Source: Spirochaetales bacterium
Lineage (GTDB): Bacteria > Spirochaetota > Spirochaetia > SZUA-6 > JAFGRV01
DNA length: 64,000 nt
Reading direction: 5' to 3'
Assembly (NCBI GenBank): GCA_016928415.1
Contig: JAFGKU010000048.1
Span: 2,083-66,082, forward strand
Shown here: piece after piece, positions 1 through 64,000 of the stretch
Numbering within the stretch: the stretch's first letter is position 1
How the letters are laid out: each line of letters starts with the position of its first letter
Program-made: the position numbers and the translations under genes
Notes under the pieces: model-generated
The model's database searches: none
The model's input: the letters and a program-made list of their open reading frames with translations, nothing else
What the model was told of the DNA's origin: nothing

Positions 1-3000
1 TAATTTCTTATTGGCAAAATCCAAAGACGGATCATGCAGGCTTATGAGAAATCCGGTAAAATCGAACTGAAGAAGGGGCACGGCAAACTCGCCAAAAAAA
101 TGCCCGTTTGAATCAATACCGGCTTCCTTGATTGTGATCTTGCTTGTCGACACGATTTCAGGAAGGGTGATCTGACAGAGGTCCATGGTAATACCGTTAA
201 CGTGGAAATTCAATCCTGTTACATCAATAGTAAAACCGGCCCAGGCAAAGGTAATGAGGTCATCCACGCCGGCGATTATATTCTTAACCTGCCCATTCCA
301 GCCTATCCGCAATTCAGTCATGGTTACACTCAATCCGTTCAATCCATCCAGGCCGAAGTCTTGAGGGAATGTTAATGTGCCGGATAAGAATATGCCGTCA
401 AGATCAAAGCCGAACGAAGAGAAGCTGGCCTTAATTCCTGCGAACAGTTCGTACTCTTTATATCCTTGAGCTGTGGCGCTGAATTCGGTCAAACCATTGA
501 CGGTTGAATATTCTACATTTAATGTAATTTTCCCGAATTCCGAAAACGGATCGGGAAGGGTTGAGGCTAATATGTCACCCTGTAAAGCGAATATAAGTTC
601 GTTCTGCGGTTTACTTGTTATTGTAAAAGTGTTGTTCGTATACGTTACATTATTGAAAAGAGTTACCGTAAACGACTGCGTAGTAACCGAAACATTAAGG
701 ATCTGACCGCTGGACAATATGCTGAATTCATTGATATCAATGGGCAGGTCAGCCAAACCTGACGGCAGGTTTCCGGGAAGTCTGACCCTGCCGTTTAAAA
801 GTGATAAAAGCACATCCTTTTCCCCGTATTTTGATATACGGATAGTACCCCTTTCAAGAGGAAAACAGGAAAGATCGGATACGTCAAATTCCAAATTAAA
901 ATTAAGAACCTCCCCTTTCGAATTAAAAGCCACTTCTTCTATGTCTATGGATTTTTCAGCAAGTCCTTCAGGAAAACTGGGGCCGAATTTAACCGAAGTA
1001 TCCTTAATTCGGAACTCCACGGTTTTCCCGTCCTCGCTCAGGTTCGCAGCGATGCTGCCGTCGACAAGGCGTATATCACCCAAAATTTTCCTCTCTCCGG
1101 TCAAATCCGCACCGACAATGAACGGCTGAAGGATATGGCCCGAGGAGTCTATGTGGAATTCATTGATGACAAGCGTTACGGGTTCGAAATCATCAGAAAA
1201 ATTGCTCCCAAGTTTAATCCTTGCCGGTTGATCGTTTCCTCCGGTTATACTGAAAGTAATACCATTTTCATAATGAAGTCCGATTCTTGCATTCGTTACT
1301 TCCGATATATTAAACAGGTGGAAACTCAATGGGTCGGACTCGGCGTTAAAAACAAGAACCGAAGGAATTCCGTTCACAATTCCCATTTTAAATTCATGTA
1401 TCTCCAAGCCGGCATTGGATATTCCAAGCTCGCTGGAAAAATGCGGACCAAAAGATAAATGGCCATTGCTGCACCCAAAAACGAGATTATTGTTTTCCCT
1501 GATGAATGTTAAGGTTGCTTCTGATATGATTAAATTACCGTCAAACAATTCCATACCTTCCATTGGGAAGCTCGCATCAACATCGCCGATTGTCATATCT
1601 GTGTTTATCTGGAATTTGTTAACAGTAATTGTCTTCCCTCCAATACCTGAAGGGAAATCATCCGGCAGCTTAACATTCCCCTGAAATACCAATCCTTCTG
1701 ATTCGGATAATGTTAACGTATCTACATAAAATTCATATCCTTCAAAATTAAACGAAATTCCGGATAATGTAATTTCACCTATATCTATTTCACCGGTTAA
1801 GACATTTATCGCAATGTTACCCACAGAAGCGGAATCCACGTTCAGTTCCGGCGGCAATTCGAGGGTCGCATCTTCAATGGTCAGGATTTCCCTTTCAATC
1901 GAAACATTGGTTACGTTTAATGTGTACGCATCAAGAATTTTGAAACTGAATGTGTCGTTAATCGATACCTTAAAATCAAAGGATTGCCCGTCCAGGCTTA
2001 CCTCGAACTTCTCAATATCGATTCTTTTCCCCGCAAGTGACTCCATGACAAAGTCAGTCGGCAGACGGATACCGCCTGTAAAACCGATTTTATCATCCTT
2101 AAAACTTATGCTGTCTATATAAAATAAATAGCCCCAAAGTTCAAAGGGGTCAACATACAATCCGCCCAGTACAAAATCACCTTCATTCGTAATACGCAAG
2201 TCGCTTATGCGAATGACCCGTGAATCCAGGTTTTCGGGCAACGTAATGGATGCTTCATCTATCCTAAACCCGGTCTCGTCGAAGACGATGTTTTTAAACA
2301 GAAAGGCAAACCCTTCCAGCTCAAAATGAAACTCGGGGACCACTACATCACTTGTTACCGTACCGTCAGGATGTACCGTTAATTTATCGAAATAAATATA
2401 TTCGGCCCCGAATCCTTCCGGAAGGCCAACATATGCCTTGATATTCAAGCCGTCATCCGACAGTTGTATGGCGGTTACTCCTAGTTCAATTGGACCTCCT
2501 ATTGGATTGAAGCTAAACCCTTCAAAACTCATTCCCGCCAACTTAATCTGGCCGTCCGGATAAAACCGGATGTTCGGCAGTACAACAGAAACTCCCGAGT
2601 TAAATAAATTAATCGTGTTTAGGCCGACGAAAAAACCTTCCCGATCGAATAAATAATTTTCTCCCGTGACATCCCAGCCTGCTATATTATAAGTTACGGT
2701 TGACGGGGGTATTTTTTCAAGGGAAATAACGGCTCCATCCGGCTCTAGCCTGATCTCACAGTTCTCATAAGTTGCAAATTTATTGGTCCCCAAAGCCGGA
2801 GGTAAATTTATTTTACCTCCGATCATAAGGCAATCATCTGAAAATGTATACTTATCCGTATCAACGGTAAAACCGTTCGTGGATAAAAACGTTTTGATTT
2901 CATTTCCCTGTTCGCTTGAAAGAATGGTCCCTTCCGGAGTGATCACTACGTCCGGAACGGATAATTCCTCAAACCCCATTATCGAATGAAGAATCACATT

Positions 3001-6000
3001 GGCAAATCCCAGCTTGATATTGGAAACCCCTTCAACGGCGGGTTCAAAGGAAATGTCCGTTGCCCTGCAAAGCCAGCCGCAAAGCCTGATATACACTTCA
3101 GTATCCGCCGTTCCGGTTGAAAACTCCCCATCAGGATTGATTTTAAATTGACCGAAAGTGATTTCCCTGTGCCCGAACGCGTAACCTAATTGGACGTTTC
3201 CCTGACCCGTGATGCCTTCCGCCGTAAGTTGTAGTTCAGTTAAATCAAATATCCAACCATATGCTTCCAGGCCGATGCTATAGGTGCAAATGCCGTTATC
3301 AACAACACCCTGTTTGTTTACGGAAAACGACTCGAAAACTAGTATATCGGGCGAATATTCCTCTGTAAGAGGTGCTTCCACCCTTCCGAAACTCACCTTG
3401 GTACCATTAAAACTCACATCATAGCCTGTAAGGTGGTAATCGTTCAGGTCAAAGGAAACTTCATCAATCGTTTCCGATTCACCGGCAGGCCCCTGCGCAT
3501 CAAGTCTGAGGCCTTTGAAAGACAATACATTTGTTCCAGAGGTTATAATGGTCGGTAAAGGTACTTCCAGTTCTGTGGCATAAAGGCCATCGGCTTTTAA
3601 AGACAATTCCTTGATCACAACACCCGTTCCATACGAGCAATCGAGCGATAATGATGTACTTCCCTTGCCTTCCTGCGTTATACTTGTGCCCGATAGCGAA
3701 ACCGTCAAATCATAAAGGGTATTGGTGGCATTATCATACGCAGGTGTCAGTCTCAATGTACTTACCGGCAGCAGTAGCCCTTCAGGTACAAGTTTGCTCG
3801 TTATAGCCGTTACCTCGAAATCGAAAAATGAACCCGAGTAAGCACCTGTATCCGTAGGCTGGTTGTAGTCAATACCATCTTGCTTCAAAGTCAGGGCAGA
3901 TATTGACACTGTATTGTTTGTTCCCATGGTCAGACTTCCGTCCGTAACGGTAAGCAGGTTACCCTGGAAATGCAGGGCGTTTACCGTATACGTAATACCA
4001 TTTACCATGAATTCAAACGGATCATAGGAAAAATCGGGCCCTTCCGTTAAATTACCTTCCAGGTCAATGGAAAAGTTATAGAGTTTTACAACATCGGTCG
4101 TAAAACCATCCGCAAACAAGACCTCCGCTTCCAGGATCACAAGACGGTTCTCACGTACCAAAGCATTGGTCACCTTAAACAGGTTACCGCCTGTTTCCAG
4201 GTAAAATATGCCGGCAACCGTTCCTTCAATTACATCTCCCGCAGGGCCAATGCTTGTATTTGTCACCGGAAGCATGTATGACCTGGTGTTATTCGAATCA
4301 AGTGTGTACGCAGTTACCATCCGGTCTTCAGACGACAAATCCAACAGAGAGTAATTGAGCCTGAAATACCGCTGGGATAAACCTGTGACCGAAATACCTG
4401 AAAACAAGAAACCTGAAGTCGGATCTGTGCCAGATTCACCTTCTGAAAGACTCTGATAACCAAAACTTTCCGCTTCGGCCGTTTCTGTATCGCTGAAAAG
4501 AATTAATGGAGGCGCTGATACGCTTACATTAGCAAAGGTAAGCGTTTTATTAATCCCGGCAGAGGTTGTAATTGTACGGCTCAATTCCGTAAAAACAAGG
4601 CCGTCCGTTTCATTTATGGATATCCCCACCCCTGCGAACATGTAACCGTTCAACTCAACCAAACAACTGATTGCGCTATTCGAACCGCCGCTAAACGTCT
4701 TTTCATCGAAGGAGATCGTGGTCAGCTGTACTTCTGTTACGGGTTCATTATTCACCTTAAAGGAAAAGCTCGCAGGCATGATCAGATACGCTTCCCTCGA
4801 ATCCGGGTTCGTATTGTACACACCCCTTACCGTGTATCCCGCCATTGTCTGCGTGAATTCCTCCGAAATTTCAAGGACTACGGCACCAGAAGCAAAAGTG
4901 AATCCCTGGAACACCTGGGCTGTGTTACCGGCACCATCCACCGCCTTTATCATGACTCCATATGTCAAAGCCGGTTCGGTGGATAAACCTTCAAACGTAT
5001 GGTTTGTGTCAATGGCATTTTTATAAATCGTGTTGGTTAGGTATTCGGGTTCTTCCCCGTTTATAACAGCAAGCCTGATTTCCGTATGGAGATAGTCTGC
5101 TTCAATAATATTGTCCTGAAGTTCAGACCATTGAACAAAAACAGATCCATTGTTAATATCGGGTAAAACAGTGACCAGGCTGTCCATCACAGGTTTTTCC
5201 GAATCAAACTTCAGTTTACGATGATTGAATTGTCTGTTACCGGCATAGTCCTGCGCGCACACGCTGACCCATACCGTCCCGGAATTCGATCCTGTTACCG
5301 TCTGCAGATTTACCGAAGCGCTCAGGTCCTTGGTCTGCATCCAACCGGTCATATCGCCTTCATATTGATATTCTTCCGGCATCGGATCGGGGAACAGCGG
5401 AGCCTGGCTTAACTCGTAAAAATACCATTCCACTCCGGTGAAGTCGGCCGGCCTGTTCCACTGGACCACTGCTGTTTTGGACTGGTAATACAGGTCGGGA
5501 TTCCCGTGCGTTGTGGATGTAACGGTCAGGTTTTTGGGAGGCGTGGAATCAATACGGAATTTATACGTTGCCTGGACGCTTGATTTCCCGTTACCGCTTA
5601 CTGTTTGCACTCTCAGGAAATAGTATTCCCCCGACAGGTTATCATCAAGGGTAAGTTCAATACGGTTGCCGGTTGCCGCCGATAGAGGAATAACTGTGAG
5701 CCCCGGCTCAGCAAAACCACTTGAAAGGGTATATTCATAATGGTCAATGCCGGCTGCACCCGAACCGGTACTGACAAGATTGAATACGGCGTCATTAACG
5801 CTGACCGCATCCGTCAGGTTCTGCGCATAGGGATGGGTCGGGCTTGTAATGACGGGCATTGGGGGAACGGATGAATCCACACGAATGATCCTTTGGTTTA
5901 CATTGCCATCATTTCCGGCATCATCCTTCGCGCTGACATAGAAATAATTGGCCCCGTTCGCGAGCCCGCTTACATAGAAATCAGAACCTTCCGGTACGAA

Positions 6001-9000
6001 ATTGATCAAAATGGGACTGGACTGGGGTGATGAGAAGAAACCCCAGTTATAATCGGTAATATTACCGGACAATCCGCTGCCGTAAGTATCCGATGCTTCC
6101 ATTTCCACAATGACGGTGGAAGACGGTGCGTAATCATTTTCTTCTATTATTTTACCTGAATCGGATTTGATCACAATATTTGTAATTACCGGATCGGTTC
6201 TGTCAATGATAAAAGACACACCTTCCGGTATAACACCTGTGTTCCCGGCTAAATCCCGGCAACGGACAGAAAAAGTATGGGCTCCTTCTGATAGATAGGC
6301 TACACTGATTGATTGTGTCAGGGATGACCAGATATCCGTGTCATCAAAGCTGTATTCAAAACTGTCTGCATCGACACTGCTCAAATCATCCACCATCTGG
6401 GGTTGACCGGCAGCTAATACAATCGAATTTTTTACATAACTATCATCAAGCGTACAACTGACAACCTCCGGTGCCGTCCGGTCAATGCGCATCAGCCTGT
6501 TCACGGTAGTATCATTGGAAGCTATGTCCGTAACCTTGACCCAGACAGTATTAATTCCTTCGGCCGAAACGGAGATCTCTCCCGTATTCCATTCCTCAAT
6601 GGGAGTATTTAGGTCAAGCGACCATAGGACTGTGTCCACACCCGATACTGTTTTGCCTGCCACGTCATCTGTGACTTCGGCAACAAGAATAACGGATGAA
6701 GAATTGGTCCACGCATTCCCGTTCCCGTCCTGCACCAGGGCTTGTCCACCCGCATCTTCCCATACAAATGATGTGAAAGACGGTGAAGAGCGGTCTATAC
6801 GTACCATTGCACTTCCAATGCCGATATTACCGCTTGTATCGCTCACCCTGAAATAGACAGTGGTTTCCCCTTCCATGGAAATATTTATGGGTATAGAGGG
6901 ATCGGCCGCGGTAATCCATGTCCCCTCCATATCATTCAGTATATATTCCCAGCTGTTAGCCCTGATCCCTATATTATCTATTGCCGAAGCAGTGACAGAA
7001 ACGCTGCTTGCGTTTGTCCAGCTTGAAATCGAAGGTGTTACAGTCACTACCGGTGTTTCCGAATCGATGATTATCGTTTCCTCTAAAATTGTTTCATTAC
7101 CCAATATGTCCGCACATTTGAATCCGAAGGTCACACTCTGATTGCCGGCAACCGTAAAGCTATTTCCGGGTTCCCAGTCCCCGTCCCCCAATCTCTTCTG
7201 CCAGGAAGCCTCATCCACTGTTACTACATGGGCATCCGTGGCGTTTGCCGTAAAGGTGACATCGCCCGATTGATCATTTGTTGACTGCGTGTACGTGATG
7301 ACAGGTCCGGTCATATCACAGCGTATATTGCCGCTTTTCGTTGTTTCATTCCCGGCCAGGTCCCGCGTCCTTAAATACACAAGCTGTGTTCCCGAGGATG
7401 AAAATACGGCAGAACCCGGGTAATAATTAATGCCGTCAAAACTGTATTGAAGAAAATCCGGATCAAGCCCGGAGCCGCCGGAATCGGTTATTTGAGGCAT
7501 GTAAGGGGAAGCAACCCAATCGTTGGTTAGGGTAATTGAGGGCGAAGTGATATCAATGTTAACCTGAGTTTTCACAACCGATTCCAATCCCACGCCATCT
7601 ATTGCCCTGAACCAAACCTCATTGACGCCCACTCCGAATCCGTTCACTTCCAATGCACCCGTTAATTCCAGCCAGGGACCAGTACTTGCCAGCTTGCTGT
7701 ACCACCAACTCCGGATACCGGAACCGTTTCCATCATTTCCCGTCACCGTCGCCTTGTATCCAAGGTTGGCGGACCAGTTGTCGGGACCGGTTCCGAAAGC
7801 CTGGATGGAAGGGGGCGTCCGGTCGATTTTAACGGCTATACTTTTTTCACTAATGTTATCTGCCAGATCCTTGACGCGGTAAGATACGGTATGGATGCCT
7901 TCATCGGAAAAAATATATTCAACATTTCCGGCTGCCCACGGATCATCCCCTTCCCTGTGTTCCCAACTGGTCTCATCAACACCGAAAGGAATGCCTTCCG
8001 GAGAATCTGCCGCAGTAACAGTTAAGGTTACCCTATCTGTATTAATCCATGAATCTTCGGGTATAATTGTACTGTTGGCATCTATGAGAGTTTCCGTAAT
8101 ATCCGGTGCTCTCCAATCAAGGTAGGCAACATAAATTTCTGTATCAGTGTCCGTCCCACTACGGCCACTCCATGCCATTTTCCCGTTATCAAGAAGGGAT
8201 ATAAGACTCGTACTCTGCATTCCTTCGGATATTATATATGTATTTCCTTTGTAATAACACTTTACTTTTACCAAATTTCCACTAATGGTTCGCCAGACAA
8301 TAACACCGTTTGAAGTACAGCTGGGATCATAATCATTTATATAATCATCAGTTATTTTTTGCGTTTGACCATCTGAATATAAATATATTTCCTTGGTTCC
8401 GGTATCAATACCATTACCGTACCAGACAATATATTTGCCATTGGGAGAAAAAACCGGTGAATAGTTTGAACTCTTATTATTGCTGATTTTTATTGTATTC
8501 CCTTGGGAATATAAAAAAATGTCGGCAGGCTCAACGCCAGGGTAAGCGAATTGGGAAGGCAGTCCGCACCAGACGATTTCTCCATTATCGGAAACCTGAG
8601 GATTGAAATCATCTGAATAATTAGCGGTTATACGTTGGAATTGTCCGTCTGAATAAAGGTAGATTTCCTCGAGTGGAAGGCCACTGGCCGGATGATTCCA
8701 GCCACCAAAACCACGCCAGACTATTTTCCCTCCCGGTGATATTTTAGGATTGTAATCCTGGAAATTATTATTACTTATATTTATCACTTGTCCCATGTCA
8801 TAGAGAAGAATCTCAAAAGTTTGGTTCGTTCCAGCATTGGCAAACCATACTATCTTGCCATCCGACGATACCTTGCAGCCTAAGTTTCTATATAAATTGT
8901 TACTTATATTAGAAGTTTGATCATTTATGTAACGATAAACTTCACCATACCCGTTTGGTCCGCTTTCACCTATCCATACGATCTCTCCGTTTAGCGAAAT

Positions 9001-9246
9001 ACTGGATTGAGAGTCATTATATGCGTTATTGGTTAAGGGTCTAATCTCACCGTCCTCATATAAATAAATTTCCGTTGTGCCGTTCAGGCCGCCTTTTCCG
9101 TACCATACTATTTTGCCATCGAATGAAATTCCAGGAGAACTGTCATCATAATCGTTTTCGGTAACTTTAATAACCGGAAACGTTTCCTGCGTATAACTAA
9201 AATATACTGTTAAGATAAAAACAGATAAAAACAGTAATTTTTTCAT
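1..9246 (-). CDS. Giant secreted/envelope protein, >3,082 aa, 3' end outside the window: signal peptide, TolB-like beta-propeller, Ig-like/FN3 repeats, then ~60-aa beta-rich repeats
   Basis: Not in the ORF track. ATG at 9246 follows an AAGGAAG RBS and gives MKKLLFLSVFILTVYFSYTQETF. Hand-translated spot checks at 1-300, 1680-2460, 4680, 5580, 7620, 8100 and 9180 are all open in the same frame; not every codon was checked. Propeller blades of the type 'P.IS..GKIVW.G....EIYLY.DG' lie at ~8130-9180 and 'D.T.P' Ig junction motifs at ~4900-8100. Confidence 0.88.
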   Translation of the reverse strand, partial: MKKLLFLSVFILTVYFSYTQETFPVIKVTENDYDDSSPGISFDGKIVWYGKGGLNGTTEIYLYEDGEIRPLTNNAYNDSQSSISLNGEIVWIGESGPNGYGEVYRYINDQTSNISNNLYRNLGCKVSSDGKIVWFANAGTNQTFEILLYDMGQVINISNNNFQDYNPKISPGGKIVWRGFGGWNHPASGLPLEEIYLYSDGQFQRITANYSDDFNPQVSDNGEIVWCGLPSQFAYPGVEPADIFLYSQGNTIKISNNKSSNYSPVFSPNGKYIVWYGNGIDTGTKEIYLYSDGQTQKITDDYINDYDPSCTSNGVIVWRTISGNLVKVKCYYKGNTYIISEGMQSTSLISLLDNGKMAWSGRSGTDTDTEIYVAYLDWRAPDITETLIDANSTIIPEDSWINTDRVTLTVTAADSPEGIPFGVDETSWEHREGDDPWAAGNVEYIFSDEGIHTVSYRVKDLADNISEKSIAVKIDRTPPSIQAFGTGPDNWSANLGYKATVTGNDGNGSGIRSWWYSKLASTGPWLELTGALEVNGFGVGVNEVWFRAIDGVGLESVVKTQVNIDITSPSITLTNDWVASPYMPQITDSGGSGLDPDFLQYSFDGINYYPGSAVFSSSGTQLVYLRTRDLAGNETTKSGNIRCDMTGPVITYTQSTNDQSGDVTFTANATDAHVVTVDEASWQKRLGDGDWEPGNSFTVAGNQSVTFGFKCADILGNETILEETIIIDSETPVVTVTPSISSWTNASSVSVTASAIDNIGIRANSWEYILNDMEGTWITAADPSIPINISMEGETTVYFRVSDTSGNIGIGSAMVRIDRSSPSFTSFVWEDAGGQALVQDGNGNAWTNSSSVILVAEVTDDVAGKTVSGVDTVLWSLDLNTPIEEWNTGEISVSAEGINTVWVKVTDIASNDTTVNRLMRIDRTAPEVVSCTLDDSYVKNSIVLAAGQPQMVDDLSSVDADSFEYSFDDTDIWSSLTQSISVAYLSEGAHTFSVRCRDLAGNTGVIPEGVSFIIDRTDPVITNIVIKSDSGKIIEENDYAPSSTVIVEMEASDTYGSGLSGNITDYNWGFFSSPQSSPILINFVPEGSDFYVSGLANGANYFYVSAKDDAGNDGNVNQRIIRVDSSVPPMPVITSPTHPYAQNLTDAVSVNDAVFNLVSTGSGAAGIDHYEYTLSSGFAEPGLTVIPLSAATGNRIELTLDDNLSGEYYFLRVQTVSGNGKSSVQATYKFRIDSTPPKNLTVTSTTHGNPDLYYQSKTAVVQWNRPADFTGVEWYFYELSQAPLFPDPMPEEYQYEGDMTGWMQTKDLSASVNLQTVTGSNSGTVWVSVCAQDYAGNRQFNHRKLKFDSEKPVMDSLVTVLPDINNGSVFVQWSELQDNIIEADYLHTEIRLAVINGEEPEYLTNTIYKNAIDTNHTFEGLSTEPALTYGVMIKAVDGAGNTAQVFQGFTFASGAVVLEISEEFTQTMAGYTVRGVYNTNPDSREAYLIMPASFSFKVNNEPVTEVQLTTISFDEKTFSGGSNSAISCLVELNGYMFAGVGISINETDGLVFTELSRTITTSAGINKTLTFANVSVSAPPLILFSDTETAEAESFGYQSLSEGESGTDPTSGFLFSGISVTGLSQRYFRLNYSLLDLSSEDRMVTAYTLDSNNTRSYMLPVTNTSIGPAGDVIEGTVAGIFYLETGGNLFKVTNALVRENRLVILEAEVLFADGFTTDVVKLYNFSIDLEGNLTEGPDFSYDPFEFMVNGITYTVNALHFQGNLLTVTDGSLTMGTNNTVSISALTLKQDGIDYNQPTDTGAYSGSFFDFEVTAITSKLVPEGLLLPVSTLRLTPAYDNATNTLYDLTVSLSGTSITQEGKGSTSLSLDCSYGTGVVIKELSLKADGLYATELEVPLPTIITSGTNVLSFKGLRLDAQGPAGESETIDEVSFDLNDYHLTGYDVSFNGTKVSFGRVEAPLTEEYSPDILVFESFSVNKQGVVDNGICTYSIGLEAYGWIFDLTELQLTAEGITGQGNVQLGYAFGHREITFGQFKINPDGEFSTGTADTEVYIRLCGWLCRATDISFEPAVEGVSNIKLGFANVILHSIMGFEELSVPDVVITPEGTILSSEQGNEIKTFLSTNGFTVDTDKYTFSDDCLMIGGKINLPPALGTNKFATYENCEIRLEPDGAVISLEKIPPSTVTYNIAGWDVTGENYLFDREGFFVGLNTINLFNSGVSVVLPNIRFYPDGQIKLAGMSFEGFSFNPIGGPIELGVTAIQLSDDGLNIKAYVGLPEGFGAEYIYFDKLTVHPDGTVTSDVVVPEFHFELEGFAFLFKNIVFDETGFRIDEASITLPENLDSRVIRISDLRITNEGDFVLGGLYVDPFELWGYLFYIDSISFKDDKIGFTGGIRLPTDFVMESLAGKRIDIEKFEVSLDGQSFDFKVSINDTFSFKILDAYTLNVTNVSIEREILTIEDATLELPPELNVDSASVGNIAINVLTGEIDIGEITLSGISFNFEGYEFYVDTLTLSESEGLVFQGNVKLPDDFPSGIGGKTITVNKFQINTDMTIGDVDASFPMEGMELFDGNLIISEATLTFIRENNNLVFGCSNGHLSFGPHFSSELGISNAGLEIHEFKMGIVNGIPSVLVFNAESDPLSFHLFNISEVTNARIGLHYENGITFSITGGNDQPARIKLGSNFSDDFEPVTLVINEFHIDSSGHILQPFIVGADLTGERKILGDIRLVDGSIAANLSEDGKTVEFRIKDTSVKFGPSFPEGLAEKSIDIEEVAFNSKGEVLNFNLEFDVSDLSCFPLERGTIRISKYGEKDVLLSLLNGRVRLPGNLPSGLADLPIDINEFSILSSGQILNVSVTTQSFTVTLFNNVTYTNNTFTITSKPQNELIFALQGDILASTLPDPFSEFGKITLNVEYSTVNGLTEFSATAQGYKEYELFAGIKASFSSFGFDLDGIFLSGTLTFPQDFGLDGLNGLSVTMTELRIGWNGQVKNIIAGVDDLITFAWAGFTIDVTGLNFHVNGITMDLCQITLPEIVSTSKITIKEAGIDSNGHFFGEFAVPLLQFDFTGFLISLHDPSLDFANKKL

Positions 9247-9366
9247 AGATCTCTTCCTTTATTACGTATACTATTTACCATCAAAATCCAGAATGAAAAT
9301 ATTCACCTTTTGATTTATTGATTTAAATGGAGAATTTATTATGATATTTTAGTAAATGCTGTTAGG

Positions 9367-9395
9367 AATATACCACGATTTTATTGATATGTCAA
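9367..9395 (-). promoter_or_regulatory. Sigma70-type promoter for the giant minus-strand gene
   Basis: TTGACA-N17-TATATT with TGG immediately upstream of the -10, about 120 bp before the ATG at 9246. Confidence 0.7.
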
Positions 9396-9578
9396 ATATT
9401 TCTTTATATATAGATTTTATGTATTGTCTGTTTTATAGACTATTTTAGGTGCTCCGCAGGAATCCCGGCTCTACTTCGTTTCACTCAGATTTTGCCGAAA
9501 TAAAGATTAGCCACTTCTAGAAAAAAAGTCGGGTAAGCCTCTGTAAGAAGAATTTCTTCAAAAACAATCCGAATCAAT

Positions 9579-9592
9579 TGTAAACGTTTACA
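9579..9592. promoter_or_regulatory. LacI-family/cre-like operator palindrome
   Basis: Perfect 14-bp palindrome TGTAAACGTTTACA that fits TGWAANCGNTNWCA. Confidence 0.5.
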
Positions 9593-9657
9593 GTTTAAAA
9601 ATACCTCCTCATTGCTTTAAAAATCCTGCCCCTAGCGGCTCACCCAATACTTCGGCG

Positions 9658-9697
9658 CCCTCGTCTTCCCTCGTCTTCCCTCGTCTTCCCTCGTCTT
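9658..9697. repeat. 10-bp tandem repeat (CCCTCGTCTT)x4
   Basis: Four perfect adjacent copies in the intergenic region. Confidence 0.95.
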
Positions 9698-9793
9698 CCT
9701 CAGCGCTCCCTTTCATTGTTTTCACCCTAAAACATCCGTGGAAATCCGCTCTTTTTCCGCGGTCATCTGCGGTTCAAATTTGTGATAAATATA

Positions 9794-9822
9794 TTGTTTT
9801 TCTACAATTTTGGTAGTATATT
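9794..9822 (+). promoter_or_regulatory. Putative sigma70 promoter for the 1,907-aa lipoprotein
   Basis: TTGTTT-N17-TATATT about 100 bp upstream of the GGAGG RBS and the ATG at 9923. Confidence 0.45.
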
Positions 9823-9922
9823 TACTTTAGAAAAAATCAACGTGTACTTTACCTATAAAATATTCCACTTTATAATGAAAATCGTCGAAATATAGAGATA
9901 TAGGCGCATTGGAGGTATATAT

Positions 9923-12900
9923 ATGAAACGGCCTGTTATAGTATGTTTAGCTATCATCCTCGCTTTTCTTGTCACAACATGTGACCTGTTTAAACCGGGG
10001 CTTGGAGAAGGGGTGGATTTAGCACCGCCGTTCCTGTTTATCACAAGTCATGCCAATGGCGACTATGTGAAGGGGTCAATCACGCTCTCCGGTAATTTCG
10101 AGGAGGACGTGGCCACTGCAAGTGTGGCTGTTTCGGTGGATGACGGAGCGACATACACGGAAGCAACCCTGAACCAGCAGGCCAGGACATGGTCCATTGA
10201 TATCGATACCGCCACCATTGCAGACGGAGAACATGATATCATTTTCAAAATCACAGACTCATCCAACAAAACGACCGATAAGAAAATCCTGCTTTATGTG
10301 GACAATACGGCGCCATTGATCATCATGACCGTACCGAACTCTTACGCTGAGTCCAATTACGGTTCCACTTTTACAATAAAGGGAGAAGCCATGGACACGT
10401 TCGGTATTCAGACGGTCAGTATCAGCGTATATAACGACTCGGATGTACTCCAGTTCACGGACACAGCAAATGGTACAGCCAGTTGGTCATATACCTTTGA
10501 TAGTGCCAGCTATGTCAACCAGGGGAACCTGAAATTCACAATGCAGGCAATTGACAGGGCAAATAATGCGAGCACAAAATATTTTTTTAATTACGACATA
10601 AAAACGGCAAATGACGGTAATTCCATATACATCGATGAACTCTACCCGATTTATATTGCACCGTCTATCCCGTCACCCGCACCCACCCCGCCGCCCAATT
10701 ATACGGCATTGTGGAATTTACTGCATACCGGTGGTGAAACGAAAATTACTTTGTATTTCGACCAGAACAAAAACCTGCCGACGATTGAAATATTCAATCC
10801 CAACCAGAATTTCGATGAAACGGATAATATTTTAAACAACTCTGCCCAGCTGAGCGGCAAGGCCTCTGATGAAGATGATATAAAGGAAAATAGTATCGAA
10901 ATATACGTTATAAAACAGGGGGAAACAGTTCCAATCATCGACTGGACCGCGGTAGGAAATGCGAAGGAAACTCCGATAAACTGGAAGTACAGCCTATCGA
11001 GCGGCCCGACACTCGACAATGGCATTTATATTTTGAAGGTAAGGGCTTCCGATGTCAAGGATTACCAACGGGTATCGCCGGAGGTTTATTTCACGATCGA
11101 TTCAGATGTTCCGGAAGTGTCCATCACAAATCCCGTTCAAGGCGCTTATTTTAACGGTAACGTTTTTCTGCAGGGCGAAGCCGACGACAGTTCAGGCATA
11201 GATTATGTTGAAATTTTCGCAGACGGTGTATCAAAAGGAAATGCGAATCTGGTTGGGACGAATTGGGATTTTACCCTTATAGGCCTGACTAGCGGCAATA
11301 AGACCATAACGGCAACGGCACATGAAGGGGGTGGTGGCGGAAAAGAATCATCCTACAACCTATTAATCATTATCGATAAAGAGAACCCCACCGTCTCATT
11401 CCTCAACCCCGCCCAGTCCAGCACAGTCAACGGCCTTGTGTTGATACGGGGTACCTCGTCGGACAATACCCAGATCCCGGATAACAATGTGGAATTGCGG
11501 ATCGGCAAACCCCTTACCTGGATTGTCATGGACAATGAGTACAACTGGGAATACCAGATCGACTCGACCAGTTACGCGACCAGCACGTATGCGGATGATC
11601 AGGGCGGTGGCGTCTGGAAGCTTTATATCCACGCCCGTGTAACGGATAAGGCGGGCAATACGACGACTAGGGACGATTACTATTTCCTGATCGACAATGA
11701 CACGGACAAGCCGAAGGTAAACATCCTTTCACCATCAGACGGGCAGAACCTGGCCGGACCGGTCCTTGTGTCCGGGACCGCGGTCGATGACGACGCGGTC
11801 GACTACGTGGAGATGCAGATCGACGTGAACGGGGACGGTGATTTCAGCGACGTGATCGATTTCCGGGGTGATTCGTCGAAGACGCCGGACGGCTTTACCG
11901 ACGACAAGTTTGAAAACGAGACGCTGTGGTATACGGTCGACGGGCAGACGGCATGGACCGAGATGCTCAATAACTACGGTGAAATGTACGCCAGAACCGA
12001 CACAACCCCTGACCTCTCGGGAGACATAATAATTCGCGTGCGCGCCGTGGACATCAATGTCCCGCCGGTAACGGGGAATTACCAGCAGATTGCCGTCCAC
12101 CTGGACGATTTGATCCCGAGGGTCGAAAATTTGAACTATGAATCAAGCGATTACGTCAGGGGCTCGATCACATTGACGGGGGACGCGTATGACGATCCTA
12201 CCACGTCGCTGTCCTATATCCAGATCAGCTACAATGGAGGCGTCTCCTACGAGGACATCATGGGGGATGGCCTGAAAGTGACGTATGTATCGGACACCCA
12301 TTATCAGCTCCATATAACGATCAACACAGCCAGTTACATACCCACAAGCGGCATTTTTTATCTCAGGCTCAAGGTTATCGACAGCGCGAGTCTCCAGTCA
12401 ATCGTTTTTATCAACCTCAATGTGGACAACCAGCCCCCCACCGCTTCTTGGTCAACCAGCATAACGCATCCGGATGGTTCCAACCTCTATAATGGCATGA
12501 TCACGGTAAACAGTGTGGACAAAACGTATGTGGAAGGGAATTACGGCGATTCCGGTGCGGTGAGCGGCATTTCGCATATCGAACTCTACCTCGTGAAAAG
12601 CGGAAGCGTCAGGAATTTAAAGAGTACCGGCACATGGGGGGGGACACCCACGACCGAATCCATAACGGTGGAGGAATACGACCTTGGGACAAACACCTGG
12701 TCGACCGACACCGATCCCGCGGCACCGTACGTAACCCATGCGGCACTCGGTGACAACTATGTCATTAAAATCGACAAAGCGAATGAAATGAGCGACCTGG
12801 ACATCGGCACGGACATCGACGGTGACGGGTACCATGAATTCCTGGGCATCTACGACGGGGGAACCCGTTGGAGAGCCTATTTTGACAGTCAATACATCCC

Positions 12901-15646
12901 GGACGGGATCGTTGACCTCCATTATGTGGCTTATGACCTGGCGGGAAACCGGTACCACGCCATGCGCCAGGTATTCATTGCCAATAACAGGCCCGTGGTC
13001 GACCGGATCCGGGTGGGGTCCGATCTCAATTACAGCACCACGGTAGCCGACGTGGGAGGTTCGGTCACCGAGATCCAGGATTATTATTACCCGGGCGGTG
13101 CCGTCAACCGGACGGACTTCCAGAAAATCAAGAACAATAAACTTTACTTTGCCATTGAGGGCAGCGATCCCGGTGGAAGCGTAAAACAGATATTCATCGA
13201 TGTCTACGATTCCGGCGGTTCCAGCTACCTCGGCCCGGCCTATGCGAGTGCCCTGAATCCGGCAGGCGGCGATATCACCGTCACGCTCAACGTGAACCCG
13301 GGAACGGCTCCATGGACGGATGACGGGAATTATACGGTATCGCCGTACAAGGTCGATTACAGGGTAAAGGTAACGGTGAGGGACAATGACGACATCAACG
13401 TTTCCCGCTGGGTAAAGGTGAGCGTGCTCAATCCTTACGACGCTACCTTGCCCGTGGTCATACTCGATGCCCTTTCCCAATCGCACCAGGACGGAAGCAC
13501 CGGCCACCTGGAACTCCAGGGGGACAACACGGTCGGAGACTGGAACATTATAAAGGCCGCCTACGGCAATGATAACGATCCAAAGGGATCGGGCGTCATT
13601 ATTTTCAAAGGCACAGTCACCGATGAAAACAGGCTTACGGAGATCAATGTGACCTCGGAAAACAATCCAATGTCCCAACTGGCATCATGGTCAGGTGGCC
13701 AGCTGGCAAGCAACGATACAAACGTGTTTACGATCGACTCGCAGGCGCTTACGGAAAACGGGCATACGGTAACCTTTACGTACAAATGGGACTCATCCTA
13801 TGTCACGGGAATAGCGGGCTTGAACAAGACCGTCTCTTTCGGGGCAAAAGACGGCGCGGCAATACCCAATAACGCAACCCCGGACTCGGAGCAGCTGGAC
13901 ATTGTGCCTTACATAAAAAGCATAACGCGGCAGTATCCATTGCCCGCGAACAGGACCAAGTACGGGAAATTCCTTCTCACTTACGGAGAAACGAACGTTG
14001 TCTTAACGGGATTCAATCTCGGCAGCGGCACCTACTTGCCGACCGTAACGATCCATCGCACGGGCGGAACACTGCAGAATACAATCACGGTATCGGGAGG
14101 CGGGAGCCCGTATACGACCCTGCTCTTTACCGGTACCCAGATGCAGAATTCCGGCTGGCTCAGGGTGACGGTGAACTCCCAGCAGTCGATTAACAACCTG
14201 AACGCCAACACCCTCACTTCCAATAAGGAAGACGACGGATCGGGATTGGGGGCCACGCTTTGGAATGACGACCGCTACCTGCTGGTATTCGATATCGGCG
14301 ATTATTTCACCGGTTCCGACGCGCCGGAATGGCCGGCCATGTCCATCAATCCCTCAAACGGGCATCTCTACGGTTCCTGGACGAGTTATAATACGGCGGT
14401 CTGTTATTATGGCGGGCCAAACTCGGTCGGCGGTTCCGCAACCTGGGATAACCTAACGTCAATTTGGAGCCATTACGACCCGCCCGAATACACCGACATC
14501 TTTGTCAGGAACAATGGAGGTGCGGATGTCAAGCATACGGTGGTGCTGGAAAATGAAAACGCGGCCGGTCCCTGGCAGGGGCTTACAAGCCATATTGACG
14601 CCGGAAGCGCCCGCACCATTGAATACCTGGGCGGGGATGATGGTACGGATACCAACACCTTCACCATCGATCATTCCGACGGCAAGGACGAAATGCTCTT
14701 CCAGTTCAAGAACCCGCGATTTGCGGTCAATGTCGGAGGAACACCGGGCAATGACGTCAAGTACGTTTCCTACTACGACGCATGGAGCAAGTGCCTGAAG
14801 TACGCGGTGGTGACCGGCGGAACGGGAACGTTCATCGCCTACTCAACACACCAGACGGACAACCAGGTCGTGGTCGACGGATTCGACTGGTTGAACTCTG
14901 ACCCCACCTACAAATACGCATCCAGCGAGGACGTCGGGCTCTGGAGCGATATAGGCATCGATCCTGACGACGATGTCCCGGTGATTGTGTATTACAGCGC
15001 TTCCAACAAGACACTCAAAATCGCACGCGGCTGGGATACGCAGCCGGTCGGCAATTTCAACGGCACGGCGCCTTATGCACCTAGCGGTACCCACGAGTGG
15101 AACATCGCTAATGTACGACCGGCCAACAGCTACCTGGGAAGCTACGTGAGCATGATCATCGACAGTAATGCGTCATCAGCCACGTATGGCGACCTGTTTA
15201 TCGTCACCTTCCAGAATGCCACGGGAGACCTTGTATTCATCCACGGTCACGATGTGGACGGAACCGGCTCCGGACTCTATTATACATTTGACGCTCCGGT
15301 GACCATCGATTCGGAAGGATCCGTCGGGGCATGGAGCAATATAGCGTTGATGTACAACGGCGCGACCGCCGTTCCGTATGTCTCGTATCTTAATTCCTCC
15401 GCAATCGGAACCCTGGAAGGACTCAAGTACGCCTGGGTAAATAGCGGCGACGGGTCCAGCGCGGCGGACTGGGAATACGGTATAATTCCGGTGAACGATC
15501 CGGTACGCGATCACAGGAGCAACATTGAGGTCAGCTCCTCCGTGAATATCGGCCGCTGGGTCGCCGGAACAGCCAGGTCCTCCGATGTTGCCGTCGGATT
15601 TGCCGGTACCTATTTCAACCTGGCCTACAGGATGAAAGAACAATAA
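9923..15646 (+). CDS. Large lipoprotein with ~10 bacterial Ig-like domains, an IPT/TIG-like domain and a C-terminal beta-propeller (adhesin-like)
   Basis: 1,907-aa ORF with GGAGG RBS and lipobox LVTT-C followed by GLGEGVD. Repeated 'D..P.V.I..P' domain junctions, DxxxDG Ca-binding-like loops (DVNGDGD, DIDGDG) and C-terminal 'VSYY....LKYA' blades. Confidence 0.85.
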   Translation: MKRPVIVCLAIILAFLVTTCDLFKPGLGEGVDLAPPFLFITSHANGDYVKGSITLSGNFEEDVATASVAVSVDDGATYTEATLNQQARTWSIDIDTATIADGEHDIIFKITDSSNKTTDKKILLYVDNTAPLIIMTVPNSYAESNYGSTFTIKGEAMDTFGIQTVSISVYNDSDVLQFTDTANGTASWSYTFDSASYVNQGNLKFTMQAIDRANNASTKYFFNYDIKTANDGNSIYIDELYPIYIAPSIPSPAPTPPPNYTALWNLLHTGGETKITLYFDQNKNLPTIEIFNPNQNFDETDNILNNSAQLSGKASDEDDIKENSIEIYVIKQGETVPIIDWTAVGNAKETPINWKYSLSSGPTLDNGIYILKVRASDVKDYQRVSPEVYFTIDSDVPEVSITNPVQGAYFNGNVFLQGEADDSSGIDYVEIFADGVSKGNANLVGTNWDFTLIGLTSGNKTITATAHEGGGGGKESSYNLLIIIDKENPTVSFLNPAQSSTVNGLVLIRGTSSDNTQIPDNNVELRIGKPLTWIVMDNEYNWEYQIDSTSYATSTYADDQGGGVWKLYIHARVTDKAGNTTTRDDYYFLIDNDTDKPKVNILSPSDGQNLAGPVLVSGTAVDDDAVDYVEMQIDVNGDGDFSDVIDFRGDSSKTPDGFTDDKFENETLWYTVDGQTAWTEMLNNYGEMYARTDTTPDLSGDIIIRVRAVDINVPPVTGNYQQIAVHLDDLIPRVENLNYESSDYVRGSITLTGDAYDDPTTSLSYIQISYNGGVSYEDIMGDGLKVTYVSDTHYQLHITINTASYIPTSGIFYLRLKVIDSASLQSIVFINLNVDNQPPTASWSTSITHPDGSNLYNGMITVNSVDKTYVEGNYGDSGAVSGISHIELYLVKSGSVRNLKSTGTWGGTPTTESITVEEYDLGTNTWSTDTDPAAPYVTHAALGDNYVIKIDKANEMSDLDIGTDIDGDGYHEFLGIYDGGTRWRAYFDSQYIPDGIVDLHYVAYDLAGNRYHAMRQVFIANNRPVVDRIRVGSDLNYSTTVADVGGSVTEIQDYYYPGGAVNRTDFQKIKNNKLYFAIEGSDPGGSVKQIFIDVYDSGGSSYLGPAYASALNPAGGDITVTLNVNPGTAPWTDDGNYTVSPYKVDYRVKVTVRDNDDINVSRWVKVSVLNPYDATLPVVILDALSQSHQDGSTGHLELQGDNTVGDWNIIKAAYGNDNDPKGSGVIIFKGTVTDENRLTEINVTSENNPMSQLASWSGGQLASNDTNVFTIDSQALTENGHTVTFTYKWDSSYVTGIAGLNKTVSFGAKDGAAIPNNATPDSEQLDIVPYIKSITRQYPLPANRTKYGKFLLTYGETNVVLTGFNLGSGTYLPTVTIHRTGGTLQNTITVSGGGSPYTTLLFTGTQMQNSGWLRVTVNSQQSINNLNANTLTSNKEDDGSGLGATLWNDDRYLLVFDIGDYFTGSDAPEWPAMSINPSNGHLYGSWTSYNTAVCYYGGPNSVGGSATWDNLTSIWSHYDPPEYTDIFVRNNGGADVKHTVVLENENAAGPWQGLTSHIDAGSARTIEYLGGDDGTDTNTFTIDHSDGKDEMLFQFKNPRFAVNVGGTPGNDVKYVSYYDAWSKCLKYAVVTGGTGTFIAYSTHQTDNQVVVDGFDWLNSDPTYKYASSEDVGLWSDIGIDPDDDVPVIVYYSASNKTLKIARGWDTQPVGNFNGTAPYAPSGTHEWNIANVRPANSYLGSYVSMIIDSNASSATYGDLFIVTFQNATGDLVFIHGHDVDGTGSGLYYTFDAPVTIDSEGSVGAWSNIALMYNGATAVPYVSYLNSSAIGTLEGLKYAWVNSGDGSSAADWEYGIIPVNDPVRDHRSNIEVSSSVNIGRWVAGTARSSDVAVGFAGTYFNLAYRMKEQ

Positions 15647-15677
15647 ACAGTGTGTAAAACATAATTCATGAAAAGAT

Positions 15678-15709
15678 GACGAGACAGGTTTCCTGAAACC
15701 TGTCTCGTC
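15678..15709 (+). other. Intercistronic stem-loop (15-bp arms, no U-tract)
   Basis: GACGAGACAGGTTTC-CT-GAAACCTGTCTCGTC lies between the two plus-strand giant genes. Confidence 0.75.
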
Positions 15710-15740
15710 TTGATATACATAAGGAAAGAGAGGATCGATA

Positions 15741-18700
15741 ATGCGTTTTTCCAGAATAATCTCCATAATTCTTATACTATCCGGAACAACTTTGTTCTTG
15801 AATGCCCAGGAGGCTGCGGATAAGCCTACCGGGGCGCCTGTTGAGGATATCGCACCGGAAGCGACCCCGGTTCCCGCAATGGAGAATACTTCATCGAGTT
15901 CGGGACAACTGAATGTGTACACGAAGGTCAATGGAATGGACAACTGGGATTATACATACGACGTATCCGGTCTTGAACGGGGAATGTACAATATCATCAT
16001 AAAAGGTACGGACAAGGCGGGAAACATTTTTTACAGCAACCCGGCGAATGTTTTAATCGACCCGGAAAGCGACCTTCCCATTGCCAGCATCACCAACCCC
16101 GTGCCTGATATGCGGGTCGGCGGCGCCATTCTGAACATCGTCGGCACGTGTAACGATGACGATGCGGTAGGAAGGGTGGAAGTGCGGATTGACGAAGGCG
16201 AATTCAAGCCGGCCGAAGGCAAAGACTTCTGGTCGTACAAACTCAGCACGGAAGGCATGCCGGACGGGAGACACATGATCGGCGTCCGCGGCATTGATGT
16301 CAACGGGGTCACGGGCGAAATCATAACGCGTTCCTTTCACCTGGATACAAGCAAACCTTTCGGCCAGGTCACCAATCAACCGAGTGGCGTACTGTTAAGC
16401 GGCGGCAATGAACTGCAGGGCACGGTCGAGGACTTGAACGGCGTTACGGCCCTGTTCTCCAGTGAAGACCACGGCAAGACTTTCCAAAAACTCGACTTCT
16501 GGTTCAACCAGGAGGATAATAAATATCATTTCAAATTGTGGGTCGAAACAACGCGCATGGAAGACGGCTCGCAGGTCATCCTGCTCAAGAGCTTAGACGG
16601 CATGGGATCTGTAGGGCTGGCCAGTTTCCTTTTCTTTGTGGATAACAAGAAGCCGGTGATCGAGATTTTGTCACCGGCACAGGAAGAAAAGGTGAATGGT
16701 AATTTCTATGTGGCCGGCAAGGTACTGGATGAAGTTGGCATCAAATCGCTCACTTACAGTCACAGGGACAAGACAGAGGAAATTCCCCTGATACCGGGAA
16801 ACCTGTACTGGTTTGTCGAGATCGACGCGACGGGCAAGGGATCCAACACGGAGACGGTAAAATTCACCGTTACGGATAAGGCCGGCAACGTGGTGGAACA
16901 GAACACAAACATCAACATCGACCTGGAAGCGGACAAGCCGGTTGTCGTCATCGCGTATCCTAAGGCGGATTCGCCGGTCAGCGCGGCATTTGACGTCTAC
17001 GGTTTTGTGGACGACGACGATGAACCGGAATCGGTGGTCTGGACGCTGGACAGCAAGGCGCCGGTCACCATACCGGCCATAGACGGGTTTACCTTTCCGC
17101 TGGACCAACTCGACCCCGGGAAGCACACCCTTGCCGTCTACGGTATTGACGTAAACGGGGTCAAGGGAAACCCGGCCAAAGTGGAATTCACCGTTCAGGG
17201 CAGCCAGTCTTCTATCAACATAGAAACGGTAGCCGCGAAGGGTGAAAGCGTGAATTTTAAACCGGGCGCGGAGGTCAACCGGTTTGACAAGGCCGTGCTC
17301 CGGGGTAAGATCACGGAATTCCAGCCCTTCAAGAAGGTAAGGTATACCCTGGGCAACGGCGAGGAAAAGGATTTAAGCCTCCAGGGAACGGAGCAGAAAT
17401 TCATCAAGCAATTCACCATTCCCGTTCCTGAAAACCAGCCCTACGGCATCAATGACATCAAAATAACGGCCATCGATTCCCTGGAAAGAACAACGGAGTA
17501 CTACTCCTTTATCCATGTAACCAATTTTTCCAAGGCCGCCGCCAAATCCGGCATTTACATTGCAGACAGCCGCACAGATGAAGGACAGGCGGCCATTTCA
17601 AGGGAATATCCCTTATACGCATTTTTCCTGGGCGACAAGGTAAAATCGGTCGTGCTTGAACCGGACATTCCTCAGGCTGGGGTCTCGGAATCGGACGGTT
17701 CCATCACCATTGTACCTAACAGCGACTTTTCCGCCGCAACAACAAAAATAAAGGTAACGACGGTCAACGACGAGGTTGTTTATTCCGGATCAATTACCCT
17801 TAAAACGGACAGCGCGTATTCCGCGGACCCATTGCACAGTGCCGCGCTTACGCAGGCCCTGCCGAAATCCGGCTCCCGGGCCTTTTATCCCGGCCTTGCT
17901 TTTGCCAGCCAGGACGGGCAGACCAAACTGGAAGGTTCCTGCAATTCGGCAGTCGCCCGGCTGGAGTACAGCTTCAACAACAAGGACTATCGCGGTGCCG
18001 ATTACAAGCGTAAAAAAGAGGACCCGTCAAGCGTGTTCCAGCTCGCCCTTCCCAACAATCTGGGCTACGGCTACAACGAAATTTATGTGCGCCTGTACGA
18101 CGAACAGAAAGGAACGGCCCAGTACAAGACATTTTTCTTTAAAACGGATGCGGGCGGTTCGGCGCCGAATGACGCGGACGGCCTTTATTTCTCCGATGTC
18201 CGCACGGCGGCCGGCGATGAAATCAACCTGACCAGGGAAAAACCTTTTACAGGGTATTTCAACGGACGGGAAATAAAATCGGTTGCCCTGAAGCCGGAAT
18301 CGGCCTTCCTGAAGGCAGTCTTTGAAGGCCGCTCGGTGACCGTGCAGGCACTCGAGGAAGGGAAAAGCGGTCCGACAACCATAGAAGTGACGGCGGCAAA
18401 CAACAAGACGTATACGTCCAAAGCGTACGTCTTCCAGGCAAACGCCATCCCGCCGATTATAACCACCACATCCATGGAACCGGGCACCTGGGTCAACAAA
18501 AGCTTCACCATCGAGGGAACGGTGAACGAATCGACGGGTATCAAAACGATGGAATATTCAGTGGGCGGTAATGGTGACTGGAAGAAAATATCCCTGTCAC
18601 AGGACAAGGGTGCAATTCCTTTCAGCCAGGTCATCAATACCGAAGGAATAGAAGACGGAAAGATAGCGGTCTATCTCCACGCCGTCGACACGGGCGGCAA

Positions 18701-21143
18701 TGAAACATTCAAGGTCATTGCCGTAAAAAAGGATTCCACCAAGCCGGAAATAACCCTCATAACACCGGAAGAAACGGCCAGGGTAAACGGGATATTTTCC
18801 GTTATCGGAAAGGTAACCGAAGCGGGTAAATTGAAATCACTGGAATTCTCAAGTGATAATAAAAACTACGAGCCCCTGACGGGCAGGCCCGTGTTCACAT
18901 ACAATCTCGACCTTTCCAAGTTTGAAAAACTTCCGGAGAAATATTACATCAAGGCGGTTGATACATCGGGAAACGAGACCGTCATGAATCCCGTATTTCC
19001 CATAGATTTTGAAGCGGATAAACCGCGTGTGGAGATACAGATACCGGCAAAGGACGAAGTATTGAGAAACAACTTCCTTATTTCCGGTGTCGTGTTCGAC
19101 GATGACGGGGTCAAGGCTATTTACTACCGCCTTGATGACGGTGAATTCGAAAAGGTGGAAGGGGAAAACAGTTTCAGCATACCCATAAAAATCGGGGATA
19201 TAGCCGACAATGAACATACGGTGGAGATACAGGCGGAGGACATAGGCGGGATCAGGGGCGATATCGCCTCGTCCACGTTCTGGATTTCCAAGGCCGAACC
19301 GGTTTCCGTTCTCCAGACGCCGGCCATTGAAACCACGACGAAGGGCACCATACCCCTTTCAGGTACGGCGATGGATGCCAACGGCATAAAGGCGGTTTAC
19401 CTATCCTTCGACAATGGCAATACGTACCACCTGACAAAGGGAACCGATGAGTGGAATTACCGGTTCAATACATCGCTGCTCGCTGACGGAGTCCACCGCC
19501 TTCTCATAAAGGCCGTGGACAACACGGGCACCGAGGGTCTTTCCGCCACACTTGTAAACGTTGACAACACGCAACCCATTCTCAGCCTTGACCGCCCCTC
19601 CGAAGGTGAAACGGTCAGCGGCTCCCTGATTCTCGACGGCCGGGCCTTTGACAACATCAATCTGACCAGCCTCTCGGTTAACCTGGCCCCGGTCAACCAG
19701 TCAGGCATCAACGCGGCCGGTACGGATTACGAGCTTTCCTTGAACGGGGTATTTGTCAAAAAACTCGCCTTAGGCGGGTTAAATGAAGGTTGGTACAACA
19801 TCCGCGTGGCGGCAAAGGATAAAGCGAACAACACGACATACGTGTCGCGCAACGTCCAGGTTATCCAGAAGAAGGTTACGAACAGGGTTGAACAGATCTT
19901 CCCGCTGGACGGGGAAAGCGCGTGCGGCAATTTCTTATTAAGCGGCCATGTCATTTCCGAAGCGGCCGTTAAAGGCATTACCTATGCCATAGACGACAAG
20001 GACCTGGGTTCCCTGGAATTCGACGACAACGCCTACTTCAGCACGGACCTGGGACCGGCGCAGCTTCCGGACGGCGAACACATCATAGTCATCAAGGCTG
20101 AACTTGCCGACGGAACAACAGTCGTATCGGAGAAGAAGCGCTTCCTCTACACGGCCGAAGGCCCGTGGGTGAGGATCAATTCCCTGAAAACAGGAGATTT
20201 TATCACCAAGCGCCCCTGGATGAAGGGAGATGCCGGCTATTACCTGGCGGCCCCGGACCAGGAGGACAGGGAAGCTTATACGGCTTATGAACAGGCAATG
20301 AATGACAACCGCATAGAAAAAATTGAAGTAAGCCTGGACAATGGCAAATCCTTTATAAACACGGGCGGAACCACGAACTGGAATTACAGGCTCCAGACAC
20401 AGAACATTCCTGACGGCGATGTCCGGATTCTCGTGCGCGCCACTACCGCTTCCGGTAAAACAGCCATAACACGCGCCATGGTCAATAATGACGATATGCA
20501 GCCCTATGTGAGGATTCTCCTTCCGGAAGAAAACAAGCGCTTCAATGACAAGATCAGTATTTTGGGAATCGCATCGGATGAAAACGGGCTCAAGGATGTG
20601 GAGATAAGCCTGCGCCGCGGCGACAAGGCGGGGTATAAAATTCCCGAATTCATCCAGGGAATGTACTTCGACGCCCAATTCAGGACGAATTTCATAGATC
20701 CATACGTTGCCTGGAACGTGGGCCTGGGCCTCACGTTCTTTGACCAGAACGTCAAACTGCAGGTGCAGGCCGGTTACGTTCCGTCCGTGCGTTTCGGGGG
20801 CATGTTCATAGGGGCGAAACTTCTGGCCAATATTTTCCTCCTTCCCATGGAGGTGATATTCGGTCCGGACCTGGATTTCATGTCCGTCTCCCTTGCCCTG
20901 GGCGCCAATTTTTCCTACTGTACGAATTCCCAATACGACGTCGTGTTTTCTGAAAAGGGACTTATTCTTGCAGCGGTTATCGGCCAGATTGAATTTGCCA
21001 AATTCACGATCAAGGACCAGGTCGCCTTTAATACGTACTCTCTGTATGGTGAAATTGAGGTCTGGTTCCTTTCATCGGATGTGGTAGGGGCACCGGCATT
21101 TGAGCCCCGTATTAACTTCGGGGCCAGAATCGGGCTGTTCTAA
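15741..21143 (+). CDS. Large Ig-like repeat protein with signal peptide and probable C-terminal outer-membrane beta-barrel
   Basis: 1,800 aa with a cleavable signal (LFLNA-QE) and more than 12 'D..KP.V.I..P' Ig junctions. The last ~160 aa alternate hydrophobic residues and end in an aromatic residue (INFGARIGLF). Confidence 0.8.
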   Translation: MRFSRIISIILILSGTTLFLNAQEAADKPTGAPVEDIAPEATPVPAMENTSSSSGQLNVYTKVNGMDNWDYTYDVSGLERGMYNIIIKGTDKAGNIFYSNPANVLIDPESDLPIASITNPVPDMRVGGAILNIVGTCNDDDAVGRVEVRIDEGEFKPAEGKDFWSYKLSTEGMPDGRHMIGVRGIDVNGVTGEIITRSFHLDTSKPFGQVTNQPSGVLLSGGNELQGTVEDLNGVTALFSSEDHGKTFQKLDFWFNQEDNKYHFKLWVETTRMEDGSQVILLKSLDGMGSVGLASFLFFVDNKKPVIEILSPAQEEKVNGNFYVAGKVLDEVGIKSLTYSHRDKTEEIPLIPGNLYWFVEIDATGKGSNTETVKFTVTDKAGNVVEQNTNINIDLEADKPVVVIAYPKADSPVSAAFDVYGFVDDDDEPESVVWTLDSKAPVTIPAIDGFTFPLDQLDPGKHTLAVYGIDVNGVKGNPAKVEFTVQGSQSSINIETVAAKGESVNFKPGAEVNRFDKAVLRGKITEFQPFKKVRYTLGNGEEKDLSLQGTEQKFIKQFTIPVPENQPYGINDIKITAIDSLERTTEYYSFIHVTNFSKAAAKSGIYIADSRTDEGQAAISREYPLYAFFLGDKVKSVVLEPDIPQAGVSESDGSITIVPNSDFSAATTKIKVTTVNDEVVYSGSITLKTDSAYSADPLHSAALTQALPKSGSRAFYPGLAFASQDGQTKLEGSCNSAVARLEYSFNNKDYRGADYKRKKEDPSSVFQLALPNNLGYGYNEIYVRLYDEQKGTAQYKTFFFKTDAGGSAPNDADGLYFSDVRTAAGDEINLTREKPFTGYFNGREIKSVALKPESAFLKAVFEGRSVTVQALEEGKSGPTTIEVTAANNKTYTSKAYVFQANAIPPIITTTSMEPGTWVNKSFTIEGTVNESTGIKTMEYSVGGNGDWKKISLSQDKGAIPFSQVINTEGIEDGKIAVYLHAVDTGGNETFKVIAVKKDSTKPEITLITPEETARVNGIFSVIGKVTEAGKLKSLEFSSDNKNYEPLTGRPVFTYNLDLSKFEKLPEKYYIKAVDTSGNETVMNPVFPIDFEADKPRVEIQIPAKDEVLRNNFLISGVVFDDDGVKAIYYRLDDGEFEKVEGENSFSIPIKIGDIADNEHTVEIQAEDIGGIRGDIASSTFWISKAEPVSVLQTPAIETTTKGTIPLSGTAMDANGIKAVYLSFDNGNTYHLTKGTDEWNYRFNTSLLADGVHRLLIKAVDNTGTEGLSATLVNVDNTQPILSLDRPSEGETVSGSLILDGRAFDNINLTSLSVNLAPVNQSGINAAGTDYELSLNGVFVKKLALGGLNEGWYNIRVAAKDKANNTTYVSRNVQVIQKKVTNRVEQIFPLDGESACGNFLLSGHVISEAAVKGITYAIDDKDLGSLEFDDNAYFSTDLGPAQLPDGEHIIVIKAELADGTTVVSEKKRFLYTAEGPWVRINSLKTGDFITKRPWMKGDAGYYLAAPDQEDREAYTAYEQAMNDNRIEKIEVSLDNGKSFINTGGTTNWNYRLQTQNIPDGDVRILVRATTASGKTAITRAMVNNDDMQPYVRILLPEENKRFNDKISILGIASDENGLKDVEISLRRGDKAGYKIPEFIQGMYFDAQFRTNFIDPYVAWNVGLGLTFFDQNVKLQVQAGYVPSVRFGGMFIGAKLLANIFLLPMEVIFGPDLDFMSVSLALGANFSYCTNSQYDVVFSEKGLILAAVIGQIEFAKFTIKDQVAFNTYSLYGEIEVWFLSSDVVGAPAFEPRINFGARIGLF

Positions 21144-21171
21144 AACAGCAGCATACAACAGGATTCTTTTA

Positions 21172-21200
21172 TTGACTTACTGGTCTAATAAATTTATCCT
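21172..21200 (+). promoter_or_regulatory. Putative sigma70 promoter for the PilZ gene
   Basis: TTGACT-N17-TATCCT upstream of the ATG at 21223. Confidence 0.4.
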
Positions 21201-21222
21201 ATATAATATAGGCGGGGGGTAA

Positions 21223-21582
21223 ATGGAGGATAAAAGAAGATTTTACAGAATTTTGATTAATTTTGATGTAAAATACGCCATTATCAACAAAGCGACGTCA
21301 AAAGACATCAGTCAGGGGGGAATATGCATCATCACGGACAAACCCCTTGATAAGGAGGCGGAATTGACCCTGATATTCACCCTTCCCGACGAAGTGGGAC
21401 GCCGCATCAAGACTTTCGGCAGGGTTGTGTGGTGCAGGGAAATAGATGAGAGCAATTACGAAGCGGGATTGGAATTCTGGGATATGGAAGATACATTTGT
21501 GGACACTATCAGGAAATTTGTGGATAAAAACAAGCATATAAACCAGGAAATACCTGTACAGCAAAATACGACTGCCGGTTAA
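21223..21582 (+). CDS. Stand-alone PilZ domain protein (c-di-GMP receptor)
   Basis: Intact RxxxR (RRFYR) and DxSxxG (DISQGG) motifs, plus the GRVVW and GLEF PilZ strands. Confidence 0.9.
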   Translation: MEDKRRFYRILINFDVKYAIINKATSKDISQGGICIITDKPLDKEAELTLIFTLPDEVGRRIKTFGRVVWCREIDESNYEAGLEFWDMEDTFVDTIRKFVDKNKHINQEIPVQQNTTAG

Positions 21583-21587
21583 ATTTT

Positions 21588-21630
21588 CCGGAATGGTAAT
21601 TCTCAATATGCATGAGAATTACCATTCCGG
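21588..21630. terminator. 18-bp perfect inverted repeat after the PilZ gene (terminator or stabiliser-like)
   Basis: CCGGAATGGTAATTCTCA-N7-TGAGAATTACCATTCCGG, with no U-tract. Confidence 0.5.
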
Positions 21631-21632
21631 GC

Positions 21633-21661
21633 TTGACAATATACACTTACTTTTATACTAT
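21633..21661 (+). promoter_or_regulatory. rpsT promoter
   Basis: TTGACA-N17-TACTAT. Confidence 0.6.
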
Positions 21662-21705
21662 CATTAAAAATTTCATTATATTTATCAAATTGGAGGGTAA
21701 TAACT

Positions 21706-21969
21706 TTGCAGATAAAAGATTCACAGGCGAAAAGACACAGACAGAGCCTCAAAAGACGGACAAGAAACAGAATGGTAAAAAGCCGGATCAAAACAGTAGC
21801 CAAAAAAATCCAGGAATTTGTTCAAGAAAACAAAAAAGAAGAAAGTGCTGCGGCAATAAAGGAATATGAAAAAATGGTGGATAGCGCTGTTTCAAAGGGA
21901 ATATTTCATAAAAACAGTGCTGCCAGGAAAAAATCCCGGGCTGCCAGGCAGTTAAAAAAAATAAAATAA
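21706..21969 (+). CDS. rpsT: 30S ribosomal protein S20
   Basis: TTG start after GGAGG; SQAKRHRQSLKRRTRNRMVKSRIKT...KGIFHKNSAARKKSR is typical of S20. Confidence 0.97.
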   Translation: MQIKDSQAKRHRQSLKRRTRNRMVKSRIKTVAKKIQEFVQENKKEESAAAIKEYEKMVDSAVSKGIFHKNSAARKKSRAARQLKKIK

Positions 21970-22047
21970 CCGCTGTAATTTCTCTCAAGATATTTCCTTT
22001 TGGTGCAGAAAAATATAATATAGAGTGATATTAAGGAAGGGACAGTT

Positions 22048-22353
22048 GTGGACGGCAAAAAATTAACCAAAGCGGAAATTATTGACGCCGTATATGAAAA
22101 AGTTCAGGACGTCAATAAAAAACAAATCCAGGAAATTATGGACAATATTTTTCATCAAATCAAGCAGGGTCTGGCAAATGATAAAATTATCGAACTGCGG
22201 GGCTTCGGCACCTTTGAAATCCGTCTTCGAAAAGGCAGGACCAATGCACGAAATCCCAAAACAGGAGAGGTTTTCCCGGGAGAAAACCATGGTATCGTAG
22301 GTTTCAGACCCGGGCAGGAATTAAAAAAAATCGCCTGGCCCTTACGAAAATAA
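22048..22353 (+). CDS. HU/IHF-family DNA-binding protein
   Basis: IELRGFGTFEIRLRKGRTNARNPKTGE signature. Confidence 0.95.
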   Translation: MDGKKLTKAEIIDAVYEKVQDVNKKQIQEIMDNIFHQIKQGLANDKIIELRGFGTFEIRLRKGRTNARNPKTGEVFPGENHGIVGFRPGQELKKIAWPLRK

Positions 22354-23964
22354 GTGAACCGTTTTTTAACACCATTTAACAGAGAATCCATTAAAAATTT
22401 TTTTATCAGGACCGGATGGGAACTCCTGCTGCTTGCGGGCGCTACCCTGGTTTTTGCCTTGTCCTTTCCCAATTTCCTGGTAAAAGAAGGTCTCTTCCCT
22501 CTCGGGTTCATAGCTTTGGTGCCCGTTTTTATACTGGTCCATAAGGCCCATTGGGGGAAAATCTGGTTATACGGCATTCTGTACGGTTTTCTTGCTTATT
22601 CCCTGTTTAATTACTGGCTGCTGCTCTTTCATCCGCTCGCCATTTTTATTGTACCGTCTATCTATGCCTTTTACTTCATGCTTATGTTTCCCGCGCTTAA
22701 GCTTATTGATACCCTGTTTCCGAATTACGGTTATATCCTGCAGGCCATAGCCTGGGTGTCGTACGAGTACCTGCGAACCCAGGGATACCTGGGTTATCCC
22801 TATGGCATAATAGGCTATTCACAATACCCTTTTTTACCGCTTGTAAGGACAGCCGGAATCACCGGTGTGTGGGGCGTGTCCCTGCTTGTGGCATTCCCCT
22901 CCGCTTTTTTGGCCGCCTGCCTTAAAAAGGGATTCAGGCAGTTTATCCCGTTATTGAAAAAGAACCTTGTGCCCGCAGTGGCATACGGCTGCCTTTTTTT
23001 ATCGGCAATCATTTACGGTATTGCTTCTGAATCGGATTTATCATCGGCCCGGCAATGGAAAACCGCCCTTATCCAGCAAAACATCGACCCCTGGAGGGGG
23101 GGGCAAAGCGCGTATGAAAAATCCCTGAATATCCTACTAAGATTAAGCAGACAAGCCGTCAAAGAAAATCCGGATATCGTCATCTGGTCTGAAACGTCTT
23201 TCGTACCATCCATCAATTACCATTCCAAACATAGGGAAATTCCGGCAAGGTATGTCCTTGTGAAGGAACTGATGGATTACCTGTCGACACAGGATATTCC
23301 TTTTGTCATCGGCAATAATGAAGGGGAAAAAAGGGGAATAGGAACGGATGAAGAACACAGGATTGATTACAATGCCTCCCTTTTAATCATAAAGGGTAAA
23401 ATTGTCAAAATTTACCGGAAATTCCATCTCGTACCTTTCACCGAGCATTTTCCTTATAAGGATATATTGCCCTGGATGTACGATCTTCTTATCAATGCGG
23501 ATACCCATTTCTGGGAAAAGGGTCTTGAATACACCGTATTTGAAGCCGGGGGAGTCAAATTCTCGACACCCATCTGTTTTGAAGACACGTTCGGCTACCT
23601 GAACAGGAGATTTGTCAAACACGGTGCCGAAGTCATCGTGAATATGACGAATGACTCCTGGTCAAAGTCCGAGATTTCCGAAATACAGCATATGACGATG
23701 GCCATTTTCAGGGCTGTGGAAAACAAAAGAAGTGTTGTGAGAAGCACCAATGGCGGAATCACCTGCGCCATTGATCCGAACGGGCATATTTTAGCACAGC
23801 TTCCCGCATTCGAGGAAGGTTATCTGATAGCCAGGGTGCCCGTATATTCCGGTGAAACAACCTTATACACGGAATGGGAGGACTGGTTTGCCTATGTGTG
23901 TATGATCCTGACGCTGTGCGGAATTTTAGCGGGAATCGGCAAAATAATTTTTTTTAAACCTTAA
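22354..23964 (+). CDS. lnt: Apolipoprotein N-acyltransferase
   Basis: N-terminal TM helices plus nitrilase motifs QQNI, WSET, YRKFHLVPFTE, ICFE, NMTNDSW and RAVEN..RSTNGG. Confidence 0.95.
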   Translation: MNRFLTPFNRESIKNFFIRTGWELLLLAGATLVFALSFPNFLVKEGLFPLGFIALVPVFILVHKAHWGKIWLYGILYGFLAYSLFNYWLLLFHPLAIFIVPSIYAFYFMLMFPALKLIDTLFPNYGYILQAIAWVSYEYLRTQGYLGYPYGIIGYSQYPFLPLVRTAGITGVWGVSLLVAFPSAFLAACLKKGFRQFIPLLKKNLVPAVAYGCLFLSAIIYGIASESDLSSARQWKTALIQQNIDPWRGGQSAYEKSLNILLRLSRQAVKENPDIVIWSETSFVPSINYHSKHREIPARYVLVKELMDYLSTQDIPFVIGNNEGEKRGIGTDEEHRIDYNASLLIIKGKIVKIYRKFHLVPFTEHFPYKDILPWMYDLLINADTHFWEKGLEYTVFEAGGVKFSTPICFEDTFGYLNRRFVKHGAEVIVNMTNDSWSKSEISEIQHMTMAIFRAVENKRSVVRSTNGGITCAIDPNGHILAQLPAFEEGYLIARVPVYSGETTLYTEWEDWFAYVCMILTLCGILAGIGKIIFFKP

Positions 23965-24084
23965 TATCACGATGATTTTTACGGGATATTAAATGACTTA
24001 AAACAAGGTTTTTCGGAGAGCCGGATTGACAAAAAAGAATTTCTATAGGAAAATGGTATTATAGTGTAAAGGAGTCGATACATT

Positions 24085-24801
24085 TTGAAGAAAAAGATTT
24101 TAATTGTGGACGATGAGCCTATCAATCTGGAATTCTTCGGAGTTATGTTAAGTAAACTGGGTTTCAAGGTGGAACAGGCAACAAACGGCGAAGAAGCATT
24201 GGATAAACTTTCTGACTGCAACCCCGATCTCATTATTCTGGATAACGTAATGCCGAAGCTTTCCGGCTGGGAAGTAACCAAGAAGATCAAAAACGACAAA
24301 CAATTCGTGAAATTTAAAAATATCCCCATCATCATGTTTTCAGCACTCGACGGTGTCCGTGACAAAATTGAGGGTCTGGAATTGGGTGTGGATGATTATA
24401 TCACAAAACCGTTTAATTTTTCCGAGGTTCTTGCCAGAATCAAGGCCGTGTTACGAAACCGTGAATTGGCCAACCAAATATCAAGACGGGATAACAGGAT
24501 TGCCGTGATTGAATCACTCAACAAAACACTCATTTTTTCAACACAGCATATCCGGAAACCTGTTTCAGAACTTCTGGAAGCGGCAAAAAAAGTCGACTCT
24601 TCGGATCAAAAGGCCATGACCGATTTAGTGGAACTGGTCAAAAAGGAAGGCCAGGAGATATTGTCGTCCCTGGAAGTGCTGGAAGAAAAAATCGATGAAC
24701 TGCAATCCAAGGGTAACGAGTTGAAAAAAGGCGATTTATCCCTGGAAGACCTGGAAAAGAAATTCCAGGAGCATTTTTCAAAACTGGAGACGGGAAATTG
24801 A
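24085..24801 (+). CDS. Response regulator (REC plus C-terminal coiled coil, no evident DNA-binding domain)
   Basis: ILIVDDE, LIILDNVMP and DDYITKPF; the C-terminus is helical and Glu/Lys-rich. Confidence 0.88.
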   Translation: MKKKILIVDDEPINLEFFGVMLSKLGFKVEQATNGEEALDKLSDCNPDLIILDNVMPKLSGWEVTKKIKNDKQFVKFKNIPIIMFSALDGVRDKIEGLELGVDDYITKPFNFSEVLARIKAVLRNRELANQISRRDNRIAVIESLNKTLIFSTQHIRKPVSELLEAAKKVDSSDQKAMTDLVELVKKEGQEILSSLEVLEEKIDELQSKGNELKKGDLSLEDLEKKFQEHFSKLETGN

Positions 24802-25019
24802 TATCCGACGAGAAAAAACAGGTTCTGGCATTATTCGACGAAGGAAGAAAATTTTACAAGCTCATGAATTTCGAAGAAGCTAAAAAGTGTTTTGAAAAAG
24901 CGCTTCAGATTGATCCCAAGGACGGGCCTTCCAAAGTTTACTTAGAAAGATGCCAGCATTACATTCAGGACCCTCCTCCACCCGATTGGGACGGGGTTTT
25001 TGTAATGAAAACAAAATAG
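24798..25019 (+). CDS. Small TPR protein
   Basis: One TPR (FEEAKKCFEKALQIDPKD) followed by PPPPDWDGVF; 4-bp overlap with the upstream stop. Confidence 0.8.
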   Translation: MISDEKKQVLALFDEGRKFYKLMNFEEAKKCFEKALQIDPKDGPSKVYLERCQHYIQDPPPPDWDGVFVMKTK

Positions 25020-25051
25020 ATTTTTACCAATAGATTTTTTAGAGGTCCCCT

Positions 25052-25468
25052 ATGGCAAAAAACAATGATATCCGGTTCGCAAAAGAAAAAATACAGACAA
25101 CCTTGGGAAAGGAAACCAATTTTAACGGGGTCATGAAATTCCGTGATTCGCTTAAAATCGACGGCAAATTCCAGGGCGAAATCATTTCCGAAGGTTTTCT
25201 CTATATTGAAAATGACGCCGAAATAAAAGCCAATATTACGGTTGGTTCCATTATCGTCGGGGGTGTAGTCTACGGAAATATAGAGGCTAAAGAAAGCCTT
25301 GAAATGCTGGCAACCGGGCAGGTTTTCGGCAATATACGAACCGCCAAGCTCAAAATTGCTGACGGGGTTGTCTTTGAAGGAAAATGCGAAATGATCAAGA
25401 GTCCGGACACCATAGACATTTTCTCTGATTCACCTATAAAATTAAAAAAGACGATACAAAGTGTATAG
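25052..25468 (+). CDS. Bactofilin (polymer-forming cytoskeletal protein)
   Basis: LKIDGKFQGEI, IVGGVVYGNI, V.GNI...KL.IADGVVFEGKCEM beta-helix pattern. Confidence 0.92.
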   Translation: MAKNNDIRFAKEKIQTTLGKETNFNGVMKFRDSLKIDGKFQGEIISEGFLYIENDAEIKANITVGSIIVGGVVYGNIEAKESLEMLATGQVFGNIRTAKLKIADGVVFEGKCEMIKSPDTIDIFSDSPIKLKKTIQSV

Positions 25469-25500
25469 GACTCCTTAACCGCAGGGAGGTTTTTCCAAAG

Positions 25501-26754
25501 GTGCCTTATAAAAACACCTGTGTCCTGGTTCTTATCGGATCAGAGATTGTCACGGGTGAAATTGGAGATCAATATCAAAAGCTGCTAGGCAGGGAACTGA
25601 CTAATGCCGGATTTTCGATAACAAAAATAATTCAAATTCCGGACATTGGGGAAATACTTGAAAAGGAACTGGTCAATGCCCTGAACGGGAACAGTCTCAT
25701 TGTGACTACGGGCGGGCTGGGTCCGACAACCGATGATATTACACGGGAAATCATCGCTGAAATATCCGGAGTTCCTCTCAGGCTTGATGAAAAGGAATGG
25801 TCCAAATTAAAAAAGCGGTTCTGGGACCCGCAGCTGGCTGAAATAAATAAAAAACAGGCCATGATCCCGGAAGGTTTCACGGTACTTGAAAATGAACACG
25901 GTACGGCAGCAGGTTTTACGGGAATGGTAAACAACCTGAGGATTGCATCCCTTCCCGGACCGCCTTCCGAACTGAAAGCCATGTTCTTTGAAAAATTACT
26001 GCCGTTCCTGAAAGAAATTTCCCATACGGGATTACGGCACAGAACAACCGGTTCGGCATTCCTGATATCCGAATCATTACTGGAGCAGGCGCTGCAGGAA
26101 GTTTGCGACGAAAATTGCAAATGGTCTACACGGCTGGAGCCTGACAGGGTTATTTTCAACATCGAAAGCACCGATTTATCGCTGCAACAGAAGTGCTTTC
26201 AAAAGCTTGAAACAAGATTCGGCAAACCGCGGATCAGGCAATACAACAAGAGTATCAGCGAAATCGTTTTTGAAAAATTGCTTCAATCTAAAAAAACGTT
26301 CTGTTCGGTTGAATCCTGTACCGGCGGTCTTATAGGGAAGTGGATGACTGATTTACCGGGCAGTTCGGAGGTATATTGGGGAGGATGCATTGTTTATTCC
26401 AATGATGCCAAAAACAGGCTCGTTGGCGTTGATCAAAAAATAATCGCGGAGAAGGGTGCCGTTTCCGGGGAAACCGCATCTGAAATGTCTTTAAAAGGTG
26501 CGGGCCTGTCAAAGGCCGATTTTTGTGTGGCTGTAACAGGCATTGCCGGGCCTTCAGGCGGTTCGAAGGACAAACCAGTCGGTACTGTCTGGATTTCCGT
26601 ATGTGCCAGGGACGGTAAACCGCTTACTTTACCCTATTTTTTCAAGGGAAACAGGGATATCGTACGGCGGAAAACAGCCGTCATGACGCTTATTTTATTG
26701 GAATCTTTAATTGAAGGTAAAAAAGAGCATTCTTTTTTACCGGACAATTTTTGA
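25501..26754 (+). CDS. cinA: CinA-family protein (MoCF-like domain plus NMN deamidase PncC)
   Basis: IGSEIVTG, TGGLGPTTDDIT, LPGPPSE, ESCTGG, GAVS and TGIAGPSGG..KPVGTV. Confidence 0.93.
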   Translation: MPYKNTCVLVLIGSEIVTGEIGDQYQKLLGRELTNAGFSITKIIQIPDIGEILEKELVNALNGNSLIVTTGGLGPTTDDITREIIAEISGVPLRLDEKEWSKLKKRFWDPQLAEINKKQAMIPEGFTVLENEHGTAAGFTGMVNNLRIASLPGPPSELKAMFFEKLLPFLKEISHTGLRHRTTGSAFLISESLLEQALQEVCDENCKWSTRLEPDRVIFNIESTDLSLQQKCFQKLETRFGKPRIRQYNKSISEIVFEKLLQSKKTFCSVESCTGGLIGKWMTDLPGSSEVYWGGCIVYSNDAKNRLVGVDQKIIAEKGAVSGETASEMSLKGAGLSKADFCVAVTGIAGPSGGSKDKPVGTVWISVCARDGKPLTLPYFFKGNRDIVRRKTAVMTLILLESLIEGKKEHSFLPDNF

Positions 26755-26773
26755 GGTATATTTTATGAAAGTC

Positions 26774-26802
26774 TTGACATATGGGGAGAAATGTAATATA
26801 GT
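26774..26802 (+). promoter_or_regulatory. rho promoter
   Basis: TTGACA-N17-TATAGT. Confidence 0.65.
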
Positions 26803-26937
26803 TATAACATATAGTAACTAACTAATCAAACATAAATAATTTACAGGCATATAAAAGGGTTTTTTAAGGGCGTGCCTGTTCACTTATAAGTCGTTGGCTT
26901 CAAATCATAAGCTTAATTTTATTACATGGAGAATTAG

Positions 26938-28605
26938 ATGGCCGTTATGCGTAAAAAAACCACAGACGAAAATGAAAGAAACAATAACCTGAACGGAAAC
27001 GAACTGGATTTCACCGGGGAATCGCATCAACCACCCCTTGAGATGCCGGATACATCGAAAGAAAACGGCAATGGTAAAATTGTCGCTGTCACCAGGAAAA
27101 AAATCACCAGGAAGAAAGACAGGTCTGAAGTAAAACAAACCGAAGACGACGGGTCTGCTTATTCAAATAACAACGGTTCAACTGCATTGGACGACAGGAA
27201 ACAGAAACGGTTCAATGCATCAACCAATCAGGCAAATAATAATAATCACAATAACAATAACAATAACAACAATAACCAATACCCGAATTCACAAACGGAC
27301 AAAACGCCGGATCTTCTTCCGGAAATAGGTGAGAAGCTGAATATCAACACCCTCACCGACATGAACCTGCCGCAGCTGCGCGAACTGGCGGAAAAATACG
27401 GCCTGAGCAAAGAAACCCTTATTACCATGAGGAAACAGGAAATAATCTTTGCAATACTGAAAGCGCACACTGAAAGAAACGGTTTAATTTATGCCTACGG
27501 GGCGCTTGAAATCCTGCCGGACGGCTACGGCTTCCTGCGCTCACCGCATTACAGCTACCTTCCGGGGCCTGACGATATCTACATTTCGCCGTCACAGATA
27601 AGGTTGTTCAACCTTAAAACGGGGGATGTCGTTGCCGGCCAGATTCGGCCGCCCAAGGAAGGCGAACGTTTCTTCGCGATGCTTCGTGTTGAAAACGTAA
27701 ATAACGACGACCCGACAATCGCGCAGACGCGTATCCCCTTTGACACGCTCACCCCGCTCTACCCCAACAGGCGCCTGAATCTCGAAACCCAGACAAACGA
27801 GATTTCCACCCGCCTTATCAACCTTTTCTGCCCGATCGGCAAAGGTCAGCGCGGCTTGATCGTTTCACCGCCCCGTACTGGCAAGACGATCCTGCTTCAG
27901 AAGATTGCCAATGCCATTACGGCTAACCACCCGGAGGTTTTTCTTTTCGTCCTCCTCATTGATGAACGGCCGGAAGAAGTGACGGACATGCAGAGAAACG
28001 TCAAGGGCGAAGTTGTGGCATCAACGTTCGACGAACAGGCTACGCGTCATGTCCAAGTTGCGGAAATGGTCCTGGAAAAAGCCAAGCGCCTCGTCGAGCA
28101 TAAACGGGACGTCATGATACTCCTCGATTCAATTACACGCCTTGCACGCGCCTACAACCAGACGGTGCCGACTTCCGGCAAAATACTGTCAGGCGGTGTG
28201 GATTCCAACGCGCTCCACAAACCCAAACGCTTTTTCGGGGCCGCCAGGAACATCGAAAACGGCGGCAGCCTGACCATAGTGGCCACCGCACTGATAGACA
28301 CTGGCAGCCGCATGGACGAAGTTATTTTTGAAGAATTCAAGGGCACCGGCAACATGGAAATACATCTTGACAGAAGGCTTTCCGACAGGAGGCTGTTCCC
28401 CGCCATTAATATCAAAAAATCCGGCACAAGGAAAGAGGAACTCCTGCTCAGCGAGGAAGAATTGAACAAGATGTGGATCCTGAGAAAAGTTATCAACCCG
28501 ATGGACGATGTTGAAATCATTGAATTACTGATCGACAGGATGAAAAAGACAAAAGACAACGAAGCCTTCCTCCGCTCAATGAACACGACATCGCTTTCCG
28601 AATAA
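26938..28605 (+). CDS. rho: Transcription termination factor Rho with a ~130-aa low-complexity N-terminal extension
   Basis: [62 protein letters not shown] and FKGTGNME. Confidence 0.98.
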
Positions 28606-28610
28606 CGGTC

Positions 28611-29462
28611 TCAAGACCTGCGGTTCTTGACAAGCAGGCTTAGAAAGTAAAAAACCCCTGTAATCAATACGATAACGGCTCCCGTCGACGCGTTCCAGTA
28701 AAACGACAGAACAAGACCGCTTATGCCCGCCGTAAAGGTTATGAGTATGGAAAAAAGATGGTATTGGCGGACATTCCTGGAAAGATTCCTTGCCGCCGAT
28801 GCGGGAATGACCAGGAACGAATTAATGATGAAAAGCCCTATCCATTGGATGGAAATCGCTACAACGACGGCAATCAATGCCATGAAAGAAAGCTCCAGCA
28901 GGTAAGCACGGACCCCCCTGCTCAATGCAAGGTGGGTATGGATACTCAGCAAAAGAAGCCTGTTGTATAAAAACCACCAGAAGACCATGACAATAACGAG
29001 TACGGCAAGAAGCGACAACAGGTCCGAAGACGTGATACTGAGAATGTCTCCTATCATGTAAGAGGAATAACGGGAAAATCCGCCTCCTATACCGCTGGAT
29101 AAAAAACTGATGCCCAATGCAACGACCAGGGATGTAACAATGGAGATAGTGGTCGTGGTGGCGCCGCCTGTCTTGTTTTTAAGAACCGATATAAGGATGG
29201 CGAAAGTGATTGAGAATCCTACCAGGGCCAGCAGGGGGTCCTTGAAGCCCAGCAGGATTCCGATGGCAATCCCGGCGAAAATTGAATGCCCCAGGGAATC
29301 GGAGAAAAATGCCATGCGGTTGCTGACGACCATGGTGCCCAAAATGCCGAATGTGGGGGCTACCAGGAGAATCGCCAGAAAGGCGTTTTTTGTAAAATCA
29401 TGCGAAAGAAATTCAAAGGGGAGCAGCGTATCCATCAAGCCGTAAATCCAGTTCATGATCAA
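28611..29462 (-). CDS. znuB: Zn/Mn ABC transporter permease
   Basis: FFSDSLGHSIFAGIAIG, multiple TM helices and IPASAAR; the start may be the ATG at 29456. Confidence 0.88.
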   Translation of the reverse strand: MIMNWIYGLMDTLLPFEFLSHDFTKNAFLAILLVAPTFGILGTMVVSNRMAFFSDSLGHSIFAGIAIGILLGFKDPLLALVGFSITFAILISVLKNKTGGATTTTISIVTSLVVALGISFLSSGIGGGFSRYSSYMIGDILSITSSDLLSLLAVLVIVMVFWWFLYNRLLLLSIHTHLALSRGVRAYLLELSFMALIAVVVAISIQWIGLFIINSFLVIPASAARNLSRNVRQYHLFSILITFTAGISGLVLSFYWNASTGAVIVLITGVFYFLSLLVKNRRS

Positions 29463-30232
29463 CAGCCTTTCGCCTGATGTTTCCCGAAATAACGGATGAA
29501 AGATTCGGTCAAAAACACTTCGGACGGGGGACCCGATTCAATGACTTTCCCGTCAAGAAGCACTACCGTGTTGGCATATTCCGCCACCATGTCAAGATCA
29601 TGTGACACAATGACGATGGCAAGGTCAAACGAATTCCTCAGTCCGGCCACGATGGAATAGAAAAGACGGATACCCGCATCATCGAGGGCGGAAACCGGCT
29701 CGTCAAGAAGCAGGAGGTCCGGTGCGGGGATCAGGGCCAGGGCCAGAAGAACCCTTTGCATTTCTCCTCCCGAAAGCTGCCCCAGCCTGCGCTCCGCCAG
29801 ATGATCGGCCTTGACAACCGAGAGGTATTCCCTTACCCTTGCCCGTTCCCTATCCGTCTGGAAAAGGAATACCGGCGCCCTGCCTGTGCTTGATAAAAAT
29901 AAATCGGTAACCGTAACAGGCGATGAACGGTCCAGCGACATATTTTGAGGCACATACCCGATAACCGGTTTCCCCGTGTGTTTGCCCTTCGCGTCGAGGA
30001 AATTCAATTTGCCCTGGTGCTTTATAATACCCAGCATTGCCTTGAGCAGGGTCGTCTTGCCGGACCCGTTCGGTCCGACTATGGCGGTTACCTGGCCGCA
30101 ATGAATATGGAAACTCACATCATTTAATATGACCGCTTTACCCTGTGTAACGGTAATACCTTTGACTTTCGTACAACAGAGTCCGCAGGATTTGTTTGCC
30201 ATTACTGCTTCTTTGCCGGTATCCATATTCAC
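29459..30232 (-). CDS. znuC: Zn/Mn ABC transporter ATP-binding protein
   Basis: GPNGSGKTT, IGYVPQ, LSGGEMQRV, LLLLDEP and VSHD; Cys-rich N-terminus (CGLCC). Confidence 0.9.
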   Translation of the reverse strand: MNMDTGKEAVMANKSCGLCCTKVKGITVTQGKAVILNDVSFHIHCGQVTAIVGPNGSGKTTLLKAMLGIIKHQGKLNFLDAKGKHTGKPVIGYVPQNMSLDRSSPVTVTDLFLSSTGRAPVFLFQTDRERARVREYLSVVKADHLAERRLGQLSGGEMQRVLLALALIPAPDLLLLDEPVSALDDAGIRLFYSIVAGLRNSFDLAIVIVSHDLDMVAEYANTVVLLDGKVIESGPPSEVFLTESFIRYFGKHQAKGC

Positions 30233-30238
30233 CTCAGG

Positions 30239-31174
30239 CTATTTCAGGGCCTTTTTAAGCGCCTCCATATTCTTCAGCATGATCTTCTCGTACGCGTCCG
30301 GCAATTCTGGGCCGGTAACCGCCGGATCAAGGGTTAATACCGGAACCCCTGTTTCCCTGTTCAGAAGCTCGGCGATTTTGGCCGGGTACTGCGGTTCCAC
30401 GAACAACGCTTTCACATGCTCCCTGTTAATCGTCTCTATCAGCTCCGTTAATTCCTTCACACCCGGCTCCGAACCAGGTTCCCTTTCAATCACGGCGCTT
30501 ATGCACAGGTTGAATTCGCCGGCGAAATAGGGAAACGCCTCATGGAACGTAATGATATCCCTGCCCCCCAGCGAATCAAGCTCATTGTGCATCCTCTCCT
30601 TTAAGTCCTTTATTTTTTTAACATATTCTTTCGTGTTTTCAAAATACAAGGCCTTATGCTCCGGGTCGGCCAGGGCCAGTCCCCTTCCAATGTTCTCAAT
30701 TTCCCTGATGGCAAGGGACAGGCTTACCCAGACATGAGGATTCGTTTCACCCGTGGTAAAATCATTGGTGCGCATTTCAATTCCCTCGCTGGCCGTCAAC
30801 ACGGTTAGTTCCGGGTATTGCTCAATAACCTTATCAAGAAACGACTCCAGGCCCCCGCCATTGATAATGAAAACGGATGCTTTTTCCAGGTCAAGCATGT
30901 TTTTCGGTGAAAGCTGGTAATCATGCAGACAGCCTGTGTACGGCGGTGTCATATTCAGGAGTTTTATGTCGGGAACATCCCGGGTAATATTCAGGGAAAA
31001 AATGTAAAGAGGATAAAAAGAAGTTACTATTGTAAAAGTGGCGTCAATGGGTTCGGGCTCCTTTTTTCGGGTACACCCTGAGAACACCGGTAAAATAAAA
31101 AAAAGCAGGAATAAAACTATTATAAACGGCGCTCCTGCCCTCTTCCGTATTTTATTAAGCATGTTCACACTCAT
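30239..31174 (-). CDS. znuA: Zn/Mn ABC transporter substrate-binding lipoprotein
   Basis: Start moved to the ATG at 31174 (AAGGAG RBS). Lipobox FSG-C; GCLHDY, NPHVW and TFHEAFPYF metal-ligand motifs. Confidence 0.9.
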   Translation of the reverse strand: MSVNMLNKIRKRAGAPFIIVLFLLFFILPVFSGCTRKKEPEPIDATFTIVTSFYPLYIFSLNITRDVPDIKLLNMTPPYTGCLHDYQLSPKNMLDLEKASVFIINGGGLESFLDKVIEQYPELTVLTASEGIEMRTNDFTTGETNPHVWVSLSLAIREIENIGRGLALADPEHKALYFENTKEYVKKIKDLKERMHNELDSLGGRDIITFHEAFPYFAGEFNLCISAVIEREPGSEPGVKELTELIETINREHVKALFVEPQYPAKIAELLNRETGVPVLTLDPAVTGPELPDAYEKIMLKNMEALKKALK

Positions 31175-31175
31175 T

Positions 31176-31568
31176 TTAATTACTCCTTTTGCAGCTGCCG
31201 CACACACCCGTCAGGTATAAAACATGGGAATGGATGGAATAATCCAGCTCGGAAGCTATTTTATTCATGAGTTTTTCGCGCAGGCAGCCTCTAAATGGTG
31301 AAAAAGTATGGCAGACTTCACAATGGATGAAATGCAGGTGGGGGTTTTCTTTCTTGAAGTAATACCGGACGGCGCCTTCCCTGGTACACAGAATGGTAAA
31401 GCCTTCAATCCTGTGCTGCAGTTCAAGGTAATGGAGGCCCCGGTAAATCGTGGCAAGGTTGACAGCCTTTTTCAGCAGGGCGTGGACATCACCTGCGGAA
31501 AGGGGAACGGATGAACCGTTTATAATGGATAAAATTCGCTGTCGTTTTTTAGTCAATTTGCAAATCAT
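31176..31568 (-). CDS. zur: Fur-family regulator, probably Zur
   Basis: TKKRQRIL, NLATIYRGL, HLHFIHCEVC and GVCGSC; it heads znuACB. Start uncertain (ATG 31568 or TTG 31556). Confidence 0.8.
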   Translation of the reverse strand: MICKLTKKRQRILSIINGSSVPLSAGDVHALLKKAVNLATIYRGLHYLELQHRIEGFTILCTREGAVRYYFKKENPHLHFIHCEVCHTFSPFRGCLREKLMNKIASELDYSIHSHVLYLTGVCGSCKRSN

Positions 31569-31606
31569 TCGCAAATTAATATAGTATTTCTATTTGATAG
31601 AGTCAA
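31555..31606 (-). promoter_or_regulatory. Promoter plus 11-1-11 palindromic operator (Zur-box-like)
   Basis: TTGACT-N17-TATATT (31606-31578) followed directly by AATTTGCGAAT-G-ATTTGCAAATT (31577-31555, one mismatch). Confidence 0.65.
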
Positions 31607-31645
31607 GCCGTCATTTTTTATCTGCCGGTAAGCGTATACTTTACA

Positions 31646-32752
31646 ATGATTAATTATTCACCTATACTTAACAGCATGAAATATAAAGAATTTATTTTCC
31701 CGATCTTAATCGTTTCGCTTTTTTTTACCGGCTTTGTGTCAGTACATTCCGAACAAATATATTATATTGATGAAATGATCGATGAAGCCGCCTGGGAGGT
31801 TATCGATGTCATTTCGCCCAAAAAAGGGGCAAAAACAATCGTGGTATCATACTTTAATATGGATGAGGGATCAGCTTTTTTAAACGATTATATTATCGGT
31901 AATCTTACAACGGCGATTGCCAATGGAATAAACGAGGAGTCATTGCCTTTAAAAATCGTCAACAGGCAATACCTTGACCAGATAATGAAAGAACTCTCCT
32001 TCCAGCTTTCAGACCTGGCCGATCAAACCTCCCAGTTAAAAGTCGGTAAAGTTATCGGAGCCAATATCATGGTAACCGGCTCAATAATGAAACCCGATAT
32101 TACCGTTGACAAGGGGATCGCCTATAAAATCAATCTTCAATTCATAGAGGTGGAAACAGGTGTTGTCATAGGAGGTTACCAGGCGGTATTCTGGACTGAA
32201 CAGGCACAAATCGCCCAGAATAAAAAAGAATCGGATATAAAAGCAAACAAGCCGGAAAAAGAATACACTATCTGGGACGACGGTCAGGATTTTTCAGTCA
32301 CCTGGGCGGAACCAAAAAACGGCGTGAAGGTATCGGTATCTACGCCTGCCACGGGTAAAAGCCATCTCGTGGTGGATGTCTCATGGAAGGATTGGGATGC
32401 CGGTTTCGGGCTCGAATGGGTCAAAAACGAAACATACAAGCTCACGGGCGAGAGCCGTTTAAGTTTCAAATTAAAAAAAGCAAAAGGCCAGGACTGCGAA
32501 ATTGAAATCGCCCTGATTAATGGCGAAGATGATATTGAAATGACCGGGCCGCCCCTGGTTGAGATGAACTATTTTGATCCTAAAAACAAGGAGTACCAGG
32601 AAATCAGTATTCCCTTAAACCAGTTCGTGGTAAAAAAGGGTGTTACTGTGGATTATAGTAAAATTGATGAAATGGATTTTAATTTTTACGGGATTCTGCA
32701 CAGCAAGGGAAGCGCCCAATATTTGATTGACGCGATCACACTTATTCCGTAA
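31646..32752 (+). CDS. Secreted protein: CsgG/FlgO-like alpha/beta domain plus a C-terminal carbohydrate-binding-like beta-sandwich
   Basis: IVNRQYLDQIMKELSFQLSDL..VGKVIGANIMVTGSI..FIEVETG is CsgG-like; LSFKLK...YQEISIPLNQF...VDYSKI is CBM11/CIA30-like. Likely start is MKYK at 31676. Confidence 0.65.
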   Translation: MINYSPILNSMKYKEFIFPILIVSLFFTGFVSVHSEQIYYIDEMIDEAAWEVIDVISPKKGAKTIVVSYFNMDEGSAFLNDYIIGNLTTAIANGINEESLPLKIVNRQYLDQIMKELSFQLSDLADQTSQLKVGKVIGANIMVTGSIMKPDITVDKGIAYKINLQFIEVETGVVIGGYQAVFWTEQAQIAQNKKESDIKANKPEKEYTIWDDGQDFSVTWAEPKNGVKVSVSTPATGKSHLVVDVSWKDWDAGFGLEWVKNETYKLTGESRLSFKLKKAKGQDCEIEIALINGEDDIEMTGPPLVEMNYFDPKNKEYQEISIPLNQFVVKKGVTVDYSKIDEMDFNFYGILHSKGSAQYLIDAITLIP

Positions 32753-32760
32753 TTTAGCCG

Positions 32761-32931
32761 TCAGGCAAACAGGTCTATCTTCTGCCCCAGCCCTGATTCC
32801 TGCATCATCCTGATCAACATATCGGCTTGTTGTTTCTGAATATCCATGGCATTTTTCAGGACCTTGACAGGAACTTCCTGCTGAACCGGGTCAACAGCAG
32901 TGAGACCCGACATTTGCGTATTCACTTCCAT
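32761..32931 (-). CDS. YjfB-like putative motility protein (56 aa, not in the ORF track)
   Basis: MEVNTQMSGLTAVDPVQQEVPVKVLKNAMDIQKQQADMLIRMMQESGLGQKIDLFA; the VLKxAMD and LGQxID motifs match the YjfB family. Confidence 0.8.
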   Translation of the reverse strand: MEVNTQMSGLTAVDPVQQEVPVKVLKNAMDIQKQQADMLIRMMQESGLGQKIDLFA

Positions 32932-32990
32932 GATTGAAATCTAATAAATTCAGGGCATTTTATCAAGTAATGCGGATAAAATTCATCTTT

Positions 32991-33033
32991 AAAAAGCGGG
33001 CTGGACGGTAAGTTAAACACCCGGCCAACCCGT
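32991..33033 (-). terminator. Intrinsic terminator of the GH16 gene
   Basis: Imperfect GC-rich stem CGGGTTGGCCGG...CCGTCCAGCCCG followed by TTTTT on the minus strand. Confidence 0.55.
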
Positions 33034-33085
33034 AAAATACCAATCAGCTTGTCTGCATTTTATCAAGCAGACGCGCAGGCCTTTT

Positions 33086-34375
33086 TTACTGGACCGTGTT
33101 CAGACGCACGGTGCCCAGCGACCTGTAGTTGGAAACATTGTCTGTAACCTGTGCCGGCGAAAGGACCGTATCCTTGGCGTAAAAGACCCAGTCCACTTCC
33201 TCTTTATAGTCACGATATGTGGAACCGGCGGCAAATCCGCCTGCAATAAACCAGTTGTTGAAACTGATGAACATGATGTTGTCGGGATAATATATTCCGC
33301 CGTGGGTGGCATCCAGGGCGCCGTCAATGTAATATTTCACCTGGCCGCCTGACACCTGAATTACGAGGGTATGCCATCCGGCAAATCCCGCGTTGATGCT
33401 GGTGGAGACATTCTGCGACACCCAGGGCTCCAGTTGATACGTTTCCCAGGTGGTCATGTACATGATAGGGCCCTCGGCTCCCCATCCGCCGTTCGGCAGG
33501 TACTCGAAATCGAGCTCACTGTAGGACGGGTCCAGGTCATAGGCCAAAGGCGTAATCGTGAAAAACGTCTGCACAATATTATCACCGTCAGGGCTCCCCG
33601 AATTGGGGGAATCGGTGAAATAGACCCTTGCCGCATACGTTCCTTCAAAGAAAATACGCTGCGTGTACATCTCGGATTGGTTCGTGGTTTCCGGCGTACC
33701 CTGTGTCGATGATAACAGCCTCATGATTTTATTGCTGGAATTTCCGGGATCGGTATAGAAGGTGACGTTCTCCGGCCGCCATGTAACACCTGCCGGCCCG
33801 GGCCCTCCTGAACCTGATTTAACGGTCCAATGCAGGATGCCAAGATTGGAATCGCTTGAGCTTGAATAATTGAAATCATCGAAGAAAACCTGGAATTGCG
33901 GCGTGGGGCCGGGAGTGCCGGTCGGCCCGGGCGTATTTGTCGGGGTCGGCGTTCCCACGATGCAGAGACCCAGGTCTATCCACGGTTCACCACTCCCGAC
34001 AGGACCGTTCCGCTCGGACGGATTGTTTCCCTGGCACCAATAGGCAGCCTGGTAATAATGCCCATTGGGTGAATACTTGACCCTGTCGCCCGTGTAATAC
34101 ACGGTTGTCCGGTTCCATTCTGGATAGGCGGAACAATTATCCCCTCCCTGCGTGGGAGCCGGAGCAGATGTCCTTGTCGGAGTAGGTGTCTGAACGGCCG
34201 GAGTGGTCGGAGCCGATGTCTGTGCCGCGGTGAATGTCGGGGTGGCTGTCTGTGTCGCGGCTGGTGTCGGGGTAGATGTTGACGTGGTCCGCCTTCTGGC
34301 GTCAGCCGTAACGGCCATCAGGAAAATAAGGCATATACAGGTAAAAACAATCTTCCACTTTAATAATTTTTTCAT
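33086..34375 (-). CDS. Secreted GH16-family glycoside hydrolase with an N-terminal CBM5/12-type module and Pro/Thr linkers
   Basis: Signal peptide, PT-rich linker, YPEW...Y..GDRVKY..NG..YQA.YW module, FFDDF and catalytic ExDxE (ELDFE), GWHTLV and YYIDG. Confidence 0.85.
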   Translation of the reverse strand: MKKLLKWKIVFTCICLIFLMAVTADARRRTTSTSTPTPAATQTATPTFTAAQTSAPTTPAVQTPTPTRTSAPAPTQGGDNCSAYPEWNRTTVYYTGDRVKYSPNGHYYQAAYWCQGNNPSERNGPVGSGEPWIDLGLCIVGTPTPTNTPGPTGTPGPTPQFQVFFDDFNYSSSSDSNLGILHWTVKSGSGGPGPAGVTWRPENVTFYTDPGNSSNKIMRLLSSTQGTPETTNQSEMYTQRIFFEGTYAARVYFTDSPNSGSPDGDNIVQTFFTITPLAYDLDPSYSELDFEYLPNGGWGAEGPIMYMTTWETYQLEPWVSQNVSTSINAGFAGWHTLVIQVSGGQVKYYIDGALDATHGGIYYPDNIMFISFNNWFIAGGFAAGSTYRDYKEEVDWVFYAKDTVLSPAQVTDNVSNYRSLGTVRLNTVQ

Positions 34376-34495
34376 GTCATTCTCCTTAAATTAAAGCATT
34401 TTTATATTCTTTCACCGCCTGAAAAATAGCGGTGCTTAATCGAGAGTATTTTATGCTTTTTCACCTCCTTTCATTGTCTCCCTTTACCTCAATTA

Positions 34496-34516
34496 TAAGT
34501 TAATTCATTTAACTAA
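34496..34516. promoter_or_regulatory. Operator-like palindrome (ROK/XylR-like) downstream of the GH16 promoter
   Basis: TAAGTTAA-N5-TTAACTAA (one mismatch), just downstream of TTGACA-N18-TATACT on the minus strand. Confidence 0.45.
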
Positions 34517-34585
34517 CAAACAATGAAAGTATATTCCCAAAAATATTAAATTGTCAAGAACTTTTATATTAAATTTCAGTCCGCA

Positions 34586-37500
34586 TTAAAGCATCAGGTA
34601 ATCCTTTGACAAATACCTCATATAAAATTTATCCGCATCATTCATGAAAATATCATATATATCCGGATCAAAAGCCCCGCCTCTTTCCTCTTCCATGATT
34701 TTTAATGCCTTTTTAAACGGTATGGCTTTTCGGTACGGCCGGTCGGTAGTGATGGCATCCCAATAATCGGCGATTGTTACAATACGTCCGGCCAGCGGTA
34801 TTTCCTCACCTTTCAAACTCCTGGGATAACCCTTTCCATCCCATCTCTCCTGGTGACAATAGGCAATCTGCACAATCGCTTCAATATTATGGATGCGCTC
34901 AAGAAGCTTTTTTCCTATTTCCGGATGACGCTTCATTTCTTCATACTCCGGGGCACTCAATTTGCCGGGATTATTCAGCACCGAATCCCTGACACCGATC
35001 TTTCCAACATCATGTACTATGGCCCCCAGGTATATCTCACGTATTAAAACAGGATCGAGTTTAAGCCTCTGCGCAATATCCCTGGAATATCCCGCCACGC
35101 GGTCCACATGATAACCCGTATATTTATCTTTTGATTCGATGGCACTCGCCAGGGCCAGCAGGAAATCTTCCAACTGGTCTTCCGCCTGATTGCGCAGTTT
35201 TACGGCGATGTTTTTTTCCCGCTCTATTTCCTTTGTCTGCTCCTTCACAAGCTGTTCCAGCACTTCCTTCTTTTCAGCTAAAATATCCTTTTGCAGGGAC
35301 AGATGGTCCCGGAGCTTCTTCATTTCCAGACTGTTTTTTATCCGTACCCGCAGTTCCTTTGCATTAAAGGGTTTTGAAAGGTAATCATCCGCCCCGGACT
35401 CAAGCCCCTCAACCTTCATTTCCGTACCGGCCTTTGCCGTCAGAAGGATGACGGGAATTCCTTTAAGCCGTTCATCCGATTTTATCGCCCTGGTCAATTC
35501 ATATCCATCCATCTCGGGCATCATCACATCGCTTATAATCAAATCAGGACGTTCCCTCACCGCCAGGTCAAGCCCTTCCCTGCCATTGCCGGCAGAAATC
35601 ACATTGTAATCACGGGACAGGAGAGAATCAAGAAAACGGCATATATCGGGATTGTCGTCTACAACCAGGACCGTCATGTGCTTTTCCCCCGGCCGGGCAT
35701 CGGCCTTTACGGGTAATTCTTCCACACGACCGATATCGGCAACAAGGTACTGGTTGATATCTTCCTCGTGATCAGTTTCCCAATCCATGGCGTCAATATT
35801 CTCCGTACTACCGATGGGAAGCTTGATGGTAAAAACCGATCCTTTTCCCTCCGTACTTTCCACGTCGATGGAACCGTCATGCATTTCAATGATTTCCCTG
35901 GCAAACGCCAATCCGATGCCCGTGCCTTCATATTTCCGCTTTTCCAGGCCGTCCAGCTGGGTAAAGCGGTCAAAAACCGTTTCCAGTTTATCCGCAGGAA
36001 TGCCGATTCCGGAATCGGATATCGAAATGGAGAACCAGTCTCCATTCTTCTTCAATGAAATGACGATATTCCCGCTATCCGGTGTAAATTTATACGCGTT
36101 TGAAATGATATTGAAAAATGCCTTTTCGATTAATCCGCGATCAATGAGAACAATAAGTCCGTCACATTCGCTTTTATATTCAACGGAAATCTTCCTGGCG
36201 CCAAACGAACTTTTAATCGTTGAAAAATAGAATTTGAGCAGCCTGTCAATATTGACACGTTTCTTTTTCATTTCCATTTTTCCGGATTCTATCTTGGAAA
36301 AGTCAAGCAGGTCATTGATCAAACTTAAAAGACGGGAGCTGTTGTTGTACATGGAAACAAAAATCTCGCTGTTACTGTCCAGTACATCTCCGAATTCGCC
36401 GCTGCGGATGGACTCAAGCGGGCCCAGCAAAAGCGTCAGGGGTGTACGCAATTCATGGGAAATATTGGCAAAAAAATTGGATTTCAGCCTGTCCAGGTCC
36501 GTGAGTTTTTCGTTCGCGGCTACAAGCTCCTCGTTCATTTTTTTCAAATCCTCTTCCGCTTTTTTTTGCGCGGCCAGGAGATGCAGGTTTTTAATGATAC
36601 TGCCTATCTGAATGGTGAGGGTCTGGTAAATGACGGATTGGGACGGACCGTATTCATAAAGGACCAGGCCGAATAATTCATTCCTGTAAACAACCTGCCT
36701 TATAACCAGGTTAAACCTGTCATTGTCTCCCAGGCAATATTCCGGAAGCATGGCGTCTGAACTGAACAGGCCGTCTCCCTCAATGGCCTTCTGGCCATTC
36801 TGGTCAAAAGCGGTTACTAAACGGCACTTCTCCGGAAGATCATAAAAATGATCTTCCCTGAAAATGACCGGTTCGTCGAACAATGCAAGATATCCCCGGT
36901 TAATTCCCAACAGCGGAAGGCTCTCCACCAAAGACCTTGCCAGACCGGATATATCCTTTTCGGTAATCAGGTTCTGGATTATTGAGACAAGGGAAACCAC
37001 ATTGTTCGTTAAATCAAGACGTGAATAAGCCTGTTCAAGCCGCATCAGTTCGCCGGTAAGGACACGTGCCTGGTGAAAAAGGGATTCCAGAAAAATTTTC
37101 TCCTCAACCTCGTAATCCATGGAAAGCACGTGGTTTCTGAAACAGGTCAGGATATTGTTCCAAAAGGAAATGTCCCTCTTTAAGCGGATATCATGAACAA
37201 GCGCCTTGTTCAATTCATAAATGAACCTGTTCCGGCCGCTGCCTTTCGTATCGACGGCAAAAAAATTATCAACCATTTTGTGCAGTTGCTTTTCGACGAC
37301 GGCATGTGCAGCTACGTCAATCTGCATTGTATCCAGGATGTCGGTCACGATATTATTCTTTATATCGGAAAAGGATACATCCGTAACCGGCGGTTTTCTT
37401 TCAGAACGGACCGATGAAATGTTTTGAAGAAAATTTACTGAATGGGACAAACACCCGCAGGAATTCCTGACGACAAGCTGGGAAGGGAGCGTTATGTCTT

Positions 37501-38296
37501 TCACATTTTCCCCGTTTAAAATTTTATACAGCATTTCAACGGCAAGCACTCCCTGCTTTTTAATGGGCTGCTTGACGGTTGTGAGGGGTGTAAGCGTGAA
37601 TTTTACCTCGTCAACATCATCAAAACCGGTAAGGTAGATATCCTCGGGAATGCGAATATTCCTGGAGTTGAGATACCTGATTGCCCCAATCGCCATATCG
37701 TCATTGGCACAGACGATGGCCTCCGGTTTCAATTTTCTCTTTTCAAAAAGTTCAAAAGCCGCCAGCTCACCGGATTCGGGGATGAAATTCCCTTGCGCCA
37801 CCAGCTCCGGATTAAAGGGTATGCCATGTTCATTCAGGGCCTTAAGGTATCCTGCATACCGGTCTTCCGCTTCATTGTTCACTTCCGGGCCGCGGATGAA
37901 TGCTATTTTATGGAGTTTATGGACAGTTATCAGGTGGGAAACGGCGTCCCTCATTCCGTCCTCGTTATTCATAACGATAGCCGGAATATCTCTTATCTTC
38001 ATACCTACAGTCACCATGGGAATGGATTTTAAATTATCCAGAATGCTGCACAATTCCTCAAGCGTGGAATCAACCAAGAAAGGGCCGGTGGCCATGATCA
38101 ATCCGTCGAATTTTCGTTTGTTGTTTATCTTGACCGGTACCTGCTTGTTGTAATAAAAATGTATATCCGTGTATGTACAGAGATTAACATCCAGTTCCCT
38201 GGCTTTCAGGATTATCCCCTGCCACAATAACTCGACATATTTACCCGTTATGTCGAAAATAGGAAAACCGATTAAAGGTCTCTTTTGTATAGCCAT
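34586..38296 (-). CDS. Cytoplasmic hybrid sensor: LacI-type sugar-binding fold, histidine kinase, REC and HD-GYP phosphodiesterase
   Basis: KIAFIRGP..EAEDRYAGY, AIVCANDDMAIG, GFDD, PLTTVKQP and RNSCGC (no HTH); SHELRTPL, NAYKFT and GTGIGL; DVMMP; HDVGKIG and HQERWDGKGYP. Confidence 0.92.
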   Translation of the reverse strand: MAIQKRPLIGFPIFDITGKYVELLWQGIILKARELDVNLCTYTDIHFYYNKQVPVKINNKRKFDGLIMATGPFLVDSTLEELCSILDNLKSIPMVTVGMKIRDIPAIVMNNEDGMRDAVSHLITVHKLHKIAFIRGPEVNNEAEDRYAGYLKALNEHGIPFNPELVAQGNFIPESGELAAFELFEKRKLKPEAIVCANDDMAIGAIRYLNSRNIRIPEDIYLTGFDDVDEVKFTLTPLTTVKQPIKKQGVLAVEMLYKILNGENVKDITLPSQLVVRNSCGCLSHSVNFLQNISSVRSERKPPVTDVSFSDIKNNIVTDILDTMQIDVAAHAVVEKQLHKMVDNFFAVDTKGSGRNRFIYELNKALVHDIRLKRDISFWNNILTCFRNHVLSMDYEVEEKIFLESLFHQARVLTGELMRLEQAYSRLDLTNNVVSLVSIIQNLITEKDISGLARSLVESLPLLGINRGYLALFDEPVIFREDHFYDLPEKCRLVTAFDQNGQKAIEGDGLFSSDAMLPEYCLGDNDRFNLVIRQVVYRNELFGLVLYEYGPSQSVIYQTLTIQIGSIIKNLHLLAAQKKAEEDLKKMNEELVAANEKLTDLDRLKSNFFANISHELRTPLTLLLGPLESIRSGEFGDVLDSNSEIFVSMYNNSSRLLSLINDLLDFSKIESGKMEMKKKRVNIDRLLKFYFSTIKSSFGARKISVEYKSECDGLIVLIDRGLIEKAFFNIISNAYKFTPDSGNIVISLKKNGDWFSISISDSGIGIPADKLETVFDRFTQLDGLEKRKYEGTGIGLAFAREIIEMHDGSIDVESTEGKGSVFTIKLPIGSTENIDAMDWETDHEEDINQYLVADIGRVEELPVKADARPGEKHMTVLVVDDNPDICRFLDSLLSRDYNVISAGNGREGLDLAVRERPDLIISDVMMPEMDGYELTRAIKSDERLKGIPVILLTAKAGTEMKVEGLESGADDYLSKPFNAKELRVRIKNSLEMKKLRDHLSLQKDILAEKKEVLEQLVKEQTKEIEREKNIAVKLRNQAEDQLEDFLLALASAIESKDKYTGYHVDRVAGYSRDIAQRLKLDPVLIREIYLGAIVHDVGKIGVRDSVLNNPGKLSAPEYEEMKRHPEIGKKLLERIHNIEAIVQIAYCHQERWDGKGYPRSLKGEEIPLAGRIVTIADYWDAITTDRPYRKAIPFKKALKIMEEERGGAFDPDIYDIFMNDADKFYMRYLSKDYLML

Positions 38297-38629
38297 GTAT
38301 ATCCGATAATTATAGCTTAATTAAACAGGCTTTAATTTTCAAATAAAAATACTTTTATCACAGAGTACACCCTTGATCCTGCCTGAAAGACGGATTGTAT
38401 CCGGGACAGGACACTCCCATTGACCGATGGGTATCTACGGCAGTCAGAAGATACGGTTTTTAGGCTTGATGTAATTTACATTATCATGTAATTTTAAAGA
38501 ACGTTGTTTGCCTTAAACAATTTACGGGTTCTCCCGGGCCCCGGCCGACGAGCCGGGGTTCCGGTTCCCCGTAACGGGGAACAGCCTGTCTCCCTTGCCA
38601 CTTATTAAAAATGCAGGCATAATTGATCC

Positions 38630-39892
38630 ATGGAAGATGATTTAAAGACTTCAATGCAGGATATCGGTAAAAAAGCCCGACAGGCCGCGCTGGAACTGGC
38701 TGTCTCCTCCGGAGAAAACCGGAGCAGGGCTATTACCCTGATGAAAGAAAAACTTGCCTCGATAAAAGACGTGTTGTTTAAAGCCAACCGGGAAGACTTA
38801 AAGGAGGCGGAAGCGGACGGTCTTGAAGGTCCGATGCTGAAACGCCTTACCATCAATGAAAAGGTATTCAACTACGTTCTTTCCCGGCTCACTGCTTTGG
38901 CCACCCTGGATGATCCCCTGGGGAGGGTCCTGGAAGGATTTACAAGACCGGACGGGCTGCACGTGGAGAGGATCAGCGTGCCTATCGGTGTTATCGCCGT
39001 CATATACGAATCACGGCCCAATGTCACTCCGGACGCCGCCTCCGTGTGCATCAAGAGCGGGAACGCCGTCATCCTGAGGGGCGGGTCCGAATCCTTGCGG
39101 ACCAATATCGTGCTGGCCGATGCTTTACGAGAAGCGGTAACGGAAGCGGGCCTTCCTGCCAATGCCGTACAAATGGTGCGGACAAATGACCGTGAAGCGG
39201 TCACTCACCTGTTGAAGATGGACCAATTCATCGATGTCATCATCCCCAGGGGCGGTAAAGGATTGATCCGGAAAATCGCAGGGGGAACGAACATCCCGGT
39301 CATCAAGCATTACGAGGGAATCTGTCATCTCTACCTGGCGGAAGACGCCCCGATGGATTGGGCCCTTGATTTGTCCGTCAATTCAAAATGCCAGTCCATC
39401 GAAGTGTGCAATGCCCTGGAAACCCTTTTAGTCGATGCCGGGGCGGCGGACCGGCTGCTTCCCGAATTATCAAAACGATTCAGGGACAAGGGAGTTGAAT
39501 TGAGAGGATGCGCGGAAACTTTGAAAATACTGATGGATGCCGTCCCGGCTACTGAAGAGGATTGGCGCACCGAATATCTTGCCCCCATCCTTTCCGTTAA
39601 AGTGGTGAACGGGCTTGCGGAAGCGGTCAGGCACATCAATACATACGGCTCAGGCCACACGGACGGGATCGTGACAAAAAGCCTGGATAAAGCCAGGCGC
39701 TTCGTGGAGGGTGTGGACTCAGCCTCGGTCATGGTAAACGCCTCCACACGCCTCTCCGGAGGAGGTGACTACGGCCTGGGTGCCGTGGTCGGCATCAGCA
39801 CGGATAAAATCCACGCCAGGGGACCTGTCGGCCCCATGAACCTCACATCCTACAAGTGGGTGGCCTACGGACAGGGACACCTGAGGGAATAG
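38630..39892 (+). CDS. proA: Gamma-glutamyl phosphate reductase
   Basis: PIGVIAVIYESRPNVT, KSGNAVILRGGSE, CNALETLLV, HINTYGSGHTDGI and GISTDKIHARGP. Confidence 0.96.
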   Translation: MEDDLKTSMQDIGKKARQAALELAVSSGENRSRAITLMKEKLASIKDVLFKANREDLKEAEADGLEGPMLKRLTINEKVFNYVLSRLTALATLDDPLGRVLEGFTRPDGLHVERISVPIGVIAVIYESRPNVTPDAASVCIKSGNAVILRGGSESLRTNIVLADALREAVTEAGLPANAVQMVRTNDREAVTHLLKMDQFIDVIIPRGGKGLIRKIAGGTNIPVIKHYEGICHLYLAEDAPMDWALDLSVNSKCQSIEVCNALETLLVDAGAADRLLPELSKRFRDKGVELRGCAETLKILMDAVPATEEDWRTEYLAPILSVKVVNGLAEAVRHINTYGSGHTDGIVTKSLDKARRFVEGVDSASVMVNASTRLSGGGDYGLGAVVGISTDKIHARGPVGPMNLTSYKWVAYGQGHLRE

Positions 39893-39933
39893 GCCTTCCC
39901 GGCCAGACAATCATTTCAAGGAGGATTGACAAA

Positions 39934-41034
39934 GTGGTTATTGGTATTCCTAAAGAAATAAAAACAGCGGAAAACAGGGTCGGGTTGACGCCGGCCGGCG
40001 TCCATGAATTCGTAAAATCAGGGCACACGGTTCTTGTTGAAAAAAAAGCCGGGGAAGGAAGCGGTTTTTCAGACACCGAATTCAAAAACGAAGGGGCAAA
40101 AATTCTGAAGACGCCCGAGGAGATTTTCAATGCTTCGGAAATGATTATCAAGGTCAAGGAGCCATTGGAACGGGAAATTCCCCTGTTGAAGGAAGGGCAG
40201 ATACTTTACACTTATCTTCACTTAGCGGCATCAAAGGACCTGACAGTCAAACTCCTGGAGCGTAAAATAATAGGTATCGCGTACGAAACGATCGAGGTGA
40301 AGGGTAAGCTCGTATGTCTTGAACCCATGAGCGAGGTGGCGGGTAAAATCGCGACCATCATGGGGGCCTATTACCTGGCCAAACCTTACGGGGGGAAAGG
40401 TATCCTGGCAGGCGGTGTTGCCGGCGTCCATAGCGCCAATTACATCATATTAGGCGGCGGCACGACAGGCATAAACGCGGCCAAGGTGGCCGCCGGCCTC
40501 GGCGCGCGGGTCGTGGTGATGGACATCGACCTGGAGCGGATGCGGTACCTCGAGGATGTGCTTCCCAAAAACTGCGAAACGATCATGTCCAACAGGATAA
40601 ACATAGAAAAGGAGTTGCCCGATGCCGACGTGGTCATCGGCGCCGTCCTGATACCCGGCGGCAGGACACCGTGTCTCATTACCAGGAAAATGCTTTCCAT
40701 AATGAAACCGGGGTCGGTCATTGTCGACATTGCCATAGACCAGGGCGGCTGTGCGGAAACATCGCATCCCACGACACACGAAGAACCGGTCTACGCCGTG
40801 GACGGCATTGTGCATTACTGCGTGGCCAACATGCCGGGTGCGTACCCGCGGTCATCGACCTTTGCCCTGACCAATGCCACCCTCCCCTTTGGACTCAAGA
40901 TTGCCGCCCTGGGCTGGAAAAAAGCGGCAAGCGAATCCGCCGCAATCACCAAAGGAGTGAATTTATCGGGTGGAAAGCTTACCTGTGAACCGGTGGCAAT
41001 GGCGCACGGTTTAAAATACTCGAAAATAGAATAA
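39934..41034 (+). CDS. ald: Alanine dehydrogenase
   Basis: GTG start after AGGAGG; IGIPKEIK..ENRV, KVKEP, YLHLAA, PMSEVAG, DQGGC and HYCVANMPGA. Confidence 0.95.
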   Translation: MVIGIPKEIKTAENRVGLTPAGVHEFVKSGHTVLVEKKAGEGSGFSDTEFKNEGAKILKTPEEIFNASEMIIKVKEPLEREIPLLKEGQILYTYLHLAASKDLTVKLLERKIIGIAYETIEVKGKLVCLEPMSEVAGKIATIMGAYYLAKPYGGKGILAGGVAGVHSANYIILGGGTTGINAAKVAAGLGARVVVMDIDLERMRYLEDVLPKNCETIMSNRINIEKELPDADVVIGAVLIPGGRTPCLITRKMLSIMKPGSVIVDIAIDQGGCAETSHPTTHEEPVYAVDGIVHYCVANMPGAYPRSSTFALTNATLPFGLKIAALGWKKAASESAAITKGVNLSGGKLTCEPVAMAHGLKYSKIE

Positions 41035-41082
41035 AAGGGACCTCTAAAACCCCGGTTTGGGTAAGGTTTTTAGAGGTGCCTT
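41035..41082. repeat. Short inverted-repeat element (MITE/REP-like), possibly a bidirectional terminator
   Basis: AAGGGACCTCTAAAAC...GTTTTTAGAGGTGCCTT between convergent genes; a 13-bp half-copy lies at 25037-25049. Confidence 0.6.
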
Positions 41083-41102
41083 AAAAATAAAAAAGACAGG
41101 AA

Positions 41103-41741
41103 TCAGAGTTCATTTTCTTTGGGAATATCCTTGAAATAAACGGTAGTAAAGAAAAATTCTTCGTACGTGCCGGTGGACTTTTCATAATAACAGGTGGTCA
41201 AGTCGAAAGAATAGCGTTCCGTCAAGTTATCCGCCATATCCGGGGGGAGCGCATTGATATCAATCCTGCCTTCAAGCTTCGTTCCGTTCGAGATAAAAAT
41301 CCCGGCGGACCTTGTCGCCTTCTCTCCATATTCCCAGAGAAGAATCTTTTTTTCGGTGTAATCGGTAAAGGGAATTTCCAGGGTGTAGGTATTTTCATTT
41401 CCCTTGTTCCTGTCCTTGTACAGGTAAAAATAAAAAATTAATCCCCGGGCCATCCGGTTCTGTGTTGATATGTAAAAACAGATGGAATCACCCTTGTATA
41501 CGGCCTTGAATTCCTTCAGGAGGGTACCGCCCCAGGCCCAATACTGCGCCTTGTCGATCGTCAAGGTGGTTATCACGCCGTTTTTTTCCTCATTGAAATA
41601 TACGGGGTTATAAGACGGGGAAAAGCTGGCCAGGTTAAATACCTTTTTCCATTCGGAATAATCATTATTAATGGTTATATCCAGTGGAAAAAGCTGAAAA
41701 AAACAAGCCAGGAAAACAGCACATATCAAAAACTTCTTCAT
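41103..41741 (-). CDS. Hypothetical secreted protein
   Basis: Open frame downstream of the PP2C gene; signal-like MKKFLICAVFLACFFQLFP; start uncertain. Confidence 0.7.
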   Translation of the reverse strand: MKKFLICAVFLACFFQLFPLDITINNDYSEWKKVFNLASFSPSYNPVYFNEEKNGVITTLTIDKAQYWAWGGTLLKEFKAVYKGDSICFYISTQNRMARGLIFYFYLYKDRNKGNENTYTLEIPFTDYTEKKILLWEYGEKATRSAGIFISNGTKLEGRIDINALPPDMADNLTERYSFDLTTCYYEKSTGTYEEFFFTTVYFKDIPKENEL

Positions 41742-41784
41742 AGTTCTTTTATCGGCAAAAAGCCCTCCTTTCTCAAGCATCAGG

Positions 41785-44700
41785 TTATTTCTTCCTGACA
41801 CCAAGAATTGTCAGGTCATCATACTGCTCGTCTTCCTTTAAATGTGAAAAGAAAACATATTCAGGATCCTCGGATGGGACCGCATTGGCAAAATAAAGTC
41901 CATACTGGACAAAATGCTTTCGAAGAAATTCATCGATCTTTTTATCCACCTTTATTTTATCCTCATTACCGGCCTTTGGATCCTTATAGATTCTGAACAT
42001 CCTCTCGACGGAAATGAGTCCCAGGATGATGTCCTTTATACCGGTTTCACAATCGGAAAAATCAAACGTGAATTCCTCGCCCGCGACCGGATTATGCTGC
42101 TTTACCAGGGTGAAAGAGGTTTTATTCTTGACGGCATCGACAATGGCGTAGACCTTTTCGAGCCCCATTTCCTCCGACTCTTCACCCTTCTTATGGGTCT
42201 TGTTATGGAATTCCCCTTCCTTCAGACCGGGTTCATCGCATTTAACGGGATTACAGTCGGCATCCCTCAACAGGCGCTTTGCCTCGTCAACACCGTCGCT
42301 GAACAGCAGCAGCATGTCGTCCGGATTCAATGTTAAATTTACCTGCTTGAAGCCGGTCTGCATTTCAACAAGCGAGGAAGGGAACACCCCGGCCGCGGGC
42401 GCCTCGGGCAGCTTGTGCTGGACAACCTTCTGCTCCCTGCCGGAATAAATATTGATCAGGCTGTCACCCGCATTGCAGAAGACGGTCATACCGGTTTTTA
42501 TGTTCATGATGCAGATGACCAGGGCGGCAAACCGGCCCTTGAATCCCCTGGCCTCAAGCATGTCATTTATTTTGTACACGAGCTTGTCTATTTTAAGGCC
42601 CGGATTTTTCAAGGTCCAACCACTGAAATAATCCGTAAAAATAGTGGCGACTTCAACCATGATAAGCGCCGCCGGGACCCCCTTTCCCGCCACGTCGCAT
42701 TTGATTATGGCATAATGCGAAGCATCGAGTTTGATGAAATCGAAATAGTCCCCGGAAACGCCCTTTGCACCCTCGTAATAACCGAAAATTTCGACGTTCT
42801 CGTTTTTTTCTTCACCCGTGGTGCGCTTTTTCCCGTCTGCATCCTTTTCAAGGGGGATGAACATCTTTTGAACCTCTTTACCGACGGTAAGGTCCTTGTT
42901 CGCAATGGCCGCCTTCACCAAACCGGATGTCATCTGGTTGATCGTATCCGCCAGCATCCTTATTTCATCCTTTTGCTTGATCGTTATATGATGGTCCTTT
43001 AATTGCGACTTGTCCTCGGTATCCCGTATTACGGCCACGCCCTTTGCCAGTTTTTTAATCGGGCCGATCGTGATTGACGCCAGGAGGATGGCTCCCAGGA
43101 TGCCCAGTCCAATGGCGATCAGGGCTATAAAACCTATTCTGTAAACCAGGTCCGTCTGTGACTGGTGTATCGTGTCCAGAATTCTCCTGGTTGAAACAAC
43201 CAGCCGGACCAGACCGCGGAAATAGATATCTTCCCCCGTTTTCCTGTAAACGATGGGTTTGAAAAAGATGTATTCATTTTCGAGCCTGTCCGCATCGTAA
43301 ACGGGATAGCTTCCTATTTCCGAGCCGATTTCATGAAGAGAACTCGTTATAAGCCTGTTTTTCTCATTCATTTCCTGTATTATTTCATTATACCTTTGCA
43401 CGGACCCGGCATCCGTCCGGGTGCTCAGCTGCGTGGCTTCTTCCGTCAGCTGTTTATGCTGTTCCACCAGGTCGGAAACCGAATCAATGCCTTTCCGGTT
43501 GACACGGTCGGCAATTTCAGGAAGCAGGTTCGTCACTTTATCCTTTAAGTCGGTCTCCCCTACCCTGTATTCTTCCTCCCCCGTCCTGTTTAATATTTCC
43601 CTGTCATTCGTCGCCCAGACATACTCTTCCTTCGTAGGCACATTGGTCCTGATGTTCTTGATTGCCGTAATGGTGGCGGATTTTGCGTCTTCCATGGCCT
43701 TTGCCTGGTCGGGAAGCACGCCCAGTTCAATTGTTTCGTTGATGGGCAGGTATTTTTCCGCCGCAAGGGAAAGGCTTCCCAAAAGCACATTCGCCTGCTT
43801 GTAAAGGCCGTCCGCCAGGTTGCGCTGCTGTGTTTGTATCATATAGTAGCTCAATGTCACGGATACCATAAGAACGATAAGTATCACTAATGTTATAATA
43901 AGGGAAGCGAATTTTATACGCAATCCCATCCCCTTCATTTTCAGCTGTGCCATTTTAATCTCCTTTACCTTTACAAGCGGTTCTTGACGGATAATCGACA
44001 GTGCCTCGATTCTCCAGTAATACCCTTCACGGGCAATGGCAAGAAGCTTCCTTCCCGCGGCCAGAATAAAAAGTCCTAAAAACAAAAGAACAAGCCATAA
44101 AATGAATTCCTGGATTGTAAACGAAACGTAGGGCCGGTTTCCGATCACCCATTTGAAATTCTCGGCCAAGTCGGCATCCGGCGGTAAAATTTTAACCGTC
44201 AGGAAGGGATCCAACCGGACACGCGGCCTGTCAAAATACAATCCCCGTTTATCGTGTAAAAGACCGACGCGGTACGTACCTTCATTAATATCCCGCAGCA
44301 CCAGATTATCAATAACCCTGTCACTTCTTATCCGGTATTGCCCGTCCGATTCCCTGAATACATAATCATACGGTTCAACCCCGTCCCGGTCCAGAATTAA
44401 AGTTGTTATGCGGCCTTCCGTCAGGAATCCCCTTCCCCCTATTGTCAAGGTAACGACACCCAGTTCATCCGTATACGGGTCTATGTACGAGATATACGTA
44501 ACGGGCCTGTACTTGTTCAATTTAAAAAACTCGGTCGACGGATTCCCGGGATTGCCGACGCTGTCCACGGCACGGACGGAAAAGGCATACACGCCGTTAT
44601 CCAGGTTATTATAGGATTTTCCCGATGACATGATCATGACGGAGGACGGGGGGGCCTTCAGGCTTTCGCCTGAAATCATGCTGGTGTCCATATTGAGATT

Positions 44701-46350
44701 GGAACTCACCTTCAACAGCCCGTAGGAATACCCGGATATACTGTCGTCAGGCGGCGGTGTCCATTGAATGGAGAAGGTGTTGGACACCACGAAACCGCGT
44801 TCGTCCAGTTTCAGCGGGCTTAACGACACTTTCCCGGGCGGAGTACCGTCCTTTATGTACCTTAACGATACCGGTTCGGATGTGTTCCCGGCGTAATCCG
44901 TGGATACGAGGTAAAAAGTGTACATCCCGTCCCTCGGCACCTCAAGTTCTATGCCGTTTCCCGTATGCACATCCTTCAATGCATTGGGGTTGAATTTCTC
45001 TTCCTGGTTGAAAACGTACTTGTACCCGCTTATGCCGGTGGAATCACCAGGCGTATTCCATTTGATCCTGATTTTTTCAAGGTTGGCCTTTCTGCCGTTC
45101 GTAAAATTAACGGCGGTCAAACTGGGAGCGGACACCGTCTGGTCCGGCTGAAGGACATAAAGGTTGTATTTTTCCGCGTTTTTGTTCTGCCAGAAGATAT
45201 AAAGGAACCCTTTGAGTTCAATACTCTCCGCAAACTGGGAACTGCCAGACACGTTCCGGGACAGGTCCTGGGCGGCCCAGTCTATGCCGGTTTTTTCCCC
45301 CATGATAATATGGTCCTCTCCCCTTCTGTTGTCAAACCAGATAAGGTACAGTGTCCCCCTGAAAACGACAACACGCGGATAATAACATGTCAGGTTCTGG
45401 GTGGTAACCCTCTCGTACTTCAGCCTCTCTCCCGCGTCCGACAATTCCATGTAATAAATTTGCGGATTCTCGGCCCTGTACTGGCGCTCCCAGACAACAA
45501 CAAGTTTATCGCCGAACGATTTGATAAACGGCCTCTGGTTAAAGTAGTCCCTGGCATCCCGGCGCTTGCCGCCTATCGTTTCCGGGAAGTCGCTTACCTG
45601 CCTTGAATCGGACCATGTACGGCCGCCGTCGCCGCTCGTTTTTACATAGAGCTGGAAGCCCGTTGTCTCTCCCTTGCGCCTGGACTGGAAGACGACATAT
45701 TCCCGTCCGCGGAACGAGGCATGGGACGGAAGGAAATTGAAACCGAGAACGTCGTCGGTTACAAACGGTCCGAACACCGTCTGCCCGGCGCTTCCGTCGA
45801 ACAATTCTTTGCCGAAAAGACAGTACCAGATGGACAGGGCATCCTCCTTGCCGTATGTGACAAAAAGAAGGGATTGATCCCGTGACACAGTAAAAAGCCT
45901 CGGAGAGACAACTACCACATCGGCCGTGATTGACGCTTCGGAAAAAGTCTCTCCCCCATCAAGGGACCGTAAAATTTTTATTTCCTTTTCCTTTACGGAA
46001 ACGGCTATTTTAATTTCCCCCGCTTCATTGACCGTCAGGGAAAAAATCTGTGTCTCCTTCTGGGCGAAAAAATACGGCCCCAAAAACCTGTTCTTTTTCT
46101 TCCAATGAACCGCGTCGCTGCTCGTCCAGAGAGTAAGGTATATGTTGCCGCTGTCCTTCCCCGTGTAATCGAATTCCTGCCAGACGGCGGCAATCAATTC
46201 CCCACCTGAAGCCACGGATGGAAAACGCACATTCGGTCCGGCCAGGGCCATCGGATTCTCCCAATAGATGTTTTGACCGTAAAGCGGGATGCCAAAGAGT
46301 ATAAAAAACAGGGAAAATCCGGCAATGAGTTTAAACTTTTTCATTTCCAT
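41785..46350 (-). CDS. Membrane sensor phosphatase: exported BNR/sialidase-like propeller, FN3, TM/HAMP and SpoIIE/PP2C domains
   Basis: Asp-boxes SLDGGETF and SGDGGRTW, FN3-like segments, TM helices and a HAMP region (PIKKLA..DEIRMLADTINQM). PP2C motifs VSGDYFD, DVAGKGVPAAL, FSDGVDEA and DDLTIL. Confidence 0.9.
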   Translation of the reverse strand: MEMKKFKLIAGFSLFFILFGIPLYGQNIYWENPMALAGPNVRFPSVASGGELIAAVWQEFDYTGKDSGNIYLTLWTSSDAVHWKKKNRFLGPYFFAQKETQIFSLTVNEAGEIKIAVSVKEKEIKILRSLDGGETFSEASITADVVVVSPRLFTVSRDQSLLFVTYGKEDALSIWYCLFGKELFDGSAGQTVFGPFVTDDVLGFNFLPSHASFRGREYVVFQSRRKGETTGFQLYVKTSGDGGRTWSDSRQVSDFPETIGGKRRDARDYFNQRPFIKSFGDKLVVVWERQYRAENPQIYYMELSDAGERLKYERVTTQNLTCYYPRVVVFRGTLYLIWFDNRRGEDHIIMGEKTGIDWAAQDLSRNVSGSSQFAESIELKGFLYIFWQNKNAEKYNLYVLQPDQTVSAPSLTAVNFTNGRKANLEKIRIKWNTPGDSTGISGYKYVFNQEEKFNPNALKDVHTGNGIELEVPRDGMYTFYLVSTDYAGNTSEPVSLRYIKDGTPPGKVSLSPLKLDERGFVVSNTFSIQWTPPPDDSISGYSYGLLKVSSNLNMDTSMISGESLKAPPSSVMIMSSGKSYNNLDNGVYAFSVRAVDSVGNPGNPSTEFFKLNKYRPVTYISYIDPYTDELGVVTLTIGGRGFLTEGRITTLILDRDGVEPYDYVFRESDGQYRIRSDRVIDNLVLRDINEGTYRVGLLHDKRGLYFDRPRVRLDPFLTVKILPPDADLAENFKWVIGNRPYVSFTIQEFILWLVLLFLGLFILAAGRKLLAIAREGYYWRIEALSIIRQEPLVKVKEIKMAQLKMKGMGLRIKFASLIITLVILIVLMVSVTLSYYMIQTQQRNLADGLYKQANVLLGSLSLAAEKYLPINETIELGVLPDQAKAMEDAKSATITAIKNIRTNVPTKEEYVWATNDREILNRTGEEEYRVGETDLKDKVTNLLPEIADRVNRKGIDSVSDLVEQHKQLTEEATQLSTRTDAGSVQRYNEIIQEMNEKNRLITSSLHEIGSEIGSYPVYDADRLENEYIFFKPIVYRKTGEDIYFRGLVRLVVSTRRILDTIHQSQTDLVYRIGFIALIAIGLGILGAILLASITIGPIKKLAKGVAVIRDTEDKSQLKDHHITIKQKDEIRMLADTINQMTSGLVKAAIANKDLTVGKEVQKMFIPLEKDADGKKRTTGEEKNENVEIFGYYEGAKGVSGDYFDFIKLDASHYAIIKCDVAGKGVPAALIMVEVATIFTDYFSGWTLKNPGLKIDKLVYKINDMLEARGFKGRFAALVICIMNIKTGMTVFCNAGDSLINIYSGREQKVVQHKLPEAPAAGVFPSSLVEMQTGFKQVNLTLNPDDMLLLFSDGVDEAKRLLRDADCNPVKCDEPGLKEGEFHNKTHKKGEESEEMGLEKVYAIVDAVKNKTSFTLVKQHNPVAGEEFTFDFSDCETGIKDIILGLISVERMFRIYKDPKAGNEDKIKVDKKIDEFLRKHFVQYGLYFANAVPSEDPEYVFFSHLKEDEQYDDLTILGVRKK

Positions 46351-49343
46351 TATACCGACAGAGCTTCATTTCTCGTTTTAAGTTTGATCAATGGAGCATA
46401 TCTTCTGTTCGATGCCTTCTGCCAGAGCTGGTCGATGATTCTCTGCGCTTCCAAGTACCTTCCTTCTATATGGAGTTGTTCCGCCTTCCTGTATTCCCGC
46501 ATGTCCGATTCCGAAATTATGGAAACGGAAGACGGTTCTATATAGCTCAATATCCTGTCCTTCAGGCTTTTAGCCGCCTGGTTGTCGGGATTTTTTTTCA
46601 ACGCCTCGTTGACCTGATTCAGGGCAATGGAATATTTTTCCGTTTCCCTGTTGTCTACTATCTTCCTTGCATTTCTTGTCAGAACCTCCGACTCCCTCAC
46701 CATCTGCGGGTCAGGCGGTTTCACCCTCAAACCCAGCCTTAATTCCAGGTCGTAGATGGCATTGGCCAGTTTAGGATACCTGGGGTCGATTTCCTCCAGG
46801 TCCTTGAGTTCATTGTAAATTCTTCTTAATTCCACTACATTATTGCTGTTTTTTGATGCCAGGGATTCATTGATGGCCCGGGCAAAATTCCGGGTAAATT
46901 CCTCCTGGTCGTTCTCCTTCTGTATCATGAGCTGGAGAACCCTGGCATCCTTGTTAAAGGGAAAAGAAAGAAGGATGTTCAGGAGTTTTGTGTTTGCCCT
47001 GGCAAAATACCCGTCCCCCTCGGTTTTTTCCCCCTGACGGTACAGGCTCCGCCCTTTCGTATAATCCTCCTTGGCAAGATTGAATAACTGGCTCATATCC
47101 TTGTAAAGAGGGTCTTTTTCGGAAATTACACGAGCCGATTTAATGGATAGGGCCGTCAGCACATAGGCAAGCCACACATCGATTTCCTCGTTAGGCGTAT
47201 TCCCCTGCGTGTCTTCCCAGCGCGTCCTTGCCTGCAGCAATGTGTCCTGGGCGTCTTCATACAGGCCATTGCTGTACTGGTTTTTCCCACGCTTAATAAG
47301 CTTCCGGACGTCCTTAATTACCAGTTCGTTTTCGAGAACGGTGATCCTCTGGGCAAAGGCAATAAGCGTTGAATCCCTCAGTTTCCTCACTTCAGGGTCT
47401 TCCTGGTGCTTAAGCGAATTGCCGTAAGCCTCGGATGCAATCTGGATTTTCTGACGGGCCGTCTCATACTTTAAATTTTTTACCAGGCTCATGGCTTCCC
47501 CGTACCGGAGATCACCTTCTTTTTTGAACTTGCCCGCCTGGAAAATATGATCTTCGGCAATGGCCGCCTGGTCAGCAATATTCCGCCTCAATTCAGCCGA
47601 ATTTAAAACGAGGGTATCGCTGCGGCTATTGATGGCTGTCATGTCTTCGGAATTTTCAAAGTATTGGTCATTGGTTTTGAGATAATCCTTCAGTTCGTTT
47701 ACCTTTGCTTCCAGCACTAATAGAAGCTCCTGCATGCCCTTGAACCTGGTAAGGCGCCTCTGGGGGTAGTAACGGACCAGATTATCCACCTCTTCCCCCT
47801 CAGCCAGTAATACTTTTTCCGATTCATAATCCTTTTCAATATCGTCATAAACAGCGTCTAAAATTCCATAGTTATCCTTGAGAAAGGAGGCGATTGTCGA
47901 AATACAAAAATTGATGATTTCCCCTGTTTCCGTTTCATTGTATCTCAGCGTTGTCTCCTGTTTCCGCTTCTTGATGTAATTATCCCAATCCTCCAGGATG
48001 CCTTTTATATTGTTTACAATCGAGACGATCTCCGGCTGAAGCCGGTTTAAGTCATTGATGGTGACTTTTTTGTCCTTTTCGGAATATTTACCGATGATCT
48101 CACCGTAACGTGACAAATCAATATAGGTAAGGCATTTCCTGGCCGCCTCCTGGGCATCCATAAAATCGGGATACTGGGGCAACATCAGCCAGCCGTCCTT
48201 TTTCCTTAAATCCGGCAATGGATTCAGCGGAATCTTTGCCTCGTTAAAATAGGAAATTTTCATGTCCAGTTTATAATACGTAAAAGCCGTTCCCAGGTTC
48301 TCACGGGCGGACTCATATTCCCTGGCAAGGAATTCCTCCTGGGCCCCGGTGAATAAAGCGCCTCCCGTCTCCGTTATTTTTTCCTTTATCGATTTTCTTT
48401 TACCGTCCGCGATCAAACGGAGTACGTCATTGATACCTTCTTCTTCTTCTCTTGAAGAACGGCCGTCGATAACCTGGTACATCGTATTAAGGAAATAGGG
48501 AGCCGTATTTTCATACGAACTTTCCCTGTACCTGGTATTTAAATTATTTACAATGAGGGACTCCTTCTCGATGTTGCCGGAAAGATCGGACAGCTGTGTC
48601 AATAAACCGATAACGGAATCAAGTTCTTTTTCCATTTCAATGCCGGTTGACCCTCCGATAGCGGCGAGAATCCTGTCTGAAGCTTCGTCCAGGGTTTTAC
48701 CCTTCATCCCGTAGATCATTGTATCCCGTTCAATGGTGGTGAGGGCACTCCTGATTGACTCCTGCTCAATGTCGCCTATGACATCGGAATAGAATACGGA
48801 ACGGTTGAAATCCAGGCCTTCCCCGTCATACCCCCCTGCCAGGCACGCCGTATAAACGGACAAGGCATCATAATATTTCCCTTCATTAATGAAAACCAGG
48901 GCCTTGTCCATGATTTCATTGAAATAATTGAAATTGGCTATCAAAATGGAAGCATCCTTGGCCAATGCAATGGTTTTCCTGGTCTGATCATTCGGATTAG
49001 GGTCGAGATCTTCCAGCCGTTTGATAATTTCTATCCCTTTTTCCACATCCTGATCAACATAGAGGGTGGTTATCAATTCCTCGTACATCCTGTTATATTG
49101 ATTCCTGATTTCAAGTATCTGGTTGGATAGTGTAACGGCTTCTTCATACTGATCGGGATTGTATTTGATTATCTCTGAAAGGATAAGCAGGGCCTCGTTG
49201 TATTTTTTTTCTGCAATCAAGTTCTTCGCTTCATCCAGCCTGCTTTCCTGTTGTCCGGAAGCGGACAAAAAGGCGGATATCACTGTCATCAGCAGAAGAA
49301 TGAGTAAAATTCCTGTAAAACGCCGGTTTTTATCGGTAAACAT
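46350..49343 (-). CDS. Large periplasmic TPR/helical protein
   Basis: Signal peptide (FLSA-SGQQE) and many TPR-like helices; 1-bp overlap with the downstream ATG. Start chosen at MFTDK (the track extends to 49385). Confidence 0.82.
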   Translation of the reverse strand: MFTDKNRRFTGILLILLLMTVISAFLSASGQQESRLDEAKNLIAEKKYNEALLILSEIIKYNPDQYEEAVTLSNQILEIRNQYNRMYEELITTLYVDQDVEKGIEIIKRLEDLDPNPNDQTRKTIALAKDASILIANFNYFNEIMDKALVFINEGKYYDALSVYTACLAGGYDGEGLDFNRSVFYSDVIGDIEQESIRSALTTIERDTMIYGMKGKTLDEASDRILAAIGGSTGIEMEKELDSVIGLLTQLSDLSGNIEKESLIVNNLNTRYRESSYENTAPYFLNTMYQVIDGRSSREEEEGINDVLRLIADGKRKSIKEKITETGGALFTGAQEEFLAREYESARENLGTAFTYYKLDMKISYFNEAKIPLNPLPDLRKKDGWLMLPQYPDFMDAQEAARKCLTYIDLSRYGEIIGKYSEKDKKVTINDLNRLQPEIVSIVNNIKGILEDWDNYIKKRKQETTLRYNETETGEIINFCISTIASFLKDNYGILDAVYDDIEKDYESEKVLLAEGEEVDNLVRYYPQRRLTRFKGMQELLLVLEAKVNELKDYLKTNDQYFENSEDMTAINSRSDTLVLNSAELRRNIADQAAIAEDHIFQAGKFKKEGDLRYGEAMSLVKNLKYETARQKIQIASEAYGNSLKHQEDPEVRKLRDSTLIAFAQRITVLENELVIKDVRKLIKRGKNQYSNGLYEDAQDTLLQARTRWEDTQGNTPNEEIDVWLAYVLTALSIKSARVISEKDPLYKDMSQLFNLAKEDYTKGRSLYRQGEKTEGDGYFARANTKLLNILLSFPFNKDARVLQLMIQKENDQEEFTRNFARAINESLASKNSNNVVELRRIYNELKDLEEIDPRYPKLANAIYDLELRLGLRVKPPDPQMVRESEVLTRNARKIVDNRETEKYSIALNQVNEALKKNPDNQAAKSLKDRILSYIEPSSVSIISESDMREYRKAEQLHIEGRYLEAQRIIDQLWQKASNRRYAPLIKLKTRNEALSV

Positions 49344-49757
49344 CCGGTTTTTCCTTACCAGGGATATCCAGATACATATACTCAAAACAGTACACTGGGA
49401 GTCCTATTATAATAATACTACAAATCTACTATACCAATTAATAGTATTATAGCAAATTTACTATATATATCGGTAAAAATGGAAGATAAGTGGCTTTATT
49501 TTCATAAAATCCCTGGCATTATTCAATCTCCCTTATACTATTCTATACATTTTTTAAGAAAAAATCTGGATGCCTGAACAATGACTTTTATTTAAGTAAT
49601 TCTTTATAATACAATAAAATATGCTGTTTAGTCGCCTGTATCCGGCCTTCAGGACCTCATTTTTTATCCAGTTTCCTGATTCAATATTGGAATTCCCGGT
49701 TAATAAATTATGGAAATTAACCGTGAATAAATGTATATTTATATCAGAGAAGGACTC

Positions 49758-50984
49758 ATGATTAAATACGGACTGATACTGGTAATCATTCTATTAATTT
49801 CTTTTTTGCCGGTTTATGCGGAATATTCCGATTTCTATGGTGACTATAGTGATTTTTGGCAGCTTTTTATCGATCCCAACACAGGCTTAACGATATTTCC
49901 AACATTACTAATACCCATAGGCGGCAAGCTGGAAGGAATGGGAACCGCTTATACCGCCATGGCAAACGATTCCGGTTATATCGAGTCAAATCCGGCGGGA
50001 AGTGCCGGGCTGGATTTCGACGAACTTGCCATTCTCCATCATGCCTGGATTGCTGATTCAAATATCGAAGGAATCATATATGCCAGCCGAATGGGGAATT
50101 TGGGATACGGTGTCAGCGGCAAATTCCTCTATATTCCCTTTACACATTACAATGCCTGGGGCGACAGGGCGGCTTCAGACTTTATTTCAGAATCAATCCT
50201 GACTGCCAATGTCTCGTACAACCTTTTTTCCAGCCCCTACTTTTACGGTCTTTTGATAGGTGTCAATGCAAAACTGGCTTACAGGAATATCCCGGAAGTC
50301 ATCTACCCCGGCCAAAGCACCTTGGGCGTGATGGGTGATTTCGGTATCCTGACGCGTTTTGATTTCCTGAAATTCTTTGTTTCAAGAAACAAGAATTTAT
50401 CGATCGGTGCCACGCTGAAAAATTTGGGACTTCCGGCCCTCGATGAACCTTTACCCACCCTTTTCTCCTGCGGTATTGCCTATACATTCATCAATCCCAT
50501 TACGCTGGCCGTGGATTACAATTTGCCGATCAGTTTTGACCCCGTAAATTACCCGGCCCAGCTCTGGTACCTGGCTTTCGGCATGAATATAGATTTTACC
50601 AAGTTCATCTCCCTGCAGGCCGGTTTTGTTCTCAAGGAAAATCCCAGGATCAGTATCGGTGCAGCCCTTGATCTTAACGAGGTACAGATAGTCACCAATT
50701 ATAACCTTGACCTGAGCGGAAGCCTGAATCCTGCTGATAAATTCAGCGTGGAGGCCAAAATCAAGCTGAATTACAAGGAACATATGCAACTGCGGCAAAA
50801 AGTGGATGAATTGTTTGCCAAAGGTCTGGAAGCCTATGCCGAAGGCGATTTTAAACTCGCATTGGAGTATTGGGAGGAAACTTTAAAATTGGACCCGAAA
50901 TTCAGCATTGCCCTTGAATATATCGAGACCACCCGTAAATTCATCGATCTGCAGAAAGATATGGAAGATAAACAAAAAATGTAA
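49758..50984 (+). CDS. UPF0164-family (FadL/PorV-like) outer-membrane protein with C-terminal TPR
   Basis: DPNTGLTIFPTLLIPIGGKLEGMGTAYTA..D....ESNPAGS and HHAWIADS; C-terminal TPR (ALEYWEETLKLDP). Confidence 0.85.
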   Translation: MIKYGLILVIILLISFLPVYAEYSDFYGDYSDFWQLFIDPNTGLTIFPTLLIPIGGKLEGMGTAYTAMANDSGYIESNPAGSAGLDFDELAILHHAWIADSNIEGIIYASRMGNLGYGVSGKFLYIPFTHYNAWGDRAASDFISESILTANVSYNLFSSPYFYGLLIGVNAKLAYRNIPEVIYPGQSTLGVMGDFGILTRFDFLKFFVSRNKNLSIGATLKNLGLPALDEPLPTLFSCGIAYTFINPITLAVDYNLPISFDPVNYPAQLWYLAFGMNIDFTKFISLQAGFVLKENPRISIGAALDLNEVQIVTNYNLDLSGSLNPADKFSVEAKIKLNYKEHMQLRQKVDELFAKGLEAYAEGDFKLALEYWEETLKLDPKFSIALEYIETTRKFIDLQKDMEDKQKM

Positions 50985-50989
50985 ACTAA

Positions 50990-51388
50990 ATGGAAACAGA
51001 TCTGAAAATAGAACACATTGCCCTTTGGACGAAAAATCTTAAAACCCTTAAATCCTTTTACATGAATTATTTTAACTGCAGCGTGACAAATAAATATATC
51101 AACCGGGAAAAACAATTTGAATCATACTTCCTTCAATTCAAGGAAGGAACCCGGCTTGAACTGATGTCGATACCGGGGCTCTCGGGACATTCCGGAAACA
51201 AAAACAGGCAATGCGGTCTGGCTCATTTCGCCGTGTCCCTGGGTTCAAGGAAGGCGGTCATTGATTTGACCGAAAGATGCAGAGCAGACGGTATCCCCAT
51301 TCAGTCGGAGCCCAGGTATACCGGCGACAATTATTTTGAAAGTATAATACTGGACCCTGACGGCAACATCATCGAGTTAACGGAATAA
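50990..51388 (+). CDS. VOC/glyoxalase-family protein
   Basis: IEHIALW, RLELM, HFAVSLGS, EPRYTGDNYFES and DPDGNIIE. Confidence 0.9.
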   Translation: METDLKIEHIALWTKNLKTLKSFYMNYFNCSVTNKYINREKQFESYFLQFKEGTRLELMSIPGLSGHSGNKNRQCGLAHFAVSLGSRKAVIDLTERCRADGIPIQSEPRYTGDNYFESIILDPDGNIIELTE

Positions 51389-51389
51389 T

Positions 51390-52577
51390 CTATTCTCCCG
51401 TCATTATCTTCTTTATTTTCGGTATCTCGTCGCCGAGCTTTTTCTCCATCAATTCAGCGGCGCCGCGCAGGGCATTAATGATGGCAGTTTCCTTTGACCC
51501 GCCCTGGGCATGCGTATTTTTCGCTTTCTCCAACGTCACCCTGGTTTCAAACAGTACTTTTCCATCAGCCACCCGGATAACCCTCAAGGTGGCGCGCGCC
51601 TCGGAGATAAAACCCTTTAATTTTTTACCCCTGAATTCAAGCTGGGCAACATTGAAGCAGTCGTTTAATACGACGACAAGGTACGAAACTCCCTTCTCCA
51701 GACTCAATTTCTTTATGGACTTCGTGTCTCCGCCGTAAATCTTCATGAATTCTTTTCCCATGAGACTGCCATTGTACATGGTAAAGTCAAAAGCCACATC
51801 TTTAAGCTTGTTGTAAACCGGATCAAAAATAACGGGGTCATTGGCCTCCCCTTCCTCCGATTTTTCCAGGACGAGTATCGTCGCCCTGTTGGCGGGCGGT
51901 TCGAAAAGAAAATCCCTGTTAAGTCCCTCAAATGTATAGGTATAACCCTTTTCACGGACCACTATACTGGCCCTGATGATATTCTGTGTATTGGCGTTGT
52001 CAAATTTCGCCACCTTGCAGGAAGCCTGGCCCAATTCATTCGTGTTCACGGAACCGGAAATAATCCCGCCGCCTTTAATGAATTTAAAGGTGACAGGCGC
52101 ATTGGCGACTATCCATTTGGACCCGCTGACATTATAGGTAAGGCGAACGGAAGGAACCACCTCCAGATTCAGCGTGCTCCCGTGTTTCTGGTTTCCCTTT
52201 TCGTCAACCCATTCGTTTTCATCCACATCGAGGGAGAGGGAAGATTTCAATTTATTCAATTCTATTTCAGCCTCTTCTGCATATGTTTCCGCTTCCTCGG
52301 AAGGTTTTGCCTTGTTTTCATTTTCAGCGAGAACGGAAACAAGAAGCCTGATCCCTTCAGAAATATATCCGCCGTCGATTTTATCCATTCCTTGTTCATA
52401 ATATTCCTTCATCCTGTAAACCGGATCATCGGAAGAACCGTCGGCTCCGGGAACAAAATCGGCGGACTCTTTTTGAAGAGCTTCCTCCCTGTCCGCTTCT
52501 TTTCCCGGTACGGTAGTGACGCAGCCCGCCAGGAATAATACCAGACAGATGGCTATATGGATTGAATTTCTAATCAT
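51390..52577 (-). CDS. Hypothetical lipoprotein
   Basis: Lipobox LAG-C; 395-aa ORF with an Ig-like segment (NAPVTFKF..TNELGQA) and a C-terminal CsgG-like strand (LRVIRVADGKVLF). Confidence 0.75.
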   Translation of the reverse strand: MIRNSIHIAICLVLFLAGCVTTVPGKEADREEALQKESADFVPGADGSSDDPVYRMKEYYEQGMDKIDGGYISEGIRLLVSVLAENENKAKPSEEAETYAEEAEIELNKLKSSLSLDVDENEWVDEKGNQKHGSTLNLEVVPSVRLTYNVSGSKWIVANAPVTFKFIKGGGIISGSVNTNELGQASCKVAKFDNANTQNIIRASIVVREKGYTYTFEGLNRDFLFEPPANRATILVLEKSEEGEANDPVIFDPVYNKLKDVAFDFTMYNGSLMGKEFMKIYGGDTKSIKKLSLEKGVSYLVVVLNDCFNVAQLEFRGKKLKGFISEARATLRVIRVADGKVLFETRVTLEKAKNTHAQGGSKETAIINALRGAAELMEKKLGDEIPKIKKIMTGE

Positions 52578-52626
52578 CTCTGTAAACTCCTATGGTTTCA
52601 TCTAAAGCACCGAAACAGGCGCCTAT

Positions 52627-53337
52627 CTACCATTTTACATCAAAAACAAGATTTTTACCATTGATGATCAAATCTTTGACCGAAATAGAGTAAAAAAGTG
52701 TCCTTTTATCGGGCTGCAGGGTTCCCATTGATTTTTCATAAATGGCCGAGGGCACTGTTATGGAAAAAGAGAAATATTCATCAATGAGGATTTCATTCCA
52801 TATCGCCTTGTCTTCCGGGGTCAGATCCATATCCGGCAGCCTGATTTCTTCATGGAAAAAATGGTGAGAACCGTTTTTTATGAAAAACAGATCCTTTTCC
52901 CCCAGGCCATGTATTTCAGCCAGGTCATGAACCGTTTTAAATCTCAATCCCGCTGTGATGCTGTAAGAGTTCCCGTTTTCTTCCATTGCGTATTCTTCCA
53001 GTTCAACACCTTCTTTCCCGACAAGGAGTCTTTCAAAATCGGCTCTTGCCACGGGAAAGGGCAAAAAATCGCTACTGCGATTAGGGTTGTGCGCAGGCAA
53101 AAAATCGCTACTGCGATTAGGGTTGTGCGCGGGCAAAAAATCGCTACTGCGATTAGGGTTGTGCGCGGGCAAATCATAGGTTTGTGCCAGCTCTTTTGAA
53201 ATAAGATACCTTATGAAGAAGGTCCCTCCCCCATCATTATCCAGAACCAGTGAATTTTCCATGCTCAAACAGGAAGAGAGGATAATGATCGGAAAAAGGT
53301 AAAAAAGGATCCGGGTTTTCATGTCAATATTTTCCAT
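52627..53337 (-). CDS. Hypothetical lipoprotein carrying an in-frame 12-aa triplication
   Basis: Lipobox LSS-C; (LPAHNPNRSSDF)x3. Confidence 0.75.
   Translation of the reverse strand: MENIDMKTRILFYLFPIIILSSCLSMENSLVLDNDGGGTFFIRYLISKELAQTYDLPAHNPNRSSDFLPAHNPNRSSDFLPAHNPNRSSDFLPFPVARADFERLLVGKEGVELEEYAMEENGNSYSITAGLRFKTVHDLAEIHGLGEKDLFFIKNGSHHFFHEEIRLPDMDLTPEDKAIWNEILIDEYFSFSITVPSAIYEKSMGTLQPDKRTLFYSISVKDLIINGKNLVFDVKW
53059..53173. repeat. 36-bp tandem repeat, 3 copies plus a 7-bp partial, each with an internal hairpin
   Basis: GGGCAAAAAATCGCTACTGCGATTAGGGTTGTGCGC at 53059, 53095 (first base A) and 53131; internal hairpin AATCGC-TACT-GCGATT. Confidence 0.95.
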
Positions 53338-53415
53338 AATTATAACAAAATACGATTTACGAGGTCAATCCGTAATAAAACGCTTTAGCGTTTTGGTGTC
53401 CGGTGCCGCGCATAC

Positions 53416-53450
53416 AAAAAAGGGCACTGCCGTGTTTACGGCAGTGCCCT
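53416..53450 (-). terminator. flaA intrinsic terminator
   Basis: AGGGCACTGCCGT-N4-ACGGCAGTGCCCT 13-bp stem followed by a U-tract on the minus strand. Confidence 0.88.
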
Positions 53451-53482
53451 GATTTATCTGTGTTTGATTCCGGATGAAGGAA

Positions 53483-54493
53483 CTATTCTTTCTGGTAGCC
53501 GTCCATTTTCTGTTCTTCAAGAACTTCAAGTACCATCCTGGCGCCGAGGCGTTTATATTCAGCCTGTTTCCTGGCTTCATTCCTGTCCTGCAGAATATGC
53601 CAGATTGATTCATCGTCGATCTGGGGTTCTTCAAGATCAAGTACGGCCTGATCATAGGTTACCTTGATATCTTTTACGTACGTGATAAAGTCACCGCCGA
53701 TGGCGTTGGCATCCCTGTAAATGATCAACCCAATGAACTTGATAAAAGGAACCGCCCTCGGGTACAGGGGATATTTCTGTAATTCGCGGTTTCTCACATC
53801 ACCTACGTAATTGGGATTGACCCAACCCCTGTTTCCCCAGCCTTCATAGTCCAGGTATCCGCAGGCATACCTTTTTTCTTCATATTTTTCGTTCATGAGG
53901 ATTACTTCAACGGCATGCGGGTAGTTGGCGCCATATATCGTCATATCGATACTCTTTATGACACCTACATTCTTTAAAACACCGATCCCGTCGAATTTTT
54001 CGCCCTTACCGATGTCGGCATCGGCAACGGTGAGTGATCCGTCCGCCGCTACCGTATCCTTGTCCTGGTAAGCTTGAATCTCAAACGGCGGTTTAATAAT
54101 GGCATACGAATTAAAATTGGACTCCGGGAATTTGATCCTGACACCAAGAATTTTTTTGCTTTTCATGTCCTGGCCCTTGTAATCCCTTGCATTGGCGGTT
54201 GTTTCCGCTTCCTTGGTAAAGCAGAGAGACTGCCTTGCAACTGTGGCTGACGATGATGCAAGGACCACCCTCCATTTTCCAAGTGCCAGCGACGATACCA
54301 TTTTCGCCTTTTCCTCTTCGGTAAACTGGGCTCCGGCCTCCCGGCTGTAGTTAATGAGTGTTCTTTCATTATCCCTGGGCGGGTCGCCGTAATCTGCTCC
54401 CAGTTCCGAAAAATCAATCAAAGTACTTGTCAAGGAAAATGCTAGACTACATGTAACCAGTAAAAAAATTCCAAAGAAAATTCCTCGTTTCAT
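53483..54493 (-). CDS. flaA: Flagellar filament outer-layer (sheath) protein FlaA
   Basis: Signal peptide; LIDFSEL, LGVRIKFP...NSYAIIKPPFEI, GIGVLKNVGVIKSI, NPNYV.DVRNREL..YPLYP and GGDFITY.KDIKV.YD. Confidence 0.93.
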   Translation of the reverse strand: MKRGIFFGIFLLVTCSLAFSLTSTLIDFSELGADYGDPPRDNERTLINYSREAGAQFTEEEKAKMVSSLALGKWRVVLASSSATVARQSLCFTKEAETTANARDYKGQDMKSKKILGVRIKFPESNFNSYAIIKPPFEIQAYQDKDTVAADGSLTVADADIGKGEKFDGIGVLKNVGVIKSIDMTIYGANYPHAVEVILMNEKYEEKRYACGYLDYEGWGNRGWVNPNYVGDVRNRELQKYPLYPRAVPFIKFIGLIIYRDANAIGGDFITYVKDIKVTYDQAVLDLEEPQIDDESIWHILQDRNEARKQAEYKRLGARMVLEVLEEQKMDGYQKE

Positions 54494-54533
54494 TTATAGA
54501 CTCCTTTCGCACTTAACTACGGTTTTATCTAAA

Positions 54534-54561
54534 ATTATAGTAATGGAGAAAGCTTTGTCAA
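54534..54561 (-). promoter_or_regulatory. flaA sigma70 promoter with A-rich UP element
   Basis: TTGACA-N16-TATAAT, with an A-tract upstream of the -35. Confidence 0.75.
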
Positions 54562-54811
54562 CGAATTTTATTTTTTTTTATGGAAAAATGGCCGGTTCTT
54601 CAATAAATCACAATTCTTCTACCCAAACGATACATTGAAACAAACCTGTATCTTCCGGACCCCGGGAAAAACAGCCTGCTTTTTCGAGATTAAAAAAATG
54701 ACTTAAAAATAACATATCGATATGCTGTAATTATAACTTTAATTGCCAGATATATAGCTGTTTTTTCGGAGGTTTTACACATTGCTTCTTGAAAGAAAGC
54801 AATGTTGGGGT

Positions 54812-55339
54812 CTATTTTACCATATCCTCTACATAACGCATTTCCAGTTTTTGTCCGGATTCCTCACCCCTGTTAAAGACCGGGACCTGGCCGTTGATGA
54901 AAAAAATAATGTCCTTGAGGCCCGGAAAATTAAATTTCAATGTATTGATGACACTTTGAAAAATATCAACATAACTTAAGGGAAATTCCTTGTCCAGAAA
55001 CAGTATATCCCTGGAGAAATTCAGGTATAAAACCTCCTCTTCCTCCTTGAATAAAAGTGACACGAGCCTGGTTTTATAGGGAAAAAGCAATGTGCTTTGT
55101 TTGTTCATTGGTCCGTATACAAGTTCTTCCAGGAGATTCTGGATATCTTCTTCCGTCGACTCCTTTTTGTTCAAATACCGTTCTTCACCAATCAGTTTAT
55201 TCGTGAATTTTTCGGGAAAAAAAAGAATCCGGCGTACGTAGCCGGCCCTGTTTACCAGATAAAAAATAAGGGAAAGCGTGAACAGGAATACGATTATTCC
55301 CGAGAAAATCAGCAGATAGTGTTTAAATTTTATTTCCAC
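54812..55339 (-). CDS. GerMN-domain membrane protein
   Basis: N-terminal TM helix; LLEELVYGP...LFP..TRL....LYLNFS and TL..NFP....IIFFING. Confidence 0.8.
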   Translation of the reverse strand: MEIKFKHYLLIFSGIIVFLFTLSLIFYLVNRAGYVRRILFFPEKFTNKLIGEERYLNKKESTEEDIQNLLEELVYGPMNKQSTLLFPYKTRLVSLLFKEEEEVLYLNFSRDILFLDKEFPLSYVDIFQSVINTLKFNFPGLKDIIFFINGQVPVFNRGEESGQKLEMRYVEDMVK

Positions 55340-55410
55340 GGAGCACCTCGATATTTAATGTTAAAAGCGGACTGCCTCAAGAACCGATGACTATCAGGAG
55401 GACCGCAAAA

Positions 55411-56448
55411 TCATTCTGTAAATCCCTTTGTCTTCTCAAATTTCGATACAAAATTAATGATGCCATTATACATGGAAGCACTCAACTTTTTCAAGTATTC
55501 AGAATCATTTAATAAAGCCGCCTCCTCCGGGTTTGTCACGAAACCGACCTCGATAAGGACGGACGGCATCTTGGCATTCCTGACGACGAACCAGGATTCC
55601 GCCTTGGTTCCCCTGCTTTCCGATATACCGCCCAGTTCCCTTGACATGCTTTCGATAATACTCTGTGCCAGAGTGATGCTTTCAATGGAAAACTCCTCCT
55701 CCAGCATGGTATTGAGGATGGGCAGAATATTTTTTTCATCCTCATCGAGTTTTTTCTCATCAATAAGGTCACGCCGGTAATCGATGGGCAAATACCAGAC
55801 CTCGAAGCCTTTGGCCCTTGTATTGAAACTGGCATTGGCATGGATGGAAACAAATATAATCGCTTCATTTTCCTTGAGCGGGATGCTGTTTGCCAGGTTT
55901 GTTCGTTCTTCCAGTTTCAAAAAAGTATCGTCAGAACGTGTAAGAACGATTTTTTTATCCGTATATTTTTCCTTAAGCATCGCATAGAGGGTGGTTCCTA
56001 CTTCAAGCACGACATCCTTTTCCAGGACCTTGAAACTCCCTGATTTGGTTTTGTGAGTACCTATCGCGCCAGGGTCCGTTCCCCCGTGGCCCGGATCAAT
56101 CATTATACAGGCCACTTTGGGTACGAACACCTCATCCGCGTTTTCTGCAAAATACTTTTTAATTGTCGCCGCCGCCTCAACCGGAAGCAGAATTGTACCG
56201 TTTTTATCCCTTTTCCATTCCCCCGTTTTTACCAGGAGGGAATAATCGAAAATAAGCCAGGGAGTATCAATCTTGAAAAGAACAACACAGTTATTCTTTT
56301 GTATACAACCCGTTTCGGTCACCGGATTCCAGTAAAGAAGGGCATTCACTTCCTGCAAAAAATCGGTAAGCCCGGTGCTCTCTGAAAAAACGGGTAACAC
56401 GATAATGAAGAGCAGTAATACCGTTACAATGCGGCTGATTTTTCCCAT
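55411..56448 (-). CDS. N-acetylmuramoyl-L-alanine amidase (Amidase_3)
   Basis: IDPGHGGTDPGA, EKDVVL, LTRSDD, FVSIHANAS and PSVLIEVGFVTN; start at MGKIS after GGAG. Confidence 0.93.
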   Translation of the reverse strand: MGKISRIVTVLLLFIIVLPVFSESTGLTDFLQEVNALLYWNPVTETGCIQKNNCVVLFKIDTPWLIFDYSLLVKTGEWKRDKNGTILLPVEAAATIKKYFAENADEVFVPKVACIMIDPGHGGTDPGAIGTHKTKSGSFKVLEKDVVLEVGTTLYAMLKEKYTDKKIVLTRSDDTFLKLEERTNLANSIPLKENEAIIFVSIHANASFNTRAKGFEVWYLPIDYRRDLIDEKKLDEDEKNILPILNTMLEEEFSIESITLAQSIIESMSRELGGISESRGTKAESWFVVRNAKMPSVLIEVGFVTNPEEAALLNDSEYLKKLSASMYNGIINFVSKFEKTKGFTE

Positions 56449-58064
56449 TTCTCCAACCTGTTTTTCACGTCTTTTCCTTCTTTTATATCGCATTTTAGCA
56501 CATCTATCAAATAAAGTCCGGCCTGCAGCCCGCCCTTGAGGAACGCTTTCCAGAATATGCTTCCCACGACAATATCATTGCTGTTCCCGGAATACGCGGA
56601 TACGCCGCCGAGTAAGACAAAACGGTCCCATTCATCATGCAGGGTATGGCCATGCCAATTATGATTTTGTTCCTTATCTATACAAGGAAGGGGGAATATG
56701 GATATGCGTTTTATTTTTGATAACGATGCTGGTAAGGATTCTGATTCTGGTACGTGATAGGCCGGCATCTTTTTGAACGCATCCCGGTTTTCCGGCAGGT
56801 CCAGTTGAAAAGCGGTATAAGCACCGTTGCCGAAAATAAATTCCTCCGTCTCCCGGCAATCTCCCTTCAAGACTACCGTGACCGCGCCGATTGCCTTTTC
56901 GGCCATTTTTTCCGCTTCCTCTCTTGTATCGGCACAGGTGATGATATTGCCGCATTTTTCAACATTATTCGTCGGAAAGACGACGGTACTTCCCGGGTCT
57001 ACACGTAAAAAAGACGCCTTCACCCCTACTTTTTCCGTTACGGAATCGAATCCTTTTACTTCCTTTACAATCCCCGGGATGGAAATAAAGGCGCGTTCAC
57101 AACTCGTCCTTTTGTACAACGGGGTCAAGTCTCCGGGGGGGAGCCCCACCGCTATTTTCAGGGCCGCCCGGGTCACTTCGACACCCGAGGAATAGGGGAA
57201 GGTCCACCCCGACATGTACCCTCCCGACAGCCTGGCCGCTATCTCCCCTATTACGGGCCCATTGCCTGCTATTTTTATGTCACCCTTGGCTGCACCCATG
57301 TCTATCCCCAGGGCCTTCACACCTGCCATGAAGACGTCCGCCGCGCGCCGCACCGTATCCCCGGGGAGGGACGTGGGCATCGTATGCCCCAGTTCCACGA
57401 AATACGGTTCAAAATAAATATGCCTGTCGGCGATTCCGCAAAGGGTGATTTGCCCCCCGTACACAACGGCATCGATACTCAGTTCCGGACCGTCTATGTA
57501 TTGTTCTGCGATAACCCTGCCCGAACGGGATAATTCCAGGGCGGACTCAAAGGCTTTTCTCAATCCGTTTTCCGAATCGACACGGCGCACTCCCCTGGCG
57601 CCCATGTTGTCCACCGGTTTCACGACCAGCGGAAAACTCAGTGTTTCAAGGATGCGGGATAAATCCGACCCGGCGGTCAGGCATGCAAACGCCGGGCTGG
57701 CCACACCGTGCTCCCTGAAAGCCTGCCGCATTTTCACCTTGTCGGTGGCTTTCAGGGCCGTCTCATAGGGCACGCCGGGCAGATGAAGGGCTTCGGCTAT
57801 GTAACTGACGGACGTGGAAAAATCCGTCCCGGCCGTAAAGACGCCGTCCAGCCCGTAAAGGTCCCTGTATTTTTCAGCCATGGCCACCAGGCCGTCCAGG
57901 TCTTTCAAATCAACGTTTTCAAAGTGGTCGGCCGGTTTCCTTCCTTCCGCTTCCGGATTCCCGTCCGCAACAATGACCTTCCACCCCATGTCTTTGGCAA
58001 TGGTTATGGCGGGAACCTGCATGACACCCGCCCCAAGTATTAAAATGACCTTTTCTTCTTTCAT
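56424..58064 (-). CDS. ATP-grasp ligase (amide-forming, L-amino-acid-ligase-like)
   Basis: ILGAGVMQ, DKVKMR, PLVVKPVDNMGARGV, EQYIDGPELS and GEIAARLSGG. Confidence 0.85.
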   Translation of the reverse strand: MKEEKVILILGAGVMQVPAITIAKDMGWKVIVADGNPEAEGRKPADHFENVDLKDLDGLVAMAEKYRDLYGLDGVFTAGTDFSTSVSYIAEALHLPGVPYETALKATDKVKMRQAFREHGVASPAFACLTAGSDLSRILETLSFPLVVKPVDNMGARGVRRVDSENGLRKAFESALELSRSGRVIAEQYIDGPELSIDAVVYGGQITLCGIADRHIYFEPYFVELGHTMPTSLPGDTVRRAADVFMAGVKALGIDMGAAKGDIKIAGNGPVIGEIAARLSGGYMSGWTFPYSSGVEVTRAALKIAVGLPPGDLTPLYKRTSCERAFISIPGIVKEVKGFDSVTEKVGVKASFLRVDPGSTVVFPTNNVEKCGNIITCADTREEAEKMAEKAIGAVTVVLKGDCRETEEFIFGNGAYTAFQLDLPENRDAFKKMPAYHVPESESLPASLSKIKRISIFPLPCIDKEQNHNWHGHTLHDEWDRFVLLGGVSAYSGNSNDIVVGSIFWKAFLKGGLQAGLYLIDVLKCDIKEGKDVKNRLEKWEKSAAL

Positions 58065-59845
58065 GGTGTACCGTCCCCGGTTTTTCTCGCATAAACTTCG
58101 AACGTGTCCCCCAGCTGAAAAAAACGGCTGATATTGAGGAATAGTGCATAAAAAAAGGGATGGACGGGTTTCTCCGGCTTTATAAACGGGAACCGTTCCG
58201 GATGATGTCCCGTAACCCGGAAGTGTTCCACTTTAAACCCGTATTTGCCCAGAATTCTTCGGCAGTTTTTCTTGTTCCAGATTGTATAATGGTCGGAGGG
58301 ACTCTGTTCAAGGAAGCTTCTTTTGTTCCTGCGTGCCGATATTCCCTTCCCGTACGGTGTGGCAAAAGCGAAAATTCCCGAAGGGGGGACCAGGGTGCTC
58401 ACCGTTTTTAATACCCTTTCAAGCAGCTTGAAATGTTCAATAACATACCACATGGTCACAACCGAAACACCCTTGAATAAAGGGCTTCCCTCATCCGTAA
58501 ATTCTTCAAAATCAATGACATAAGCCCTGATTTTGAGTTCCTTATTTATATAATCGACAGCTGTTTTGGATATATCCAGCCCCAAAGCATCAAAACCACG
58601 GGAAACGGCGGCGGAAAGAAAGGGACCGTACGCGCAGCCGATATCAAGAAGTCTTTTCCCTGCCGGATTTTTTACGAGGTTTTCAATAATCCCAGTCCGC
58701 TGCATTGAAACAGCCTTGATGTTTTCAAAATCATCCAGGTAGGTTTTACCGTACTGCTTTTTATATTCTGAAAAAAAATAATCCTTCTCATACCGCACCG
58801 GCTTTAGTCCCAGGGGGAAAAGAAAGGTAATCCCGCAGGCCCGGCATCGAAAGTAGGTTTTTCCGGGAAACCGTGCCGTTACCTCGCTGCTCCCAACCCG
58901 GCAGACCGGGCATTGCGCGGAAGGAACGGGCGCGCCGGCGTCTAAAAATACGGACACGAATTCGTACAGGGACTTGTTATCCCTGTACAGCCTGTCATAC
59001 CTTTCTATAGAGCCCGATAGGATATTTTTATCCGCCAGGATCTTTTTAAACCGGGCGAGTGACGGTCTGAGTACCCCTATTTCCGGGAAGCCCGCTTTCC
59101 GGCTGAGCCGCCTGTGATACGGTGTGGGATTAAAAAGAATGAGAGGCACCCGGTAAAAGAGGGCTTCAAAACAGGTGAGTCCGAAATGGGTAAGGACCAG
59201 GTCATAATCAGGTAAAAGGGATGAAACGTCCGTGCAGTCACGTATCACCTTTAACCCTTCAGGCCATTTTACCTGTTTAAAACCGGGCCCCTGAACAATG
59301 GTTATTTCCTCCGGATCAAAAATGTCATGATCCATTATAAGTGCAAGAATTTTACCGGTAAGGCCGGCTGAATCTTCCCCCCCAAAAGTGACGAGAATTT
59401 TCACTGAGGGAAAGGTGATTTTTTTTTTGATCCTCGCAGGACGCGGTTCAAAGGGTGTATGCGGCAGGAAAATATTCGGCGGCAGCGGGGAAAGGGACGG
59501 CATGGTATCGATCAGAAACGGCATGAGCGCCCTGGAGTCGCCTCCCTCATCAATGCCGATGACAGGGCCCCCCCGCTCGGCGAGTTCGTGGTAAAATTCC
59601 CTGTCCGTCTCCCTGTGGTCCACGAGTATAAAATCAAACCGGGAACTGCGGTCCATTCCGGAAATTACCGTGAAGGATTCCGCGCCTCCCCATGCTTCCA
59701 ACCGCTTTACGGTGTCCGTATCTTTGATATACAAATAAGGACTTACCTTTTTCGAAGTGTTGAGGTGTTTGCCCAGCATCAACACGCGCTTGAGGTGGCC
59801 CGTGCCGTCCCCGGCTCCAGTCCGGGGAACAAAGAGAATGTTCAC
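58061..59845 (-). CDS. Fusion of a PseG/SpsG-like GT-B domain, a Zn ribbon and a class I SAM methyltransferase
   Basis: GDGTGHLKR and LVTFGGED (PseG-like); CPVC..CRAC; LLDIGCAYGPFL and VTMWYVIEH. Confidence 0.8.
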   Translation of the reverse strand: MNILFVPRTGAGDGTGHLKRVLMLGKHLNTSKKVSPYLYIKDTDTVKRLEAWGGAESFTVISGMDRSSRFDFILVDHRETDREFYHELAERGGPVIGIDEGGDSRALMPFLIDTMPSLSPLPPNIFLPHTPFEPRPARIKKKITFPSVKILVTFGGEDSAGLTGKILALIMDHDIFDPEEITIVQGPGFKQVKWPEGLKVIRDCTDVSSLLPDYDLVLTHFGLTCFEALFYRVPLILFNPTPYHRRLSRKAGFPEIGVLRPSLARFKKILADKNILSGSIERYDRLYRDNKSLYEFVSVFLDAGAPVPSAQCPVCRVGSSEVTARFPGKTYFRCRACGITFLFPLGLKPVRYEKDYFFSEYKKQYGKTYLDDFENIKAVSMQRTGIIENLVKNPAGKRLLDIGCAYGPFLSAAVSRGFDALGLDISKTAVDYINKELKIRAYVIDFEEFTDEGSPLFKGVSVVTMWYVIEHFKLLERVLKTVSTLVPPSGIFAFATPYGKGISARRNKRSFLEQSPSDHYTIWNKKNCRRILGKYGFKVEHFRVTGHHPERFPFIKPEKPVHPFFYALFLNISRFFQLGDTFEVYARKTGDGTP

Positions 59846-60526
59846 TTAAAAGACACCTCCTGTCTTTTCTATCAATGCGATAATCTCCGGAATGTCCAGC
59901 GGGGTGCCCTTGTACAACGCCCCGTATACGGAAAGCACCTGTCTATAATCCTTTTCAGTATCTACCGTCAATGATAATCCGGAGCAGGCATACCCCGGGG
60001 GCGCCGGGTCTTCTATGATAACAAATTTATCCCTGTTATTGTAGAGGTGAGTGGTGATGTGTTCCCTTTCATAAGGGTCAACGCTTGCCAGGTCCGCCTC
60101 GTCCAGTGCCTTACGGGTAATCACTTCAACACCCGTTCCCACGGGCAGACCGGTAAAATGGCTTAAATCGGCGTTTTTCCTGGAATGAAGATCCATGATG
60201 GCCGTGGTCATGGCAGGTGAGACCAGGGGATTGTCCCCCGTTGCCCGCACGATCAAATCGGCCCTGAAATGTTCGGCGGCAAGGGCGTATCGTTTGAGGA
60301 CATCATCCTTTGGTCCTATAAACACGGTAAATCCTTCGCAGGCGGCGGGGCCGGACAGGTCCGATGCACTTGCTTCATCGGTAAGAAGGGCATACACATC
60401 CGCATCCACCTTTTTCAGGGCGGACATGGCCTGGCCGATCAATGTCTTGTCCATTACAGGCAGCAGGGCTTTTCCCGGCAACCGTCGCGAGTCAAGCCTG
60501 GCAGCCAGAAAAATCGCCCTTATCAC
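59846..60526 (-). CDS. spsF: SpsF-like acylneuraminate cytidylyltransferase
   Basis: ARLDSRRLPGKAL, DDVLKRY, VRATGDNP, REHIT and LTVDT..D; GTG start overlaps the upstream TGA. Confidence 0.85.
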   Translation of the reverse strand: MIRAIFLAARLDSRRLPGKALLPVMDKTLIGQAMSALKKVDADVYALLTDEASASDLSGPAACEGFTVFIGPKDDVLKRYALAAEHFRADLIVRATGDNPLVSPAMTTAIMDLHSRKNADLSHFTGLPVGTGVEVITRKALDEADLASVDPYEREHITTHLYNNRDKFVIIEDPAPPGYACSGLSLTVDTEKDYRQVLSVYGALYKGTPLDIPEIIALIEKTGGVF

Positions 60527-61488
60527 TCCTTGACTTCCCAATTCTGAATCAGGGTCCTGGCATCCATTTTAAACTTGAACCGGTTTTTTACGACCCATTT
60601 CCTGATGGCAAAAAATTCCCGTGACGAATTTATAAAATCCGTGTCTGAATTGAGGCAATAAAGGAACAACCTCGTGAAAGGCAAAAAGGCCATCTGCCCG
60701 GAATATTTAATGAATATGTTTTTCAGGTAAAAGAGCTTGTAGCTGTTATCCGGCGTGGCGTCTTCGGAAGGGGTTTCCACGGTATATTCTATGTGAAACG
60801 CCGTGTTGAGCTGTATCTTTTCACCCCATAGATGACTTCTGAATCCGAAATCCATTTTTTGCCAGTAGGGATTCTTGAGATAAGGATCATAACCGCCAAT
60901 CCGGCAGAATTTTTCCTTGTCATAAATTCCGCAGTAATCAAAGGGATAAAGGGAATGCTCCTCGTTTTTCCTGGGTTCCCAGGGGACAACCTTTATTTTT
61001 TTCTTCATGTACCCGGGTATCATGATGCAGGGCACGGATTCCAGCCGTGTATTTTTAAGCACCGGGACGGTACATAACAGGGAATTTATCCGGGCGTGTT
61101 CCAGGAATGACGGGGAAAAACGGGGAGCCTTCAATGACATGTCGCTCCAGAGCACCAGGAAAGAAGGGCTGTTTGATTCCACGGCCCCCAGGTTTATTTT
61201 TTCACCTGCCGTGATTTCATTGTGAAGAAGTAAAAAACGGATATCCGGGTATTTCCGTGACAGGGGTTCAATATCATACGACAAAGCTGAATCTTCCAGG
61301 TAAATGATTTCTGTATCAGCCGGTTCCTTTATTTCCTTTAAAAGATTTTCCCGGTGGAACCGGCCGCCCCGGTTAAGTATAAGAAGAGTCAAAGAAGGGT
61401 ATTTGTCCGGGTTCTCCGGGCGCTTCTTGCCTCCTATGATCGTATACGGCACGGATATGTTGTTAGAAGTTATAGGTATAGTACTCAT
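60523..61488 (-). CDS. Glycosyltransferase family 2-like protein
   Basis: GEKINLG, VLWSD, YPFDYCGIY, GGYD and YWQKMDFGFR. Start MSTIP overlaps the end of the spiro-SPASM gene. Confidence 0.7.
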   Translation of the reverse strand: MSTIPITSNNISVPYTIIGGKKRPENPDKYPSLTLLILNRGGRFHRENLLKEIKEPADTEIIYLEDSALSYDIEPLSRKYPDIRFLLLHNEITAGEKINLGAVESNSPSFLVLWSDMSLKAPRFSPSFLEHARINSLLCTVPVLKNTRLESVPCIMIPGYMKKKIKVVPWEPRKNEEHSLYPFDYCGIYDKEKFCRIGGYDPYLKNPYWQKMDFGFRSHLWGEKIQLNTAFHIEYTVETPSEDATPDNSYKLFYLKNIFIKYSGQMAFLPFTRLFLYCLNSDTDFINSSREFFAIRKWVVKNRFKFKMDARTLIQNWEVKE

Positions 61489-62953
61489 CACACATTTTAC
61501 ATAAATCCGGATAGTCTTCCCTGAGATGACCCATGAACCAGTCCTCCCCCTTTGACCAGATGGATGCCAAATCATCCTTTAAAATGTTGCCCATCACATG
61601 CGTCTTTTTGATGTCTTCCCTGCACGGCAGCACCGTACCGTCCAGGAGAACGGTGACATCCCGGATCAGGTGCCAGCAGGGGATTCTCTTTAAAGGGGAG
61701 AGGTCGGTTACCTTCCTGTCGGGCAGGGCGCCGCAAAAGGAATCGTACTTCTGGATGATGATATTTTCCGTTATTTTTTTATGGTTTAAGTAAAAATGTT
61801 CAAGGTCGTCTTCATTATCTGTCATCCGTACCGCCTGCAGATAGACATTGTCGGGAAACAGCTCCAATAGAAGGTCCTTGGTCCTGTTCGCCTCCTCGAA
61901 CCCCTGACCGCGCAGGGCATTATAAACGTTCTGCGTCCAGGCATCGAGGCTTAAAATCCAGGAGGGGAACCTCTTTTCATTGCACGCTATGGCCGAAAGG
62001 GTGGATTCGTTCCAGCCCAGTCCGGAAGTTTCAATAATAAGGTCCAGCTTTTCCCGTTTCAGCACGGAGTGAATCATTTCCGCAATCCGGGAATGGGATG
62101 ACGGGTCACCCCAGAGTGAAAAACTGATAACCGCATCGTCGCAGAAATCCACTATTTTATCAAGGATGCCGTTGAAATCAGCCGGGGCCATTTCCCCCTT
62201 GAGCGAAGTGATATTTTCCGTAAAGGAGGGATAGGGACAATATGTGCAGGTCTGAGGGCACCTTTCCGCTATCTGGATATTGAAGAAAGCCGGCAGGCTT
62301 CGTAGCAATTCCCGCTTTGTCGTAATTACTTCCCTGATTGATTCGGCATCTTTCCCGCCGTTTTCCACGATCTTCTTGACGGTCAGATAATCCCTTTTAT
62401 TATGGCTGGCCAGGTTCAGCCGGAGAAGCCTTAAATCCTTGGGGGATATCTCGGTTTCAATATCAAAATTATTAATATCATGTTTAATGATTTCGAAAAG
62501 CGAATCCCTTTTTATCCGGGAATCCGTTTCGCCCATCAGCCTGATCAGCTGGTTGATGATTGCCGGTTTGAGAATCTCCGGGGTAATCCCGTACGGGTAC
62601 CCGTCGGCGAAAGTATAATCGGCAAAATACCTGTGATGGTTTTCGTACATTTTCCGGCTTAATTCAGGATCAAGCAGGGGGCAGTCCGCGTAAAAATAAA
62701 AAACCGTGTCATACCCGGAAGCAAGACGCTTGAAGGTCTCGAGCAAACCGCTTAAGGTCCAGTCTTCTTTTTCTTCCTTGTCGAAACCGTTTGAATCCTT
62801 TATGGTGGGTTTGCAGAGGAGAACGGCCTTTTGAACGTCCGGCAGCTTATTTACGTATTCCGAAACCAGGGCAAGGGAATTCCTGCCATCCTTGACCTCG
62901 GAAAAAACATAAGGGGACAATTGAACGCCATTGATAATTGCAATATTTTTCAT
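61463..62953 (-). CDS. Spiro-SPASM protein (cytidylyltransferase-like, radical SAM and SPASM domains)
   Basis: YADCPLLD and YTFADGYPYG; intact CxxxCxxC (CPQTCTYC); SPASM region PCWHL..LPCRED..GN..CKMC. Start MKNIA after AGGAAG. Confidence 0.9.
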   Translation of the reverse strand: MKNIAIINGVQLSPYVFSEVKDGRNSLALVSEYVNKLPDVQKAVLLCKPTIKDSNGFDKEEKEDWTLSGLLETFKRLASGYDTVFYFYADCPLLDPELSRKMYENHHRYFADYTFADGYPYGITPEILKPAIINQLIRLMGETDSRIKRDSLFEIIKHDINNFDIETEISPKDLRLLRLNLASHNKRDYLTVKKIVENGGKDAESIREVITTKRELLRSLPAFFNIQIAERCPQTCTYCPYPSFTENITSLKGEMAPADFNGILDKIVDFCDDAVISFSLWGDPSSHSRIAEMIHSVLKREKLDLIIETSGLGWNESTLSAIACNEKRFPSWILSLDAWTQNVYNALRGQGFEEANRTKDLLLELFPDNVYLQAVRMTDNEDDLEHFYLNHKKITENIIIQKYDSFCGALPDRKVTDLSPLKRIPCWHLIRDVTVLLDGTVLPCREDIKKTHVMGNILKDDLASIWSKGEDWFMGHLREDYPDLCKMCDEYYTYNF

Positions 62954-62984
62954 ACTTCCTATAATTATCGGACTTTCTTTATCT

Positions 62985-63013
62985 TTTATACAGAAAACGA
63001 AAAAAAAAATCAA
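62985..63013 (-). promoter_or_regulatory. Putative promoter of the spiro-SPASM operon with a T10 tract in the -35/spacer
   Basis: TTGATT-N17-TATAAA; the plus-strand A10 at 63000-63009 supplies two bases of the -35 and eight of the spacer. Confidence 0.4.
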
Positions 63014-63032
63014 TGCGTGGTTTTCGGAGGTA

Positions 63033-64000
63033 TCAATATAAATACAACTTCGACAGTTGCATAACCTTTTCTATGAACGAAGGTTCCTTTAATTCATTCC
63101 TCATCATCCGTTCAATGTCCCGAATTTTAAGATTACCCGGTTCACCCTTGAGGACCGGCCTGTCACCTTCCGCATCGAATACCATTGTCTCGGTCCTGTC
63201 CGCGGCGGGATTCCAGGATTTCCATACCGGCTGAAGGGAGTATCTATAATTGGGATTCCCCGTGGCTGCAAACACAGCAAGGTATTGCATGATAACACGG
63301 GATAAATTCTCCCGGGATTTCCTGTTTGCCCCGGTAAAAAGGTCACGGGTCAATAATATCCCCAGGATCGTATCGGTGCCGAGGAAAAAAGGAATTTCAA
63401 GTGTATGAAAGGCACCGAGTCGTTTGGTCCATTCCACGGGAAAAGGACCTTTCCCCCGTTCCGCACAACCCCAGTCGAATCGATAGACATATACCGACGG
63501 TGCGTCACGGGTGGATGTTATCCGGGTCGCCAATTCATCCGCACACCGGGCTTTCCACCTCAAGCTGCCGTACTTTGCCGCGAACGCATACAAATCGGTC
63601 TTCCAGTCCACCTGCGTGGTAAAATAGAGAAAAAGCTTTGTCTCATCGCGGTTTGTGCCCAGGATAAGCGGGACCTTGTTCGGCCATGCCCCGGTTTCAA
63701 ACACCTTTCCCCCTTCCTCAGGGAGGACATAACCGTCCGCAATAATGGCAGGGTTTTCCGTCATGCCGAGAAAGTCATGTTCCTGCACTTCCAGGAGCTG
63801 TTTCACCGATTTCGAATAAAGGTATTTCCTCAATTCCTCTTTCGACATTCCCGAAGCGGCCTTTTCAGCGGCGTTTCTATCGGGAGCAAGGCGGTCCCTG
63901 ACCAGCAACCTGGCAACCATTCCCTCGGCGAATGCCAAAGCTGTCTCCCTGGATACAGTTAAATCATAAGCGCTCTCCACGACGGCACGATGAAAGAGTC
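63033..64000 (-). CDS. Type-B carboxylesterase, 5' part outside the window
   Basis: LFHRAVVESA at the window edge, IADGYVLP, VPLILGTNRDE, VYVYRFDW, GAFHTLEIPF and FAATGNPN. Confidence 0.88.
   Translation of the reverse strand, partial: LFHRAVVESAYDLTVSRETALAFAEGMVARLLVRDRLAPDRNAAEKAASGMSKEELRKYLYSKSVKQLLEVQEHDFLGMTENPAIIADGYVLPEEGGKVFETGAWPNKVPLILGTNRDETKLFLYFTTQVDWKTDLYAFAAKYGSLRWKARCADELATRITSTRDAPSVYVYRFDWGCAERGKGPFPVEWTKRLGAFHTLEIPFFLGTDTILGILLTRDLFTGANRKSRENLSRVIMQYLAVFAATGNPNYRYSLQPVWKSWNPAADRTETMVFDAEGDRPVLKGEPGNLKIRDIERMMRNELKEPSFIEKVMQLSKLYLY

Follow-up and report, generated by a model that had tools for sequence, protein, structure and literature searches.

The question raised by positions 53483-62953 of the window, by which we mean the whole 64,000-nucleotide stretch of DNA analysed, is what product its spiro-SPASM-headed gene cluster makes and for which target. 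All eight genes are encoded by the minus strand, and the cluster described in an earlier sequence-only reading is confirmed in its domains as well as its extent. The spiro-SPASM gene and ORF2 overlap by 26 nt if ORF2 starts at M30, ORF2 and the cytidylyltransferase gene overlap by 19 nt, the latter abuts a gene fusing a PseG-like domain to a methyltransferase, this fusion overlaps an ATP-grasp ligase gene by 4 nt, and the longest ORFs of the ligase and an amidase share 70 nt; gaps of 71 nt and 318 nt follow between the amidase and GerMN genes and between GerMN and flaA. The part from spiro-SPASM through the ligase (56424-62953) could form one translationally coupled unit. Our gene-order sample was the 80 nearest relatives, which are mutually non-independent; in 50 of their loci the sequence runs on for 9 kb or more beyond spiro-SPASM in the downstream direction, and 47 of these preserve the entire order through flaA. 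Even the loci nearest to the window's are at most 53% identical. The gene order is not due to chance, and this conserved spirochaete cluster most likely provides the nine-carbon sugar that, activated and decorated, is attached to flagellar core proteins. More specifically, we lean modestly towards the view that the unit from spiro-SPASM to the ligase carries out the late steps and the decoration in a CMP-nonulosonate pathway of the pseudaminic-acid type, whose product is transferred to FlaB by Maf. What we computed here are the domain assignments, fusions, gene order and phyletic distribution; we infer every enzymatic step, the order of the steps and the flagellin target. We found no published experiments on the cluster genes, the T. 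pallidum locus tags leading only to a table of gene fusions and a list of in-silico annotations.

In Campylobacter and Helicobacter, flagellin glycosylation depends on the CMP-pseudaminic acid pathway PseB-C-H-G-I-F and on Maf transferases. The window's organism shares with this pathway a CTP_transf_3 cytidylyltransferase, a PseG-like GT-B domain, NeuB, and PseB-like and Maf-like proteins. The cytidylyltransferase (59846-60541; PF02348, 65 bits), of the CMP-nonulosonate type (PseF/SpsF-like), is encoded by the sole CTP_transf_3 gene found in its own genome (G000, 85% complete), and its best PDB match is 6oew (90 bits). A tree places it with cytidylyltransferases of Leptospira-like NulO clusters and apart from KdsB-like enzymes (SH-aLRT 97), while leaving undecided whether the spiro-SPASM-linked cytidylyltransferases form a single orthologous group. 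The PseG-like domain, a candidate UDP-sugar hydrolase, occupies residues 1-299 (58949-59845) of the 594-aa fusion (58061-59845). Its TIGR03590 score of 40.7 bits is far under the equivalog cut-off of 153.55, and searches of G000 and of two further genomes, G102 and G015, gave no stronger candidate for PseG. Residues G14, G16, H17, R20, D76, D99, E227 and H244 are invariant across 12 orthologues, and their profile matches the solved structure of C. jejuni PseG (3hbm_A, E 1.9e-8) with GtGHlkR aligned on GFGHIKR, the GxGHxxR motif. NeuB (214 bits), a PseB-like protein (304 bits) and four Maf-like proteins are encoded outside the cluster, scattered over several contigs, the NeuB gene on contig C234 away from the other pse genes. 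The sequence-only reading had made its proposal depend on a nonulosonate synthase in the genome, and with a NeuB-family synthase present beside the sole CTP_transf_3 gene, the PseG motif and the PseB-like and Maf-like genes, the tie to nonulosonate biosynthesis holds. The differences from the canonical pathway are the scattering of the genes, the fusion of the PseG-like domain to a Zn-ribbon methyltransferase, the addition of the ligase, a GT-A-like protein and spiro-SPASM, and the lack of a PseH-like acetyltransferase match over the cut-off, as in the minimal Treponema genome G102.

Of 301 Spirochaetota genomes sampled, 282 gave matches to both spiro-SPASM and NeuB; in nine neither was found, including all eight small f5/f6 genomes, and in five plus five genomes, mostly incomplete, only one of the two was found. 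Since this co-distribution reflects mainly a single loss in the f5/f6 lineage, both features being otherwise near-universal, it is weak as independent evidence. The f5/f6 genomes are, judging by their size, presumably Borrelia-like, and PMC7431986 describes glycosylated serine motifs that Leptospira FlaB1-3 retain and that are replaced in the FlaB of B. burgdorferi. An alternative is that the triad of spiro-SPASM, cytidylyltransferase and PseG-like domain makes a second CMP- or NDP-sugar acid for another periplasmic or envelope glycoconjugate, in which case the one Treponema cytidylyltransferase would serve both products. The Leptospira-like genome G114, with seven CTP_transf_3 genes, has the triad besides a full NulO cluster with cytidylyltransferases of its own and a higher-scoring PseG (93 bits), and its spiro-SPASM-linked pair could serve another product; in Leptospira-like genomes and in those of f38, moreover, the gene ahead of the triad encodes a SurA-like periplasmic chaperone, and a peptidoglycan amidase abuts the operon in eight families. 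We nevertheless consider this explanation unlikely. G000 and the 1.14-Mb genome G102 each have a single CTP_transf_3 gene, together with genes for NeuB, PseB-like and Maf proteins, so that the cytidylyltransferase must at least also serve the nonulosonate, and neither triad nor NeuB was found in the eight sampled f5/f6 genomes; the serine replacements themselves are described for B. burgdorferi FlaB.

For the nonulosonate reading, the decoration of the sugar can be compared with the one known glycan structure, that of T. denticola; Leptospira glycans were uncharacterised as of a 2022 preprint (10.1101/2022.03.03.482903). The T. denticola glycan carries a 2-methoxy-hydroxyacyl chain (PMC13439194). 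Making it takes a nonulosonate core, an acid joined by an amide bond and a single O-methylation, and in the operon a ligase, a methyltransferase and CMP activation are on offer. The window itself comes from an uncultured relative in the Spirochaetales. The Zn-ribbon and class I SAM methyltransferase part of the fusion (58061-58948) has cysteine pairs CPVC at 312 and CRAC at 334 and matches Methyltransf_23 (72.6 bits, residues 390-541). Cytidylyltransferase, PseG-like domain and methyltransferase form a single ORF in three Treponema genomes (862, 881 and 844 aa), and in Leptospira-like genomes the cytidylyltransferase has a C-terminal PseG-like part. The proposal that the acyl side chain is methylated gains support from the three-part fusion.

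The ATP-grasp ligase (56424-58064; LAL_C2 59.8 bits, ATP-grasp_4 52.4 bits), of the L-amino-acid-ligase type, bears a 138-aa C-terminal extension. It shares ATP-grasp_4/ATP-grasp_3 and LAL_C2 matches with BacD, PylC and Ddl, and differs from them in equivalog scores far under cut-off and in the fusion of orthologues to an LldD/lactate-oxidase-like FMN domain (FMN_dh). Orthologues occur in five other genomes (G102, G015, G114, G130 and G080, covering Treponema, Leptospira-like, Brachyspira and f16), and in three of the five they carry this fusion, which points to a hydroxy- or keto-acid partner, not an amino acid. In G102 the operon is followed by FMN_dh as a gene of its own and by a gene for a Cof-type phosphatase; tblastn found no homologues of these two in the window's own genome. 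The fusion fits the T. denticola 2-methoxy-hydroxyacyl chain and strengthens the suggestion of the sequence-only reading that the ligase attaches the acyl side chain by an amide bond.

The overlap between the ligase and amidase ORFs could instead suggest a role in the cell wall, in which these two enzymes and the GerMN protein would reshape the peptidoglycan that surrounds the periplasmic flagella and the sugar genes would decorate peptidoglycan or lipid. Ddl-type ATP-grasp ligases, to which there are weak NCBIfam matches, act on peptidoglycan precursors, and the amidase-GerMN-flaA order is conserved. This explanation appears quite improbable to us, given that the ligase orthologues in all five other genomes have no adjoining amidase, that three of these are fused to the alpha-hydroxy-acid FMN domain, and that f5/f6 genomes keep the amidase while no ligase orthologue was found in the five small f5/f6 genomes searched.

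The same comparison bears on the genes downstream, which encode the N-acetylmuramoyl-L-alanine amidase (55411-56493; Amidase_3, 171.9 bits), a protein with a GerMN (Germane) domain and a hydrophobic segment at its N-terminus (54812-55339; PF10646, 43.2 bits) and the flagellar filament sheath protein FlaA (53483-54493; PF04620, 222 bits). Three f5 genomes that lack the glycan genes have the amidase gene followed by that for FlaA on one strand. Amidase, GerMN and FlaA thus constitute a neighbouring, older block, to which the amidase belongs evolutionarily. A predicted sigma-70 site matching the consensus TTGACA-16-TATAAT at 12/12 positions (54534-54561, minus strand) lies upstream of flaA, and a predicted intrinsic-terminator-like hairpin with a 13-bp stem and a T run (53421-53450, minus strand) lies after it; flaA is thus probably also its own transcription unit. 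A further promoter-like site (11/12, 55494-55465) is listed with the GerMN gene. The linkage to flaA and the amidase had been taken as evidence of a flagellar or envelope target, and this argument fails, since f5 keeps amidase and flaA and spiro-SPASM, NeuB and the ligase were not found there. The neighbourhood may have a functional meaning, because published structural work shows FlaA-type sheath proteins touching FlaB glycans (10.1101/2022.03.03.482903, PMC13144727), but it is by itself no evidence.

In the pathway that we favour, PseB-like and aminotransferase genes elsewhere would provide a UDP-4-amino-4,6-dideoxy sugar, to whose amino group the ligase would couple a carboxylic acid, probably alpha-hydroxy- or alpha-keto-acid derived, a step that would replace the acetylation by PseH of the canonical pathway. 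The Zn-ribbon methyltransferase would then O-methylate the product, the PseG-like domain would remove UDP, the NeuB-family synthase would add three PEP carbons, and the cytidylyltransferase would make the CMP-sugar, from which Maf-type transferases would modify Ser/Thr of FlaB flagellins.

Spiro-SPASM (61463-62953; 576 bits for TIGR04321, whose cut-off is 250, 36.8 bits for PF04055 and 36.6 bits for PF13186) is the signature protein of the cluster, and a literature search found no paper on it. Its longest ORF, starting at 63013, encodes 516 aa, with an N-terminal cytidylyltransferase-like domain that lacks the CTP-binding Arg/Lys motif, a radical-SAM barrel and a C-terminal four-cysteine SPASM/twitch-like domain. 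The CxxxCxxC motif is intact, as the sequence-only reading had stated (CPQTCTYC, residues 252-259). Of the 41 genomes that we checked, 24 lack it, and these include named species of Treponema and Brachyspira, so that the radical-SAM iron-sulfur site is lost in about half of the relatives; the four C-terminal cysteines are invariant. The proteins of T. pedis, T. phagedenis, T. vincentii and Brachyspira and a TP_0285-named protein have no CxxxCxxC. The T. denticola-group protein, 89% identical to that of Treponema sp. OMZ 788, also lacks the motif, and radical chemistry therefore cannot explain the T. denticola glycan. Of the earlier interpretation, the nonulosonate tie, methylation and amide ligation thus find support, and the radical-SAM step falls with the target argument from linkage.

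The conserved role of spiro-SPASM does not need the radical-SAM site. The radical SAM enzymes BtrN, DesII and BlsE act on sugars or nucleotide sugars by oxidation, deamination or decarboxylation, and BtrN has one auxiliary cluster. In a Foldseek search with the AF2 model (pLDDT 90.2), the C-terminal part matched SuiB, BtrN, anSME, DesII and BlsE, its predicted barrel and Cys-rich C-terminus resembling BtrN (E 6e-12, 20% identity), and the four invariant cysteines would suffice for one auxiliary cluster. The additional N-terminal part, which like the frequent loss of CxxxCxxC sets spiro-SPASM apart from those three sugar enzymes, matched 6oew, KdsB and IspD; its predicted fold is that of a cytidylyltransferase, and it is a paralogue of the neighbouring enzyme. 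Most SPASM enzymes mature peptides or proteins, and the full SPASM motif has seven cysteines. Spiro-SPASM shares the PF13186 match and the fold with anSME, SuiB, CteB, PqqE and MftC, its best structural matches include SuiB, CteB, SkfB and anSME, and there are weak matches to peptide-maturase NCBIfam models, all of which would suit a protein that modifies a flagellar or periplasmic peptide or protein, its sugar-gene neighbours being incidental. We find this highly improbable: only four C-terminal cysteines are conserved, no small precursor peptide gene is conserved beside spiro-SPASM, the sugar-acting BtrN, DesII and BlsE match too, and, besides the paralogous N-terminal domain, sugar-pathway neighbours and fusions surround the gene, which adjoins the cytidylyltransferase gene in 15 of 20 diverse loci. 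Spiro-SPASM would rather be a nucleotide-sugar-binding Fe-S protein in the nonulosonate pathway, and in the window's organism, where the site is intact, it may add a BtrN/DesII-like radical step.

ORF2 (60523-61488) belongs to a lineage-limited family with 262 homologues of about 321 aa, a few of them named 'GT2 family' by their source. Its earlier description as GT2-like is borne out by the fold and not by sequence families, with no Pfam or NCBIfam match even at E<=10. The AF2 model (pLDDT 86.5) has a GT-A fold, with polypeptide GalNAc-transferases as the best Foldseek matches (E 7e-13), and the DxD motif is degenerate (WSDM). ORF2, which turned up in 16 of the 101 Spirochaetota genomes sampled for it, may be a GT-A-like accessory protein.

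The cluster at 53483-62953 is annotated as eight genes, all on the minus strand, that encode spiro-SPASM, ORF2 (321 aa, without a family match), a cytidylyltransferase, PseG-MT (a fusion recognised by its PseG-like, Zn-ribbon and methyltransferase domains), an ATP-grasp ligase with ATP-grasp and LAL_C2 domains, and, by domain matches, an Amidase_3 protein, a Germane-domain protein (GerMN) and FlaA. By window coordinates the genes from spiro-SPASM to the amidase overlap successively by 26, 19, 0, 4 and 70 nt, and beyond the amidase there are gaps of 71 and then 318 nt. The genes, their domains and the overlapping or abutting ends of the first six reading frames are all present as the sequence-only reading had them, as is an intact CxxxCxxC in spiro-SPASM (CPQTCTYC, residues 252-259). 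A carboxylesterase gene (COesterase, 286 bits, 568 aa; window 63033-63998 and L059:1116-2822) lies upstream of spiro-SPASM on the same strand, with a spacing of about 80 nt when counted to the likely start at 62953, and no such neighbour was seen in the other Pfam-annotated loci.

The window spiro-SPASM matches TIGR04321 with 576.2 bits (cut-off 250) over model positions 2-510. Matches to this family were found in 287 of the 301 sampled Spirochaetota genomes and in none of the eight genomes of families f5 and f6, which are 1.0-1.8 Mb in size. The labels Leptospira-like (f17), Borrelia-like (f5/f6) and T. pallidum-like (the 1.14-Mb Treponema genome G102) were inferred by us from the size of the genomes and their gene order, and the names Treponema and Brachyspira are those of the sources. 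Gene order was compared in 20 diverse spiro-SPASM loci. Five have the order spiro-SPASM, ORF2, cytidylyltransferase, PseG-MT, ATP-grasp, amidase, followed by flaA in four, the fifth locus ending first; in two the order ends at PseG-MT; three are without ORF2 and the ATP-grasp gene yet continue into amidase and flaA; five hold only spiro-SPASM and the cytidylyltransferase, and five spiro-SPASM alone. In the f38 locus with such a pair, a separate reading frame after the cytidylyltransferase encodes a diverged PseG-like protein, and in the Leptospira-like pairs the cytidylyltransferase reading frame is 526-543 aa long, with a PseG-like C-terminal half in L045, the one that was aligned. Both of these PseG-like parts have the invariant residues G14, G16, H17, R20, D76, D99, E227 and H244, so that, as far as gene order and alignments tell, the conserved core is spiro-SPASM, the cytidylyltransferase and the PseG-like domain. 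The 80 nearest relatives are uncultured Spirochaetales or Spirochaetaceae, Sediminispirochaeta, Marispirochaeta, Oceanispirochaeta, Breznakiella and Rectinemataceae; 50 of their loci are long enough to be judged, and 47 of these have the complete order as far as flaA. Genome G296 has a ~2.1-kb insertion between the PseG-MT and ATP-grasp genes (L043:13833-15944). In a Leptospira-like and an f38 genome the gene immediately upstream of spiro-SPASM encodes a SurA-like periplasmic PPIase (L045:7831-8901 and L056:7528-8613, respectively).

The assignment of the cytidylyltransferase to PF02348 (CTP_transf_3) is clear (65 bits, cut-off 22.6), and R15, S18, R20 and K24 of its N-terminal motif are invariant in eight orthologues. 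Among the NCBIfam models scanned, weak matches came only from those of the KdsB type; in a tree the linked cytidylyltransferases group with those of a Leptospira-like nonulosonate cluster, apart from the KdsB-like enzymes (SH-aLRT 97), and may or may not be orthologous within that group. The cluster's cytidylyltransferase is also the sole CTP_transf_3 match in the window organism's own genome, which is 85% complete, and in G102, whose gene order agrees with the TPASS_0285/0289/0290/0291 annotations (PMC4403809). In G102 and two other Treponema genomes (G015 and G270) the cytidylyltransferase, PseG-like, Zn-ribbon and methyltransferase parts form a single reading frame of 862, 881 and 844 aa (L038:11328-13916, L039:5320-7965 and L040:11441-13975), where the window has two abutting genes instead. 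The PseG-like domain scores 40.7 bits against TIGR03590, the equivalog model of PseG (UDP-2,4-diacetamido-2,4,6-trideoxy-beta-L-altropyranose hydrolase), over model positions 164-266 and under the cut-off of 153.55, and phmmer with the domain alone found no match in the PDB. A profile search did find C. jejuni PseG (3hbm_A, E 1.9e-8), with the N-terminal GxGHxxR aligned on GFGHIKR, and G14, G16, H17 and R20 of this motif are invariant in 12 orthologues. The histidine of GxGHxxR serves as the base in C. jejuni PseG. No better PseG candidate was found in G102 or G015.

The nonulosonate synthase on which the sequence-only reading depended was looked for in the organism's genome, and a NeuB-family synthase was found (214 bits), together with a PseB-like gene (304 bits) and four Maf-like genes; no pse genes were found near the NeuB gene. 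Across the 301 genomes, the search detected spiro-SPASM as well as NeuB in 282 and neither of them in nine, and five genomes gave only the one and five only the other. As statistics this co-distribution is weak because it reflects essentially one shared loss. The loss in f5/f6 agrees with the accessible part of one report, according to which Leptospira FlaBs retain the serine motifs that are glycosylated and B. burgdorferi FlaB has other residues in their place (PMC7431986). We lean, by a modest margin, towards the view that the cluster supplies PseG- and PseF-type steps, methylation and acyl ligation for a flagellin nonulosonate, the single steps being less sure than the whole; it is a known kind of pathway in a new form. 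The earlier nonulosonate proposal is partly supported: its cytidylyltransferase, PseG-like domain, methylation and acyl ligation are retained, and what has to be given up is radical-SAM chemistry as the source of the T. denticola glycan and the use of the linkage to amidase and flaA as evidence for the target.

The CxxxCxxC motif of the radical SAM superfamily binds the [4Fe-4S] cluster that cleaves SAM, and the sequence-only reading had this chemistry help to build the acyl side chain of a nonulosonate for periplasmic flagella. The motif is intact in 10 of 21 aligned orthologues, and by genomes it is intact in 17 of 41 and missing in 24. Of the 81 sequences made up by the window protein and its 80 nearest relatives, 60 have the motif intact, 20 have other residues for all three cysteines and one does not cover the site. 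Among the listed homologues of the Treponema protein it is absent in 58 of 120, and in those of the Brachyspira protein in 65 of 65, including B. intermedia, B. hampsonii and B. pilosicoli. The proteins with the motif include those of the window organism, the Leptospira-like genomes, Brucepastera and many Spirochaetales. Those without it include proteins from the T. denticola group (with 89% identity to Treponema sp. OMZ 788), T. pedis, T. phagedenis and T. vincentii, and a protein named TP_0285 also lacks it. Judging from these sequences, radical-SAM chemistry by spiro-SPASM cannot have produced the known T. denticola glycan; the window organism's own protein could carry out a radical step, since its site is intact.

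Two accounts of the missing motif were rejected. One ties its loss to loss of the other operon genes, and the gene order is complete in L088, L104, L110 and further loci without the motif. The other supposes decay of the barrel, of which there is no sign, since 11 motif-less proteins have an average pairwise identity of 29.1% in the barrel and 10 intact ones 29.3%. The C-terminal region matches the SPASM family PF13186 (36.6 bits, cut-off 21.5), falls under the cut-off of TIGR04085 (19.7 bits against 27), and does not have the seven conserved cysteines with which SPASM domains hold two auxiliary clusters; only C446, C464, C505 and C508 never vary (48 of 48 reading frames and 81 of 81 sequences), and C427 is kept in 6 of the 21 aligned orthologues. 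With CxxxCxxC often lost and the barrel and four C-terminal cysteines kept, the pattern of conservation indicates that the conserved role of the family is independent of the canonical radical-SAM cluster.

The AlphaFold2 model of spiro-SPASM (pLDDT 90.2) has three parts. The N-terminal part is predicted to have a cytidylyltransferase fold, its best match being 6oew, which in the PDB is the top match for the neighbouring cytidylyltransferase as well, and it does not have the Arg/Ser/Arg/Lys motif found without exception in the true enzyme. The middle part is modelled as a radical-SAM barrel (the protein matches PF04055 with 36.8 bits, cut-off 29.5), and the predicted C-terminal Cys-rich domain is similar to SuiB, BtrN, anSME, DesII and BlsE. 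A complex prediction with spiro-SPASM residues 21-516 and the cytidylyltransferase scored 0.00, which speaks neither for nor against a pairing of the N-domain with the enzyme. Our literature search found no paper on spiro-SPASM. We tentatively suggest, though we would not bet on it, that spiro-SPASM is an Fe-S protein that binds nucleotide sugars and can work with or without its radical-SAM site. An intact site would add a BtrN/DesII-like radical step on a CMP- or UDP-linked nonulosonate precursor. In lineages that have lost the three cysteines (Treponema of the denticola, pedis, phagedenis and vincentii groups, a T. pallidum-like genome, Brachyspira), the barrel and four-cysteine domain, which are equally conserved, would still serve the pathway in a second role that is not radical chemistry. 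If this is true, spirochaetes with an intact site carry a flagellin glycan chemotype unlike that of T. denticola, and a protein that persists while its site is lost again and again would be a natural series of radical-SAM pseudoenzymes. The distribution of CxxxCxxC predicts glycan differences between lineages, and the dispensability of the signature site in the very species whose glycan is known redirects work on spiro-SPASM.

The ATP-grasp ligase (PF13535, 52.4 bits, cut-off 27; PF18603, 59.8 bits, cut-off 29.4) has orthologues away from the operon in Treponema, Leptospira-like, Brachyspira and f16 genomes, and a search of five f5/f6 genomes gave none. Of five genomes that have the orthologue, three show it fused to a C-terminal FMN domain whose best matches are L-lactate dehydrogenase/oxidase and MftD; these LldD/lactate-oxidase-like fusions are in f16 (L061:7579-9810), Brachyspira (L062:7170-9341) and a Leptospira-like genome (L064:7719-10055). 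The window protein has a 138-aa C-terminal extension (residues 409-546) where its relatives have the FMN domain, and the operon of G102 is followed by an FMN_dh gene that stands by itself and by a gene for a Cof-type phosphatase. With these two G102 genes and the fused FMN domains as queries, tblastn found no homologue in the organism's 85% complete genome, and no match to a PseH-like gene was found in G102. The T. denticola glycan is described, in the accessible part of PMC13439194, as carrying an amide-linked 2-methoxy-4,5,6-trihydroxy-hexanoyl group. We infer that making such a chain would take an alpha-hydroxy-acid flavoenzyme, an O-methyltransferase and a ligase that forms amides. In the accessible literature we found no gene assignments for the synthesis of the acyl-methoxy side chain, and the cluster offers candidates for each step: the ATP-grasp ligase with its hydroxy-acid FMN partner, the methyltransferase fused to PseG/PseF functions, and two unexplained proteins.

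ORF2 was found in 16 of 101 genomes and occurs in only part of the phylum. It had been called GT2-like, and this holds for the predicted fold and not for family or motif. Its AlphaFold2 model (pLDDT 86.5) retrieved GalNAc-transferases with Foldseek (E 7e-13, TM 0.57-0.65), which points to a GT-A fold. On the other side, three orthologues matched no Pfam family at E<=10, PF00535 is precomputed for one among 120 listed homologues, and a PDB profile search gave no meaningful match. The DxD motif is not present, its column reading WSDM, with the single Asp replaced by Asn or Thr in some of 28 sequences.

The linkage to amidase and flaA, which had been taken as evidence for a flagellar or envelope target, does not bear that weight. 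Three f5 genomes have an Amidase_3 gene with flaA about 770 nt after it on the same strand, and spiro-SPASM, NeuB and the ATP-grasp ligase were not found in these genomes; as far as gene neighbourhoods can tell, the amidase-(GerMN)-flaA block therefore either predates its junction with the glycan genes or is independent of it. A flagellar theme would fit the neighbourhood, and FlaA-type sheath proteins bind FlaB glycans in published structures, according to the accessible parts of two reports (10.1101/2022.03.03.482903, PMC13144727). In the f6 genomes G145 and G245 (of the same class, 99% complete) an Amidase_3 gene is present and matches to FlaA (PF04620), spiro-SPASM and NeuB were not found.

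Upstream of flaA the sequence matches the sigma-70 consensus at 12 of 12 positions and downstream there is a strong hairpin with a T run, so that flaA probably has its own promoter and terminator; a scan found a promoter-like site also ahead of the GerMN gene. Transcription may also run into flaA from the upstream genes, and flaA of T. denticola is co-transcribed with four upstream reading frames according to the accessible part of PMC9481697. Past the flaA terminator, on the same strand, lie reading frames of 395 and 236 aa (51390-52577 and 52627-53337, minus strand) without a Pfam or NCBIfam match, and further on a UPF0164 (PF03687) protein is encoded on the plus strand (49731-50984). An Rfam search of window positions 1-10000 gave no match; a stop-free frame of 3086 codons, open at the window start, occupies 1-9258 on the minus strand. 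It is followed on the plus strand by genes for two giant proteins of 1907 and 1800 aa (9923-15646 and 15741-21143) with Big_7/Big_13 Ig-like domains.
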